Source of the DNA: Schmidtea polychroa
Taxonomy: Eukaryota
DNA length: 64,000 nt
NCBI GenBank assembly: GCA_044892525.1
Contig: CM097885.1
Location: forward strand, 33,294,001 to 33,358,000
Direction of reading: 5' to 3'
Shown here: in pieces, positions 1-64,000 of the stretch
Layout: the number at the start of each line of letters is the position of its first letter
Numbering within the stretch: the first letter of the stretch is position 1
The notes under the pieces: model-generated
Database searches by the model: none
Told to the model about the DNA's origin: nothing
What the model saw: the letters and a program-made list of their open reading frames with translations, nothing else
Program-made: the position numbers and the translations under genes

Positions 1-1479
1 ATAAAATTAAATTTATTTTTAATAATTTTAATAATTTTGAAAATTTTTAATTTATAAATTCAAATTTTCTGTAGAAAAATATATTTTAATAGCATAATAA
101 AGCCACATTAAATTAAAGAGTAATTACTGATGGCAATAATTCAATTAGTTTCTTACTTATATTTTGTTGAGATTAAAGGAAAATGTTGGGATAAGTTCGT
201 TATATATATATATATTTGATGACTGTTAATTAAATTAAACATGAGTGAGACAGATTTGCAGAGAATACTCAAAATCGTTATTATTTTATTTTACATTATG
301 AATTAAATATTTACAATAATCTATTTTTTTAACTATTTCTATGATAAATAAAACAAATAAAAAAATATTTATTATTTTATTTTATAATTTTTTTTATTTA
401 GTTAATATTAAATCTTTAAATTGAAGAAATGAAAAAAATAGAAAATTACTATATGCAAAATTAGTATTCCAATTATATAATTGAAAATATCAAATTTTTC
501 TAAATTCAAATTGACAAGAAATCATTCTGGCCTACTAAATATTATTTTAAAATTAGAAAATTAAATGAGGTTTCCTTAAAAGAAATGATTAGAATGATTA
601 AAAGAAATGATTAGAATGATTTTAAAAAGAATATTCAAAAAATGAATCATTTTAAATTTATTACCAAATACATTTTCAAATGATAATTGGAAATTAGTTA
701 TTTTAATTAAAACAAATTAATTTTAGTGAATTCACTACATTAAATAAATATTAACAAAAACTAATTATTTATTATTTCTCTGGCTCTTTTGCTTAATATT
801 TTTTTTATTGTAATCTATTAAAAATATTTTAAATAATTTCAATAAAATTCAAAAACTAATAATCCTAATAATCCAATTTATTCCAATGTTTGGCAATAAA
901 TAATGATAAATAGCCAAAATGCTAATTTAAAAAATATATAAACATTTAATTTAATTAATGATTTTGTTTTAATAATATCCGTAGAATTTAAATAATTTAT
1001 TTATTAAAATATTATAACAACAGAAAAGAGATATTAAAGGAATTATGAATAGAAAATCTATATAGTTTACTAATTTTCAAAATTTAGAAATATCGTAATA
1101 ATTTCTTCCAATTTTTGTATAACTTATTAATAAGGTTGCAAAGAACTCAATGCGATATGTTTCATGGTCTGTTCGTTAGATAATGTTTTTCTCTCCGCTG
1201 TAAATTTCAAGTCCATTTCGTAGGATTTAGTTTTGCTAAATATTAGTTAGGGACCGTAAGAATAATTTTAGTTCATATATTCAAGTTATTAATAAGATGA
1301 CGAGGCATTTGACTATTTTATTTCCATTTAATATTAAAATATCAATAATAGCTGCTCTATTTATTTACCGAACCTTGCCCATCAAATACTTTGTCATCTT
1401 AGATGACATGAGATTTTCGGAAAACCCTAATCCTTGAACCTCTTTATGGATTAAAGTATTACTTAGGGGTCCTCATGAG

Positions 1480-2520
1480 GTGAATTTCAATCATAATGTG
1501 ATTGTATCAAACATTCTGCATTATTATCTTTTCATTACTGTTTCAGTTCTAATCCGATGCATCACAAACATTAAACTATTATCTCGATATATGTTTATCT
1601 TCTTAATTTTCATTAGTCTCTTAAATTCTGCTATTAATTTGCACGTGGAAGCTCCATTCCGGTTGAAAGTCGTTGTGGTAACTACGATTTCACTAATGCT
1701 CGAATTTGAAGGATTCTTTATTTTTTCTTTCACTTCATTGGTGTCAATATTCAACTTTTTTATCGTGCGATCTATTAATATCGTAGTTTTTACTGTCACC
1801 AGCCACTAGCAAATGATAAATGGCAATACTTTTTTCCATAATTTTGACAGTAAATTCTTAAAATATTCTCTCATAATGTGATTATTAGATCATTTGAGCT
1901 GTTTGGGCCCGTCATCCTAATTCATTTGAGCAATGGAATTGTTTGTCATTGTGTATCCAGTGTTTGCTTGGGTAAATACCAATGTCGTGACTTTCTGAAG
2001 ATAAAGCCCTTATCTAATTTTTATTATTACTTGTTGATCGACTTATTTCAATGTTCTTTTCTCAAGCCTTTTTTTTATTTATTTATATATTTATATTATG
2101 TAGCATATGTTTAAGAAAATACATAAAATCGTCAAAGTAGAAATTGTTTTAATATTCGATTTATAAACTGACAGCCTTTTTCAATCAATAAATTTTGAAT
2201 GACATTTTTGAATTTTTACAATACTATTAAAAGTTCCTTGGGATATGCAATCGTTTTTACTGTTCAAGAAGTACTTGAGTAATATTATTCAACCCTTGTT
2301 CGAATACTGTTTTGATATACTTATTTCCTACAAATTTCATTTTATTAAGAAAACTTGTTAAATTTCTCGATAATTAATTATATACCATTAAAGAAGGAAT
2401 ATATTAACTTCTTCGGATTCAATAGTGCTGAGATTAGTTAGTTTAGTGTTATGGTATTACTTCGAAAATTTTGTCGGCTAACTTTGCCATTTGATTGGTA
2501 TTATCAATGGTCACGTAACT
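1480..2520 (-). mobile_element. Highly decayed Gypsy-like gag/protease remnant
   Basis: Minus-strand peptides MAKLADKIFEV (~2480) and VAGDS..ILIDRTIKKLNIDT (~1740-1810) resemble Gypsy gag and protease-start motifs; many stops and frameshifts. Confidence 0.35.
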
Positions 2521-3246
2521 ATGAATATTTGTGTATAAAAAGCAATAATGATAGCGAAAAATGTTTAAGGGTTTAATCTGCTAGGTCGATTTTTACGTTT
2601 AGTCTAAAGATTTTACTCACTAAAATACCATATAAAAGTGTTTTAATAAAGCTTCATATATTGATATGTTAAAATTAATAAAATATGAAATAAACAAAGT
2701 TAGAAGTTAACTTATTGTTTTTAACATTCACTGTAAAGTCTGGCATGTAAATTTATTATTATATTGTATTTAATGTGATTTATATAGTACACTATGTCTC
2801 TCTAAGAAAAAATGTGCAAATAACAGTGTGAGGATTTAAACCAAAAGTTTCAAGGTCATTTTTCTAAAGTTTCAAATTATTTGCAGTTGCAGATTTATCA
2901 ATTAATTCTATTTTAATATTTTTAGAATATTAAAATTTATTCCTTTGTAATTTCGTCTACTATCTGTTGAGCTAAAACTGAAAAATTTTAAATTTGTTTC
3001 AATGCGTCGAGAAATCACAAGCACACATACGCACCATGTCGAATTAAACTATATGATGAAACACTAAGTATATATATATATATATATAGTAATAATGAAA
3101 ATCTAACTCTAACAAATAATAAAATTAAAGAATATTATAAGACAAAACGCTTTAAACTTTCTAATCAAATAATAAAAGTCTTTCAGAGTAATATTTAACA
3201 GTAATCTCAACATACATTTTATTGTAATATTTCTACATTAGAAATA

Positions 3247-6200
3247 TTATTTAACAGTTTTCACATTGCTAAATTGATTGTGAATTTCAGAATGTTTCGT
3301 AGGATTTTTCAACCGTTTTTCTGTTATATTCTGACTAAGTTGCCAGATATAAATAGTACCATTTATATCAGATGCAGCGACGTAACCAATACTAAATATC
3401 AAAATCATAAAAAAATTGTTTTTTTAATGTAAAAGTGATAAAAATGGATAATAAGCATTAAGAAAAAATAAAGCAAAAATTAAAATCAACTAATAAAAGT
3501 ATTTTAATTTAAATTTCACATATGTTATGCTTTTAATTATATGTTCTTTGCTATGTTCTAAATTATATGAACTCTCCTAATATAACNNNNNNNNNNNNNN
3601 NNNNNNNNNNNNNNNNNNNNNNNNNNNNNNNNNNNNNNNNNNNNNNNNNNNNNNNNNNNNNNNNNNNNNNNNNNNNNNNNNNNNNNNNNNNNNNNNNNNN
3701 NNNNNNNNNNNNNNNNNNNNNNNNNNNNNNNNNNNNNNNNNNNNNNNNNNNNNNNNNNNNNNNNNNNNNNTGCATAGATCAAAGCGTACTTTCCAAAAGT
3801 TCGTTATAAAAAGAACGTATTCATTTAGTAGTTCATGTTCAATGTTTTAATTTAATAATTTACATTGTACAAATTCCTCAAATTGATTTAAAATTTTCGT
3901 AATTTATTTATTAATAGATATATTTATTATTATTAAATTATAGGACTTTTGTCGGTACCAAAGAAAAAAAAGTATCAAAATGTATTGAATTTTGAAAAGG
4001 TTGTAAACGTCAGTAATGGTAATAGAGACATCTCCTTTATGATCTTAAGAATCAGCTTTAAATTGCGTCATCCTGTAAAAACACGACATTATCGACCAGA
4101 TGATACTACTCAGTTCAGATGATACTATGAAAAAATTATTTTATGGTTGAAGATACACTCCACTCTGTGATTTGTAAAATGATAACAAGAAATGGAATAT
4201 CATCATTATAAAGATTGTGCTTGTTATAAGATTCAAGAAAATTATTATTTACATACAGATATTTTGTCACAAAATCGCCAAACTCAATAAGAAATCGTAA
4301 TGGATTATATAGGAAAAGCTCGAGATGAAATCCCTAGAGAAATCTTAATCCGGTGTAAAACTAGCGGCTGTTTTAGTCTCATATTCGACAAATAAATAAC
4401 AAAAACAGTCGTTAAATATATTTCTCTACTGAAATGATTTTTGGAATTTAAATTTTGCACAATTAGAAGGATTTAAGCATATAAGAATACCATAGAATTC
4501 TGGTAAATAAATGGTAAAAAAATATTATTAATTTTATTAATGTTGGTGTAGTGAGTAAGTGACGAAAATGTGTCTTAAATATGAAAATATATTGATCTAT
4601 AATCAAAATCGAAATGAAGATAGTAATAATAAACTTTTAGATCATTATAATTAAATCTATCATTTCATCATTAACAGAAAAAGAGTCTTCACATCAGTTT
4701 TTCAAGTGTTAAGTTTAGTCAACTAATCTAATTTTATTTTTCACGTAGAAAAAAAATAATATATACAAAATAATATTGATTTATAATTATTTTACAAACT
4801 ATAATTCTTTTTAGGAATGTGAAAAGAATATCAGACTAAATTTAACATTTAAAAATAGTTGTGAAAAAATTGATCCATTTTTTATAGAATGATCAAGTGT
4901 AATCTAAAAAAAATATTTATACATATTTAAGTTATCCATAACGATTTATTTGAATTTTGCAAATCTTAAAATCTGGGAACTATAAATAAATCAGAAATTT
5001 AAGAGCATTAAGTGCATCAAGAAAAGGCAAAAAGAAATTAAATATGAAAATCGAATTCAAAAAAGTCAGGCTGAATTTTAACCTTCTACTGAAATATTGT
5101 TAAATAAATACTATTGTACTTATTTTAATATTTACAGTTAATCAATAAATAATACAATTTTTGTAAGAACACTGAAATGTTTATTAAAATATGTTTCATG
5201 ATAATTGTAAAATGTAAATATTACTTATTAGTATATTAAATGTCTGAATAAATAAAATCAACAACCTCAATGTACATAGTTATTATCTCCATACTAATTG
5301 TCACAATTATATATTATAAAAAAGAGCCTCGACAGTCATAATGTGTCACTGGTCAAGTAACAAAAATCACATTTGTTTTCCATCATTGGTGATAAAAAGA
5401 AAGACCTTTAATGAAAGAATTGTAATTTCATTATTTGTCTTTATTAAAAGTATAAGCTAATTCTCGACTATGATACATTTTTATTTTTAGATTTTCAATC
5501 TAAAAGCAATTATTAATTGTCTGACAAAGGGAAAAGTAACTTGTGTGAAAAATAAACATCATTTGTCAATTCATAAAATGAATTATTTAATTATATTATT
5601 TTTCAAATTATTTATTATTCTCAAAGCGGCAAAATAATGAAAGGAAACATGACTACATCAAAATGTTACAGTGTAAACATTAATATTATTGATATTGCAC
5701 ATAATATCGAATTATTATGAATTTAATTAAAAATTATAAAACTAAGAACTGGGAAATATAATTAAATAAAAATGTTTTGAAATAAAATGTTAACATTGAA
5801 ATGAAATTTAAATAAGAAATTAGATTAGTTCAATTTAACTTAACTTCTCAATTAAAACGCGCTTGAAATTAATTAATTTATAAACGTTTCTTTGTAAAAT
5901 GAAATTGACAAAAATAATTCACGGAAATTTTATAAAGATTGGATTTCTAAATGTTGAGTAGGATACTAAATTGCATCTTTATTTTAAAATAAATACATAT
6001 ATATATCTATATATATATATATAGTGGAACCTCTACCACACGCATCCCTTTTTCGTACTTTTCTCTAATCTCTTACTTTGTTTGTATGGCCAAAACATCT
6101 CTCCTTCTCACCACTTTTTCCCATCACTTTCTTGGGATCCTTAGTTAATACAAGTGTAACAAATTTAAATCTTTATTAAAATGTGAAAACTAAAATATTT

Positions 6201-9200
6201 AAACAAAATTAAGTATTAAGTGTTTTGAAGTTTTCACATTTCGTATCCTGAAATTTATTTTGTAACCAGAGGTAACATTTTTCGGAGGATGCGTTTCGTA
6301 ACCTGAAAATTTCGTTTGTAAGTAGAAGTACCACTGTATATGAATATTTAATATGTATTTCTGTGTTATTTAGTAATGTTATTCATTAGTGATAATTATT
6401 AATTATTATTTAGAAATTTCAATTTTATGGTTGATGGAAACAAGAAAACATTGGTAAAGCATTATTAATGTTAATTTGAATTACATTTTTTTAAATCAAA
6501 ATTTTTTCAACTTGATATGACACGGGTAGTGTCCACTTTTGAAATTTGTATTTAAAGAAGATATATTATATTGATAATAACAAAAATATGGTACTGATTT
6601 AACTATTTAAAAAAATAACTATAAAGATTTGTAAATATTTATTAGTTGTTTCCGTACTCAAGTTCTCGATCACTGTCATCTGAAGGGATTGATTAATTTT
6701 AAACATATGAGATTAAAGAATATTATGTATACAAAGAATGGTGAATTTGTAGTGTCATATTTGAAATGGTTCATGGAAAAATTAAAGTCAAAACTTTGTT
6801 AATATTAAAATGGAGTTATGTAAGAAAGTGAAAATTATTAAATTTTATTTATTTCAGCAAATCAACTAAAAGAATTGTAATTTATAAATAACTATAAATA
6901 ATTTGCAATTACTTGAAAAACAATTATCTAATGAGAACTGATGTTAGAATTAATATTTAAAAATAACACTATTTTTGTGAATTTATAAAATGAGACGATA
7001 ATGTATTTCCCGCTTCAAATTAATGTGAATTATAACATATATTCTTGGGAAAATTTAAATGTTAATAAATTGAATTGTTAGATCAAAAAAATATATTTCC
7101 TTTTTTATTAAAATAAATTCAGCATTTTGACTGATAAAATAATTTTTGATAAATTACATTTCCATTACTCGTCAACCGAAGACTATCTTATGAAAAATTA
7201 AGCTGAAGATTAGAAAAAGGAAATTCGTATTTTCGTTGAGTTAATAAAAGGTTCTAGTGGATTTGTCGACAAACTTTATCAATCGAGAATAACACATGTT
7301 ATCAGTGGAATTCATAGAGATTCTAAAAAACACAGGTTGATTTATTTAGTACATTAAAACACAAGTGTATGATGAAATTATTACTTTACATTAAAATCGA
7401 GCATTGAAAAAAAACTGTTATTTACGAGTGGAAAATCTTTTTATCCAGCAGATGGTCTTCATTGTTTACATTAAATTTTCAACGACAACTAAAATAAATG
7501 TTTTTTCACTTTAAATTTTCCCGGCCGGTGCGAAAAATTATCTTTATTTGATAAAATTTTTACAGATATTATCAACATAGATTAGAATTTTGAGAGAGAC
7601 ATTGAAAAGTAATGTGTCAAATTTTAGCGATGGATTTTGCAAATCTGAAATTTAGTTTAATTATTGTCAAGGGGTATTTTTATTATACCTAAAATCATTT
7701 AGTGAAAAATGTAATTTATCAGCATCCTCAATTTCCAAAAAATATTTTATGAGTTCAACTAAGAAATATCAAATTTTTATTCTTTTTTTTTATTTTTATT
7801 TTTTTTATAAAATGTAAGAAATGTAAGTACAAAGATCCAAATAATTGTTATTTCTTTTTTTAACAATTCGTAAAAATTCACTAAAATTAAAATGTTTTTT
7901 AAAGTCTGAAAATAGCCACTACCTTCGTTCAAAAATGATGTACTGATTAAAAAAATATGGATGAAGTTCTTTCTATGTCACAAAAACGAAGAAATTAATT
8001 ATTATTTATCAAAGCTTCGATAAATAATTAATAATTGGTATATCAACGAACAATTTTTTTTTAATTTGGAAACTTGAAAATGACGATGTATTATACTATG
8101 TCAGTAGATAGTGTTGACTCTAGCCAAATAGGATATCTCGAATCACACAAAAAATTACGTCATCGTGGTCGATTCAAAATCAAGGACTCTTTCATTTCTT
8201 TGCGCAGTAGCGTATCTAGGGCCGGGCAAGCGGGGCATTTGCCCCGGCGCCACGATTTTAGGGGCGCCAAATTGATTTTTGAAACCTAAACTTTATTTAA
8301 AGATTTTCGATTTTGAAATTTAACCAACATTAAAATAACGAATTTTGATTATTTGAAATATATAAACAAAGTTTTCCTGGAAAGCAGACGATAACTAATT
8401 CCTTTTGTAATATAATTTTAGTACTATTTAAATTAAATTTAAATTTTATGGTGAACTTTGTTTATATATTTCAAAGCCTTTCCAAAATACATGAAATTTG
8501 AGTTATATCCAGAACTCAATCGTAAGATTTATAGAATTATTTGTTAAGCTCAAAATTATTTGAAAAAACTTTCAAACTTTAGAATATCAAAGATGCCGAA
8601 ACCGAAATTAAGTGGCGCACAAAATCGTAAAAAGGCCAGAATATTCCGAAATGAAGCTAAAAAGTCAAGTCAAATGTTGCAAAATTATTTAAAAAAGGAA
8701 AAAGTTGAAGAAAATGACCAGATAGAGGATATTAAAGAAGACAAACATATGCCGCAGTCAGATTATGAATTTTTTGATTTTGATGCCTCACAAAACAATG
8801 AAGAGTCGGATTTTGATTATGAAATGACTGAATCCAACAATAGATCATGTCTTTCAACAATTTCAGAAAATATTCCGAATCTGCTTTTGTTCAATGATAT
8901 TGGATATTTGGAATTTCAAGAAGGTTTTCATTCATTCAGTCCAATAGTTTCACAAAAACTAAGAACTGAAGTCATTTTACGTGGCCCGAGTTTATTTCAA
9001 AATAATAAAGGAAGCTTTGCAGTGCATAATGGACGTTCAATTACATCATCATGGTTTAAGAAGAAGTTTGCAAACGGTATATATGTTAATCGATCTTGGT
9101 TAATTTATTCGCCTCATAAAGAAACACTTTTCTGCTTTGGTTGTTTGTTATTTTATAATGATTTTTGTAAAACTGCATTTTCTTCACCGGCTGGTTTTAG

Positions 9201-12200
9201 AGATTTTAAGCATTCAGAAAGAGTAAATGATCATGAAAATAATATTATACACCGTCAGAATTTTACAACATGGAAAGAAACTGAACGAAGATTGTCTCAA
9301 GGTGCTGGAATCGATATGGAAGTTCAAGCTCAAATATTGTTGGAAAAAGATCGATGGAGAGAAATTTTAAAAAGATTTCTTTCATGCATAAAATTCTTAG
9401 CATTTCATAATTTAGCATTACGTGGTTATAATGAAAATTTGTTGAATACAGAAGGCAATCCAGGTAATTTTCTGGGTCTCTTACAATTGATTGCGCAATA
9501 TGATCCACTTTTGGCAAGTCACATGGAACATTCTCGTTTACATCCAGGAACAACATCTTATTTATCACCAGGCATACAAAATGAGTTTATTCACCTTTTA
9601 GCTTCAATAGTTCGAAATGTTTTGATTGAAAATATTAAAAAAAGCAAATACTTTGGCATGATATTTGATTCTACTCCAGATTTACAACATCGTGAACAAT
9701 TTTCAGAAGTTATTCGTCACGTTGAAATAGATTTTGATAAAAAAACAGTGGAAATTAAGGAATCATTTCTGGGATTTATTGAGCTAGCTGAAAAAGATGC
9801 CGAAGCTCTTAAAAATACTATACTCAAATTATTACAAACTGATGGATTACAACTCTCGGACTGTCGATCGCAATGTTATGATAATGCGGCAGTTATGGCT
9901 GGTCATGTTTCTGGATTGCAACAAAGAATTACCAAATTGAACCCTCGCGCAGTGTTTATTAACTGTGATAATCAAAGTTTAAATCTTCTGTTCAAACTAA
10001 TCCCATAATGCTAACTTTTTTTGGTGTAATTGAACAAATTTATTTATTTTTTTCAAGATCAACCAATCTTTGGCAAAAGTTAACCGATGTCATTCCTTTG
10101 ACTGTAAAACGTGAATCAACAACACGATGGAGTGCACGAGCAGAAGCTGTAAAAGCAATTTTTATTGGAATCGATAATCTTGTGAAATTAATTGAAGATC
10201 TTTCTGATGATTTCAATCAAACATCTGACACAAGAAGCGAATCATACAATTTATTGCAAAATATATTGAATTTTAATTTTCTGGTTTTGATAAATTTTTG
10301 GCATCACGTTCTCGAGAAAATTGATCGTGTACAAAAATGAATGCAAGATCCAAAAATTAATTTTAAAGATGCCTCCGATGATTTACAAGGATTAAGCATA
10401 CATATACAGCAATTTCTTGAAGATCAATGCATTCAATCAATTGAAGCAGGTAAAAAAAAGTGTTTTGAATGGGGCGTTGAAATAAAGAAAAGAGTGTGAC
10501 GTATAAAAATTAGATTAGGTGAAAAAATGACTGATTCTGGTTTGACTGCTGAACAAGAGTTAGATCGTGTGTTGAAATGCTCAGTTGATAGATTAATTCA
10601 AGAATTAAAAACTCGATTTACTCGCCTTAATTCATTGAACGAAAATTTTGGATATTTCCTTGACACTGAAAATTTTCTAAATTGCCATGATCCTGCTAAA
10701 CGAACTATGCAATGAAGTTACTGACTGTAAAATGCTTCTTAATGCTCGAAAAGATGAAATTCCAAAATCACCTATAGATCTTTTAAAATTTTTAATATCT
10801 TATGGTGAAGATGTTTTCCCAAATTTAAGAATTTCATTGCAAATTATTTGACAATTGGTATTTCTGTTTCAACATGCGAACGTTCCTTTAGCAAATTAAA
10901 ATTAATTTTGTCATATCTTCGAGCAACAATGAGTGAAGAACGTTTAAATAATTTGGCATTATTAAGTATTGAGAAAAACACTGTGAACAAAATTAACTTT
11001 GATGATGTCATTGACAAGTTCGCAAGTGTTAAAGCACGAAAAATTTGTTTGTAAATTATTACAATAAATAAAGTTTAAAACTAACTTGTTGCAAAATTAA
11101 ATTAATTTTTTTTTAAACTGCTGCAAATCAATTTTAAAGAGTGAAAATTTTTGATTTTTTTTAAATAATAATTTTTTTTTCTTAAAAAAGAAATGTCACT
11201 TTAGTGCAAAAATAATATACCAATAATAAGGAAAAGAAAAAATTCACGTGGAGAGGGGCGCAATTTTAAGTTTTGCCCCGGGCGCCGTGAACCCTAGATA
11301 CGCCACTGTCTTTGCGATACCCCTCTATATTTTTTTAGATTTATGTTTATGTAATAATTTTTTATTTTATTTTAATAAATTTAATGGAAAAAATAATCAG
11401 TGGCGAAATTGGAAGAAATAAAAGTTCTTATATTAAGATTATATAATAATTTATTTTTGTGATTATCTGTGATTACATCAACTTTAATTTTTCTTTAATT
11501 GTTGATAATGTAATACCCTAAATATATTTCGCCTATCATTAGGTGACTACGTCATGGCCGTTTTGACTTATGTTTAAATGGAGTGGCAGCCATTTTCTAA
11601 ATTTTATTTTTGTTTTTCAGATAGTCTTAAAAGGCTCCAGATATTTTCAACGAGACATTAAATAGACAAATTTTAATTCTCCACGTTAGATTGAAATTAT
11701 AAAGTTGACACAGTAGATTAAAGAAACTTATAACTTTCTAAATTTAATATTAAAAATTAATAAAACACATTACTAAATAAACATTTATTAAAAAACTAGA
11801 GAAATTCGATCGTTATTTACTCTCCGAATTGGCGAAATCTATTTTAAATATCTATATATAGTCATTTAAACTAACTGATTACACTTCTAACATTTAAACT
11901 ATATATAAACCATAAAAATAGTATTTAAAAATATGAAAATTTTCCATGTAAAGTTTTATAAATGTATTTTTAAATGTCATCTTTTGACATTTTCCTTTTA
12001 ATATTATTATTTATCTATTAATAAATAATTTATTTTCTCAAATTATTGAAAAAATAACTCCATTTATTATGTAGAAAAATGAAAATTATTTAAATTATAT
12101 TCAAAATTAATTTTTTAGCAAATAATTAGATTTCGAAAAGAAAATTATTTTAAATATTGTAGTATTCTGAGAAATGTTTTACGAAAAATGTCTTACAAAC

Positions 12201-15200
12201 AATAATAAAATTTTAAATTGAACGAAATAAAAATAGTTTAAAATACAAAATGGTATTCGTGATATCAATATTTTTTCATAAATAAAAATATAACTCATAA
12301 CGAAAATTAAAATGTTAATCTTCAACAATTTATGAAGTTTATAAAAGAATGGACGTTGTAATTAGATCAAGTGCCATGAAAGGCATACTATATATGGATA
12401 AAAAAATAATCATTGAGATAAATAATAAATAATGATATAATCCAAGAACCCATACATTCAGGGTTAATTAATCAAACATAAAGGCAGTCGTGTACATCAC
12501 AGGCGTAATAAAAACGAGAAGCATAATGGCTAATTAGTTAAATGCAAATACTGTATATCAATGAAATAACCAGATGATTAAATTTCAAAGTTTTATTCAG
12601 AATTTTAGTTAATTTAAACTTAATCCTAAAAGCCGTTAAAAAAGAATTATTACAAAACAATATAAAGTTTTTGATGAAAAGAAATTATGTAATAAAACCA
12701 ATTAACCAAACAGAATTTATTGATTTCCCTGACTTTTTGTTAATTTTATTACAGATTTCTCTGATTTTATATATTCGTTGCTCAAAGATAAAATATATAT
12801 TAGATTTTAATAAGATCTCTGAAATTAATATTTTAATCAACACAAGTTGTATGAAGGTTTTTTAATATATTCTGCTTTGACTATTATTTGCAATGCTTTC
12901 TTTGTCAAAAATGAGTGTTTTTGATGTTTTTTAGAGCGAAAATCTGATGAAATAAAAGTATTTTGAGTTCGATATTGAAAATAAAATAAAAAAGTTACAT
13001 TAATAATAAAAATAGAAAATTCATATTTTAATATTTTATACTAAAGTTTTAACTTAGTTTTAATAAAATAATAAATAATAGTATAATAAATAACTTTATA
13101 TAAAATTTATTGGAAATTTTTCAATAATAAAAAATATAAAATAATAATTTAATAATACTATCTACTATTTAATTTATTTTCATTATGACTGGTTAATTCC
13201 AAATACTCGCGTGTGTGAGTTTGTTTGTTTGTGTGTGTGGTGTATTTAGCTTGCATTATATATTCTGAGTTATTACACCTAACCCTCGACTTACGCGGAA
13301 GATACGTTCCTGAAAAAACCGCGTAAATCGAATTTTAAATTTTGCCATGTAAAACAACGAAAATTGAAAAACACATTAAAATGATCACAATTCAACGTAT
13401 AATATTTTTATATTTAAAAAAATAACAAAACAATAATTCATAAAGTACATTAATAAACATAAAAATATCAATTTATTTTACATATTTTTAATTACGCTTA
13501 AAAACTCATTCACTATCATCAGAAACTACTAATAACTAATTTTTTTGTTGGTGCGATGTTATTTTTATCATGCGGTTCAGGTTCAATGGCTGATAGATTT
13601 AAAATAATTTCAGACCGCTTAGACTTGGTAATGAATTCCTTAATTAATAACTAGTGTGAATTTCTGGTTAAATTTTTATAATCCTCCTCATATTGGATCA
13701 AGAGTTTATTAATGTTTTGCTGGCATTACAGAGCTCGTTCAACATTCGGGTCAATTTGTAGAAAATGGTTATCCAAATTTCGCCCTAATTCATGTCCTTC
13801 GCGAATTTTCTTTGCTGTAAATGCACTTGGTTCAGACTCTTCTTCGTTAATATCATCGTCGCTATCAATTGTATTAGTTTCATCAACCATATTAAATGAA
13901 TCATCCTCATTTAGTCCTTCATCGGCCATTAGTTCTACAATATCTGCCTCAGATATATCCTCGAATCCTTCTCCTTCTAACTTATTTATTCGTGGTATAA
14001 TAGTAAAGTAGAAATTTCACTTTGAACCAAGTTCTGCTACACATTTTTCCAACATGCATTGAGCGTCGATCGTTTAATCTCCGTATATGTCAATCCAATG
14101 TGCTTAACATAATCTAAAATCGTAAAATTCTTCCAAGCTTCCATTACTGGAAAAGATTAATCATCTTCATTTGATTTAAAATGTATCTGAAGGTTCGTTT
14201 GATTTACAGTTTTTTAAAAGTAAAAATTATTCCTTGATCTAACGGCTGTCATATTTTTGGGTAAAAAATACAACTTGCTCATTTTCGTGTTGCAAATCAG
14301 GGGGATGACCTGGAGCATTATCAATTAAGAGAAGCGCCTTAAAAGCCAACCCTTTTCATTTAAATACCTTTTGACATCTGGAACGAAAAACTGATGAAAC
14401 CATTCATTAAAAAGTGAGGCATGGTTTCTTATTGGCAGTCCAATAAACAGGAAAATAGTTGGTGTTAACTCCTTTAAATGCCCGAGGTTTTTTTGATTTA
14501 TTAATAACTAAAGGTTTCATTAATATGATTTCCTGAAGCATTACTAGAAAATAAGATAGTTATTCGACTTTTTGCTGATTTATGGGAACTATCTGATATC
14601 TGAGACTTTCCCAAACAGATTCTTCCCGGCATTTTTTCCCAAAATAATCCGGACTCATCAGCATTAAAGATCTGATTCGGAGTATAGGAATTTTCCGCAA
14701 AGATTTCAGCCCATCTTTCTGGACAGTTTTTGGCAGCATCTGAATCTGCAGATGCTAGTTTGTCCTTTAATTTCATATTATGTAATGAATGTCTTTGTTT
14801 AGATCTTTCAAACCAACCATAGTTTGCTAAAAATGACATCTTTGTTTCAGTTGCAGAGGAGGATGGTAACTGACTCTAAATTTTTTCATGAATTTTCAAA
14901 GCTTTATTTATAATAACATTGGTATCAATGGGAATTCGCTTTCGTGTCTGGTCTTCTAACCATATAATTAATGCCTTTTCCATTTTTTCATTACAACATT
15001 TCTTACGTATGAAGTTATACTCATGCTCGCGCAAGAACCAATCTTTATTTTTTTATTGTTCTTAGTGTAGACTCATTCATCTTATAACATTGATCAATAT
15101 TGGTTGCTTATTCTCCATTACGTAAACCATATAAAATTTTAATTTTCGTTTCTAACGAAATAACTTTTCTTTTCATTTGGTTTTCCTTTACTTCTTATGG

Positions 15201-18200
15201 TATGGTAAGATAAAACTACTAAAGTTTAGTTAAACTACAAAAACATTAAACAATTAAACAAAACCAGTAAACATGAAATTTAAGAAAAATAATACAAATT
15301 TACACATAATTTCTTTCTTTCTTGTAAAACTGCAACACCAAATGACATATACAGATTATTTTTATTTTTTAGATAAAGTAGGGAATACCAATTTTAGCAA
15401 ATGGCACAAACCAAAAAATAAATGGGAATAATTACTGTAAAAAAATTTAACACGCCCAAAACGTTCACTTTTCGCGGTTTTTTTAATTTTAAATTTCAAA
15501 ACCGCGTAAAATCGGCGGATAGGTGCATTTAGTTTCTTCTGAAAGTCTATTTTGGTTCTGGAACTTTGTGATTGATTTTATTCCTTTTGGCTTTGTTTAA
15601 ATTTATCGTAAAGTTATACCAATTCCTGTGGTTTCAAAAAATATATGTTTTCTATCGTTGGAGTTCAATTGTTTTTTTGAAGAATTATTATTTCAATAAT
15701 TTAATATGTTACTGCCTTAGTAATGAAGAATATACCTTGTATGCGCAAAGCCGGATTTGTAAGTGATGATGCTCAAAGTGCTGTTCTTCTATCTATCATT
15801 GGAAGATTTCAGCATTAAGGTGTTATGATTGAATTGAGCCAGAAAGATAGCTACATGAGTGATGAAGCTCAATCTAAAAGAGTTATTTTGACGATAAAAT
15901 CTTTTTGAAAATTGCATTGTTACTAACTAGGATGATATGAAAACTATCTGACATTATACATTTTATAATGTATTGAAAATTGCGCCAGAAGGGCATCCAG
16001 TTATCATTACTGAAGTGTAACAAAGAAAAAATGAGTCAAATTGTTTGAAACATTCAATGCTCCTGCTATTAATGTTACTATTCGGATTGATATGTTACTT
16101 TATGATTCAATAAGAACTACTGACATTTTTTAGATTCTGAAGATAGTGTACCACATATGTCAATTTATGAAGGTTATGTGTTGCCTCAAGCAATTTTCNN
16201 NNNNNNNNNNNNNNNNNNNNNNNNNNNNNNNNNNNNNNNNNNNNNNNNNNNNNNNNNNNNNNNNNNNNNNNNNNNNNNNNNNNNNNNNNNNNNNNNNNNN
16301 NNNNNNNNNNNNNNNNNNNNNNNNNNNNNNNNNNNNNNNNNNNNNNNNNNNNNNTGAAAATAAATGAAATATTAATAGTAAAGAAAGCAAAGATGAATTA
16401 GAAAATAAAGGATTTTATTGATAAAACTATTTAAATTTTAAATAGAAAATGATTATTAATTTTAAGATGGTTAATTTTATTAATATTTTCAATCGAATTT
16501 TTTGAGCCTTTTGCAATTCTAGTATCATTTACTGCTTGCTTTTTTCTGTAAAATTAACATAGAAATTTATGTTCTAATCAATAGTAGGGAAGGTTTTTTT
16601 TTAAATTAATAAGTAACGACTTTAAAATATCTATAAAAATCAAAAGATGTATTAACAAAAATTAGTTCCTTTGAAAAACATATGCTGGTAACACCAAACA
16701 CCCTAATACTTCCTCCCCTACTAATTATTTACTCCCATTAAAAGCTATTTTATCATCTAAAAATTTATATGTAATTATGACTAAATGCAAAAAAAAGAAG
16801 AAAAAAGAAGAAACAGAAGGAAAAAGCAAAAAACAATTTAATTTTTCTCAACGTTAAATTCAAATATTCTACTATTTCTTTTATGTCTTTAATATCCTTT
16901 TTTGTCAACCAAAACAAATCCTAAAAATATTGAAACTTCGTAGAAAACAATTTATTAAAATAGTGAAAATACAAAAAGTAATATGAATATAAAAGCTAAA
17001 AGAAATTTAATCATATAAAAAGAGCTTTTGAAGTTAAAAAATTTGACAAATTCAAAGAAAAATAAAAAAAATATTCTAAAACTACACATTCAATCATATT
17101 AATATTTGGTTGCCAAATCCATTTTAAATGAAACGCATGTAAAATATTTGAGACACAAAATTATGTTTCAGTTTGACTGGAAACATAGTGTAAGCCTTAC
17201 TTCCCTAAGAAGCGTCTCAAAACTTTGTCAGTTCAAGAAAATGTTAAAGGAAAGAATTTTTTAAAAAGACATGACTTAAGCTCAATAATAATAGTGAAGC
17301 CAAGAGATTTCTGGAAAATTAAACTAAATAATGCTATGTCAATTTAATGCAATTATTTCCAATAAAATACATGAAATCGATATTTTCAGAATAAATCAAA
17401 TAACTCAATAATCTATTCACAGACAATCAATAAATTGGGTCAAATCCTGTCAAATTCGAAAGTAAATTTGTCAAGCACACAAATTTAAAGTGGATATTTT
17501 GAAAATACTGAAATATTAATATTTACACAACACAATACTGGGAATTTTTGATTTACTAAAATAACATTTACCTCAATATCATAGAAAAGGAAATATTGTT
17601 TAGTTGCTAAATGACTTTTCTCAAAAGATTCTTTTATTAATTAATTATTTTGATTATTTTTTAGTTTCGAAATTTCGTTTCCATAAATTTTTTGTAAATT
17701 TTGTATTAATCACGTCCATAAAATATTAATAATTTTCCAAAAATTTATTTCAAATAAAACATTGTTTTTCAATATTATTAAAACAATAAATGCGTAATTG
17801 GCATTAAATCAAAGAATCAATCGGATTATTTTATGAAATCTTCAATATCCGATCATATTTCATAATTTTCGGGAGCTTTAATAAAATTGGTCATCATAGT
17901 TGCCATAATACCTAGCGTGAATTTTGTATTGATGACGTCCATAAAATATTAATAATTTTCCAAATATTTATTTCAAACACTGTTTTTTCAACATTATTAA
18001 AACAAACACAATATATTTCCGGAGTTTTTTCAGTGTCAAATATTGATATTTTCCGAAGGATACATTTCATTCACATCACCATACTAAATTTAATATTTTA
18101 ATAATATAAACATTACTAGCTTTGTGATACCCAGGGGAAATCCCAATAGTAGACTAGTTTCGAGCTTTTGGCTCTCATCAGTACTATGCAGGAGACGCGA

Positions 18201-21200
18201 AGATTTCTCTTCGCGCCAGGTAAGTATACAATATTGCTGATTCAACTCTATTGCATACTTAACCTGCTACACTGGAAATCACATCACTTGAAAATTAGCT
18301 AAAATCATATTCGCCTCTAAATTTATAAACATTTAACATTATACATTTAAAATAATTTATTTAATTATTTTAAAATAATTTATTTAATTATTTTTAAAAT
18401 TAATATTTAATTTTTAAATTTATACTTATATAAAGCAAGTGAAAATATTAAAAGTTATAGAGAAAAGAAAGATTTTGGATTGATTCCCATAAAAAATCAA
18501 AAATAAAATAAGTGAAAGAATAAGTAATTTGTGTTTATCATTTACTTACAATTATCAAATTATTTTATTTACTTATTATTAAATGTATTAAAAAACACAT
18601 TAACTCTGACAATATTCTTTATCGGAGACTGTCTGATTCTATAGAATTTAAAAAATTTACAAAATTCTACAGAACAAGCATAGGAAAAAATAATAAAACT
18701 ATAACATAATAATTTCCACGAAAAAGACTTAACTTAAAAGACGTATACCCAGGCCCGGCGTGAGGCGGGTATGATGCGTGATTTTCACGCAGGCGCCACG
18801 GCGGAAAAATACAAAAGGCGGCAAAATTGTACAGAAATTTGTTATTTTCATAACAATTTCCATTCTATTGTTAAATAACTAGTCCAATTTGAACAATATT
18901 GTTCCATCTGTGAAAAATATTTTTGTTTTGAAAAATAGTTAAGTTTTTTTTACTCTTATTATGGAATGCGAAGGCGGTAATATGCAATTTTCACACATCA
19001 TCTGAAACTCTAGCGCCGGTGCTGCGTATACCTAACCTGGAAAAATCATTAAAGTTGAGAATCACATAAAATTTGGAGTTGGAATCGGTGAGCCACCAAA
19101 AAAATAAATATTTGATAGTATATAATGCATACTATCAAATATTTATTTCATATACTATATATTATAATATATCTTTGTTTATTTTGAAGTTGTGAGGTCA
19201 CATTAGTTGAGGGCTGTCGATCAAAATAGCCTTAATAACTGAATATTACAGTAACTAGAGGTCTGGCACAAAAATTATTTTTTTATATTTATTTTTTTGC
19301 TTTCGTCATAGAATCATAGTCCACGATGCATAGTTTGTCCAAGTTGGACATATACTTACTTGTATGGAAACAAGAATTATATTCAATCAATCGTTAAAAT
19401 AAAAATTTGTTACAAATTATAATTTTAGAACTTAAACTCATTAAATAAACAGTAAATTTAAATATTTTTTAATATTTCAAACTTCGACAATTATTCCTCG
19501 TTAATAATAATCAAAAAACTTTTCATAAGTACTAAATTAGTCACGCAATCTTATATTTTCTGAGAGCTGCAACTAAATTCATTTGTGAGATTTTTTGTAA
19601 AAATTTGTTAATTCTAAAAATTTAGAGATAAAAAATAAAAGAAATTATTTTGATAATTCTAAATAAAGAAAAATACATATCATAAAAAATATTGAAAAAG
19701 GAAAAAATTTAAGTAATACTAACAATATAATTTCTATTATTCACGAGTTTATAAATTTTGTCTTAATGTCAATTACAACATCATTTTAGTTTTGAAAATC
19801 TACTTTTTTGTGCATAAACAAATGCTTTCTAATGCGTCAATATAGATTGTTATGATATACCGTCACATTTGATCACTTTATTCGAGCATGTTGAATGACT
19901 CAGCTTATTTAGTGATATAGTATTTTCGTGTGTTTTTGAAAAAATATTAAATATTTACAAATTATATTCCAAATTATTTAACCATTGATAAAAAAATGGG
20001 AAATAAATTTTTAAAAATAAAAAATAGAATACCGATTTATTCGAGGGCTGTCTACACTTCAAATCTACATCTTTTGGTTTGATATGTTTCAATTAGATTG
20101 TAATGTCGTGTTTATTGTATTGATTATGATTGTAAATTTTGTCTTATCATGGTGCAGAAATACCCTACTAACCATCATCTTATATTTCATAGGATCACAT
20201 CTGGTAGAGGATCAAATTGATGAATTATTTGAATGTCTGACTGAGTTAGTATTTTTTCCATTGTTTATTTTGTATTTACATTTCTTTTTGTCCGAAATTA
20301 CTTTTTCTTTGCTTTTCACTTTTGAACTATATATAAATCTTGAATCATCATGAATATTTGTATATAGACTGAAGATTAATATATTTTTGTTTAAAGAAAT
20401 GAAAGTCATAATAAAGAGATTTCGTTTTTGAAAAATTCATATTTTTTAGAATAACATGTGCTATTATGTATTATTTTGTTTTAGTTGAATCTTTCATTAG
20501 AAAGAATTTTTGATGAAATAAAATTAATTTTCATGATGAAGTGTTGTTCTAAGTGACTCGCCAAAATATTGTTCATTTTATTTTAATTTCTGTCTGTAAA
20601 TTACATAAATTATTAACTTATATATGTCTCTTCAAAATTATTCAGAATAATTCTTAAAAAATCCCTTTAAGAATCAAAATTCCAAAAGCCATTTGTATAA
20701 AAATTTACAAAAAACAATAAAATAAAACTTATCTAACTTTTGTTCATTGAATTCCACACAATTTATTATCACGGAATCTTCTCTCGTATGGAGTTCATTG
20801 CATTTCAATATTGTATATTCAGATTTGGAAATGTAATTTTCGGACGTATCATCTAGATTCTTTGATTCGCTTGTGAAACTGAGATTGTTTTCAAGAAAAT
20901 TCATCAAAACTAATGTGCCATTTTCACCTGATGTAGCTATTAATCCCGGAATTAATGGAGATAAACTCAAATCGTATAAATATCCTTGACCGGGGTCAAT
21001 TGCTGATATTTGTTGCTTGTGTTCGATATTGTATATCTGTAAATCAAATAATAATAATAATAAATTTTAAAATGATTTCGAATAATTTTAGTAATAATTA
21101 GGGCTTGTAAATACCAGTTTACCGTAAAATGTCAAACGTACCCTCAAATTCTTAAACAGAAATTCGGTAAATAAAAAATCTGCATTCAAATAAACAATAT

Positions 21201-24200
21201 TCGTACCATGTTGTCCAATCATATGCTTTATTACCTAATACTGACAAAGACATTTTTTTATTTCTTACTTATTTTCTCTATTCTATAGTCGAAGCATAGG
21301 TCGAAGTATAGGTTGAACCATATTTAATTTCAAAATTAATGAATTATCAACTAAATATGTAGGTCGATAAGAAACACATATGACATTACATTTTGTTTCT
21401 GTTCAACATGGGTAAAAAGAATAAATGTCCCAAGTTTATGGAGAAGATATTGTCAGACTGACAACTATCAATGACCAGTATTCGAAACCCAAGATAAACA
21501 GCTTCAGACACTACTGAATGAAAATAATACCCGGTCAATACGTAACCTTTCCGAGAGGGCTAATGTCAGTGCAGTGAAGACTTTGAACTCTGGGATAGAT
21601 CTCTAATATATGTAAACGGGTTCTGCATCAAATTTCGCAAAGAAACAAAGATGAGACTATCAATCTCATTGTATCAGTTGTGTAAGTATAAAAAGAAATC
21701 TGTTTTGACATGTAAAGTGACTGGTAATGAGAAGTGGGTGTGTTATGATAATCCAGAGCGAAAGAGGTAATATACAGACTCACTCATGACATCGAAATCC
21801 ACTTCAAAACACAACATTACATGTTCAAATGCTAAAGGTTTACGGATTCACTTGTAAACATTTTCTGTGTATAGACTGTTTTGGTCTCCAGAGGTGAATG
21901 TGATTTTTCATACGCCATGTTTACAAGTTTGCAGATATTTTTTTCTGTGATTTAGCTAATTTGCAAGTGATTTGATTTCCACTGTACCAGGGAAAGTATT
22001 TCTTTGACCTAATAAATTAATTATTAGTAATTTAGTGGTTATGGTTTTGCGTATTATTTTTCATATTTTTCTATATATTTGTTTTTATTGTAGCCATTAA
22101 ACAGCCAACAAACGCTGATGTACTACAGAAATATGTGAAAGAAATCTCAATAAAAATTTTTTTCTAATTTTACATTGTAAGACTCGGTACAACAGCTTAT
22201 TAATGATGCAAGAATTATTTTTATTGCTTAAAGATACTGTTCGAAAAACTCTAATAGGTTTAAAGTTAGACATTTCTTTTAATGGTGAAGTAAAATTACT
22301 ATCTAATATAATCGCAGTTTTACAACCGTAAAAGTTGGCTGTTGAAACACTATTCAGTAAAAATATTAATTTAAAAATAGCCGATGTCACGTTAACCTCT
22401 TAAGTGCGTATGACGGATACATACGTCTTCAACACATGCATTACAAAACGCATAAGACGAATAAAAATATATTATTATTTTTATTATCTTAATAAATATC
22501 ATCCAATAAAATATTATTTTATGTTTTGTAACACAATGCCCAAGACGCATATATAAGCTAGCGGATAACAAAACTCGCCGCTGAGGAGCGCATTTCGTTT
22601 GACGAAATAAACCACTTAAGAGGTTAAAATTTGTGCTAGATGAATTAATTTGCCAAAAAACATTTTTAAGCATTGAACTGAAAAAAGCTTTAATATATAG
22701 TATTACCAGAATTTAATCTGAATATTTCAGAGGAGGAAAATCACGGAATTTTTAATCTAATCAGTAAAGCCACAATAATAAAAAATACTGATATTATACA
22801 TGATAATACATACAAACAGACTTTTGCAATAGTGCTGACTTAAGTTAATTGGAATCTGGTAACGAAATTAAAAATCCAAAGTCAAATTCTGATTTATCTA
22901 TTAAAGAAAGGCTAAGCATGTTAATAAAACAGAAATGGAAGCGTCTTATGAAAAGTCAACTATAAAAGAACAAAAAATTAAAGAGCTGAAAGGAGTAATA
23001 AAAAAAGAATTGAAATATTTTTGACAAAAGAAAGTTACAGAGAAGTTTATTCGAGTAGTTTTTGATTATTTGATGACCATTCGATCAATATATGAAACCT
23101 GAAAGAGTACTTTCGAATAGTCGAATTCTTCGACACAAAAGTTAGATTCTCATTGGTTAATAAAATCTTGGGATAATTCCCAAAAAAGTTAGTAATAAAA
23201 AAAATTTACAAAAACTATATCAAGCTTTTTACTATGAAAAAGTCGCTTCTGTGGATCAAAATTACAAGAAATTGTCTTTATTAACTTTATTAAAAATCTC
23301 TCGCATTCATATTTAATTAATATAGACTAAAATGTAGCTTTTTTATATATCATTGTAAAATCAAAAAATTGTAAAAATTTTTATTTTTGGGCAGGTGTGC
23401 CGCGAGTGAGAAAAGTCTGAGAAACACTGATTATCTTTGTATGCTTACATTACAATATGAGTTTTTTTATATTTTTCATCAATATTTTAATCAATTTGCT
23501 ATTAAATGTTGGTTATACGTAGCAAGTATGAAACTTTTAAAAGTATAAATACGTATGATAAATAAAGTACTATAAAACCCAAAGTTAACATTAAATTAAT
23601 TAATTAAATTTATTATTGAATATTTTGTCAGTAACATTAATTACCACTCAGTGTTTTGTCTTTAAAATAAATTCAAAGCACAAACCATAATTTCATATAC
23701 GTATTCAGTATCTACTACCAACTTTATATATTATTTTTCGAAAAAGTAGTTACCGGTAAATGAAAAGGTCGGTAAATTTACAAGCCCTTGTAATAATGAC
23801 TTTCCAAAAATTTCATTGTATTCTTACATATATTATTCCAGTAGCGGCAACAGCTGCAACAAAATTGGCTAAAGCTTTACTCCACTGCACGCCATGGACG
23901 GCGCCAGAAATAGTTGCTAAAACTGATTCAACCGGTGACTTTATTTCTTTCAATTCATTCCCAATAGAGGACGAGCTGCCTTGAAAAATAGCTTTTCAAT
24001 GTTTTTATAGAATTTTCTTTCGGATTTATGAAATGTTTTTACATTAAAAATTTTAAAAATAGACTAATTTAATTATTACAATTTACATTATTAAAAAATT
24101 ATCCAATACGAATTTGGCAGTTGTAATGTTAACATATATTTAACATAAATAATTTTTCGGTTTACGGCAAATTCATCGTGGGGAAATTCCTCTTAAATTC

Positions 24201-27200
24201 AAAAACTTTTGGTATCCAGGAAATTACAGATCTTGATATTTTTCAGTTGAATTTGTACATGGTTTATTAATTTTTATCAAAAATAATAAAAAATAAATCT
24301 GGAAAAAGTTAACATGCAAAGATAATCCATTCTATCTCGGTAACATTTTTTGACTGCAGGAGTTGACTGAATTTACCCACGATGAATTTGCCGGATACGA
24401 TATTTTTCAAACATTTTTTATTGGTGATTCCATTTTAATAACTCAAGGCATCTTTAGGATAATACCTATTCATAAATAATATTAATGACGTTTGATTTAT
24501 ATCAGGCGTCTTGACCATTCAATCAGAAAACACATTATTCTTATTCTTGACATTCTAAAAGCAGATTATTAGCAAATTGAATTCTGATTTACTGTATATC
24601 TTAATTTCATTACCAAAAAAAATATTCCTAAAACAAGTCAAAAACGAGATTGATAAACTAGTTCATCAGACATATTTTTATTTGACAAAAGCTTATTCTA
24701 CTTTTGAAACTAATCTGTTCTTTAAGATATCTTCTTTGGTCCACTTTATTATTTTGCATTTTATTCAAGTTTCATATGAACTTTACCTTTTCAACGAATT
24801 CTGTTATTAGTCTTAACGCTTTCAGTTTGTTTTTCCCTATTTAAGTAATTTATCGATAAAAACTTTTTTGTTAACTTAAATATGTGTTTTTAGGACTAAC
24901 GAATTGAGATATAAGTATTAAAAATAAATAATATTTTTAATAGTCCATAAATACAACGTTGTTTGTATAAATCCAATTACATGTAATATTCAAATAAATG
25001 TCATTTATAATTGCAACATAAATCTTAATTTATTATTAAATTTCAGATTATAAATTACCCTAAAATCGCGCCGTTAAGCCGCACCCGCAAATAAATCGCA
25101 TTTAAATTTTTTTTAAATCACACTTTTTTGTGCAGATAAGCCGCATTTATATATTTTTTAAAAGTCACTTGACATTTTTTTCTAAAAAAAAATTGACTTT
25201 TTTTCAGATAACCGCGGCTTATCTGCGCGATTTTAGGGTAAATGTAATGTAATTTTATGCCTGGCATTATGAGTACTTTTAAATTATTAATGAAAATATA
25301 GTTAAAACATCTTTTGAAACATCTTTGACTGTATACTTGAAAATTTTCAACTCTATTAATAGTGATTGAAATTAAATAATTTTTATTTAATTCCAAAAGT
25401 CTGGATGCTTAGCAAAAATGAGGTTATAAGTTTTTTATAGCAAAATCTTATCTGAGCGAACCTGTAATTTTTACATTAGTTGTATTTTAGATTTTTGTAC
25501 TAAAGAGTAATTTTAATATATTCAATAAAGGATATTTTGTATTATTTTAAGTTAGTAGTCAAAAATTATAACTTTGAAAATTTATTAATTGTCTCTATTT
25601 AATTTAATCACATTTTATAAAAATAATAATATTTAACAAATATAAAAATTTATTCAAATAGAATAATAGTATCGTATAATAAACAAAGTTACCCAATATA
25701 ATAATAAAAATAAAAATTTTATTTTTTTATCCATCAATAATTGCATATAAATACTTTTTTTTCATTTCTTGATCTATTATCATTGAACGAAAAAAATTAA
25801 TTTAATATTATATATTTGTTATAAATTATTAAATTAAGTGATAAATTTTAAAAACTGATCTTCACAAACCGCTCATTTGTATCGTTATTTAAAATTTTTA
25901 AGGTGTGATAATTGTTGGAATAGTAAAGATTAATGGTTAATTTTTTATACATGGAAATAAATTTTATTATTAGTTGAGTTTTCTTTAGATTGGAAGTAAA
26001 TGACGAGAATTACAACGTGATTGCAATTAAAAATATCAAAACATTATTTCAAATCATTTTCACAATCAGAGTATAAAATTGACTTTAAATTTATTTTTAA
26101 AATGTGTCTTCCCATTTAATTGAGAAAATATGTCATGCTCAATTAAATTTCATTAGAAAAATTATCAGATAATTAACGTAGCTATAGAAATCATTATTGA
26201 AGCGAAAAATGCAAAACTCGAAATAAATATTTTTCATAAATTGAAAAAGCAGTTAAATGATTTAATTACAGCAAAACTCCGATTATCCGAACATCCGAGC
26301 ATCTAAAGTCCCGATTATTCAAACGAAAAATGAGGAAAATTTTATTATTTCGTATTTTTACAAATTGTAATTTTTATATAGTTTATGTATTTTTTAAGTC
26401 GATATATATCATTTTAAAGTTAAAAACTTTTAACAATTCCTATTCTATACTACCCAATTCAAAGTAACAAATAGCATGTTGAAATTTGATAAGGAGGTGC
26501 AAATAAAAAGATAAAACGGAAAAATTAAAAGACAAAAATGTATTTTGGTATTAGGTAAGTAAAGTCAAATTATAAAAATATTTAAAGATATTTCGATTAT
26601 GACAAAATTATGTGAGAAATTAGGTCTAGGCACGTCGAAAGAATCAAATTTGAAAACAAAAGAATAAAGCTATTAAAAATTAATTCAAGTAGCTGAAGAC
26701 GAGAATATTTTTGAACAAGGAAAACCTTGGAAAAAACCGCTAATAAAGTTCTACAAGAAAGATCTCTTGTTATACCCATAAACGAATCAACTTTATCCCA
26801 AAAGGCGCTATATTTTTATGAAAAAAATACAAGATGATCTCTAATTTAAGACAAGTAATGAATACATAAGGTTTTTTAAGGATTTTCTTTTATTTATTAA
26901 CTTTGGAATCCAATTATTTGTAAAATCCTGCTATCCGCAAATATTTTGAAAATTTCATTGCCATGATTTTCGAATAATCAGCGTACTATCCGAGATAATG
27001 TCATATAATTTTATGAAATTATTTTAATTCTTTTTAATAAATAAGATTTTAATTTCATATATTTTTTTAAACAGTATGTATAACGATTCAATGGTTATTG
27101 AAAAGAAATATTTTAATTCTAATCAACAGATTCCAGAATTACAGCTGGAAAACAATAGAGTTCAATGGCCTATAAAATATTTCCTAACCAAAGCATAGAA

Positions 27201-30200
27201 ATCGAAAAAGTTAATTTACAATTTTTAAATTAATTTTAATTTTAATAAATTTTTTTTAAAGAATTCCAATATATAACGTCACAACAATTCGACAGTTTGA
27301 AATAATAATATTAAATTCAGGGAAAAGTCTAAAAAACTATTACAGGAAAAATCAAATGTCACTCATGTTAATAAAAAGTAAATAACAAATAGTGGGTTAT
27401 CAGAAAACCCACAAATGCCCATCTATCAATCAAAAGAAAAAATAATTAAATCACAGCTAATTAAAACAGACACTGTAATCTGATGTGTTCGCTTAGCAGG
27501 CATCATTATTTTGGTAACTTTGTCGCCAGGTTATATTTATAATTATATAAATTCACAAATACATTGTAAAATGAGCGCAAAACTATGTATTCAATGTAAT
27601 TTACAGAATAAATAAAAACAAANNNNNNNNNNNNNNNNNNNNNNNNNNNNNNNNNNNNNNNNNNNNNNNNNNNNNNNNNNNNNNNNNNNNNNNNNNNNNN
27701 NNNNNNNNNNNNNNNNNNNNNNNNNNNNNNNNNNNNNNNNNNNNNNNNNNNNNNNNNNNNNNNNNNNNNNNNNNNNNNNNNNNNNNNNNNNNNNNNNNNN
27801 NNNNNNNNNNNNNNNNNNNNNNNNNNNNNNNNNNNNNNNNNNNNNNNNNNNNNNNNNNNNNNNNNNNNNNNNNNNNNNNNNNNNNAACAAAGTAATAAAG
27901 AATTTATAAAAAATGTTAAAACTTCTATTAATGCTTTTATATCATTAATAAATACAACTTGATACAACTTTAATATCATGAAAATAATGAAAAACAAGTC
28001 AGTAATTATACATATAATGAGTATAAATTATAATGTCATTTATAAATAACGAGTCTATTTGACGCATTGATAATCTAGGGTGACGGGTGGAATAGATGAT
28101 ATTTGGTAAAAATTTCACAATTTCCATATTTTTCTAAAAAATTTCTCTTTTATTACTAATAAATAGTTCTTTATATCAAAATTTTATCAATCAAATTATC
28201 TGTAAAATAATTTAGACAATATCTGTTATATAAGTTTTAGCGGAATTTGCTTATTGTGAAAACAGAAACCACCTCATAACATAATAGTTGATTTGGATAA
28301 AATAAATTACAGAAAACAAGTAATTTTTATTGCCTGAATAAATTCAGCTAAGTTTATATAATTTGAAAATTATTTAGAAAAAATTTAAATCATTATAAAC
28401 CAAAATATAAAACGTTTTTTCGGCAAAAATAATCATTCTTATCAAATCTAGATGGCTAAGATTTAAAAAAAACCATATGGCACATTGAAAATCATTTCGA
28501 CAATGTTATAAAACTAATTCCCTGAAGACTATTAGAGTTCGTAGAATATTTTGTCAAGAAAATAGAAATATTTGCATAGCCTTTTAAATTTTTTTAATAT
28601 AATAATAAAATTTTTATAATATAATAATCGAAATGTCCCTATTTTGTACAGAATTGTTACCTATATACAAGTAAATTTCGATTTTTCGACACCCCTAAAT
28701 CATCAACGTCAAAAATAAATCAATTACATTCGATGGTTCGACATTCGGTCTTTTCAAATTCAGTTATAATTTTTTGGTTTTCTTCTAATGATCTCGTAGT
28801 TTTCTTCATTTAAGGTAAAATATAAAATTAAGAATTATAAAATATACAAATATAATCGAAAAAAATCAATTTGAAAACTATTATTTTTAAATTATCTTTA
28901 TTTATAAAATATTATAACAAGCCTATTATACAAACCACATGCTAATCTTCATCATGTTGTTACCCCATTTCATGTACTCAGTCTATAATACATGTTACAG
29001 ATGCATGAAATCTTTTCGTTTGCAGTCCATCCTCTTAAAATGTGCATCTCTACTTTTATTATTCATAGCTCGCTCATTTTTTCTGTTTAATATATTTACA
29101 TCTTAATAGTCTCCAGTACAACTATCCCGATGATCAATAATGAAGATATAACGACTGGCAAGTAATCACTAAATATTACAGAAAACCACAAGTACAAGTT
29201 CAAATTTTAAATTATGAAGCGTCTCATTTTTATGGCTCAATAAAATATTATTATTAAAACCGCTCGATTGTTCGTCATCATAGTATTTTATGTGGGCGAA
29301 CGATCGTTCTGTCGAACCATCGAAATTTACTTGTATACAAAATTGACTAATAATTAATTAATAATATTAGAAAATGAGTTTATTACTCAGATTGATATTC
29401 TTTACATTCCCTTGTCAAGAATTTCCTCATTTCAATACAATATTCATGATTATTGTTTCCTACCTATATTTAAATATTTATTAATTAATATGAAAAAATG
29501 CAAGCCAAAATAACTAAATTCAATAATGGAAACTCAGATTTTTAATGTAATAAAATTAAATAGTATATAAAAAGATAAAATAGTGAGATTTAGATAATAT
29601 CTATAATATCTATATGTTACAGTTAAAGTATAAACTTAGAAAATGTATACCTTAACTAGTTAAAGTTGTAAATTCAGTTAAAGTATACATAAGGTGACCA
29701 GACGTCCCGCTTTTGGCGGTACTGTCCCAATTTTTCACGATTTATCCCGCGTCCCTCAACGTTTTTCAAAAGTCCCGACTTTTAGAATTAAGTTAAATTT
29801 AATATTTATGAAAATCATTGTTTTGCATTCTAAAAATCCTACGGACTACTAAGACTAACATATGATACACTTTAAGGAAGCTAATTAAACAAATAAATAT
29901 TATAAATCTGCTACTTACCATAGAAAATTAAGGTAAGTAATTTATTTATATATTTCAATAAAACATAAATTTTCTTAAACTTAGCTTAAAATACTCGTAG
30001 TCCTCAATTTTATATAGATAACAAAAAGTATATCGCTGACCCTAATCTTAAAAGAAATTTTAGAAAGAAATATAAAAATAAAATTTTGCAAATATTTTAA
30101 GTTAATCAAACTAATTTCAATATAAACAACAATAAAATATGTTCATGTAAATTATTTTTAGTGCAAATTAATTCAGCGAAATATTGCAACAAGAAATACT

Positions 30201-33200
30201 AGAATAACATTTAAGTATTTTATTAGAGAATGTATACAATATCTAGTTAATGTATACACTGTCTAAGTTTATACTTTAAATGTAACATACACTACATGCG
30301 TTTCTACTATTGGTCTACAGCAAATGCAGCATTGGAATATATAAAAGTAATGACATAATCTGAGGAGTCGGGCAATCAAAACAATCAATCAAACATGCAT
30401 ACATCCATGCATATTAATTATAAAAGTTAACATAACATAATATAATTAACATGGAAATCAAATATCCCAATACATTTACTTTAAATTTAACATTGATAAA
30501 AATTCATTATATAAAATTGCAACTTTTTTCCTTATTTAAATAGAAAAAGTTATTATATATTGACCTGTATCCTGACAATAAATATACGATGAAAAGGATT
30601 GTTAGAGATATTATCGTAAATTAATGTAAGCTGCAAAACAACTTTAAAATGATAGTCGTTCATCATATAATACGAGTATTTGCATTTATTCCTACAGATA
30701 AAAGTATACAACTTAATTTATTTTATATAATTTAGTCGTTTGATAAAGGTATTCTTAATAAAGGTTAAATTAATATTATAATTACTCTGATATTAAAAAT
30801 AAATTATTAATTTTTAATAAAACAAAAAATAAATTACTTTTCAATTTAATGTTGCAGAGGAATAAAACACCGATTTCACTTCCAATTACAAGATATTCAT
30901 TATCTGTCGGATTTAAACTACCACAAAGTATAGAAACACTTTTTGATAAACTTCCTCTATAACGTATAGATTTCGGTAAATCTCGAGCTGTCAAATTATA
31001 ACTGAAATATAATTAATAAAATTACTAGTTATAGTATAATATTATATATTTCTAAATATAAAAATATGATCAACTGTGAAAGTTTTACATATACGGAATA
31101 AAAGGAATAAATAAATATAAACCAATTATTCGTTATATATAATACGTTGAATTTATTTTATTTTTGAAAAGAATTTAATTATTTAACACAATTTTTCGGC
31201 ATAGCTTTTTACATCCATCGTAAATCGTAAGCTATTGAAAAATCACATTTAATAATTGGTAGAGGGCAATTTGGAAGAATATAATATGCAAAAATCATTG
31301 ATTGTTTGACAAAATAACAAAGATTTATAAATAAAATATGTAAAAATACGAAGTTTTAAAATTTTGAATTGAGAAAACAGAATTTTATGATTTTTTAGCA
31401 AAATATAATTTTAAAAATTAATGAATTAGTTTGTTTGAAAAAGAGCAAATCTAATGATGACAGTGAGTCTGTCGAAATATATTGTAGTTTAATATATATT
31501 GGATTCGCGNNNNNNNNNNNNNNNNNNNNNNNNNNNNNNNNNNNNNNNNNNNNNNNNNNNNNNNNNNNNNNNNNNNNNNNNNNNNNNNNNNNNNNNNNNN
31601 NNNNNNNNNNNNNNNNNNNNNNNNNNNNNNNNNNNNNNNNNNNNNNNNNNNNNNNTATATTAATAAATTCAATATATCTTAAATAATATTTATAAAAACA
31701 AATACTAATACTAACATATGAATCGAAAAGGATCTCAAATATTGTAAAAGAAATGTGAATTGCATACTTTTTTTAATTCAAAAAAGTGAACTTCCATTCA
31801 AAGTCACGAAAAAGTCATGGTACTCTTTGATATTAGAAAATAAATACAAAGTTAAATATTAAATGATTGATTGGCTTCAAAAATTTACAAATTTAATAAT
31901 TGTCTAAAGAAAATATACAAAAGCATGATGCCCATAAATTTAAACCTAATAAAACATCGTATTATATAAAATCTTAAATTTATTTATTCTAAACAATGCT
32001 TCAGTTTATAAATTAATTTAAAATAAATAGATTTTATAATATCAAAATAATTATTTTATTAGTCTTTAAATAAATATAATAGTATCATATGACCAGTTGG
32101 GATCTCAAATTTCAAAAGTAGAAATAACGGAACTTCATTGATAAAAATGTAAATAAACATTCAAAGAAATTATCATTTATTTAAGCTAGATAAATATGAT
32201 GAAAATGCAAAAATAGTTATCTTCAATCAATTATGGAGAAAAATTTAAATCATGTAGCGATTTAATCAAAAGAAAAAAAAGAAAAAAAATATTTATGTTA
32301 ATATAAAAAATATTTGTTATGATAAAAAAATCACTTGTTTGAATAATCAGTTTTTTTTAATTTTTATGCTAAAATACATATATAGTGATTTTGATATTTT
32401 TTAATAATTTATTATGAATTATATTATCAATGATTGGTTCACAGAATATTCCGATGGAAATATGTCTTCTCAAGGAGTATTTTAAATTAGAATAAAAATC
32501 TGGAAAATCTTGGCTTGCATTCCCTTATTAATATTACTTATGGCATTTTTTGTTCAATACCAATTATGTTGGCGATTTATTTCTACCCGATATTAACAGA
32601 AAAATTGGATTTTGGTCTGGAGATGTTTATAAATTACAATGCGATGCAATTGTTGTTCCAATCAATAATTCAGTCGAAGGCGAACTTTCCGTCGAATCTT
32701 CATTAATTTATAAATTTGCTGGAACTAAATATGCGCCTTTAATGCAAAATACCGTTTTTTCTCATGAAGCTGTAACACATTTCACAGATGTTTCAAGTAG
32801 TAATGAACAACAAAAACTAAACCGTATCATTCCGGTTTTCATGCCATTTATTGGATATATTATATCACTAATAATTGGAACTTTAATTGTTGTTCTCATG
32901 TCTATCGTTGGATTTTGCTTCTGTTTATGTCGACGTGGGGAGAAATGTGGTGGTAAAGTTAAAGTTCTATTAGGAATCATTTCTGTTATTATGTTAACTG
33001 GCATTGTTCTAACGTTTATCAAAATAAACTAATCCCTGACACGCTAACAAATCCAAAACTTATGCACCATTCTCTTTCTAATATTTACATTGAAATATCA
33101 AATGCAGAAAAGTTATCCAGAAACAATGATGGCCTGATAAATAAAACTCAGTTTCAAGATATGCTCAGCTGCCAATATTTTAATAATCTAAAAGCGGATT

Positions 33201-36084
33201 CTTTTAATGAAAAGGTCAAACAATGTCCTTCATCAATCAAGAAGGAGCAAACCACAACAAAATGATTTTACCAAAAAAAATTATTCGATTTTACATTTCA
33301 ATTCAATAAAAATAAATATAATAGATTTAATTTCAAACATCATCGATAATAAAATTATAAGAAAATTATTTAAAATTTATTTGAAATATAAATTATATTA
33401 AATTAATTAGGAAATTTGTCTAATCAATAAAAAAATATTTATGAAATTTATAACAAATCTGGAAAAATATTATTTGGCTTTTATAGTGTACGTGGAATGG
33501 TCAAATAAATTCGTGTTAAAACGGTTGCATCATTTATAAAACAATAACTTTCTATTTATTACGAAATACCAATCTCATTCCATGTGATCAGCAGATCTAA
33601 TTTAAAAGTACAGGTAACACCCGTTCACCGCGACCCTGGCGAGTGCGAATTCGTTATAACGCGACCGCAATTTAAAAAAATATTTTTCAGACACGCTTTG
33701 AGAGTGCGATAAATCGTCATAATGAGTGACACATAATGTTCTTGCTCACTTATACGCATTTAAATGTACATAGTAAGTCATGAGAGTGAGTGAGACAAAA
33801 TAACGTCACTACTTTGCTCTTAGTAGATACAATTTACATACATACAGTTGACCTAGTCTTAGTTGTGATAACAAACGCGTCTTAATTAATTAAATTGATT
33901 ACATAATGATTTTTGAGCAATTTGTAATTTTTAAAATGTCAAAAAGATAAAGTGATAAATCGGTTAAGAAAACTCGCAAAGTATTGACCTTGGAAAAGAA
34001 ATTAAAAATTATTGAAATGACAGAAAATGGTGCTAAATGTACAGCTGTAGGAAGTGATTTAAATTTGGCCGAGTCTAAAGTGCGAACAATTGTGGGACAA
34101 AAAGATAAAATTAAAAAGGCTGGTGAGAGTGTTACTCCATTTACAGGGACGAAAGTTTCACGAACCAGAAGTTTTTTGATGACGGAAATGGAGAATTTAT
34201 TAAGCAAATGGATAGAGGATCTGAATCAAAGGCTATTAATACTCAAATCATAATGACTAAATCACTTAGTCTTTGGGATCATTTAAAATCTCAACATGAA
34301 GGAGATAAAATATTTAAAGCAAAGGTTGGTTTGATCGGTTTAGAAAACGATCAAACTTGCATAATCTTAAAATGATTGGTGAATCGGCTAGGGCTGACAT
34401 GGAATCTGCTGAAAAATATCCAATTGAGTTCCGGAAAATTGTGGAAAGGGGAAATTATTCAACAGATTTAATTTTTAATGTGGATGAAACTGGACTTTAT
34501 TGGAAACAAATGCCGTCGAGTACATTGATTTCCATAGATGAGAAGACTGCTTCTGGGTTTAAAGCATCTAAAGACCGTTTGTCTATTAACAATTTGTGGG
34601 TCTAAATATAATTGCGAACAATTTTAAAACCTACGAAATACAAACCAAATTTGGCATAGTTATGTTGTAGAAGAAGGTTCAAACCCGAAAATCACACTAG
34701 ATTTACTTTTTAAATACCTAATATATTTTATGAATTTTATTGTTTTTATTTTGAATTAATAAAAATTCAGTTCATTATTTTATTATGGCTCCACAATATT
34801 GTATTTTGAACTTTTTTATAGTTTTTTCTCTTAGGTTGAAAAAGGTTTCTAGCCATTGGTTTATCTTATGCAAGACTACCTTGACTTTCGATGCCACTGG
34901 AATTGATCAGCTACGTGTTATTGTCAAAAACAAATTCCAGAAAACTTATTAAACAAAGAAAATTTATTAAAGAAAACTTATTAAAAATTCAGACGAAGAT
35001 CTCAGTTTGGTTTGTAATTTATTCATTTGAGAGCACAACAAGAGTTGAGAAATATAGAACGAAAGAACAATTGCGAGATGAAATCAAGCGCAGTATTGAT
35101 GAGAATTTCAACAATTCGCATATCATAGTTTATCAAATAGACTGGAAATGCATGGTTGTTAGATTATCTTGAAAAAGACGAACAGCCGTTAACATCAGAC
35201 AAAGAATCAAGTCTAATTGAAATATGTTAACTGATGAAAGTCCAGTTGGACGACATGCAACTCATCACCATCAACAAATCCCTCACTCGAATACATCTGA
35301 TTCCACTGTATTAGTTTGGTCCAATAAAGAAGCAACGGAAATTTAGAAGGCCGAAACAATATATCAGTAAAATCTATAGCAATCGAGGATTCTATTTAAG
35401 TAATGAGTGTAGTATTAGTTGAAAGAAACATCAGCAGAGGGGTTGACAAATCATTCGCAAGCGTAAAAAGAGAAAATTATCAAACCTGTAGCACAGCAGA
35501 ACACCAATACAAAATAAAATAAAATTGCACTCTCCTTTGAAAACCAAGTAAGTGTTCCATTCCAATTGCACTTAGAAAAAACTAATATCAAAAACTGGGT
35601 TATTATTGAAGTGCATGGCATGGTGGGCTAATATGGATAATTACGTGGATTCATTTGTGAGAAATTATATCGATAGGAAAAGAAAGTTAATATTGAAAGT
35701 GTAAGGCAATCACGGGAGCGGGATGGGAAACCATTTGATCACATCCATTTGTACTGAACATTTATAAAAATTCAAATATTCAGATATATTTTGATGAAAT
35801 AATTCTTGTGTATCTTTTATATTGGAATTTTATTTTATGTAAAAATAATATTCAGAATAAAATTCAGAACTTGGCTGTTTGTCATATGAAATCATTCAAT
35901 ATTAATAATAAAAGTCATAAATACTATTTGACGTGTAGACTTCTAAATATGATTTACAACCAGAAAATTCTGCTGCCATAATTTATAGTTTTTCAACAAA
36001 TTATTTGATGACTTTACTTTTAAGATTTTATTCCGAGAAATAAATATTGAAAAATTAAAAGTAAGTATGAAATAGAATAATAAC

Positions 36085-36163
<79 letters not shown>

Positions 36164-39100
36164 TTAATAATAATTAGAGCTTCCAAAATTACTGTATATC
36201 CGATTAACGGTAATACCGAAATCATTTTCCATCATTACCGATATTTCAGGAAAAAATTTATTGCAGTATTTTTGTTTGAAAAGTTTTTGATATAAATATA
36301 GACCAGCATTTTTCAATTTTTGTTTTCATTGTTCCACCAGCTAAACAAATTAAATGTTTGCTTAGCACTAGCAAAAGTCAGAAAAAAATCAACAAGCTTA
36401 TCTTCAAACAGGATATGTTTAGTATTGAAATGGCGCTGGAGTATAGGTTTCATTGAATGATTGAAAAGTTTTTATTGCAGATGACACATTGGAATGTGGG
36501 TTCATTTTCATCACCACGACCATGTAGATCCAAAGGATAGATACCTATCGTAAGATTCGTTATAGACAAGTTCTTGTTTTATTTTAAGTTTCAACCATTG
36601 ATGCTTTTTGTGTTTTCAAATTATAATAATATATAATGAATTATAATTTATTAAAGTAATGTAGTTTTTGTAATGTAAGTATATAATTTGTATATATTTT
36701 GTTTTCTTTTAAATCCATTTAATACATATAATGACGACCTTTGCGTTTCAAAAGAGCTCACTGATGCTTGCAAGTCTTAATTTGTAACGAGTTTGTTGTT
36801 AGTTGAATTTGCCGTGTTTTTGACAATAATTTTAAGCACCACTCTTAGAAGAATTTTTATTATCAGAACAATCTTTATAGGTTTTACCATTTTAGAATTA
36901 TCAAAACTTCAAATGTATGAAACCTATTATGATATTCTACTACCACATTTTAAAAATAGAATATCAATGCATGCAATGGATACAGATAGTATATTTTTAA
37001 AAATATATACTAAAAACCTAAAAGAGGAAATATCTGAAAATGAAATCCCAAGGAATTTAATAAATTCATCTGGAGAATTATTCACCTTTAAAGATGAAAA
37101 ACCAAATACTCCAATAATTGATGCTGTATTTATTAGAGCCAAACAATATTCACTAGAAATGATTGAAGCCCCAAAGACTGAAACCCATTCAATTAGGATT
37201 GGGGATATAGACTATACATTTGATATACCAGTATTAAAACTTGTAACGTCTAAAGATAATAAAAATAAAGGTATACAGAAAGCAGTTTCTAGAACTATAC
37301 CCCATCAAGACTATAAGGATATTCTAAATAAAAATCAACCAGATAAAATAGTTGAGGTTCATCAACTTAAATCTGAAAAGCATTACATGTATTTAGAAGA
37401 ATCAAATAAAATATCATTATCAAATTATGATGATAAGAGGTATATTTTATCAGATTTAAAAAAGACTTCCAATTGGAAATGATATGATTCCACATATAAA
37501 AAATTTAAAAGTCTTGAATGATTTATATCATACAAACATAACAGACCTTCAACTGTATCAAGTTCAAATACTCTACCCTGAAAGTCATTCTGAAACTCGA
37601 AATATTTTAGACTCTATAACCATATACGTCAAGTATTTAAATACTAATCCATCAGAAGAAGAATTTGAATCTCATAGATTAGAGATTCAAAGATTATCAG
37701 CCATCAATGACTGAAAGTCTCTGAAAGTCATTCTGGAATCTTAAAAATGACTGAAAAATCAATACTTGAAAACTTAAAGTCTTTAACTGACGACAAGATA
37801 CTTTTAATTGATATTATCAAAGTTTTGCATAAATTAAAAAATAAACCATCTGTTTCAATAATAAAAATTTTTTCTTTTATATTTATAACATCTTTTTTAT
37901 TTGCTCTTTTATTTTCTCTTGCTCTACCTTGGTTGAAGTCTTTCTGGCTTTAATCTCTTTAGATATTTTCATCAACTGAACCTCAAGATCATTTATAATC
38001 CAAAGTAATACAGGCTCTCGAATAGCAAGTTGCGCAGCTTGCAGGGCTTTATCCTCTGAAGATTTCTCATTATATTCTTTTAATGCAAGACTTGATTCCT
38101 TTTTAATAATAGGATTGCTTTTTATCAAGTTTAAAACACGTTCATTCATTTATTAAAGTTTTTATTTTCTTCTCTCCATTTGCTAAATAACAAGGTCTGG
38201 GGTCCGGAAGTCAAAGGCTGTTGATCTAAAATATCTTCAACATCTTCAGTCGTAGAGACTTCTATCCCGGAGGCTAAAGGATCTTTCTTTTGCCTTTTAT
38301 ATTTCTTAGACTTGATGCAGTTATGATTTTGTTGAAGTACATTAGTTGAACAATCATTACAATAAACACCCTTTTTCTCTATAGCCTTCTTTCTCTTACC
38401 TGTATGCCTATAGGGAGAATCAATTCCTAAATCTTTTCTAATTCTTCTCATCGTCGAGTCTGAAGTACCAATCATTTTACAAATTTGAGTCTGAGAAAAA
38501 GTAGGGTTTTCACTCTTTAATCTTGCAAATTCAAAGACTTTCTCTTTTTGTTGAATCTTGTTTAATTATTGAAAGCTGTTCAATTTTTTTTATAAAGCCA
38601 TCCATTTTTATAGTTGAGGAAATAAAGCAAAATAATATTCTCCTTTTCCAATTTGGTCTTGTATACTTAAAGATTGAAATTTAGTTATTTTATTTAAATA
38701 ATCAGGGTCATTAATTCTTACAAGATAAAAGATGTAACACTTTTCACATATTCTAATTTTATCCTCAAGTGATAAACTTCTAAAATCATTCAACCTAGAT
38801 TTCATTATTTCTTCCATTTTTTAAATTAAAAATTATACAGTCTTACGAAGTCTTACGTCGAAGTCTTACGTCGAAGTCTTACGAAGTAACAATTTCTCTC
38901 GGTATTGTTTTTTATCTTCTTTAACCTTTGTGGTTTTCAACTTTATAACTTCATTTTTAATATCTTGAATTATTTGATTTGATTTCATTATTTCTTCATC
39001 TGTTAGGATTCCATCTTCCAAGGCTTTTAATTGAAATAAAAATAATTTTGATATCCCCAAGTCTATTGTCAAACAAGCTTCACGATATAAACTTTTCTTT

Positions 39101-42100
39101 TTTGAAGTATAAGATAAAGAAAATATTTCAGTCAAGAAAGAATCTGCAACAGAAATACTTCCAAGTATTACGGGTGCAAGAGTAACAACTGGTAAAGTTA
39201 TAGGTAAAACAATTGTAAGTATTGCAGATGTAAATCCTAAGGAGTAACCTATAATCTTTAAAGCTGTATTCCCTTTATTCCATCTATTTTTAATTTTTTT
39301 ATAATGCTTTAGTAAGTCATTTAAATGTAAAGTTTCTGATTTAAATTCTTTCACTCTCATGACTTCAAGTTCTGTAGGAGCTGATGGTTCTGGACTTTGT
39401 ATCTTTGGATAGATGGTTTCCATTTTAATAATTAAAAAATTAAGACTTTATTATCTGGTACCAACGCTCGCATATTATAAGAAGTTCGTGTTGTGAGAAT
39501 GTCTTTATACAATTCTACCAACGCTTTACGAACTTGATCAACATCAACCTTTTTTTCATAAAATATTAAATCTATATAACTTACAAGTGTGCTTTTAAAA
39601 ATAATATTCTTACTTTTAACTTTGTGTTTTTTGTGAATCAGTATTATCATGCCAATGTCCATGTGGTAAATCATAACCAGTTATTATAACTTCACCCTTT
39701 TCAAACATACTATTATAATCACATTTTACAAACCATTTCATTGTTTCACCATCATCAGTAAATAAAAAGAAATAAGGATCAATAATCTTTACAACCATAA
39801 AACAAGACCATTCTTTACTATTTGTTGTTATTAAACTTGGTTCTATAAAATGTTTATATCTATTGGGTAATAATGTATTATTCTGTTCTAATTCAGCAGC
39901 TCTTTTTCTAATAGTGTGTGTTGTGTTAATGTGTGTTGTATGAGATTCTAATTTGACAAGTCTTACATTAAATGATGCAATCATCTCATTTATTATATTA
40001 TATATTGTATTAATTTTATTATCCATAAGTTTTTTATGCATAAGTCTTTTATTTTTTTAAAATTGGTATTGTATCAGTTAACCTTTGAGTTTCTTTGGCT
40101 ATCTTTAAGGCTTCTTCATTTAATCGTTGTTCGATATTATTAAGCTTGGATCCTGTAGAATTAAATCTTTCATCTACATATTTTTTATTAGTTGCATCAA
40201 AACCATCAATCGGAGGAGATAATTCTTTTATCTTGTGTCCGTTTAAAAATAAATCACCCTTCATTGAATCTCCTTTTTCGTTTACAAATCTTTTTTCTGT
40301 AAGGTTTATAACATCTTCATCTTTTAATCCATCATTATATAATCCTAATTTATTATAATTCATTTTTATAGTCTAAACTTGTTTCAAATGTAAACACATT
40401 GAAATCTTTTCTCCATTAAAATTAATTAATTCTCCATTTTCATCAACAATTTTAAAATGAATATCCATTAGGTTTTTTCTACATAAAGGTAAATAGTTTG
40501 GAGGATTCATTCTTTCAACCATTTTATACCCAACTCTGACAACATTAGAAGGAAAGGAATATAAAATATTTGCATGTTTACCATTATTATACGAACCCGT
40601 TATACAATCACATAATTAAATATATTATGTAAGCCATTATAGCGGAGTGGGAATAGGCTTCAATTTTATCACCGGGAGTACCGGGTTCAATTTTCGATTT
40701 TGGTCAATTTTTTTCGATATTTTTTTTCAACGGAATCTGATTCAGCGTACTGATTTTAGAATATATTTAAATTTTCAGATCGATCTGAGTGGTAGTTGTC
40801 GAGAAAATGAATAATTAATTTCATCAATAAATAGTCACGCATTAACAACTTATTTTATATTGAGTATAGCTCTAATAGCTTTAAGGTAATAGCACTCGAC
40901 TGCATTGCCAATATCAATGGGTTCAAATCCCATTTCGGTTAATTTTTTTTCAAATTTTTTTTAACGAAATATTGATCAGCATACTCGATTTAGTACTTGT
41001 ACAAATTTTTAAGGTGATTGGTCAACGGCAACTCTTGGAAATTTAAGATCAAAAACGTTTTAACTTAAGCTACCAATGTACATTAGATAATTTAAAATAT
41101 TTTTATACTATTAATATAGCAAATTGCGCCGCTTGCTAGTTTTTAATATTTAATATTTTTATGTTTTACAAGTAGTGGACGTATGGCCTTCACGGCGTAA
41201 ACCTGGTATCCTCGGTTCCTGCCAGGGGGATTAAGGATTTGGCTTGGTAAATTAGGGGTTTTTATGAATAAAAGATGTAAAAATAAAGGGTTAAAAAGAT
41301 GGAAATGTTTAATTTTTAAGCTGGATGGCTAGGATGGGGTGGTGCCGTGAAGGCCATACGTCCACTACTGACATCAAAGGTGCAGCCATTATACCTTACA
41401 GTTAATAAATTGTGTAAAATGTAAGAGGACTATATCATCAATGATACATCAAACATACAAAGTCTGGCATCTTATTTTCGAATGGATTGTCTCCTCCTCG
41501 GAAGAATTTAACATTTCAACCTTTTTAAATAGCTTTCATGTTTGTTTCGGTGAAGATGACGATGTTTTTTGAAACTGAAGAAAATGAAATGGAAATTAAC
41601 GAGTCTGGTTCAAACATTGCTGACGCCTCTGAACTTGTCGATTTACTAGAAAATGTCATTGTTACTGATAATGAAATTTGTGATGATTATAAAGCGATGT
41701 TAAGAAAAGTCAAGGTAAATAAAGAAGTGTATCTTCAAATTAAACAGTGTTTTAATCGAATAAGCTGCACATCGTATTAGCTGCATCGCAAAAATGTTGC
41801 TTTTAGCACGTATAAGTTGCAGCTTATACTTGGGATTTTACAGTAATAACTAAAATAATAAAAACTAAAAGTCAAAAGTCAAATGATAGGAAAATTAATA
41901 AATTATCTTGTCCTTTCATTAGTTAAAATTGAAAGAAAGTCTTTGCCAAATGAAAGCACTGTTTACAAAATTTTCTTAGATCTTTGATTCAATTATACTA
42001 CAATAATTATTTGGTATTTACATTCAGTGTCTGCAATTGAAACGATTTTTTCCGTTTTAAAAATAACTTCATCAGATAAGCCATTCTTTGAGAGAAAATA

Positions 42101-45100
42101 TTTTCTTGTCTATTAATTTAACATCATTTTATTTATTTCAAATTGTAAACGAAGTACTAATCAATTTGTTTTTAAAATATCTGTTTTGATTTTCAATTAA
42201 ACTTCATTAATTATCTCGCATTTTGTGGGAAAACAACGTATTTTTGTCCACTAGGTCGCACGATTACATGTCCCATATCTTCAGAACTGTTTGTCAAATT
42301 TTACTAAGTTCATTTCACATTATTTACTATCATACCGTGTTTTGCTTCAGAAATAAATACCGGAATATATACAGCAATCTTAATACAAAAGATAAGTAGG
42401 TTGATGGAAAACTGAAAGTTCAAGTAGGATTTTCCTTGAAATAAAATGCAGAATTTTACTGGTAAGTAGAACAACTGAAGAACAAATTTTGATGATTTCT
42501 ATAATTGATGTATTGTCTTATTTTTTTGTCTTTTCGTTTAATTTTTATGGAATAGATCAGTAATGAGGATTAGCAGTCCCTTCGGGTCGTTGACAAATGT
42601 TTAAGGGTATATATTAAAAATGGACGTTAGGCGACGAAGGAACAAATTATCTTCAATAAAATCTCCTAAAAATATTTTGACTAAGATTAAATATTTTTTC
42701 TACTTAATATATTTAAAGTAAGGTTGTTAAACGAAAATCGAAAAGTCTATTTTCTGGTTTGAAAATGGTAATCAATTTACCAAAAACCGATATTAACAAT
42801 TCTAAGTAGAAAGTAAACAATTTGGTATTGACACTGTTTTACGTGTTCGCATTATATTATAATATGTTTCTATGAAATACATTAAGAATCGATAATAGGT
42901 TTAAAGTCGAATTAATTATTAACAACCCAGATTAATTTAAAAATGTAAAAAATTTCCATTTTAATGGAAAAAACTACTACATGTGTCAATATTTATGAAT
43001 TTCAAAATTATCATACCCTTTTTCACAGAAAATCTTCCATAGAAATCAAATGTTAATTGGAAATTTTAGTTGGACAACGAGTTATTTTAACACTCAAGTA
43101 CTTTGGCTGCACCGCAGCGGCTATTTTAAATTTAAACATAATAGAATGCATTTATTGTAAATGGATTTAATTTTTTTTCTTAGGTGAAGAAATATAAAAG
43201 TTCTTTTTTCATGTTCTTTTTATCTGCATTGAACTTATACTATCGCAGCTGCGGCGAAAGGAAAGTGTTGGTGTGACAAATTTTATTTAAGTATTAAAGG
43301 GTTAAGATCAAGGAAATTTTTGTGTCTGATTTTTGTGTTTTATTTTTTTAATTTAAATTGTGATCAAATCTACGGAAATTTGTTATAAAGTAAAAGCTCA
43401 TTATTGGATAAAAAATTCAAAAATGGTGTTATTTTATTAAAATAATATTAATAAGAAAAACTTCAAGTAATTTATTTTCAAAAAAATGCATTTTTATAAT
43501 AATATTTGGTATAATTTTTGTATAATATAGAATCTATATTATAGATTTTAACAACTGTTGTTCATTCTGTTGGACCTTAAGGCACAAAATGTTGGGATAT
43601 TTTTTATCCGGCTTTTAAAAAGTGTTCAAATAAAATTAGTTTTTCGATGAAATGTCGATTACTGATATGTTACAGTATGAAAGAAACACCTATTATAATG
43701 AAAGGCGAGTAATCTTGCTTCCTTTTATATACGTATGCTAGGAAGCAAATATCCTGTTTTCGCATAACATAAATCAATTTTAAACATAAAATTTTTCTTA
43801 CGAAAATCCGTGTTCAAAAACGGATGTTAGTCGCAAAAAGGTTATGTATCACCAAAATAGATGAACAGGTAACATGTTAATAAATAAATTCGTAAATTAT
43901 TGATACATGACATTAATTTTAAATAAAAACTTTAAAATTTAGTTTCAATATTTTTGTAAACCTCAGAAATTGTCTCTCTTCTATTTTCTTCTCAGAATAA
44001 TGGACATATTATATATAGATAAAATAAATTTTGAGGTACTGCAAATCATTATAATCTTACAAATGGAAGTAAAATACTATCAATAATTGAACCATACAAT
44101 AAAAACTGAAATTATGAAAAAAGATAATAAGAAGAAGCAATTATAAACAAAATAAGTGTAAAAGTGATTTTGTCGTATGACTTACCGTATTTTAGCGCAT
44201 ATAACGCGCACGTTATACGCATTTTTACAAACCGTGCACCCCCCATGCGCGGTATCTGTGGGTGCGCGCTTTATGATTTATATTTTACACGTGGCGGCAT
44301 TGCCAGTGGAAATATTTTTATGATGTGACAGTAACCCTACCATCGGTTTTATTGTTTATTGTAATCAGATACCGTGCGCGTTATATGCGCTAAAATACGG
44401 TACAAAAAATTAAACAGCATAAGCTTTGTGATACCCAGTGCAAGTCTCAATAGTAGAATAGTTTCAAAATTTTGGCTCTCATCAGCATTATGCAGAAGAC
44501 GTGAATAAAGAGTGAAATTATATGAAAGAAAACTAGAATTAAAATTTCTGTTAGCTATTAATAAAGGTGAGTTTTTGTAATTTTTTGAAATAAAGGTTTT
44601 CTGAAATTTTTCGACTTTCGGTTTCTATTCTGAATTGCTGTTACTGAACATTGTTTTGGTTTCTGGAATTTTGATATTGAAAAATAAATCCTTTTCTGAG
44701 TTTTTTCTTAATTTAATTATGAATCAAATTGAAGTTAGTGAACATGTTCAAGGGTTTAACTCAAAGAATGGATACGGGGATTCATTAGTGTTGACAATAA
44801 AAGTAATGATAAAGAAGTTCTTGTTCATTTTAAATCGATTGCTGCTACAAATGAAACTTCAAATCATGAATCAAGAAATGTTACTGATCCAGATGGAGGC
44901 GATATTGATGATAATATTTAGTCTATGAAAGGTAATTAAACTTTGAAATACACGTTTGTAACACGGCATTGAAACAAATTTGGATGATATGAAAAGTATC
45001 AGACGCTTTACAATGAAAAGGAAATTGCGCCGCTGAATCTCAAAGCTGACAAAAGATCCATGAATCAAATTATTTTGGAGACATTTAATGCACCAATGAT

Positions 45101-48100
45101 GTATTGTTAAAAATCAAACAGTTCTTTTTTGTACGAATCAGGTCATACCTCGGGTATCGTTCTGGACTCTACTGACCTTGAATCTCGCACTATGGCAATT
45201 TATGAAAGTTATGGAAAACCTTCAAAGGATGCCTCGATGATGGCAACTAAACATATCCCAAGAATTAACTATTGCAATTATATCGGGAAACTCAGAACTC
45301 CAGAAGGAGTATAATTCAAGCCAAGTTCCTCGTCTTGTAAAGATTGACATAAGGCATTTTCCATAAACTTCAAACTCTGTTTCACGCATCTTGCTTTTGA
45401 CTGTGGCTGTTTTCACCCTTGCAATAAGCTCATCGACTTCCTTGAAATTCATTTTTATCTTTAGAACGCAATTGTACAATGTTATCAAGAGAAAGAAGGC
45501 GAAAAAACTTGGGATAAAAATTCTTTAGCATTTTAACAGCTGAAATCATGTAGGCAGCAGCTTTTTATATCAAGAGCAGATTTTGATTTCGATTTGCTAC
45601 AATATTTCTGATAGTTTCATTTATGAGCTGAGATATAATAGGATCATTTAGAGAACTTACGATTGGTACAGTCAAGCAAATAAGTTTATGGAGAGTCAGC
45701 TAACAGTCCTGCCAATATGTTTACACATTTCATACCATTTATATCAGACTCGCCTACCACAAGGAAAATGTTTTTGTCTCTGAGGATTGATTGTACTTTC
45801 TCTAACTTATTTCAGCAAAATATTTTCTCAATGAATGATGATATGGTTTATAAAGTGGAATATTTGCAGCGATAAAAGCTTTAGTAACTTTGGTTGAAAT
45901 TCTCAAGTGGTTGCTGATTATAAATAAGTGTTGCTGCTCTTTTGTGATTTAAATTGTTTCTGTGATTATTTGCAGAAAATTTGCGCTCACAAGAGACATT
46001 AGTTCGGCCATATATACACCAGAAAGTTAATAAAAATTGAAATCATGAACTGTGTCGGGTGCTAAACATAAGTGGCAGATTTTGTTCCTTCGCTTAGCTA
46101 TGCCTTTGACATGCTTTAGATAAAAATGGAATTCATATTAAAATTTAAAATTACTGAGTAAGAAATCAAATTTAAACAAAATCAATAATGAAATCGAAAC
46201 AAAGATAAATTGAAAAGAAATCAGTGGTGAAAATTGAGAAAAGTTGTTATAAAAATAAGAATTGTTTAAATCAAAACAAAGAAAATGCTAAACTTAATGT
46301 AATGTTTGACTTTTTTCCTTTTAAAAATAATCTTAAAGGAGAAAGATCATTGACAAAAGAGAAACTTCATGAACTTAGTGTAAAAAAATTAACTTAGTAG
46401 TAAATTATTAACTTTTAGCTAAAGTTGCATTTATGAACTTTTCTGTTGAAAGTTGCAAAGTTGCAATTAAAAATATCAATAAATAGACATCTTATTGAAT
46501 AAAAAGCTTTTAAATAAATGTAGGTTGCCAAAAGTTGCAATGATTACTAAAGATTGTTTTCTCTTATACACCGACGAGCAATTAATAGGACTTTTTCTGA
46601 CATTTAATAGCACTCTATCAATTGATTTAAGGCTTTTTAATGTAAATTTTTTAATGAAAATCAATTGATTTTTTTAATTAAATTTTAAAAATACTGAAAT
46701 TATGCATAAAAAATGTAAGAAAATTTATCTTACATATTTCGATGGCTTGCTCTATATGAAATAGTTTAGTGGTTCCTAATGTGGTGGTTGTGGACCGAAA
46801 TCGGTCCGCCGATTACTGATCACTGGTCTGTGGAAGAGTCAAAATTTAATTTTAATTATCAACTTTTTTTTAAATGGGTAAATTATTTGAATGTTGCTTA
46901 ATGAAAATTGATTAAAAATTACTTAAGATCAACCCTCTCACAAGAGCGATTATCTAATCCGTCAATTATATCTATTGAACTGATATAGTGCAATAAATAG
47001 ATTTTAATGATTTAATTTATGATTTTGCAAGGAAAAAAGCAAGAAAAACACAATTTAAATAAATTTATGATGTTTAGGGACAAAAACAATTGAAAGAATA
47101 ATGATTTTGTGTTTATTTATTAAGACTGGTACCAAACTTTAAAAATGAAAGAACAGGAGCTTCAGAACTATCGTATATGCATGGTAAGTTTATTTTATAT
47201 TAAAGGGACGCCCAATTTCAAAATTTTGCGCAGGGCCATCAAAAATTCATAATAGTGATAAAATTATTTATAATTCTTCACAAAATTATGTGAAAATTGA
47301 TAATAATTATTATAAAATTACCAACCAATTTAATGGAACAAGTGTAGATTTTCTCATTGAAAGATTCCACATGACGATTGTACCATCATTCCCCATGGAC
47401 ACTAAACAGTAATTCGATGAGATCGTTTTTCCAGAAACATTTGACCACAATATTGAATTTATAGGTTCTTCGTGCACCTTATTTTCACTACTACTTGCTA
47501 AAATTAAATCATTTTCTGTTCTTGACCTATCCCAAACTATGATTTCTCCTAAAAATATCACGTTAACAGCACTTCAATTAAACTAGTTTAAATAGATATG
47601 TTTGTAAAAAATTATTGGCAGTTTAAAAAAATGTAAATTTATAAGATTTAAAAGTGGGCATTTTAATAATACTTAAATAAACACGGTAAAGATTTTATTA
47701 ATAAAATTCGCCATTCGTACATCTTTATCACTATATATTTCGCTAGCATCATCACTATCATTGTTTCAAAATCGTGCAAAGTACGTAGTATGTTTGCTAG
47801 TAAATCTCAAACGCCGGTTGGATTGTGTTCGGATTTCGTTTATCAATTCACATGTAATGGGTGTAATGCCACATACATTGGAGAGACTTCCCGTCATCTC
47901 TACTCGAGTTCAAGAACACTGTCGACCGAAGGGAGTGTCCAATATTAAGGATCATAATAAAGTCTGTATGAGAAAATTAGGAATGTCTGATTTTAAAATT
48001 TTATCAAAAAATTTTGATAATTGCTTTGAGCGTGTGATATGTGAAGCATTTTTAATCCTAAAATCAATGTGCAGAATGCTGTAAATGCGTGTGTGTTGAA

Positions 48101-51100
48101 TGTTTTAAATTAAATTTTTGTATGTTGATGGATATTAATAATAGTTATATTAAATACCGTATATACTCGCTTATAAGTCGAGTAAATTTTAAGAGGTTTT
48201 AAAGTCCTAAATTGGAAACCCGCGTATAGGTCGAAGTAACAAAAATAAAAAAAGGTTTAATGATTTCATTAAAAATTAATTTGTACATTTTTTGACCCGC
48301 GTATAAGTCGAAGTGGCTATTTTGACTTGAAAATTTGACGTAAATTTCTCGACTTTCTCAGCATCTCATTCAGTTCAATACAAACCCAACCCAATTCAAC
48401 CTATTGAGAAACCAATACAATACAATCCTGAGTTAATCAAACACAATAAACATTTCATTAATCCTGTTCTAATTTTGTACTATTTATATGTTTTCTAAAA
48501 ATGTAAGTCTTATAAAAAAAATTTTATTATTTTTTGCACATATTTTGAATACGTATTTTTTGCGGCTCGCGAAACATTTTGAATTTCGAAAAATGGCTCG
48601 AGCTATTTACATTTAATTTAAATTTTCGGACATCAGAAAAATTAAAAATAAGGAAAAAATATTATCAAAATTTTGAGAAAGAGTTAGTTTTAAAACAAAT
48701 AATATTTTTTAGAATGAAGTCAAATAAATTATTTTTACCATTATGAGTTCCAGCAGCTAATAACGAAGTCATATAATAATGAAATTGTATACAACAAGCA
48801 CAAGTTGTGGTCTCCAGCATCGCATCTGGTTTGTCTTCGAAAATTGTTTTATTTCTAGCACTGAGACTGAATATTCCGATTCCTGTATTTGTGTGGACAC
48901 ACCATTTATTATGAATAATGTCCCCAAATCTTTTAAGATTTAAGTTAAGAAAAATCTATAATCGTCTTCAAAAAAATGAAAAGTGTAAAGAAAGCAAAAA
49001 CAAAGCAAAGGTGAACAAAAAATAAAGGATTTTATAAAAAATTAAAATAAAAGCATGCGATTTATTTATTGAATTTTGTACTCGAATTAATGTTAACCTC
49101 TAAACGTTTGCATGAATTTATTTCAATTTTAAGAAATATTCTTTTCATAAAAACATCAAAATACAAAGATACAGTAAAACCTCGATAATACGAAATATTG
49201 GGATCCCAATAATTAGGTTCTAATTATCAAGGTTTTCGAATTATAAGAATTAACGAATATATATATATATAAATTTTTGTTGACTTGATACCTTTTTTTC
49301 TCAATTACTTAATGTCTTTTAGCTGTTAGAGTTATATAAAGAATGACAATGTTTGTTTGCTGATAATCTGAATTTGCTATTTTGAATTAAGCTGTTACGA
49401 TTATCACGAAAAGTTTTATTCGCATGTACTTAGAACAAACGGTTCATTTTTTCATAAATCCAGTTCGAATTATCGGGGTTTTGAATTATTAAGTAAATGC
49501 AAATACACAGAGTTCATTATTTTTTTAATAACAGATGTAAAATGTTCGAATTATTAGGTTATCGAATTAACAAAGTTTTACTGTATTATGGAAACTTTAT
49601 TTTTTACTGCCTGAACCTGGGGTACAATTTTAGGGGTTAGTTTTGTGGGTTTAACGCCTAACACAGATTCAACTCGATAAATTATCTAACTCCAAAGATG
49701 ATCTTGAACAATATTGAGTGTAACGGCACAAATGTAAATTATATTTATTACTGTGACTGAATAAGTGAGTGTGGTTTATAAACTAATATTTATTAACAGA
49801 AACCCAAATAAGTATAATGATTAAATAAACCAATTTTACGCAATATCCAAAAATCTCGCGACTTTAATAGAAGAAAGATAATCGGTTCTACAAACCGTCT
49901 TCAGGAATACAAAGTGCCAAAAGCTGGGACTACGGTTTATCCTAGCTCTGGTCAAACGTGATGGAAAACAAGACTGGGGGAAAACCCAAAAATTAACGCG
50001 TTTATAACACTCAGGTGTGGTGTTACGTAACTTGTAATAATTTGTCTTGTTTTGTATAATCCATTTATGTATGTAATAATGGGTAATACATATTAATATA
50101 ATGGCGACTAGAGAAGTTTTATGTCATGTCCAGAATGTTATTACCCTTATTTAAAGTGTTGTAAATAGGTTTTCTATGCTCTAACTACGAAAATATTCAA
50201 TTTATTAACAAATAATCCTACTTTTTGGAAAATCATTGATCGTGGTAGATTATGCAACGAATTAACGGCAATAAACGAGTGATTACCGTATATATTTGTA
50301 CCGTATACATTTTTCAATTTTCCCCACTTATTTCTTTTCAGCTGACATTGTATTTATAATACTTTTACTCGATGTTTAATAGTGAATCTTTCGATTTCGT
50401 AAGAAAAATTTCTGGTTTACATTTATGATTGAGTTAGGAAACTTTATTTGAGAGGGGGACATGATCTATAAGTTTGTTTGCTTGATCTCTAATTATTTAC
50501 TTCCGTTATTACTTTTATGCAAATTTTACCAAATGCCTTGCTAATCACTTTAAAGGCTCAGAATTTCGTTATTAAGTATGTTACACTTGAAAAAGCTTCA
50601 AAAACTTCCATATTTAAGGATATATCATTAAGGACGTTCCCAGAGAAGGGGGTCTACACAAAAGGGACTCCAGCAACTTAGGATATCTACAGTATCACTT
50701 TCAGTGGTCAAGGTAGGTGTTCAGGCACTTATCAAAGCAGATTAATGGATGTTGAAGATGAAACGGAAACCGAATGTTTGGAGACAACTGATATAAGCCT
50801 AATCAGTTTATATGTGTTCTTGGCTGTCTATGGACATATCTCTAATATTTTCAGATTACCTTTGGAGGATGAGTAAATAAATAAATTTGGTGTTCAAAAT
50901 TTCTTTAGACAATAAGGGATGTCTCCGGGGCTCTCTTAAAGAAACAAAGAGAAATGTAAAAGAAAAGTGTTTTTTCAGCCATGCACATATCGAAACCTTT
51001 TTCATACCATACTTTGGTCAACACTATTCTAAAGCATTACTTATCACAAATTAACAATTACTAACATTTTAAGTAATCAAATTTGCCTCACAGGAAAATA

Positions 51101-51353
51101 GGGTATAAAACCAAGCCGGCGTTAAAGAACTAATAAATTAATATAATTTATTATATGAAAAATAAAGAAAATTATTTATATATTCTAAATTATTTATCCA
51201 GTCAAATAGTTTACTGATAATTTAAAAGTAGTTAATAATAATTCAATAAAATATTTTTTTGAAATATTAAATTTTATAAAATTCGAAATTTTGAGAATCT
51301 TGAACATTAAAAAAATTATATTTTACCACTTAGAGATTATGTATATATAAATA

Positions 51354-51388
<35 letters not shown>

Positions 51389-51966
51389 GTATGAAATAGA
51401 TAAAAGGATACGCAGCTCCCAGTACAGTTCCATTACAATTCCATGATAATTGAGCGACATTTTTCACCTTTATAATTTTAAATTATTCTTAATTAAAAAT
51501 ATGATATACTGCAAATTCATCTGCTTTATTTTCAATTTTATAGAGACATATACTTTCTTGAACTTCTCCTTTATCAGTTTGATGCATATTAAATGCATTG
51601 GACCGCTCATTACTCAAAAGTACTTTATAAATGCTCGGAACTACTTTTTTGATAAAAGTATTTAATTCAATTTCATCAACGTCAGGATGTATATCTTCTT
51701 CGACATATAAATATGAATCAGTTTGACACTTTAATATATATTATTAAATTAATGAACATTAAAATGATGCATACGTCACTGCTGCGATATTTTTTAATGT
51801 TCAGTCCGCGATGAATTATTTTATATGTATCTGTCTGGGTTGTAAATTCTTTTGTAGAACTAAGTATATATTATAAATTAATAATAACTCGAAAATTTGT
51901 AGCTCACTAATTTTTTTCCCAATTAGATTGAAACGAATAAACTTCAGAATTCACACTAGAAAACAT
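3247..51966 (-). CDS. DYNC2I2: Cytoplasmic dynein-2 intermediate chain 2 (WDR34), 10 coding exons, ~530 aa
   Basis: Exons (minus): 51908-51966 (MFSSVNSEVYSFQSNWEK), 51775-51859, 51510-51728 (CQTD..LNTFIKKV..SNAF), 51412-51467 (VAQLSWNCNGTVLGA), 48739-48929 (FGDIIHNKW..LAAGTHNG), 47326-47548 (EIIVWDRSR..HEEPINSILW..SMGNDGTIVMW), 30838-31001, 23828-23979 (SGAVHGVQWS), 20738-21036 (YLYDLSLSPLIPGLIA..CVEFNEQ), 3247-3391 (AASDINGTIYIWQLS..TAA). All GT-AG with matching phases; 1593 nt = 531 codons. Motifs are collinear with vertebrate WDR34 as I recall it. Confidence 0.88.
6022..6336. mobile_element. Tigger/pogo-type MITE
   Basis: Termini (C/T)AGTGGAACCTCTAC ... GTAGAAGTACCACTG (imperfect inverted repeat), flanked by TA. 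Confidence 0.7.
8205..11308 (+). mobile_element. Near full-length hAT DNA transposon (ZMYM1-like/DUF4371 + hATC transposase)
   Basis: 16-bp TIR CAGT(A/G)GCGTATCTAGG at both ends; perfect 8-bp TSD TCTTTGCG (8197-8204 and 11309-11316). Confidence 0.95.
8560..11054 (+). pseudogene. Disrupted hAT transposase
   Basis: TTF-type zinc finger (WLIYS..LFCFGC), FDSTPD, QCYDNA, TRWSAR and C-terminal CERSFSKLKLI..LRATMSEERL. Broken by frameshifts near 10000 and 10715 and in-frame TGA stops at 10338 and ~10498. Confidence 0.9.
13276..15525 (-). mobile_element. Tigger (pogo) transposon, full-length but decayed
   Basis: Imperfect TIRs CACCTA(A/T)CC..CGA.TT.ACGCGG. Minus-strand transposase pieces include GWFERSKQRH..QIFNADESGLFW (14501-14839). 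Confidence 0.85.
15741..16198 (+). pseudogene. ACT: Intronless actin pseudogene fragment (about residues 16-175), cut off by a gap
   Basis: Translates with stops and frameshifts to M.KAGF..DD....QKDSYM.DEAQSKR.IL...DDM....TFYN.L.IAPE.HPV..TE...FETFNAPA...IYEGY.LPQAI. Confidence 0.92.
18116..18310 (-). repeat. Penelope-like pseudo-LTR repeat; related copies at ~21900-21990 (opposite orientation) and 44420-44500
   Basis: AGCTTTGTGATACCCAG..GGCTCTCATCAG is shared with 44422-44485; CTGGAAATCACATCACTTGAAAATTAGCTAA matches the reverse complement of 21945-21985. Contains a hammerhead ribozyme. Confidence 0.6.
18146..18187 (-). ncRNA. Minimal type I hammerhead ribozyme
   Basis: Minus strand reads AUAGUA-CUGAUGA-GAGC CAAAA GCUC-GAAACUAGUC-UACUAU: intact core, 6-bp stem I, 4-bp stem II, palindromic ACUAGU stem/loop III, GUC cleavage triplet. 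Confidence 0.88.
18750..19024. mobile_element. hAT-family MITE
   Basis: Imperfect TIR CAG(G/C)(C/A)CCGGCG; perfect 8-bp TSD CGTATACC (18742-18749 and 19025-19032). Confidence 0.9.
21410..21790 (+). mobile_element. Mariner transposase remnant
   Basis: VYGEDIV..., VTGNEKWVCYDNPERKR (cf. mariner IVTGDEKW.YYDN..RKR); many lesions. Confidence 0.75.
22100..23160 (+). mobile_element. hAT transposase remnant interrupted by a TTAA MITE
   Basis: LILHCKTRYNSLLMM..VLQP.KLAVETL..ADVT|LKFVLDEL; the reading frame resumes across the 22396-22623 insertion. Confidence 0.7.
22396..22623. mobile_element. piggyBac-type MITE
   Basis: 11-bp perfect TIR CCTCTTAAGTG, with TTAA duplicated on both sides. Confidence 0.88.
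24165..24393. mobile_element. MITE with 25-bp TIR
   Basis: CGGCAAATTCATCGTGGG(G/T)AAATTC inverted pair; TSD not clean. Confidence 0.65.
25058..25238. mobile_element. pogo-type MITE
   Basis: TA-CCCTAAAATCGCGC ... GCGCGATTTTAGGG-TA. Confidence 0.85.
26269..26860 (+). mobile_element. Tigger/Jerky-like remnant
   Basis: TA-CAGCAAAACTCCGATTATCCG terminus, followed by a decayed HTH region (KLCEKLGLGTS..QKALYFY). Confidence 0.5.
29691..29785 (+). mobile_element. Single hAT (Blackjack-like) terminus
   Basis: AAGGTGACCAGACGTCCCGCTTTT..GTCCC subterminal motifs; the other end was not found. Confidence 0.5.
32550..33032 (+). pseudogene. Chimeric ORF: macro-domain (GDAP2-like) N-terminal fragment fused to a prominin TM1-TM2 fragment
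   Basis: DINRKIGFWSGDVYKLQCDAIV..NNS..SSLIYKFAG resembles the start of a macro domain; GYIISLIIGTLIVVLMSIVGFCFCLCRRGEKCGGK is the prominin TM1/Cys-rich loop signature. No introns; internal deletions. Confidence 0.7.
33611..34605 (+). mobile_element. 5' half of a Tigger transposon
   Basis: TA-CAGGTAACACCCG.. terminus; RKVLTLEKKLKII HTH; IFNVDETGLYWKQMP. Truncated, no right TIR. Confidence 0.85.
36088..36165. repeat. (AAT)n microsatellite
   Basis: About 25 consecutive AAT units. Confidence 0.95.
36300..36620 (-). mobile_element. Buster/ZBED5-type hAT N-terminal remnant
   Basis: YNESYDRYLSFG..DENEPTFQCVICN..MKP..QRHFNTKH (BED finger), frameshifted. Confidence 0.7.
36856..37714 (+). pseudogene. 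polB: Protein-primed family B DNA polymerase, C-terminal part
   Basis: IGFTILELSKLQMY, MDTDSIF (motif C), FKDE, FIRAKQYS, KGIQK, LSNYDDKRYIL. Removing one A near 37460 continues into LPIGNDMIPH.. (ORF 37484-37714). Confidence 0.9.
37883..38149 (-). CDS. Small hypothetical Polinton protein, 88 aa, helical
   Basis: ATG start overlaps the upstream stop (TAAATG junction); lies inside the viral cluster. Confidence 0.5.
   Translation of the reverse strand: MNERVLNLIKSNPIIKKESSLALKEYNEKSSEDKALQAAQLAIREPVLLWIINDLEVQLMKISKEIKARKTSTKVEQEKIKEQIKKML
38146..38605 (-). CDS. Polinton HTH protein with CxxC motif (one frameshift)
   Basis: FARLKSENPTFSQTQICKMIGTSDSTMRRIRKDLGIDSPYR matches the HTH-SPYR pattern I recall from Polinton-like ORFs; then CNDC..HNC. 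ATG at 38605 joins the rest after removing one A near 38550. Confidence 0.65.
38608..38817 (-). CDS. Small hypothetical protein with an internal duplication
   Basis: DFRSLSLEDKI.. and KFQSLSIQDQI.. repeats; tightly packed in the cluster. Confidence 0.5.
   Translation of the reverse strand: MEEIMKSRLNDFRSLSLEDKIRICEKCYIFYLVRINDPDYLNKITKFQSLSIQDQIGKGEYYFALFPQL
38866..39423 (-). CDS. Polinton/adintovirus 2-TM helical protein (possible 'GasderminX' class)
   Basis: Intact 185-aa ORF: YPKI..PSAP N-terminus, YKK, hydrophobic hairpin, ALEDGILTDEE C-terminal motif. Confidence 0.75.
   Translation of the reverse strand: METIYPKIQSPEPSAPTELEVMRVKEFKSETLHLNDLLKHYKKIKNRWNKGNTALKIIGYSLGFTSAILTIVLPITLPVVTLAPVILGSISVADSFLTEIFSLSYTSKKKSLYREACLTIDLGISKLFLFQLKALEDGILTDEEIMKSNQIIQDIKNEVIKLKTTKVKEDKKQYREKLLLRKTST
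39432..40363 (-). CDS. Fibre/spike-like protein, split by two poly-A frameshifts (~310 aa if repaired)
   Basis: GDSMKGDLFLNGHKIKELSPPIDGFDATNKKYVD fibre-type motif, then heptads, then an aromatic beta-rich region. ORFs 40049-40363, 39616-40041 and 39432-39674 each join after removing one A. Confidence 0.65.
40373..40615 (-). pseudogene. Minor capsid protein (penton) C-terminal fragment, open frame, 5'-truncated; absent from the ORF track
   Basis: LCDCITGSYNNGKHANILYSF..GYKMVE..NYLPL..IHFKIVDENGELINFNGEKISMCLHLK matches the Polinton penton C-terminal pattern. Confidence 0.8.
40633..41139 (+). repeat. Two tandem tRNA-headed units ending in a Helitron-like ..CTAG|T terminus
   Basis: B-box-like GGTTCAATT (~40684) and GGTTCAAATCC (~40920); the second head resembles tRNA-Cys (ATAGCT..GGT..AGCA..CGACTGCA). 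The two tails are similar. Ends GCAAATTGCGCCGCTTGCTAG-T. Confidence 0.45.
41171..41369. mobile_element. MITE-like element with a perfect 26-bp TIR starting AGTAGT
   Basis: AGTAGTGGACGTATGGCCTTCACGGC and its exact reverse complement; no matching TSD. Confidence 0.75.
43091..43301. mobile_element. Possible piggyBac-type MITE
   Basis: TTAA on both flanks; weak terminal inverted similarity. Confidence 0.35.
44185..44400. mobile_element. pogo-type MITE
   Basis: Perfect 28-bp TIR CCGTATTTTAGCGCATATAACGCGCACG with TA TSD. Confidence 0.92.
44449..44491 (-). ncRNA. Decayed hammerhead ribozyme copy
   Basis: CUGAUGA-GAGCCAAAAUUUU-GAAACUAUUC: core retained, stems I and II and the palindrome mutated relative to 18146-18187. 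Confidence 0.65.
44719..44921 (+). pseudogene. Cold-shock-domain (Y-box-like) gene fragment
   Basis: VSEHVQGFNSKNGYG/FISVD..DKEVLVHFKSI..ESRNVTDPDGG resembles GTVKWFN..GYGFI..VFVH..EA.NVTGP.G; one frameshift and an internal deletion. Confidence 0.75.
44928..45215 (+). pseudogene. ACT: Second intronless actin fragment (about residues 61-170)
   Basis: TLKY..HGIETNLDDM..TLYNE..IAPLNLKAD..MNQIILETFNAPMMY..LYESGHTSGIVLDS..IYESY. Confidence 0.85.
45290..45940 (-). mobile_element. hAT-like (DUF659/CGGBP-type) transposase remnant
   Basis: VTKAFIAANIPLYK..KAAAYMISA..LK.FYP..VDELIARVKTATVK..TRRGTWL. Confidence 0.65.
47745..48110 (+). mobile_element. Penelope-like element 3' fragment (GIY-YIG endonuclease)
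   Basis: SDFVYQFTCNGCNATYIGETSRHL/TRVQEH..FKIL..ERVICEAFLI; one frameshift; GT-rich tail. Confidence 0.85.
48157..48355 (+). mobile_element. pogo-type terminus, one end only
   Basis: TA-CCGTATATACTCGCTTATAAGTCGA with repeated GTATAAGTCGA subterminal motifs. Confidence 0.6.
49172..49583. mobile_element. Tigger-type MITE
   Basis: TA-CAGTAAAAC(CTCGATAAT) ... GTTTTACTG-TA, with internal TTCGAATTA repeats. Confidence 0.8.
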
Positions 51967-52468
51967 TTGAAAATATTGGAGTCCTTAGCAATAAATATTT
52001 AAACACTTTAAAATTAATGATTAGTTAATAATAAATATTTATTGAATAAATAAAAATTCACACTTCACAAACATTATGCTTCTATAAAAATCATTCAATA
52101 AAATTAAAATAAGTATATGTTTAAAAATAATTAATGATAAAATAAAATTAATGATATTTAAATTTGAAACTTATTACTAAAGAACTTAACTTAATTTTCA
52201 ACAAAATATTTTATCCTTCTCACTATAAATCAATTATTTTCAAGTTTCTAAAGAAAACAGTCATGAAAACTGGAGTGAAATCAAAAATGATTTTGTGGTT
52301 AAAAATAATGAAAAAAATAGGAATTCTTTCTTTATCTATTAAAAATTTTAAAAGTTTTATTGCTAAACTTTAATTTAAACTTTAATTATATAAATACAAC
52401 ACGTTACATTATAATTAATCACAAACGCAGCTACGTCATAACCAAGTGTCACAAAGATGAATAAATGA

Positions 52469-52909
52469 TTATTCGGGAGTGAAATTAGTTTGCTTGTCAT
52501 TTGACACGTTTGTCAGCAGTGCCTGTCGTAGTTTTGCCCGAGCGGATTTACTGGGTCGATTCCTCCTTTTGGCCTTGGGAGGTGGCTCCACGTTACTGCC
52601 CCTTGCCACCAACTTCGCCATTGGCTTGATCTTGGAGGCTACATCCTGATCTAGGGTTTTCTGATGGAGTTGAGTCTCCATCTGGCGCATCTAGAGGCGG
52701 AGGGCTCGGATCTCCGTCTGATCTTGAGCGCTTTGAATTTGTAGTTGTTGAATCAACTTGAGGCGCTTCTGCATTTCGGCGGGACTGAACCAGGTGCCTT
52801 CCAGTTCTTGGCACCGTCCCTTGAACTTATTGACCCTTGCTTGTAATCCTTCGGACTGTCTTTGGGCCTCTTCTCGTTCGTGCCGCAGGTTTACGAATAG
52901 TTTGAACAC
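52469..52909 (-). pseudogene. GC-rich coiled-coil/basic ORF of unknown origin, one in-frame TAG at 52691
   Basis: ORFs 52691-52909 and 52469-52690 are one frame split by a single TAG; GC content is clearly above the flanks. Confidence 0.5.
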
Positions 52910-53082
52910 TAAATCAATAACGATGCGATAAACAGGTTCTTTCTATGAAATGAATAATACTGATTTAGATCTCTATTTGATATGATAACAGTCGAAAACA
53001 CTGATAGTCAATCGTGTGCGTCTCGACGGCGCAATAATAGCTTTATCACGGATCCGGCAGGACCTTCCGGGGTCAGCCTCGT

Positions 53083-53102
53083 TTTCTAGAATGTTCTGGA
53101 AA
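53083..53102. promoter_or_regulatory. Perfect four-unit heat-shock element
   Basis: tTTCtaGAAtgTTCtgGAAa = four alternating nGAAn pentamers. Confidence 0.55.
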
Positions 53103-54346
53103 TGCCAAATCCATCATGGAGGCAAAGGTAACAAAAAAAAATTAAAAAATTAAAATTAAAATTATGGCACTAAAATTGCCATTAAAATCACTTAAAATGC
53201 AAAATAGAACGTTTTAGAATTAAAAAGAATTCGAGTTTGTTTTACTGCATCAACGCACACACACGTATTTGCACACCAAAAAATAGATATATATATACCG
53301 CCACATTTCAGTCACATAAAAAGCTTAATCATCATTTTATGCCAAAAATTTTCTTTGTTGATATTGAAATCTAATTCGAATCCTAATAGTAAGAAATTTT
53401 TTTGTATTATTTGTTATTATACTTCATTATGCCAAAATGATTTTATTCGGTATTTTATTTTTAATTTTGCTTATAAGCAAAAGTGATCAACGTTTTTGTA
53501 GACATATTTTTGATCGCGACGTTGACCAGCCATGCTTCCAACTTTGATAAAATTCCATGCACAATGATTATGGGTCTACGACTCCAGATTCACTGAAATG
53601 AATTTTTAACTGCTAGAGGTTGCCACTAACAAATAGTGTTTACCCAGGAGTAGGGCGGATAAATCCATCACACGGACTATGCGGACGAAGTAATTTACGG
53701 GAAACTAAATTGGGATACATACTACAATAGGGCCTGTCGTACCCTATTCAGTGTAGTCGGAAAAGTGGGTAAATTTTAATTAATTTGACCTTTCATTAAA
53801 TCACATATGTAATATGAACATTCAACTATATTATAGAAAACACAACACTAAGAAAATCTGAACGAGAAATGTCCCAGACTCAAATTTCTACAATACACTC
53901 TGGCAGCTGGTTAATTCAGGAAATCCTTCAAACTTTTAATACGTCTAATATCAAATATTTTAAAGTGGTTTTAATTAAACTTATTCATATTCTATAATTA
54001 TTGATATTTAGAAAGCGTAAACTTAGTCAAAATCTAATAAAGCCCGAATCATTGTTTGATTCTCGGATTATTCATTTTTAGGGTATGCCAAAGGTATTAG
54101 GTTCTTTTACTAATTCTACACTTTTAGAAGTATTTGAATAAGCCCTACATTACGATGTAATGTCATGAAAATTAATATTAGAAATCCCTACTTCCATTTG
54201 AAAGCTGAAATCTTTAAAGACCAAAAATTAAACCATAATTTTATTATACGTGGTTAGCTCTATTCTTACCTCTATTCAAAAATCTAATACCATTATACTT
54301 TAAGATCACATCTCACTATAATAATAAAGGAATGATTAATTTTAGA

Positions 54347-54870
54347 TCGGTATTATCTAAAATATACTACCCTTATATTTACCTCTTGATGTCTATATTA
54401 TTTGGGCTAATATATATTAATCTCAAGTCTGTATTAGCAAAATGTACGACCTATATTTTTTTATATTAATGTCTATAATATTTGGTTAAGAAATTTAAAC
54501 TTTTAATCTGTATTATCTAACATCTACGATACTTATTTTTACATCTTAATGTCCATATTACGTGGTTAATAGAAAATAATTTTAAATCGGTATTATCTAA
54601 GATATGCGATCTGTATTTTTACATATTAATACCTATATGGTTTGGTTAATTAATATTAAATTTTAAGTCTGTATCGTCTAAAATATACGAGCTTTACATC
54701 TCCATATTAATGTCTATATTATTTGGTTAAGAAATATTAATCTTACATCTGTATTATATAAAATATACGATCGTTAGTTACGTATTAACGTCTATATTAA
54801 TTAATAAGTATTAATTTTTAAATCTGTACTACCTAAAATATACGCTCTCTATATTTACATATTAGTTATG
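54347..54870. repeat. ~80-bp tandem minisatellite, about 7 diverged units
   Basis: TC(T/G)GTATTATCTAAAATATACGA-like motif recurs at 54347, 54428, 54507, 54587, 54668, 54748 and 54823. Confidence 0.9.
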
Positions 54871-56404
54871 GAACCATAGATCTCTTAGTAGTAATAACAA
54901 TTTCCCTTACCGGCCCAATTTGAAGTGTGGATTTTCCATAGCCTTTTCTCATCAAAATATCCTGTCAACAAAAATAAACGCAACGAGTAAACATCAGACC
55001 GTGAATAGAATACCTAGTTACCATGGGAAATGAAAATAATAAATATTTCTAAACAGAGGTGTCAATACCTATATTATGTATTTATTTTAATTTCTTCCTT
55101 TTTACAATAATTATTTTTTAGAAGAGTTCGCCGTACCTTGGTCACTACCCCTTTTATCTATAGACCCTATTTTCAAAGTACAATAATATAAAATTTATGA
55201 TGTAGATAATTGCGCTGTTGGTAAGGAACCTAAGCCCTTTAAATATGGTGAAAAGAATAAAAGTTGGTTATTTAATATCATCACAACTGATAATGAGAAA
55301 TTTCTCATCGAACAACCCAATACTTCGTAAAGATTTTTTATAAATTATATTTGCCTCATAGATTGATATAATGATGTGTTACAAAAAATTTGATTTCTTC
55401 TTTGGTAAATAAAATTCGATGTTCAAGAAAAATTAATAGTTATTGCCCTTAAAAAGTTTTGTCTTGAATTTATCAAATTCTCGTTATAACATTGGTATTA
55501 TTATTTGTCCAAATGATATAGTATAATTACTTGTCCAAATTTATACAATTGAATAATAAATTTTAATCTTGATAATATGATTGGTTATTACACCTTAACC
55601 ACATAATTAATATCACATCTCACTTCACCCCTACTAATCCACCTATATGATCTAAAAATTAAACTTATCGATTTTCAATACGTTACTATTAATAAAAACA
55701 TTTAAAACCGAAATTATAGACTTTCTTTTGGTAACTAAATCTGCCCAATAGAACCGCATCTATTAATAGGAACAACCCCGTAAGCTAAACGGCACAACCA
55801 TCGAACTCGTTCTGGCCGGAAAATTGATAATACATGCTCCCTCGCATATGAACCAATCACCATCGACCACAGGGAACCATGATCTTCGTACAGATTCATA
55901 TAGTGTCCATAGGACCCTTACCTGTTGGGGGACTTAAATTCCCCCCTGACTACCAAACCCGTCTAACAATCACTTTCGTAACAGTCTTACCAACACTCAG
56001 GTAACTTATTATCTATTGTGAAATAACGTTAGATATATTATCCATCATGTATACAGAGGGAACAACTCCTATAAATTTAATTCTACATAAACCCGTTTGC
56101 AGATAGGAAGATGATAAATATATTCGAATTATAATTCCAAATGTGGCCAGGTGGACAGTGTTAAAAATGTGTTTTAATTGTTCGTCGAATTTTATTTCAA
56201 ACAAGTTCTCATATTTCGAGATTGATAAATAATCAGGTTTTTCGTTGATGATAAAGGGGTTTTCAACCTAAATGAATTCATTATTATATGTAGGAAAATA
56301 TTTTTGAAGATTACTTAAATGTATGAAGGATGTATATGTTGAACAATATGAAGACCTATATCTTCATTCAGAAGGCTATCATTTTCCATTAAAAAATCAG
56401 AAAG

Positions 56405-58150
<1,746 letters not shown>

Positions 58151-58783
58151 ACCTAAATATACTAAATTAGCTTACCTTAATATAAATTTGACTTATATTG
58201 TATTTAAAGTATAAATTGTAATTATTTTTATTCAAAATTTTGATATAATTTTCTTTACGTAAGGTTTTATGGAGATTTTCTTTAATTTTCTTTTTAATTT
58301 TTACTAATCGCCTTTATTCGAATTTGTTTTTGCTTCTTTATGTCTTTCGGTTATATTTGAGTAAGTTTTCGTGTGATACTTCTTGCTCGTGTTTATTTTA
58401 CTCTAAATTCAGATGTTTTATTTTTGGGTAACTTATCTCTCCATTATCATTGTTTAATTGGTGCTTTTATATATTTTATTTAAGTAAACTTAATGATAGG
58501 TGTGTACTGACTCATTTCGTCCCCTTCCTAACTTTGGGTTTAGAAATCAGTTCTAGCCCAACACTATTAATATTATTTTATTCCCTTTATTAAATAGAGA
58601 AAAAAAATAGTTCATTTTCCCATAGACACGGGAAATGTTATTCAATTTTACCTATAAATTTTTAACTTCCTATGAAACTTAAATATCAAAATTGTTTTAT
58701 TTTTGTCATTATAGTATCGAGAGTACTCTACCATTGTAAATAAATAATTAATAAATGAATAGATTCGATAACGAATCTTAATT

Positions 58784-59350
58784 AAAGGGGAGGTATGTTG
58801 GGGTTAGCGCAAAAACCAAAAAAATTTATATATAAAAGGAAAGCATAACAAATAATGGTAAAATCAATAAAAATGCAAAATTAAAAAAAATCGAATATGA
58901 TTGAACGCCAAATTGATAGACCAGTTCAGAAGTTATAATGAAAATTTAATAAGGTGTTCACAGATAAAGTTAATGCGAAAAATCAAATTAATTAAAATTA
59001 ATTAATCGGTAATGGAAAGCCCGAACTCATGGGAAACCCGAGTGAAGAAAGAAACCCGATATCAGAGAAAAGTTTTCGAGCTCTAATCATGGGTAAACTA
59101 ATTAAAACAATTAGGAATTCAACTTAGAAACAACTTAGGATTCATAAAGAAATAATTAATTGGAATTCTCTAGATAATTGGCCTCTCAGAAACAGTATAA
59201 AACGAGAGATTAGATATAAGCATGCCAGCATTTGGTCGAAGAAAAAAGAAAAGAGAAGCTCAGAAAATCCTGCGATCAATGATCAAAAAAAAGAAATCTA
59301 GTAATTCAAAAAGATAAGACTCATACCAGAAAAGGTGTTTGCTCCTTGGG
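58784..59350 (+). mobile_element. Possible polypurine tract and start of an LTR
   Basis: AAAGGGGAGGTA immediately followed by TGTTGGGG at 58796; no coding support. Confidence 0.3.
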
Positions 59351-59357
59351 TTTTTGA

Positions 59358-59783
59358 TTTTGATTGAAAGTAAAAAAAATTGTTCTGTTTTGGGATTCGA
59401 TTTATTTGGTTGAATAAGAACACGAGGAGCCAGAGAGAGAGAGAACAGACTTTCAAATAAAAACTCAACACTGAAAACTCAACTGAATCAGAGCCGTAGA
59501 AAGGTTTTTAGGCGCACAGAGCAGAGGTTAAGTTTAACGCCTTACAAGACTCCACCAAAATAATAAACCCGTAATAACTGATACCTTATTGGATGTGATA
59601 AGTTTATTTTTAGTAATCTAAGTGGTGGACCTTCGTTCTTTTTTAGGATTTCATCCTCTTTGTTATCGGGGTGTTTAATGTACAAACCAACGTAAAACGA
59701 TAACGATTCCAAAATAAACTTGCGTCACTAATAGTAAAATAATACTCATGTTTATATCTTTAATTTAAACATTTACAACTATT
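59358..59783 (+). repeat. ~420-bp LTR-like direct repeat, copy 1
   Basis: Collinear and highly similar to 61692-62107. Confidence 0.9.
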
Positions 59784-59995
59784 TGAGTTTTCTCAAAATT
59801 ATGACACCCCCTATTTTCTGCAACTTCGCGCCAATGGCAATTACCCTATTGGCCAGCCCTGCACAGAATATCGCAAAAATTAATTTCCCCCTTAGAATAA
59901 AAAATTCGAAATATCTACGTGGTTAAATTTAATTAATAAATTGAACAAATGAGTGAACTAAATTCATGAATTTGATCATCTTATATTTATATCTA

Positions 59996-60223
59996 TTCCC
60001 TCTGTCCAAAAATGATAGTCCAGTTGCATTTTAGCCTCCCCCAAAACCCTAACCTAAAAAAAATAAATTTTGTTTTATTGAAAATCTATGGCTAAAAGTT
60101 AATATCAATCTATTTTCGATGATACTGAATAAGATTATACAATCTGTTTTAAGTAATTTTGAGTGGTTGCAAAGAATTTACGATTTAAAGTCAAACTGGA
60201 CTATCATTTTTGGACAGAGGGAG
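59996..60223. mobile_element. Stowaway-like (Tc1/mariner) MITE
   Basis: TA-(C/T)TCCCTCTGTCCAAAAATGATAGTCCAGTT inverted repeat with TA TSD. Confidence 0.88.
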
Positions 60224-60580
60224 TATTAAATAATTATAATGCCATCACCACCCCACTTCAAAAAATTATGACTGTATCTAAAATATGTTTTATAGTCATC
60301 TTGCTTTGTTACCTAGCAACAACTATTAAACTGGTTTTATTGAAAACATATTTGTTTATCTAGTAAACAATTACATATTTATGGCATTACAAAATTATAT
60401 AAAAGTTTATATCAAACTTATGTAATTGAAAAAGTATTCGATATCAATAATAATGTTGGAAACCACTGACTTAGACAAAACTAAATAATAAATGATATAT
60501 GGCAAAAGGAAAAGACAGATTTCATACTATTTCACTAACAATTTATAACAGAATCAATTTCTAATAACAAAAAATGATTA

Positions 60581-61318
60581 CTAAGTTTTAATTTTATTAG
60601 GTAAAATCGACGGACAAGCTATAAATCGATCATAAAGCACTGCTCCCATAAGATATATTAAAAATGAACTCATCATATACTGGATAACTAAAGATTTTTC
60701 ATGTGATTCTTTGTCTCTTTCTTGTCTATAATCTTGCACTTTTTTTGCTGACCAAGCATAGGATGTAAATTCTGTGTAAGCATTTTTATCAATAACTTCA
60801 TCCGTTTTGTAAACATGGTATTTATACTTTAGTTCTTCATCAAAAAGCTTAGAAGTAGGCTTGTACAAATTTTTGTCATAATTTCGTCTTAATTCAAAAT
60901 TTCCAAGTATTTCATATGCTTTTGCTACTTTATGAAATATTTTTTGCGCAGCTGGATCATGAGATACATCGGGATGATACAGTTTAGATTTTGCATAGAA
61001 TGAATGTTTTATTTCTTTATGAGTTGCTGTTGGTAGAACTCCTAAGATTGAATACAAATTGGTTTCCTTAAGGATATCACTTGAATAGAATTTAGGAACT
61101 GTACCGGAAAACTTTAAGCGCAAAGAATTATTAAGGATTTTCACTTTTAAGTTATTCTAAAATTATACACTTGGTAATATTAAAAATAAGTGAAACGAAA
61201 AACTTAACAATTTTACTAAATAAACATTTTTAAACCAAATTTTAAAGCACTTGTGTTATCAAATATAATTTAGATTATTAATTAACTGTTAAATTACTAA
61301 AAATAATGATTTAGACAT
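60581..61318 (-). CDS. DNAJC30: Mitochondrial-type J-domain protein, DNAJC30-like
   Basis: J domain LYSILGV..EIK..YHPD..AYEILGN..LRRNYD with a C-terminal TM segment. Main exon 60581-61156 has an AG acceptor; probable first exon 61298-61318 (MSKSLFL, GTAATT donor, 141-nt intron) gives a basic presequence. The first exon and the paralog identity are tentative. Confidence 0.75.
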
Positions 61319-61691
61319 TTGAAAAAAATATACAAATATTATTAATTAAAATTTTCAAAACTAAATAACTTTTTTCAAATTTAATGTGTTAAAAGAAAAA
61401 TTACTTTCAAGTTCCTATGTTAAAAATAAAATTCTTCTATCATTTTTATTAAAGTTTTTACACAAGCAGCTTCCTTGAAGGATTTTCGTAGATTATCTTA
61501 TTTTAAGCAAACTATTGTTTTCCTTGTAAGTTTTTTATTTTTTTATTCTTACTATACAAAATATTAACAAACACAAAAATAAAAAATTCGAAAAAAGATA
61601 AAAATAAGAATCTTAAAGATATTATTATTTTTATGTAGTACACTTATAGTGTACTACAAAAACTCTCAAATAGGATCATATACAATTGTAA

Positions 61692-62107
61692 TTTGATTGA
61701 AATTAAAAAAATTGTTCTGTGTTGGGTTTCGATTTATTTGGTTGAACGAGGAGTCAGAGATAGAGAACCGACTTTCAAATAAAAACTCAACACTGAAAAG
61801 TGAATCAGGGCCGTAGAAAGGTTCTTAGGCGCCCAGAGCAGAGGTTAAGTTTAACGCCTTACAAGACTCCACCAAAATAGTAAACCCGTAATAACTTATA
61901 CCCTATTGGATGTGATAAGTTTATTTTTAGTAATCTAAGCGGTGGACCTTCGTTCATTTTTAGGATTCCATCCTCTTTGTTATCGGGGTGTCTAATGTAC
62001 AAACCAACGTAAAGCGATAGCGATTCCAAAATAAACTTGCGTCACTAATAGTAAAATAATACTCATGGTAAGTGTTTATATCTTTAATTTAAACATTTAC
62101 AACTATT
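61692..62107 (+). repeat. ~420-bp LTR-like direct repeat, copy 2
   Basis: See 59358-59783. Confidence 0.9.
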
Positions 62108-62553
62108 AGTTTTTTCTTGTCAGTAGCGGATCGATGATGTTTTTACGTATAAAATTTGATTCCAAAATTCCAAAGGTGGTCCATGAAGCAATATTATCAA
62201 TTAAAACGCGTGATCTTATTTCCGTTACAATTAAATTCATGCTACTGAAACAACGCTAACATTCTGAAAAACTGCAAGCTATAATTTTAGAATATTTTTT
62301 TAACGTTTCCAAATCGTCTGAAATGTTACGACCACCACAAGCCAAGTAATCTCTAAAGGCATTTAAAATTTTTCCCAAAGGTAAATTAAAGCGTTGGCAG
62401 AGAGATTTTACTTTTTTCTCTCCAAATTCTATATTATTTTCAGAGAGCCATTCAAATTCGCAATTTTTAAAAATTTGGGACTTGTCGGAATTCAAAATTC
62501 CGTCTGAACCTGAACAATTTGGAGATGTAGTGTTTAGGCTATTCTTCATACTA
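62108..62553 (-). mobile_element. hAT transposase C-terminal remnant (KIAA1586-like)
   Basis: NAFRDYL..KIIACSFSEC*RCFSSMNLI..RSR..HHRSATD; cut at the piggyBac TTAA. Confidence 0.6.
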
Positions 62554-62557
62554 TTAA

Positions 62558-63130
62558 CACTAGAAGCACAGAAATTACAATGTACCTATAACCACGGATA
62601 TATCAGTGTTGACACAATATCTTTTTAATAGATATTGATGCGCTTAAGACAATATGTGTTTTAGTCAAAGGTCATGTTAATTAAAAATTATGTAAAGTGA
62701 AGAACAGACAGAGTTTTCATCCCTTGTAGTCTTCTGTTACAAAAGAAAACAATCATATATTACCGGTATAGACAATACACAGTATTACAAAACAAATTAT
62801 AGTTACGTGTGGGACAATGAGTACGAAGCACATATAGTGTAAACATACTTTTGTCTTTTGTTATGGTTTTCACAAACACTCTTATTACACTTCATACATA
62901 ACATAAGAGACAAGTTAGAACATTGTGAAACGAGAAAATGACATCGTTTTCGTACATTGGGAACAATAATATGGGTGTGCAGTTGCAATGAAGTTTGTGG
63001 GCAAAGATGTTTTACAAGCGACATTTGAAAATCACTCTTTATGTTATAGCATGAGCCGAAACACACACTAGTTGCTAATTGTCCCACGTGCTGACGACTC
63101 AACATATTGATCATTTGTACTGTGTCGTCA
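62558..63130 (-). mobile_element. piggyBac 3' end with Cys-rich domain
   Basis: TTAA-CACTAGAAG terminus; DTVQMIN..; RKRCHF..CMKCNKSVCENH..C. Confidence 0.75.
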
Positions 63131-63568
63131 TACTGACCAGACATGGTCACTATAGTGGTTACTAACTGACTCCACGTACTGATGATTTTACATACTGACC
63201 ATGGTTATATTGACCACACACATTTCAACCCATCGACTACTAAGACAGTACAATTCACCCAATGTGAGAATCCACTACGACCAATGCCAATATATGAAAC
63301 CAACGACCCCTACCACTACCACTACCACTACCTCGNNNNNNNNNNNNNNNNNNNNNNNNNNNNNNNNNNNNNNNNNNNNNNNNNNNNNNNNNNNNNNNNN
63401 NNNNNNNNNNNNNNNNNNNNNNNNNNNNNNNNNNNNNNNNNNNNNNNNNNNNNNNNNNNNNNNNNNNNNNNNNNNNNNNNNNNNNNNNNNNNNNNNNNNN
63501 NNNNNNNNNNNNNNNNNNNNNNNNNNNNNNNNNNNNNNNNNNNNNNNNNNNNNNNNNNNNNNNNNNNN

Positions 63569-64000
63569 GTAGTACTTTGGGTGCCCCAAATTTTAGAATC
63601 CAGTTGTTTAACAATATCTTCCCAATTGTCTCTTCATCCTGTTTATTTATTGCCGTTAGCGAAATGTATTTACTGTAATGGTCAATTATTAATTCGCAAA
63701 TGAATCTTTTCCTGTTAAATGTTTCTTTCATGGGACAACAAATATTTATATATATTTTCTCGAAAGGTTCAGATGCTTTAAATACTTTTGGTTTCTCTTT
63801 CATCTTTGTAGTTACAACTTTAATTTTTTGGCACGAGTCGCACTTGATATTGTCGTTTTTACCTCATTTATTAGATCTCTCTATCAAAATTGTTTTCTTG
63901 TATTTGATAACTTTATCAGCTCAAGCATGGCACAATAATAGATCTGTTTTGTTAATAATTTCTCTTCTTATGCTCTCTGGTATCCATATTCTTTTATCTT
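63569..64000 (-). mobile_element. Gypsy integrase fragment
   Basis: EPFEKIYINIC.P..IIDHYSKY..ILLNNWILKFGAPKVL (rve core); runs into a gap. Confidence 0.85.

What the first reader, a model, noticed from the sequence alone, without database searches (positions are those of the whole stretch)
32550..33032. In-frame fusion of a macro-domain fragment to a prominin transmembrane fragment
One 160-codon open frame joins two unrelated host proteins. First comes the start of a GDAP2-like macro domain (to ..YKFAG), then a prominin segment with TM1, the CFCLCRR..CGG loop and TM2, lacking the usual cytoplasmic linker. There are no introns or TE termini at the junction. I know of no such fusion. It looks like template switching between two mRNAs, and the frame is still open.
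Basis: partly seen in the sequence, partly recalled or inferred. Interest (0 to 1): 0.7.

Follow-up and report, generated by a model that had tools for sequence, protein, structure and literature searches.

The report
Host-exon mosaic inside a solo LTR
The open frame is real, but it is a decaying relic inside one copy of a 1-kb retrotransposon long terminal repeat that occurs well over a hundred times in this genome and carries spliced pieces of several host genes, most likely stitched together by reverse-transcriptase template switching; it is not a unique host fusion gene.

Summary
The 160-codon frame at 32550-33032 exists, and both halves come from host genes. The macro piece matches spliced exons 1-2 of a GDAP2-like gene on C3 (about 94% identity). 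The prominin piece matches four spliced exons of a prominin gene on C4 and is colinear with that gene's mRNA contig.

The frame is not a stand-alone fusion. It sits inside a 1007-bp repeat (32253-33259) with TG..CA ends. Of 21 complete copies, 14 have perfect 5-bp target duplications. Other copies abut a tRNA-complementary primer site or an integrase. I read it as a solo LTR.

The cargo has four host sources, not two:
- an epoxide-hydrolase membrane anchor
- the GDAP2-like piece
- a 26-nt nitrilase-like remnant
- the prominin piece

Sister LTR subtypes swap in nitrilase, PDZ or epoxide-hydrolase pieces. Every junction seen keeps the native frame. Two junctions lie in microhomology.

Copies drift neutrally (dN/dS about 0.9). 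The window copy has lost the start codon and is shifted out of frame at both ends.

The mechanism, LTR-mediated retroposition, is published. Cargo inside the LTR itself, this much amplification and modular swapping are unusual.

Other unchecked first-reader notes in this genome describe similar in-frame chimeras inside LTRs or transposons.

The parts
32253..33259 (+). Solo LTR, 1007 bp. It starts TGTAGCG.. and ends ..CCACAACA, matching the family termini TGTAGTGAGTT.. and ..AAACTACGACA.
   Evidence: The ends are sharp in alignments of more than 20 copies. The repeat spans 32253-33263. No internal retrotransposon sequence was found elsewhere in the window.
32248..32252 (.). Left flank of the LTR (AATCA). 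The right flank at 33260-33264 is AAATG. This is a degraded target-site duplication: 2 of 5 bases match, or 4 of 5 if offset by one A.
   Evidence: In the family, 14 of 21 complete copies have perfect 5-bp duplications and 3 have 4 of 5.
32253..32444 (+). The LTR's own 5' region, A/T-rich with a TATA-like motif near 32380. The boundary with the cargo is approximate.
   Evidence: Types B, C and D of the family share it. Type A has a different 190-bp 5' region with the same first 11 bases.
32445..32593 (+). Piece derived from an epoxide-hydrolase mRNA: 5'UTR plus the N-terminal membrane anchor, up to ..LFLPD. The family start codon reads ATA in this copy. One extra T lies near 32546-32551.
   Evidence: In type D copies the same frame runs on into a Pfam EHN hit (E=1.6e-16; E=1.2e-13). 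A 1480-nt contig from a run guessed to be RNA matches 32547-32593 at 100% and continues as type D does. Alignment.
32585..32593 (+). Junction between the epoxide-hydrolase and GDAP2-like pieces, inside 9 nt shared by both parents (ACCCGATAT).
   Evidence: Sequences compared. The module boundaries overlap.
32594..32736 (+). GDAP2-like macro-domain gene. The end of exon 1 runs to 32614 and most of exon 2 covers 32615-32736. The 50-nt intron is absent.
   Evidence: blastn to the parent at C3:77045217-77045424 gives 94.7% and 93.5% identity. Parent sequence with its GT..AG intron is. The parent's next exon hits Pfam Macro positions 38-89.
32737..32762 (+). Remnant of a nitrilase-like (CN-hydrolase, NIT2-like) coding start (..LMQNTVFS). 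Relative to types A and B, a 45-nt GT..AG-bounded piece is missing just upstream.
   Evidence: Homology to type B copies runs to 32771. In L019 the same frame continues into Pfam CN_hydrolase (E=3.7e-13) and PDZ (E=1.5e-5) hits. Alignment.
32761..33220 (+). Prominin mRNA piece covering four spliced exons, with junctions near 32796/7, 32834/5 and 32995/6. It holds TM1, the Cys-rich loop, TM2 and the start of the first extracellular loop. A 45-nt piece is missing at about 32964 and a 42-nt piece at 33056/7, both GT..AG-bounded. One base is missing near 33022.
   Evidence: Parent exons lie at C4:22865823-22870915. Transcript contigs of 1.5-2.4 kb are colinear with 32761-33220 (40 of 462 bases differ), carry the two extra pieces, and diverge from the LTR outside this range. 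Pfam Prominin hit.
33221..33259 (+). The LTR's own 3' end, shared by all subtypes and retained in a 69-bp deletion derivative.
32550..33032 (+). It is the middle part of a family frame of about 290 codons. The frame at 33062-33265 is its shifted continuation.
   Evidence: L004 has 293 open codons through the whole cargo. Frame breaks are shown.

Best explanation
Window 32253-33259 is a solo LTR of an LTR retrotransposon with the domain order PR-...-IN, so of Ty3/gypsy or BEL/Pao type.

About 780 of its 1007 bp are not retrotransposon sequence. They are a mosaic of spliced host mRNA pieces, in this order:
1. an epoxide-hydrolase 5' end
2. GDAP2-like exons 1-2
3. a stub of a nitrilase-like gene
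4. four prominin exons

Inferred history: the mosaic was built stepwise during reverse transcription. The enzyme switched from the element's RNA to co-packaged host or chimeric RNAs at short homologies. At least one join was made by splicing. The changed LTR was then copied to both ends and amplified. Later rounds swapped modules, giving subtypes A to E, and spliced out three GT..AG mini-segments. LTR-LTR recombination then left solo LTRs.

The long open frame is inherited from the host coding pieces. In the copies examined it decays neutrally. In the window copy the start codon is lost and the frame is broken on both sides, so the 160-codon ORF most likely makes no functional protein.
For: The unit is an LTR:
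- TG..CA termini are sharp in more than 20 copies.
- 5-bp target duplications are perfect in 14 of 21 complete copies and 4 of 5 in 3 more. The three copies with 1 of 5 are exactly those that abut a primer-binding site (L064, L034) or an integrase plus purine tract (L004).
- Four genome sites have the LTR end, one base, then TGGTATCAGAAG.. or up to 31 nt complementary to a tRNA 3' end.
- L068 carries gag-like zinc knuckles and a protease-like ORF downstream. The same protease sequence is joined to a truncated LTR in L020.
- An integrase lies upstream of L004's LTR: rve_3 at E=5.9e-5, and Atlas rve clusters at score 0.94.
- Protease hits lie near other LTR copies.

The cargo is host-derived:
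- Parent genes with introns were found in the same genome.
- The prominin mRNA contig is colinear with 32761-33220.
- Pfam hits to Prominin, CN_hydrolase, PDZ and EHN all lie within the family's open frames.

The joins were made at RNA level:
- Introns are precisely removed.
- The GDAP2 exon 2 donor is joined exactly to the next module in types A and B.
- Microhomology at junctions: 9 nt at one, and 2 nt plus a 6-nt block at another.
- Three internal losses are GT..AG-bounded.

Amplification and decay:
- At least 49 loci carry the tail module, 94 matches hit the nitrilase/PDZ modules and 132 hit the epoxide-hydrolase module.
- Pairwise dN/dS averages 0.93 among type C copies and about 0.8 among types A and B.
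- Frame breaks in the window copy are shown.

The mechanism matches published LTR-mediated retroposition (PMC5131818).
Against: - No element with two matching LTRs was recovered. Coordinate lists show no second LTR within 10 kb of the copies that abut PBS or integrase.
- The window copy's own target duplication is imperfect.
- Pfam did not recognise the gag or protease ORFs, so the superfamily is not assigned.
- If the cargo lies in U3, only about 39 bp would remain for R plus U5. Where transcription starts and ends in this LTR is unknown.
- The uniformly in-frame junctions are not predicted by passive capture.
Confidence: 0.85

Rival explanations
1. The LTR-borne mosaic frame is, or was, a working accessory gene of the retrotransposon. 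It would encode a membrane-anchored protein, in the way MMTV sag and HIV nef are coded in LTR sequence. An open frame would then have been selected whenever modules were swapped.
For: - All six junction types between host coding pieces keep the native frame on both sides. By chance this is about (1/3)^6.
- The three internal losses are 45, 45 and 42 nt, all multiples of three.
- Many copies of several subtypes keep 200-349 open codons in 27% GC DNA.
- A contig from a run guessed to be RNA runs through a type D LTR end into its flank.
Against: - dN/dS among copies is about 0.8-0.9.
- The cargo holds only domain fragments: about a third of a macro domain and two of prominin's five TM segments.
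- No stop codon is conserved at the LTR end, and no consistent continuation into gag is seen.
- No transcript covers 32594-32760 in four runs.
- The two prominin losses may be natural exitrons of the host gene.
Confidence: 0.1
2. The 1-kb unit is not an LTR. It is a complete non-autonomous chimeric retro-element of the kind Tan et al. describe: only the outer ends of the two LTRs survive, the cargo replaces everything between them, and the unit is inserted as a whole.
For: - Most copies are single units with target duplications.
- No two-LTR element was found.
- The native ends are short, about 190 bp and 39 bp.
- The published cases have this layout (PMC5131818).
Against: - Cargo-bearing units sit in the 5' LTR position, followed at one base by a PBS and leader (L067 and L069, type D).
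- A cargo-bearing unit sits in the 3' LTR position, preceded by integrase and a purine tract (L004, type C).
- These same copies lack target duplications.
- A truncated type C unit is fused to the element's protease (L020).
Confidence: 0.07
3. A one-off host retrogene or fusion gene made by template switching between two mRNAs.
For: Spliced exons lie in one open frame.
Against: - Dozens of copies at 87-94% identity lie on all four chromosomes, with shared termini and target duplications.
- Four parents contribute, not two.
- The window copy lacks a start codon and is frame-shifted.
- No such protein is in public collections.
Confidence: 0.02
4. DNA-level capture by a Pack-type TIR element or a Helitron, or LINE-mediated processed pseudogenes.
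For: The variable left extents in the first blast looked like 5' truncation.
Against: - Introns are removed.
- There is no poly(A), no long TIR, and no 5'-TC..CTRR-3' ends. The target duplication is a fixed 5 bp.
- PBS and integrase lie adjacent to some copies.
Confidence: 0.01

Closest known systems
LTR-mediated retroposition in animals (Tan et al. 2016, Genome Res, PMC5131818)
   Same: - Partial, intron-less mRNA copies are joined to LTR-retrotransposon sequence at microsimilarities.
- Chimeras can combine two to four parental genes. A mouse 'Super' retrocopy is one example.
- Parental frames are often kept.
- The chimeras undergo secondary retroposition as non-autonomous elements.
   Different: - In the published cases the cargo replaces internal ORFs between the LTRs. 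Here it lies within the LTR itself.
- The published cases have one to a few copies. Here well over a hundred LTR copies exist, in at least five modular subtypes.
Maize Bs1 (Elrouby and Bureau, as cited in PMC5131818 and PMC13317346)
   Same: [quoted passage not shown]
   Different: - The Bs1 cargo is internal and one piece is out of frame.
- Bs1 has 1-5 copies.
- It is in a plant.
Foreign sequence inside LTRs: Cassandra TRIMs with 5S rDNA in their LTRs (bioRxiv 10.1101/2023.07.14.548913, abstract only); BARE-2 and Veju (PMC13317346)
   Same: Host or foreign sequence is carried within the LTR and is propagated with it. In BARE-2 and Veju this is attributed to abnormal template switching.
   Different: In those cases the cargo is a promoter-bearing RNA gene or another transposon's sequence. 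It is not a multi-gene protein-coding mosaic with a long open frame.
ORFs coded in LTR sequence: MMTV sag, HIV/SIV nef (from my own knowledge, not tested here)
   Same: An open reading frame lies in or overlaps an LTR.
   Different: Those are conserved, functional viral genes. Here there are only domain fragments drifting neutrally.
Retroviral oncogene capture (own knowledge; mechanism cited in PMC5131818)
   Same: Host mRNA is taken up by read-through or co-packaging plus non-homologous template switches.
   Different: Oncogene cargo is internal and usually a single gene.

Membership tests
LTR of an LTR retrotransposon (solo LTR) | TG..CA termini forming a short inverted repeat | tested here: met
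   The family ends are TGTAGTG.. and ..ACGACA in more than 20 copies. The window copy has TGTAGCG.. and ..CAACA.
LTR of an LTR retrotransposon (solo LTR) | 4-6 bp target-site duplication flanking solo copies | tested here: met
   For the family, 14 of 21 copies are perfect at 5 of 5 and 3 have 4 of 5. The window copy itself matches only 2 of 5, or 4 of 5 with a one-base offset.
LTR of an LTR retrotransposon (solo LTR) | Primer-binding site complementary to a tRNA 3' end next to the 5' LTR | tested here: met
   Four loci show it. In L069, 31 nt read as the complement of a tRNA T-arm plus acceptor end. Identification as tRNA-Leu is from memory only.
LTR of an LTR retrotransposon (solo LTR) | gag/pol between LTRs, and a purine tract before the 3' LTR | tested here: inconclusive
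   An integrase fragment and ..GGGGGCTGA lie before L004's LTR. Gag-like knuckles and a protease-like ORF follow L068's LTR remnant, but Pfam does not recognise them.
LTR of an LTR retrotransposon (solo LTR) | Two like LTRs flanking one element | tested here: inconclusive
   None was found within 8-10 kb in L067-L069 or in the coordinate lists. Further DNA could not be fetched.
LTR-mediated retroposition chimera (Tan et al. 2016) | Intron-less partial mRNA copies, microsimilarity at switch points, several parents, secondary retroposition | tested here: met
   Searches show introns removed. Junctions have 9 nt, and 2 nt plus 6 nt, of microhomology. At least five parental genes contribute across subtypes. 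There are many copies with target duplications.
Prominin (PF05478) | Pfam score over the cut-off and the five-TM architecture | tested here: not met
   The score is 33.4 bits against a cut-off of 34.3. Only model positions 72-143 of 799 are covered, that is TM1, the loop and TM2. The piece derives from a prominin gene but is not a prominin.
Macro domain (PF01661) / GDAP2 | Pfam Macro hit; GDAP2 additionally has a CRAL-TRIO domain | tested here: not met
   The 60-aa piece gets no Macro hit. Only the parent's next exon, which is absent from the LTR, hits Macro positions 38-89. The parent's CRAL-TRIO part was not examined. The resemblance to GDAP2 is from memory.
Pack-type TIR element / Helitron / LINE-processed pseudogene | Long TIRs with a 2-10 bp target duplication; 5'-TC..CTRR-3' ends with no duplication; poly(A) with a variable duplication | tested here: not met

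The most novel reading that the evidence does not exclude
An LTR-retrotransposon lineage uses its LTR as a cassette in which spliced host exons are repeatedly swapped. Only in-frame assemblies spread. This would imply that the LTR-borne frame is translated and matters to the element, either as an accessory membrane-anchored protein or as a translated leader. It would also mean that this genome holds a general, TE-driven exon-shuffling system. Other unchecked first-reader notes report in-frame chimeras in other LTRs or transposons of this genome.
Probability: 0.1. Interest if true: 0.7.

Novelty: new variant of a known kind. Interest (0 to 1): 0.4.

Why it matters
This removes a false lead: the locus is not a new host macro-prominin fusion protein.

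It also documents a clear animal example of LTR-mediated exon shuffling. Parent genes, spliced junctions, microhomologies and successive module swaps can all be read directly from one genome.

The cargo lies inside the LTR and has been amplified to well over a hundred copies. If the in-frame rule holds up, the family could show whether translation or a protein product filters which captured sequences a retrotransposon can carry.

For annotation, such LTRs will seed spurious chimeric gene models and false domain hits (Prominin, CN_hydrolase, PDZ, EHN) across this genome.

Tried and rejected
- Pfam on the 60-aa macro piece gave no Macro hit. I traced its origin through the parent gene instead.
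- An exhaustive representative search with the 293-aa family frame returned one 63-aa hit at E=8e-5. A word-indexed homologue search returned none. An exact-product look-up returned none. So the frame is not an annotated protein in those collections.
- Variable left ends in the first blast suggested LINE-like 5' truncation. I rejected this once the alignments showed a sharp common 5' end and different internal modules.
- I checked for CACTA, Transib and Helitron termini by eye. None fit.
- I considered that the LTR frame continues into Gag, as in Ty1. I rejected it because the frame stops 20-47 codons past the LTR end, inconsistently between copies, and gag lies about 700 bp further on.
- I searched for a two-LTR element. 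Three 10-kb loci next to PBS-bearing copies held no second LTR.
- The dN/dS tests for selection came out near neutral.
- Read data: four runs guessed to be RNA gave no contig over 32594-32760. Expression of the window's own frame is therefore unsupported, though this does not prove it is silent.
- The high-identity parents of the nitrilase, PDZ and epoxide-hydrolase modules could not be picked out among more than 90 and more than 130 matches.
Full report
**1. Observation**

The frame at 32550-33032 (+) is present. It has 160 codons from the first TTG and 166 codons stop to stop. The window is 27% G+C, and a stop is expected at 8.5% of codons. About 0.008 frames of this length are expected per window, and the longest frame in 50 shuffles was 154 codons. 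So the frame reflects a coding origin.

Pfam finds Prominin in residues 79-138 (E=1.8e-8, 33.4 bits, just under the 34.3 cut-off; model positions 72-143). It finds nothing convincing in the first 60 residues.

**2. The frame lies in a repeat**

An 801-bp query around the ORF finds at least 12 near-full copies at 87-94% identity on all four large chromosomes, and more than 50 partial matches. With a 12-kb query the shared block is window 32283-33263 only.

Aligning the ends of more than 20 copies gives sharp termini:
- The 5' end reads TGTAGTGAGTTAATC.. The window copy has TGTAGCGATTTAATC starting at 32253.
- The 3' end reads ..GGAGCAAACTACGACA. The window copy ends ..CAAACCACAACA at 33259.

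**3. The repeat is an LTR**

I took a census of 21 distinct complete copies:
- 14 have perfect 5-bp target-site duplications, and 3 more match at 4 of 5.
- The three copies with essentially no duplication are the ones attached to internal retrotransposon sequence. L064/L067 and L034 are followed, after one base, by TGGTATCAGAAG.. L004 is preceded by an integrase ORF and ..GGGGGCTGA.

Further support:
- A pattern search finds four genome sites with the LTR end followed by this primer-binding sequence. In L069 it extends to 31 nt that read as the complement of a tRNA T-arm and acceptor end.
- L068 has a 69-bp deletion derivative made of only the two LTR ends, then the primer site and a shared leader. 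A Penelope-like insertion follows (RVT_1 E=1.2e-10, GIY-YIG). After that come ORFs with CxYHxxxGxxAxxC knuckles and a protease-like ORF.
- The same protease sequence is fused to a truncated LTR in L020. Weaker copies of it lie 1.5-10 kb from other LTR copies, including 3.4 kb upstream of L004's LTR.
- The ORF upstream of L004's LTR is an integrase core fragment (rve_3 E=5.9e-5, rve E=8.5e-4; Atlas rve clusters at 0.94).

The order protease ... integrase ... LTR fits a Ty3/gypsy- or BEL/Pao-type element. The superfamily was not resolved, because Pfam is silent on the gag and protease ORFs.

The window holds no internal sequence of the element, so its copy is a solo LTR. Its own flanks match poorly: AATCA against AAATG, or 4 of 5 if offset by one A.

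**4. What the LTR carries**

Only about 190 bp at the 5' end and 39 bp at the 3' end are the element's own. The rest maps to host genes of the same genome.

(a) 32594-32736, GDAP2-like gene.
- It is 93.5-94.7% identical to the end of exon 1 and most of exon 2 of a gene at C3:77045100. The 50-nt GT..AG intron between them is absent.
- The parent's next exon, 6 kb downstream, hits Pfam Macro positions 38-89.
- The likeness to GDAP2 itself rests on my memory of the human sequence. The CRAL-TRIO part was not examined.

(b) 32761-33220, prominin gene at C4:22865823-22870915.
- Four exons are joined with introns of about 50 bp, 3.2 kb and 1.3 kb removed.
- Contigs of 1.5-2.4 kb in three runs guessed to be RNA are colinear with exactly this range (40 of 462 bases differ).
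- Before 32761 they carry the upstream prominin exon sequence. After 33220 they diverge from the LTR.
- These contigs and the gene contain two pieces that the LTR lacks: 45 nt at about 32964, which is the 'missing cytoplasmic linker', and 42 nt at 33056/7. Both begin GT and end AG. Some sister copies (L003, L010, L016) still have the 42-nt piece.

(c) 32737-32762, nitrilase-like stub.
- In subtypes A and B the same sequence continues into a Pfam CN_hydrolase hit (E=3.7e-13), followed by a PDZ hit (E=1.5e-5), all in one 293-codon frame (L019).

(d) About 32445-32593, epoxide-hydrolase piece.
- It is the 5'UTR and membrane anchor of an epoxide hydrolase.
- In subtype D the same frame runs on into Pfam EHN (E=1.6e-16 in L032, 1.2e-13 in L067).
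- A 1480-nt contig matches 32547-32593 perfectly and then continues as subtype D does.

**5. Junctions**

- Epoxide hydrolase to GDAP2: inside 9 nt common to both parents (ACCCGATAT, 32585-32593).
- Nitrilase to prominin: at a shared CT (32761-32762), with a further identical GAAGCT 3 nt on.
- In subtypes A and B the GDAP2 part ends exactly at the exon 2 splice donor (..GTTAATG|gtatgt in the gene) and is followed by the nitrilase module. That join looks made by splicing.
- The window subtype lacks 45 nt spanning that join. The lost piece again begins GT and ends AG.
- In subtype A the GDAP2 part starts within about 40 nt upstream of the gene's ATG. This suggests, but does not show, that copying ran to the mRNA's 5' end before returning to the element.

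**6. Subtypes seen**

| Subtype | Cargo order | Example loci |
|---|---|---|
| A | GDAP2 (from its 5'UTR) - nitrilase - PDZ | L043-L047 |
| B | epoxide-hydrolase anchor - GDAP2 - nitrilase - PDZ | L019, L018, L015 |
| C | as B, but nitrilase cut short and prominin in place of the rest | window, L002-L010, L016, L030 |
| D | a longer epoxide-hydrolase piece joined to the last 116 bp of the prominin piece | L031-L042, L067 |
| E | GDAP2 followed by the epoxide-hydrolase 5'UTR and coding start | L049, L050 |

Module searches give 49, 94 and 132 matches. They also hint at further subtypes with extra sequence between the nitrilase and PDZ modules and open frames up to 349 codons. The nesting (D keeps 9 nt shared with GDAP2 and a prominin tail) implies serial replacement or recombination between subtypes.

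**7. State of the window copy**

Relative to sister copies:
- The family's ATG reads ATA. L004 shares this.
- There is a one-base length difference in a T run near 32546-32551.
- There is another one-base length difference near 33022.

The 160-codon ORF is the stretch between the two frame breaks. The ORF at 33062-33265 is the shifted continuation.

**8. Selection**

Pairwise dN/dS among 12 type C copies averages 0.93, with a median of 0.85. Among types A and B it ranges from 0.6 to 1.5, mean about 0.8. Copies carry 0-4 stops in the family frame. This is what neutral decay of young copies predicts.

One thing is unexplained. All six kinds of junction between host coding pieces keep the native frame on both sides, and the three internal losses are multiples of three. 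For the two prominin losses, natural exitrons of the host gene would explain this. For the junctions, chance is about 0.1%. The sample of subtypes is small, and this observation was made post hoc.

**9. Mechanism**

Shown:
- The cargo is spliced-mRNA-derived and multi-parental.
- Microhomology lies at two joins.
- One join is at a splice donor.
- The cargo lies inside units that occupy LTR positions.
- The units are amplified and carry target duplications.

Inferred:
- Template switching by reverse transcriptase between the element's RNA and co-packaged host or chimeric RNAs.
- Copying of the altered LTR to both ends.
- Splicing of the element's RNA to remove the GT..AG pieces.
- LTR-LTR recombination leaving solo LTRs.

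This is the published LTR-mediated retroposition model (PMC5131818; review PMC13317346).

**10. Comparison and novelty**

Multi-gene chimeras, in-frame cargo and secondary retroposition are known, for example the Drosophila and mouse cases and maize Bs1 (PMC5131818). Foreign sequence inside LTRs is also known: Cassandra 5S (bioRxiv 10.1101/2023.07.14.548913), and BARE-2 and Veju (PMC13317346).

I did not find described the combination seen here: a protein-coding mosaic of about 780 bp from several host genes within the LTR, amplified to well over a hundred copies, with modular subtypes. My literature searches were limited.

Other first-reader notes on this genome, all unchecked, report in-frame host-fragment chimeras inside LTRs or transposons (s1-223943, s1-207997, s1-217352). 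One lies at 44719-45215 of this window (s1-198589). The phenomenon may therefore be genome-wide.

**11. Verdict**

The locus itself is a dead solo LTR. The family is a new variant of a known kind.

Noticed in passing
window 33609-34584: Degenerate pogo/Tigger-like transposon next to the LTR. The ORF at 33984-34250 hits CENP-B_N (E=7.8e-6), and copies at 90% identity lie elsewhere in the genome (C4:46801347, C2:64181143).
   Followed up: partly
window 36861-39000 and beyond: High-copy repeat with at least 30 copies at 80-97% identity. Its 229-aa ORF at 36793-37479 has no Pfam hit.
   Followed up: no
window 44719-45215: A first-reader note (s1-198589) reports a cold-shock-domain fragment joined to an actin fragment. 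This may be another LTR-mediated chimeric retro-cassette. I did not check its termini or copy number.
   Followed up: no
window 8560-10005: A 482-aa ORF with DUF4371 (E=1.1e-19).
   Followed up: no
window about 31510-31650: A run of N (masked or an assembly gap) about 600 bp upstream of the LTR. I left it untouched.
   Followed up: no
L068:2127-3986 (G000:C1:253854626-253856485): A Penelope-like element (RVT_1 plus GIY-YIG) is inserted into the leader of the LTR element, just after a 69-bp LTR derivative that keeps only the two LTR ends.
   Followed up: partly
L034:2622-2725 / L063 (G000:C1:45143373-45143600): Two LTR 3' ends face each other in inverted orientation. They are separated by only about 20 nt that begin with the primer-binding sequence. 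The origin of this arrangement is unexplained.
   Followed up: no
G000, many loci: A related LTR-retrotransposon family has a protease 55% identical to this element's. It has more than 60 near-identical hits inside 1129-aa open frames, which looks like recent amplification.
   Followed up: no
L068:4218-4619: An ORF in the element's leader region has a weak ubiquitin-like hit (E=0.015). It may be another captured host piece.
   Followed up: no
L061:5218-5267 (G000:C3:77045255-77045304): The GDAP2-like gene's first intron is only 50 nt. Very short introns in this genome make the 42-45-nt GT..AG losses in the LTR cargo plausible as splicing events.
   Followed up: partly

Follow-up and report, generated by a model that had tools for sequence, protein, structure and literature searches.

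Conserved late-domain-like motifs in a hydrophobic-hairpin protein of a Schmidtea polychroa Polinton suggest an ESCRT-recruiting role

Introduction

Whether and how animal Polintons form particles and exit cells is the question raised by a gene in a 64-kb stretch of Schmidtea polychroa DNA (the window), whose 185-aa product begins with motifs resembling viral late domains; an ALIX-type motif that recurs throughout its family names a candidate host partner. ESCRT-dependent non-lytic exit is known for orbiviruses, hepatitis A virus and iridoviruses, and would, if the reading preferred here is true, be extended to Polintons, supposedly naked viruses. The fusogen of nematode Mavericks, MFUS-1, suggests membrane-wrapped Polinton particles, but it is an 866-aa entry glycoprotein of which no counterpart was seen in the Schmidtea element, and whether envelopment is exclusive to such fusogen-bearing nematode elements has been left for investigation (10.1101/2023.08.22.554363). 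The words 'ESCRT' and 'budding' are absent from the main text of the MFUS-1 papers, as is 'ESCRT' from that of four papers on SLATT (SMODS/SLOG-associated 2TM) proteins in polinton-like viruses, and literature searches turned up no account of Polinton late domains.

The membrane gene and its element

The 185-aa ORF belongs to a high-copy Polinton/adintovirus, in a copy that has undergone an internal deletion (Table 1); the ORF is open, but the surrounding element is a relic. Fuller copies bear out the viral setting proposed in an earlier note on this DNA, since they encode a protein-primed DNA polymerase B (PF03175 in the L066 copy, E 2.6e-16), an integrase (PF00665, rve, E 7.8e-12) fused to a PLA2 domain (PF08398, E 4.5e-9), a double jelly-roll capsid protein (PF21738, E 6.5e-26) and an A32/FtsK ATPase (PF04665, E 1.4e-8). 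The deletion in the window's copy took out the capsid, PLA2-integrase and ATPase genes together with three more, and of the polymerase gene a remnant is present. As for the neighbours, which had been described as penton and fibre genes, the upstream gene is fibre-like, though in pieces, and a relative of it matches PHROG tail-fibre families (E 2e-5), whereas the 'penton' is the end of a gene that no library named and that is a putative penton gene by position. In the fuller copies this 254-aa ORF and a 155-aa ORF occupy the places expected of penton and maturation protease, with no significant library match. Inverted matches of 287 bp (95%) and 105 bp (87%), which may be terminal inverted repeats, flank two of the three fuller copies. 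The membrane gene has a conserved place after the fibre-like gene, where it closes the block of virion genes. Of nine other ORFs of the element, none contains P[ST]AP, and no fusogen-like ORF was seen among nine other ORFs of the three fuller copies, so that a true envelope is not indicated. The element has a second hydrophobic ORF besides the membrane gene.

Table 1. Features at and around the membrane gene, in positions of the 64-kb window
Feature	Position	Strand	Basis or remark
Protein-primed DNA polymerase B gene, 3' remnant, convergent with the membrane gene	36869..37643	+	66% aa to the L066 polymerase
Three small ORFs, between membrane gene and polymerase	37883..38820	-	one weakly HTH-like, E 0.01-0.2 only
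13-nt tandem repeat, short, spanning the stop codon of the 185-aa ORF	38839..38887	.	sequence
Hydrophobic-hairpin protein gene, 185 aa	38866..39423	-	ATG start, no internal stop
Charge-free hydrophobic hairpin, residues 57-93	39145..39255	-	basic residues precede
PSAP, residues 13-16, TSG101-type late-domain-like motif	39376..39387	-	sequence and conservation
IYPKI, residues 4-8, = [LI]YPx[LI], ALIX-type late-domain-like motif	39400..39414	-	sequence and conservation
Fibre-like gene, in pieces, upstream of the membrane gene	39438..40363	-	corresponds to a 342-aa gene in fuller copies
3' end (last 74 aa) of a 254-aa gene	40373..40615	-	match to fuller copies; no library named the gene
Sequence found upstream of the gene for the major capsid protein in fuller copies, here fused to the end of the 254-aa gene	40613..41066	-	blastn 90-94% to fuller copies L061, L063, L065

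The ORF proved as intact as had been claimed, and both motifs lie where they had been placed ahead of the hydrophobic stretch, YPKI at residues 5-8 (window 39400-39411) with I4 preceding it. They fall in the predicted coil tail (residues 1-17), which is followed by predicted helices at 18-76, 82-137 and 142-184; a first structure model (pLDDT 60) was left out of the analysis. Six K/R residues occur in the 15 positions ahead of the 37 uncharged ones. The hydrophobic part of the '2-TM' hairpin proposed earlier stands, but 37 residues are short for two full membrane passes, and the stretch may instead form a hairpin that is tight or re-entrant. Across the 119,392 six-frame residues elsewhere in the window, YPx[ILV] turns up 35 times and P[ST]AP not once, and shuffling the protein 100,000 times never placed both motifs within its first 25 aa.

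Conservation of the motifs

Among 103 loci examined in the same genome, 62 copies are open from the start codon through the core. YPx[ILV] is present in 60 of these, P[ST]AP in 48 and the wider pattern [PA][ST]AP in 55, an ASAP variant in an iridovirus protein having been found to bind Tsg101 (PMC4880917); the two strict motifs occur together in 47 copies, and none lacks both. The motifs persist in tails of 21-68 aa at spacings of 0-42 aa. Nine different residues fill the x position of YPx[ILV], and its fourth position is encoded as I, L or V by ten codons, the choice of residue being constrained by the search pattern. In PSAP, the first Pro uses all four Pro codons and Ser both TCN and AGT, swaps to PTAP occur, and some open copies have PNAP, PSCP, PKAP or TTAP instead. 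The core is under purifying selection (omega ~0.15 at a median dS of 0.61; 1,635 of 1,891 pairs). Judged from these sequences, the late-domain-like motifs behave as conserved short linear motifs. The copies in this genome are related to one another, and broken copies lose the motifs.

Public databases yielded 34 close homologues, 29 of them with a tail, in which YPx[ILV] (26/29), P[ST]AP (19/29) and both together (17/29) are found against 1.39, 0.06 and 0.003 expected from shuffles. When these are clustered at 70%, the YP motif is present in all 11 clusters and strict PSAP is missing from seven; the distance from PSAP to the core anchor varies between 23 and 51 residues. A more distant set comprised 135 new representatives, of which 22 tail-less fragments were dropped and 113 have a tail and still qualify when judged by the core only (median identity 29%). 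In this set YPx[ILV] occurs in 86/113 tails against 1.9 expected and P[ST]AP in 15/113 against 0.09, fractions that lean upward because the search profile took in the tail and the set was drawn from the best 150 of 308 matches. The former is mostly [LI]YPx[LI], with L/I ahead of Tyr in 70 of the 86, and the dipeptide YP alone is found in 99/113. Either motif is present in 93 tails, both in eight and neither in 20, and YPx[ILV] is missing from 27. Over separate 50%-identity clusters, the enrichment relative to shuffles is 44 times for YP and over 150 times for PSAP, the latter being placed ahead of YP, behind it or fused with it, and in some cases occurring by itself. PPxY or LPxY was found in none of the 113 tails. 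All 106 full-length distant homologues have the hydrophobic stretch, and one has a hydrophobic N-terminus.

Conservation among homologues, which the earlier note had named as a check on its idea, thus strongly favours the motifs, and these counts indicate an ALIX-type motif that is family-wide and a PSAP that is an optional, movable and lineage-restricted second signal. The tandem pair emphasized in that note is therefore not a hallmark of the family: its YPx[LI] half is general and its PSAP half is not. Genomic context comes from the copies in S. polychroa and from nine short metagenome contigs, and some of the distant homologues may belong to something other than Polintons. No relative was found in viral-contig scans by protein, by alignment or with three distant homologues as queries, nor in phage records. 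A motif-first scan of DNA returned at least 120 loci, none of them a homologue, and these were set aside as chance matches. The part of the adintovirus paper's supplement that was searched contained no motif match, and the adintovirus sequence files might contain the family under the name 'Adintoc'.

Fold and known relatives

Pfam and PHROG hold no family for the 185-aa protein or its homologues; in particular, SLATT/DUF4231 was matched by none of 29 close and 74 further members, in searches with HMMER, which may miss remote relatives. A SLATT_4 profile search of the S. polychroa genome gave no match anywhere, controls included, and is thereby uninformative. Sequence comparison with the PDB returned coiled-coil noise only, and Foldseek found no PDB match at E <= 0.001. 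The only three fold matches at this threshold are uncharacterised proteins of invertebrate iridoviruses (A0A068QKD3, A0A5B8RH66 and S6DF61), aligned over 184-215 columns at 13-20% identity; the likeness is one of fold, at a high rmsd of 11-14 A. Viral proteins annotated as SLATT appear at ranks 5, 11, 23 and 28 (E 7e-3 to 0.3), the best of them at E 7e-3 and TM 0.43, and DUF4231 tops an Atlas search (0.84-0.85). As modelled, the fold resembles that of the iridovirus proteins and has a weak likeness to viral SLATT proteins, with which the family shares its size and the layout of helix, hydrophobic hairpin and helix; it differs from them in lacking a Pfam SLATT/DUF4231 match and in bearing the late-domain-like tail. 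In the VIA comparison with the PDB, BAR domains share the top rows with other helical bundles at Z ~10, below the bar for helical models, and they are not counted as a sign of BAR-like function.

The comparison with gasdermin suggested earlier found no support, gasdermin appearing neither in Pfam nor among the fold-search matches listed. GasderminX is a homologue of the gasdermin C-terminal domain with a pX-like tail, found in Beta virion modules (PMC8502044). Like the present gene, it is an adintovirus accessory gene proposed to be membrane-active, but the Beta module lacks PLA2X and the Schmidtea element carries the Alpha-marker PLA2; judged against this published definition, the proposed link is not supported.

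The best working analogue would be orbivirus NS3. Bluetongue NS3 is a small, viroporin-like protein of a non-enveloped virus with two membrane domains and N-terminal late domains including PSAP, and drives non-lytic exit (PMC7409164); unlike the Polinton protein, it belongs to a dsRNA virus, combines PSAP with PPRY rather than with YPx[LI], and has a 21-aa glycosylated loop in place of a tight hairpin. The Polinton protein shows no sequence kinship to it, the distant tails have no PPxY/LPxY motifs, and an orbivirus NS3 appears weakly, at rank 16 of the fold matches (E 0.15), so that the likeness is one of analogy and not of membership.

Proposed role and alternative explanations

Binding of the YP and PSAP motifs to ESCRT in some form is quite probable on this evidence, and the best reading, to which we give about an even chance, is that of a membrane adaptor that recruits ESCRT for non-lytic exit. 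The predicted hairpin would seat the protein in a membrane with both ends cytosolic; the unstructured N-terminal tail would bind host ALIX through [LI]YPx[LI], joined in certain lineages by TSG101, bound through P[ST]AP; the basic helical part may contact capsids; and the recruited ESCRT would wrap and release these without lysis, at endosomes, the plasma membrane or the nuclear envelope. The protein would act like NS3 with no kinship evidenced.

The motifs might instead bind ESCRT to route the protein itself: a pore or membrane protein of SLATT-like kind would be sorted to multivesicular bodies or exosomes, or restrained, with no wrapping of capsids. The SLATT-annotated fold matches and the Atlas result favour this, as does the commonness of SLATT genes in polinton-like viruses, where published work interprets them as pores that serve endosomal escape or lysis; the missing Pfam match in all 29 and 74 members argues against it, the PLA2 domain and the second hydrophobic ORF could already serve entry, and the place at the end of the virion block suits a late, virion-related role. 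It is considered unlikely. Quite unlikely is a decoy that ties up ALIX and TSG101, either to block membrane repair and so aid lytic exit or to hinder the budding of competing viruses or retroelements: multiple, movable and sometimes duplicated motifs are as fitting for a sink as for an adaptor, and abortive-infection or lytic-egress roles have been proposed in print for such pore proteins, but the strongly conserved helical core would exceed what a decoy needs.

ESCRT might also be uninvolved. YPx[LI] satisfies the YxxPhi consensus of sorting signals for adaptor-protein complexes, it stands on the tail of a membrane protein, and PSAP, usually just ahead of the first helix in the window's subfamily, could be a helix cap or linker. 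YxxPhi, however, is not known to require Pro after Tyr or L/I before it, and both are kept in most distant tails; moreover, PSAP floats relative to the core anchor and can precede YP, and this explanation is rated as improbable as the decoy. Origin by chance or passive inheritance with the element, in favour of which the relatedness of the copies within one genome and the loss of motifs from broken copies could be counted, is already largely refuted by the counts in distant homologues and extremely unlikely, because the motifs are kept at 29% identity, far above expectation and amid constant tail indels.

To return to the adaptor reading, a wider proposal, held tentatively and at somewhat less than an even chance, is that this widespread family of hairpin proteins in Polintons, and perhaps in iridoviruses, probably arose from SLATT-type effectors and acquired late domains for ALIX and TSG101 that are interchangeable, which turned its members into budding adaptors resembling NS3. 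Polintons that lack a fusogen would then exit as ESCRT-made quasi-enveloped particles, and could by this route spread from cell to cell, into the germ line and across species. The adaptor reading would, if true, also set a second interpretation of viral SLATT-like genes beside that of a 'pore'.

Expression and host partners

No RNA is listed for the window's own stretch. RNA contigs of four runs cover the membrane-gene family, the 185-aa gene included, at 85% likeness, and three show a spliced host transcript; with so many genomic copies, this coverage is only a weak hint of expression and possibly reflects read-through. Both putative partners are encoded by the host genome, which contains an ALIX V domain (E 2.5e-19) and a TSG101 UEV domain (E 1e-25), and TSG101 is found spliced in RNA runs.

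Late-domain-like motifs in the membrane protein

The hydrophobic-hairpin ORF of the window's Polinton/adintovirus copy carries YPKI at residues 5–8 and PSAP at residues 13–16, and its residues 57–93 are free of charge and directly preceded by a basic patch; the earlier note had described an intact ORF with both motifs ahead of the hairpin, and this is borne out. In the rest of the window (119,392 six-frame residues), the ALIX-type motif YPx[ILV] occurs 35 times and the TSG101-type motif P[ST]AP not once, and none of 100,000 shuffles of the protein has both motifs in its first 25 residues. The late-motif membrane protein is a real and well-conserved feature.

Features of the window
Feature	Position	Strand	Remarks
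Membrane ORF, 185 aa	38866-39423	minus	open reading frame
Element copy, relic	about 36869-41066		internal deletion, broken fibre gene, PolB end
Prominin-like exon, host gene	32532-33032		PF05478, E 2.6e-8, just under cut-off
Broken CENP-B/Tc5-type transposase remnant	33951-34605		PF04218, E 1.2e-8
Two small MITE-like units	44183-44402; 59994-60225		34-40-bp inverted arms 152 bp apart
Degenerate tandem array	54279-54864		period about 80-81 bp
Direct duplication, about 420 bp	59368-59793; 61700-62117		91-95% identical, 2.3 kb apart

Conservation within the genome and beyond

The window protein gave 150 scored matches among 2,548 candidates in its own genome. The 103 loci examined, 90 of them from the window's subfamily, comprise the top 30 of a first search, 70 of the 133 rows of a second search ranked by a 39%-identical homologue (its top 30 and 40 further rows, three apparent duplicates being skipped) and three more. 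The first set is biased, since similarity to the window protein decided its ranking, and has YPx[ILV] in 30/30 and P[ST]AP in 28/30; in the second, 51 of 57 copies are usable, 41 with YPx[ILV] and 35 with P[ST]AP, some frameshifted copies being scored as misses. Among 62 copies open from the start codon through the helical core, YPx[ILV] is found in 60, P[ST]AP in 48, [PA][ST]AP in 55 and both strict motifs in 47, and every copy has at least one of the two. Their N-terminal tails span 21–68 residues, the spacing from YP to PSAP in own-genome copies ranges from 0 to 42 residues, and purifying selection acts on the core (median dN 0.095, dS 0.61, omega 0.15; 1,635 of 1,891 pairs). A second subfamily, about 40% identical, consists mostly of broken copies; the only open one whose tail is clear has retained YPNL and lacks PSAP. 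At loci L001–L030 and L102–L121 the tails lengthen via short in-frame repeats, such as VQSPE and GPGGQVV units, which create S/T-P sites ahead of YP; phospho-regulation is possible.

Among public homologues a tail is present in 29/34 (35/41 after seven were added), and these 29 tails have YPx[ILV] in 26, P[ST]AP in 19 and both in 17 (shuffle expectation 1.39, 0.06 and 0.003). At 70% identity YP occurs in 11/11 clusters, strict PSAP in four and ASAP/ATAP in four others; in a tree of 29 cores PSAP is scattered over several separate clades. Searched with a profile, 1.84 billion representatives yielded 308 matches at E <= 0.001, and 135 of the best 150 were new; after 22 without a tail were dropped, 113 were kept, all significant on the core alone (median identity 29%), although this ranking favoured motif carriers because the profile included the tail. 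Within these best 150 of 308, YPx[ILV] is present in 86/113 tails (1.9 expected), so that the conservation among homologues proposed as a test in the earlier note holds here as it does in the open own-genome copies. L or I precedes the tyrosine in 70 of the 86, and x is any of 16 residues. P[ST]AP is found in 15 tails (0.09 expected), both motifs in eight and either in 93, and PPxY/LPxY in none of the 113; PSAP stands before YP, after it, fused with it (YPTAP) or without YP. In late domains the key residues are fixed while the wildcard position and the spacing vary freely, and such domains are reported to be interchangeable. In key residues, wildcard, spacing and apparent interchange, the motif sequences match this behavior.

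Predicted fold

The AlphaFold model made with 29 sequences (pLDDT 75, pTM 0.54) has residues 1–17 as coil and helices at 18–76, 82–137 and 142–184, and places the hydrophobic stretch at the tip of the hairpin. Since all 106 full-length distant homologues (best 150 of 308) have this stretch and only one has a hydrophobic N-terminus, both ends are likely cytosolic. In a viral fold library three matches reached E <= 0.001, all uncharacterized invertebrate iridovirus proteins; SLATT-named proteins stood at ranks 5, 11, 23 and 28, and orbivirus NS3 at rank 16 (E 0.15). Solved structures gave generic helical matches only, and the Atlas gave unnamed 190–197-aa clusters at 0.90–0.93, with DUF4231 as a weak lead. 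No Pfam family fits the protein or its homologues; by its fold matches the protein is a candidate SLATT member. GasderminX is defined in PMC8502044; the link to it in the earlier note is not supported.

Candidate host partners

The genome has two ALIX-V-domain loci, one aligning to human ALIX (E 2.5e-19) and keeping the 'KFY' segment, which holds the peptide-pocket phenylalanine; the other (L068/L070) is presumably HD-PTP. Of two UEV loci, one matches TSG101 (E 1e-25) and is spliced in three runs, whose contigs cover the membrane-gene family too, a weak hint only. The second UEV locus (L072) and the second ALIX-V-like locus are possible alternative partners.

Possible function

The motifs probably bind ESCRT in some way. 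In the scheme we favor, the hairpin would insert in a membrane, the tail would present ALIX with [LI]YPx[LI] and, in proteins that carry it, TSG101 with P[ST]AP, the basic helical part would hold capsids, and ESCRT-III would pinch these off; as a whole it has about an even chance of being right. Because no fusogen-like ORF was seen among nine other ORFs of the three fuller copies, a quasi-envelope, as of hepatitis A virus (PMC8402826), is more plausible than a true envelope; a nematode fusogen has been described in two preprints.

SLATT proteins are described as membrane effectors (PMC9503650), and those of polinton-like viruses are either interpreted as pores or just listed, 'ESCRT' being absent from the available text (PMC12220804; 10.64898/2026.06.19.733378; 10.1101/2025.10.09.676808; 10.64898/2026.10.13.758929). 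That the protein is a pore sorted by ESCRT is the foremost alternative, albeit an unlikely one; a decoy for ESCRT and a YxxPhi sorting signal are each less likely still, and chance motifs, given the shuffle counts, are highly improbable. Egress with ESCRT has precedents in an iridovirus, which buds through it with an ASAP-Tsg101 contact (PMC4880917), and in orbivirus NS3 as a comparison system (PMC7409164). 'ESCRT', 'late domain' and 'envelop' do not occur in the available text of PMC8502044, and no report tying adintovirus to ESCRT, or Polintons to ALIX or late domains, was found in the largely open-access literature covered. Late-domain membrane adaptors are known, and this would be one in a Polinton.

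The element and its relic

Three fuller copies (L061, L063 and L065) share the order double jelly-roll capsid, zinc-finger-like/PLA2/rve integrase ORF, A32 ATPase (opposite strand), ORFs of 202, 288, 155, 254 and 342 aa, membrane gene and convergent PolB. Of the penton and fibre neighbours named in the earlier note the fibre is supported, the 342-aa ORF matching phage tail-fibre families; penton for the 254-aa ORF, like protease for the 155-aa ORF, is a putative label based on position. In three of nine metagenome loci, neighbours match the element's fibre, 155-aa, 254-aa, capsid or PolB proteins. In the window's copy, the internal deletion has brought capsid-upstream sequence up against the last part of the 254-aa gene; the fibre gene has broken into fragments, and PolB is reduced to its end.

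The zinc-finger-like start, PLA2 (PF08398) and rve integrase (PF00665) form one ORF of 470–500 aa (L061:2777-4201; likewise L063 and L065), whereas PLA2 with a pX tail instead of the integrase fusion is described in PMC8502044. At L066, which has a PolB gene, a second element-family copy adjoins the first in opposite orientation (6764-9901). In the 202-aa ORF (L061:5035-5643) GKGLYL motifs recur and there is a single amphipathic/hydrophobic stretch (KD 2.06 at 53); by analogy, its product is a candidate membrane-lytic, protease-processed virion protein. Just past the relic's end, a 199-bp unit (window 41171-41369) has perfect 26-bp terminal inverted repeats starting with AGTAGT, as Polinton-like ends do, and is possibly a miniature non-autonomous element.

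Follow-up and report, generated by a model that had tools for sequence, protein, structure and literature searches.

The analysed stretch of 64 kb (the window) contains a 3.7 kb Polinton-derived block (36868-40615), with PolB on the plus strand and virion-type genes on the minus strand. The block is real, yet it is an ordinary Polinton leftover: with a probability of roughly 0.7 we regard it as what decay has left of an integrated Polinton, a non-autonomous relic that lost sequence on either side and lies amid other transposon remains. Stop-free stretches of at least 70 codons covered 97.4% of 36868-40615, as against a median coding cover of 28% and a maximum of 66% in 54 equal-sized windows elsewhere in the 64 kb, and at most 34% in 200 Markov resamplings. 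Adjacent genes were spaced by 8-9 nt or overlapped. Such figures bear out the virus-like compaction described in the earlier sequence-only reading. The 3' end of PolB converged on the 3' end of a run consisting of penton, fibre-like, SLATT-like and small-ORF genes. No ORF of the block scored above the curated cut-offs of Pfam, NCBIfam or PHROGs. The proposed Polinton/adintovirus origin is supported by PolB and the penton, and neither of the contrary results named beforehand appeared.

The PolB fragment (36868..37482, plus strand) covers ~200 aa at the C-terminus of a PolB of the protein-primed type, with 47% identity to full-length relatives. It matched 15 of 855 candidates, the best being P0001 and P0002 (47-48%). 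The full-length relatives comprise 1341-1441 aa, and PF03175 is present in P0001 and P0003. Similarity begins at about residue 1239 of 1441, i.e. the gene is cut mid-way. Near 37450-37470 the frame is broken, and the C-terminal tail (37460..37714, plus strand) continues out of frame, with P0002 residues 1294-1335 aligning in the next frame; the tail is not a separate gene. Alignments to the full-length relatives over 36868-37714 thus agree with the earlier call of a PolB C-terminus on the plus strand. When the family profile was compared with the PDB the single match was phi29 polymerase (E=0.031). P0001-P0003 carry N-terminal C2H2 fingers and, judged by eye, an endonuclease-VII-like insertion; Pfam detects such an insertion in the PolB of L038 (CALODI010000002.1), a near-complete Polinton whose PolB is 30% identical to the fragment. 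P0001 had no match in the phage collection. In a quick tree, which was built without outgroup or named Alpha/Beta references and left out 17 of 57 loci, the window PolB and P0001-P0003 formed a four-member clade (SH-aLRT 99) that was long-branched and not near L038. The clade was nested among relatives, of whose 57 loci 25 hold Polinton core genes.

At the other end of the block lies the C-terminal third of a penton, the minor capsid protein with a single jelly roll (40373..40615, minus strand), whose 5' end is cut mid-gene. The peptide gave 499 matches at E<=0.001, the best with 62% identity to residues 158-237 of P0019; similarity begins at residue 158 of 237. Identity to the L038 penton was 26%. 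The earlier assignment of 40373-40615 to a penton holds, in that the sequence matches the penton C-terminus and that full-length P0019, rather than the 80-aa fragment, models as a penton (pLDDT 95). The P0019 family matched the mavirus penton in a structure search (E=2.6e-10), and structure comparison gave Z 13.5 and rmsd 6.2 over 218 aligned residues. Judged by this model, the family is predicted to fold like the pentons of mavirus, adenovirus and Sputnik. Identity to the pentons of the mavirus virophage and adenovirus, which have the same fold, is 8-15%, and a fold common to both indicates neither family nor helper dependence.

Next to the penton a fibre-like gene (39432..40363, minus strand) is spread over three frames. 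It consists of a tail-fibre-type repeat, a coiled coil and a C-terminal domain without assignment, with breaks near 40035-40070 and 39625-39635. P0169 (317 aa) and P0170 (336 aa) each extend across the three ORFs, with identities of 49%, 78% and 68-77%. The repeat matched a PHROG tail fibre (E=1e-4) and the gene matched the fibre ORF of L038 (E=3e-5), while the middle and C-terminal pieces found no match at E<=0.5 in the 7,329 ORFs that the 57 loci contain. An AlphaFold model of P0170 from a two-row alignment reached a pLDDT of 36. The list of separate accessory ORFs given earlier is not borne out: 40049-40372, 39616-40056 and 39432-39680 belong to a single gene, and 37460-37714 represents the tail of PolB. 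No separate 'repeat' protein was found either, only DNA tandem repeats, one of 13 bp (38846-38883; intergenic, 2.9 copies with 100% matches) and one of 15 bp (40011-40052). As the block illustrates, frame breaks inflate counts of 'accessory ORFs'.

Judged against intact relatives, the block contains three frame breaks, in two genes (PolB and the fibre-like gene); the aligned parts of the block genes show frame changes and no nonsense codons. Every break lies near an A/T run at least 6 long, as does 12% of the block. Because each break is near such a run and nonsense codons are absent, some of the breaks could be assembly errors. Taken further, the whole block might be an assembly product, in which part of a multi-copy Polinton family was collapsed or joined wrongly and sequencing errors made the frame breaks, a notion to which the gapped scaffold, with five N runs in the window, and the position of all three breaks near homopolymer runs lend some colour. 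We consider this very improbable: the closest N runs lie at distances of 5 kb and 23 kb from the block, its junctions are gapless, and slippage in A/T runs is normal mutation in decaying DNA.

The gene between the fibre-like gene and the small ORFs (38866..39423, minus strand) is intact and encodes a membrane protein of 185 aa with a single hydrophobic stretch of ~45 residues, the length of a hairpin. Its relatives showed 77%, 75% and 39% identity. The ORF itself matched no SLATT profile of Pfam or NCBIfam. Its relatives matched SLATT_1 at E 0.02-0.05, and the family profile matched ORFs of L038 and of a second near-complete Polinton, L029 (CALNXW010000008.1), at E 0.001-0.004; these bridging ORFs in turn match SLATT with E 3e-7 and 4e-8. 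The hhalign probability for the link was 21%, and for a relative of the 2-TM protein the Atlas returned unnamed clusters (0.91-0.93). The protein may tentatively be called SLATT-like. Alone among the longer genes of the block in being unbroken and having its start context intact, and lying on the strand of the host gene, it could be imagined as the reason why the host retains the block. Such co-option is scarcely credible, since with three breaks in 3.7 kb a gene of 560 nt would often stay unbroken by chance, and the gene is 75-77% identical to other copies of its family, as is its broken neighbour.

An HTH-like protein with a CxxC motif (38146..38605, minus strand) gave weak HTH matches (Pfam E 0.013-0.18, PHROG E 0.002, Atlas 0.82-0.86, where values below 0.9 are leads). 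Its first in-frame Met lies inside the HTH and a start with the T-A3-6-TG motif, at 38605, is in a different frame; the gene is probably broken near its 5' end. The start of an 88-aa ORF (37883..38149, minus strand) overlaps the HTH ORF stop. This ORF, a ~69-aa ORF (38608..38817, minus strand) and a candidate gene with one hydrophobic stretch (37711..37953, plus strand) had no convincing match in Pfam, NCBIfam, PHROGs or the 57 loci. Among the 7,329 ORFs of these loci the HTH, 88-aa and 80-aa plus-strand ORFs found nothing at E<=0.5, and the 49-aa and 70-aa ORFs and the PolB tail reached E 0.1-0.25 at best. That four small ORFs lack a homologue in Pfam, NCBIfam, PHROGs and the 57-locus ORFs is weak evidence. 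The suggestion that the accessory ORFs define an undescribed lineage mostly falls, for they are one broken fibre-like gene and a SLATT-like gene, types found on published maps and in L038. What survives of it is the long-branched PolB subclade, whose other members are three unnamed proteins, together with four small ORFs for which no match was found.

The block lies in an intron (31002..47325, minus strand; GT-AG, 16,324 nt) of a WDR34/DYNC2I2-like gene. The exon upstream of it (47326..47548, minus strand) encodes a WD40 blade corresponding to residues 237-299 of WDR34 (6rlb_D), its top PDB match (E=7.4e-7; next family 0.001). The downstream exon (30838..31001, minus strand) is in frame after splicing and alone has no PDB match; from splicing and familiar motifs we take it to be WDR34 too. 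Four minus-strand exons join via GT-AG introns to a stop-free frame of 278 aa, and PDB searches with the other four of five candidate exons did not return WDR34. The placement in an intron of a ciliary gene is thus upheld by the WDR34 match of one exon in five together with the in-frame splicing of four. The same intron also holds a chimeric prominin-containing fragment.

As had been noted, the block is cut mid-gene at both ends, in PolB and in the penton, and has no TIRs: among the 25 longest inverted pairs in 35700-42500 none was terminal. A k-mer comparison of the junctions revealed no target-site duplication (TSD) beyond chance. When 20 queries from six loci were run against the window, the penton and fibre alone matched at E<=0.05; major capsid, ATPase, protease and integrase were not found, and nowhere in the 64 kb did a part of the block occur a second time. 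Compared with an autonomous complete Polinton (core genes, TIRs of 100-1500 bp and a TSD of 5-8 bp) the block falls short. The missing core genes bar filing it as complete, but they are silent on its parent, since both arms are gone.

It was suggested that the block is an internal slice rather than the product of an integrase. This is correct as a description of its present state; as an account of its origin it is not compelling, because later trimming of a normal insertion fits equally well. A slice could have been captured directly if a broken extrachromosomal piece of a Polinton had been taken up during double-strand-break repair, without integrase, and the ends cut mid-gene and the absence of TIR, TSD or any further piece of the element from the window are what such an event would leave. 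We regard this as unlikely. Relatives with a PolB of the window type commonly carry their own integrase; in 25 of 57 such loci the PolB is accompanied by integrase, ATPase, protease or major capsid, a count obtained with queries from L038, itself among the 25. The left flank is probably also a transposon that has been truncated, in line with local deletion. Shared 5-6-mers at the junctions were no more frequent than chance would give (a common 6-mer occurs in 48% of random window pairs), so they give no microhomology signal for or against.

The left flank (36180..36780, minus strand) is tentatively a decayed 5' region of a hAT-like transposase. A two-sequence comparison gave two short collinear matches to a hAT-like remnant at ~56600-57800 (E=0.002); Pfam gave no support for this transposase, and the family label hAT-like is our assumption. 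An inverted N-terminal piece of PolB had been considered for this flank, but the PolB profile and tblastn were empty outside 36868-37714, and a zinc finger there, also considered as a PolB piece, is better explained by the hAT-like remnant. On the right a repeat-like segment of ~520 nt (40620..41139, plus strand) includes a stretch resembling a tRNA, duplicates 75 nt internally and ends in CTAG followed by T; it is tentatively Helitron- or SINE-like. The Rfam tRNA match (40869-40941; 25.6 bits, E=0.14) was under the gathering score, and ARAGORN found no tRNA in the flank.

This segment begins a few bases from the penton cut, and the slice might have been brought as cargo by another transposon, for example a Helitron-like element with its 3' end CTAG at ~41139; the prominin-containing fragment is of a kind left by such elements. 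We find this quite improbable. The terminal hairpin was not significant (z -0.37), no Helitron 5' end was detected upstream of the slice, the flank has no second copy in the window, and the Helitron label is one that we presume from end motifs.

The trimmed-relic reading itself has evidence against it: no remnant of either arm was found anywhere in the 64 kb window, the gene order is unlike that of L038, and the transposon calls in the flanks are weak. According to this reading a full Polinton with integrase, major capsid, ATPase, protease and TIRs would have entered the germ line at the intron, and deletions, probably linked to the flanking transposon remains, would later have removed both arms. 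The remaining block would neither replicate nor integrate nor form particles and would be removed when the intron is spliced. The PolB of the parent would have copied a linear genome from a protein primer and the penton would have capped the vertices; the fibre-like protein was probably a vertex spike and the SLATT-like protein may have been a membrane effector.

All five minus-strand starts of the block lie in a T-A3-6-TG context, compared with 10 of 86 other ATGs. The same holds for 10 of 13 starts in each of L038 and L029 (others: 12/295 and 17/304), where it should be considered that the pattern was defined after viewing the starts and that L038 and L029 are near-duplicates. Other loci, judged by eye, mostly lack this context. 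ACTATAAAAATG, with one mismatch allowed, was not enriched across the window (5 found, 2.98 expected). The context resembles a poxvirus late initiator, but can be read just as well as an AT-rich Kozak context. If it were the former, the parent might have belonged to an unnamed, fast-evolving lineage of animal Polintons whose closely packed genes have TAAAT initiators of the poxvirus late type that overlap the start codon. These would be read by a co-infecting large DNA virus and not by host RNA polymerase II, which would make the parent an animal virophage equipped with fibre and membrane effector, the latter of SLATT type. We think this unlikely. Among the papers listed in a literature search for TAAAT or late-promoter motifs in Polintons, PMC6211774 and PMC5294985 included, none dealt with animal Polinton promoters. 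The start motif, which the block has in common with a distant complete Polinton, could serve as an inexpensive probe for the polymerase by which animal Polintons are transcribed.

Polintons or Mavericks are the adintoviruses of the class Polintoviricetes, order Amphintovirales (NCBI taxonomy). They share with the block a protein-primed PolB, a single-jelly-roll penton (PX; PMC4028283) and a compact run of genes. The block differs from them in lacking integrase, capsid, ATPase, protease, TIR and TSD, in its broken genes and in its size, 3.7 kb compared with the usual 13-25 kb given in PMC10748475. The latter also lists 20,702 integrase-linked pPolB1 copies in 960 genomes, and degraded adintovirus relics are described from animal germ lines in PMC8502044. 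Since Polinton relics are common in animal genomes, the block alone has little significance. According to a preprint (bioRxiv 10.64898/2026.06.19.733378) no virion of animal Polintons has been observed. Published adintovirus maps already bear the labels 'Fiber' and 'SLATT', the latter, by the text of the figure file, next to Hydra and Stylophora (PMC8502044, Supplementary Fig. S2).

L038 and L029 reside in MAG-labelled contigs, and L038 combines SLATT, fibre-repeat, pX, protease, ATPase, penton, double-jelly-roll capsid, PLA2, rve integrase and PolB. Like the block, both possess homologues of PolB, penton, fibre repeat and (weakly) the SLATT-like gene, adjacent fibre and SLATT genes, and T-A3-6-TG starts. 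They differ from it in gene order, with PolB co-directional with the virion genes there and convergent here, and have no counterpart of the HTH, 88-aa and fibre C-terminal parts. L038 resembles the Alpha-panel maps (PLA2 and SLATT), but it is a distant relative of the block, in which the Alpha/Beta hallmarks (PLA2X versus GasderminX/Cupiennin; group 2 versus group 1) fall outside the slice; motif look-ups on this class in the PMC10748475 supplement returned nothing. The closest sequences, at 36-78% identity, are P0001-P0003 (PolB), P0016 and P0017 (SLATT-like), P0169 and P0170 (fibre-like) and P0019 (penton), unnamed reading frames that are intact, unlike the broken genes of the block. Intact relatives at 75-78% identity imply that the family of the block exists elsewhere, and the block marks in its host a Polinton family whose close intact relatives are public and open to annotation.

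The block (36868-40615) has a G+C content of 27%, similar to that of the flanking DNA. Runs of 70 or more codons free of stops make up 97.4% of its length; in 54 other windows of equal length the median is 28% and the maximum 66%, and none of 200 first-order Markov resamplings exceeds 34%. Neighbouring genes lie 8-9 nt apart or share an ATGA overlap. The virus-like compaction described in a sequence-only reading of this DNA is thereby borne out.

Of 855 candidates, 15 proteins matched the plus-strand PolB open reading frame. The best, P0001 and P0002 (unnamed intact frames of 1441 and 1341 aa), showed 47-48% identity, confirming the PolB C-terminus claimed for this strand. PF03175 was present in P0001 and P0003, another close relative, and the sole PDB match of the family profile was the phi29 polymerase (E=0.031). 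Similarity starts at about residue 1239 of 1441, so that roughly five-sixths of the gene is lacking. ORF 37460-37714 is the PolB tail in another frame, aligning to residues 1294-1335 of P0002. A quick tree built from the shared region without an outgroup (182 columns and 56 rows, omitting 17 of 57 related loci) joined the PolB of the window and P0001-P0003 in a long-branch clade (SH-aLRT 99) within the PolB family.

An 80-aa peptide on the minus strand (40376-40615) had 499 relatives at E≤0.001 and aligned to the last third of proteins of 230-260 aa, the best among the matches listed being P0019 (62%). The structure of this full-length relative, predicted from an alignment of those 89 of 150 listed matches that were roughly full-length, reached pLDDT 95. 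Foldseek placed the mavirus penton first (E=2.6e-10), followed by adenovirus and Sputnik pentons. VIA-align gave Z 13.5 for mavirus (rmsd 6.2, 218 aligned); Sputnik and two PBCV-1 chains scored the same, and no unrelated fold exceeded 7. The top PDB sequence match of the family profile was likewise a penton (E=0.0033). The fold predicted for P0019 thus supports the penton proposed at 40373-40615.

The separate accessory ORFs of the sequence-only reading survived in part. The query 40052-40363 returned three proteins among 94 candidates, and two of these, P0169 and P0170, cover ORFs 40049-40372, 39616-40056 and 39432-39680 at 49%, 78% and 68-77% identity. The three are one minus-strand gene with two breaks, near 40035-40070 and 39625-39635; like the PolB tail, they lose their separate status. 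The N-terminal repeat resembles phage tail-fibre families (E=1e-4), and since the P0170 model reached only pLDDT 36 the gene is called putatively fibre-like. The membrane ORF (38866-39423) is intact, with three relatives (77%, 75% and 39%) among 119 candidates. Those relatives match SLATT_1 at E 0.02-0.05, and the family profile matches ORFs of two near-complete Polintons, L038 and L029 (E 0.001-0.004), which are themselves clearly SLATT (E 3e-7 and 4e-8). On these matches the ORF may tentatively be considered SLATT-like, although profile-profile comparison gave a probability of only 21%; that its intactness reflects co-option is scarcely credible. The HTH ORF gave weak HTH matches only, and its start context points to a probable break close to the 5' end. 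Three further ORFs, to which no family is assigned, encode 88, 69 and 68 aa. All three frame breaks shown adjoin A/T runs of at least 6, a condition true of 12% of the block, and could be explained by either slippage or assembly error; mis-assembly of the block as a whole is very improbable.

The PDB entry closest to the minus-strand ORF 47313-47573 was WDR34 (dynein-2 intermediate chain 2), at E=7.4e-7, with the next family at 0.001. Four minus-strand exons (47548-47326, 31001-30838, 23979-23828 and 21036 onwards) are joined by GT-AG introns into a single stop-free frame of 278 aa, which places the block inside a 16,324-nt intron (31002-47325) and upholds the location in a ciliary gene. PDB searches with each of four other candidate exons alone did not retrieve WDR34, and the last gave weak RACK1 WD40 matches; we take these exons to belong to WDR34 from splicing and motifs. 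A GC-rich island with short ORFs (52461-53150; about 50% against 26% in the window) immediately precedes the first exons of WDR34 type. The intron that holds the block also carries, opposite to the host gene, a 166-aa ORF (32532-33032, plus strand), a chimeric, intronless piece of host genes. Its second half matches Prominin (E=1.7e-8); its first half, without a Pfam match, may be a macro-domain (GDAP2-like) start.

Elsewhere in the window, transposase remains occur at 8548-10850 and 33951-34605 (plus) and 13729-15194 and 56585-57805 (minus). Among them Pfam recognised a hAT-like remnant (DUF4371, E=1e-19) and a Tigger/CENP-B one (E=1e-8); the other two are putative transposase remains. An apparently single-exon DnaJ-domain gene (60581-61156, minus; E=8.6e-19) is flanked by direct repeats of about 270 nt, 95% identical, at 59481 and 61798. 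There are also a tandem array (54335-54864; 80-bp unit, 6.7 copies, 72% matches) and a short degenerate actin-like fragment (15705-15905, plus; Pfam E=0.062).

Both ends of the block are cut, as had been proposed, on the PolB side within the gene and on the penton side with the last third only. TIRs and a TSD were not found at the block, in line with the earlier claim for TIRs. Searches of the window turned up neither a further PolB or penton piece nor a capsid, ATPase, protease or integrase gene; two of 20 core-gene queries matched, penton and fibre only. The simplest history, to which we give a probability of roughly 70%, is that a Polinton integrated normally into the intron and then would have lost both arms, leaving the block. 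Capture of a free fragment, another route to a piece lacking termini, is unlikely. The flanks bring in a further alternative, carriage as cargo of another transposon. The left flank may be a decayed hAT transposase, on weak similarity; the right is a repeat-like segment of about 520 nt (40620-41139) with a 75-nt internal duplication, a CTAG end and a stretch resembling a degenerate tRNA (Rfam E=0.14), beyond which lies a MITE-like element (41171-41369) whose 26-nt terminal inverted repeats match perfectly. Such carriage is still less probable than capture. Similar small inverted-repeat elements occur at 44183-44402, 59994-60225 and 29613-30289. Whether by integration and arm loss or otherwise, the block is non-autonomous and is spliced away with the intron.

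When a genome collection was scanned with a PolB alignment, 57 loci emerged. They are catalogued under bacterial or archaeal bins but, from their gene content, are evidently eukaryotic elements that were mis-binned. In 25 of them jackhmmer with L038 queries found an integrase, ATPase, protease or major capsid gene (L038 counted), and many of those without are short contigs. The penton profile matched nine loci and the 2-TM (membrane ORF family) profile three (E≤0.05). L038 (CALODI010000002.1) and its near-duplicate L029 (CALNXW010000008.1) encode SLATT, fibre-repeat, pX, adenain protease, A32 ATPase, penton, double-jelly-roll capsid, PLA2, an rve integrase with chromodomain and a PolB with an endonuclease VII insertion. 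These animal-type elements (L038:60-13087, L029:234-13261) lie on contigs binned as bacterial or archaeal, and L038 runs on into microsatellite-rich DNA. L038 and L029 are nearly identical in most genes, yet their PolB sequences (L038:9194-13087 versus L029:9281-13261 compared) are clearly different and far apart in the tree; the ATPase and fibre C-terminus differ as well. This is an apparent polymerase swap, of the type described for nematode Polintons in PMC10748475.

All five minus-strand starts of the block have the context T-A3-6-TG, against 10 of 86 other ATGs of that strand, a pattern picked after looking at the starts; two (38603-38614 and 40361-40372) are identical across 12 nt. In L038 and L029 it occurs at 10 of 13 starts, against 12/295 and 17/304 others, and by eye it is missing from most other loci. 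The L038 and L029 starts frequently have a TTAAA-rich stretch 20-30 nt upstream. AT-rich animals usually show an A-rich Kozak context. Between two block genes lies a perfect 13-bp tandem repeat (38846-38883, 2.9 copies) with TAAG, the baculovirus late-promoter core, in each unit on the minus strand. The block starts resemble the TAAAT initiator that PMC6211774 and PMC5294985 describe for vaccinia intermediate and late genes and yeast linear elements. Helper-type transcription behind them is doubtful. No report of such a motif in animal Polintons was found among papers available without a subscription.

Polintons, also called Mavericks or adintoviruses (bioRxiv 10.64898/2026.06.19.733378), are described in PMC10748475 as elements of 13-25 kb that have TIRs and TSDs and encode pPolB, an integrase and virion proteins, PX being the penton (PMC4028283). 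The flatworm catalogue in PMC10748475 counts 748 copies, spread over 8 of 73 genomes, and PMC8532177 describes flatworm Polintons as piRNA targets. According to PMC8502044, animal germ lines commonly hold degraded copies, and its adintovirus maps (Supplementary Fig. S2) already label Fiber and SLATT genes. Given the gene content of L038, all four identifiable block genes have counterparts in one complete element, arranged there in a different order. The block is a decayed Polinton fragment, real yet ordinary, of an already known kind.
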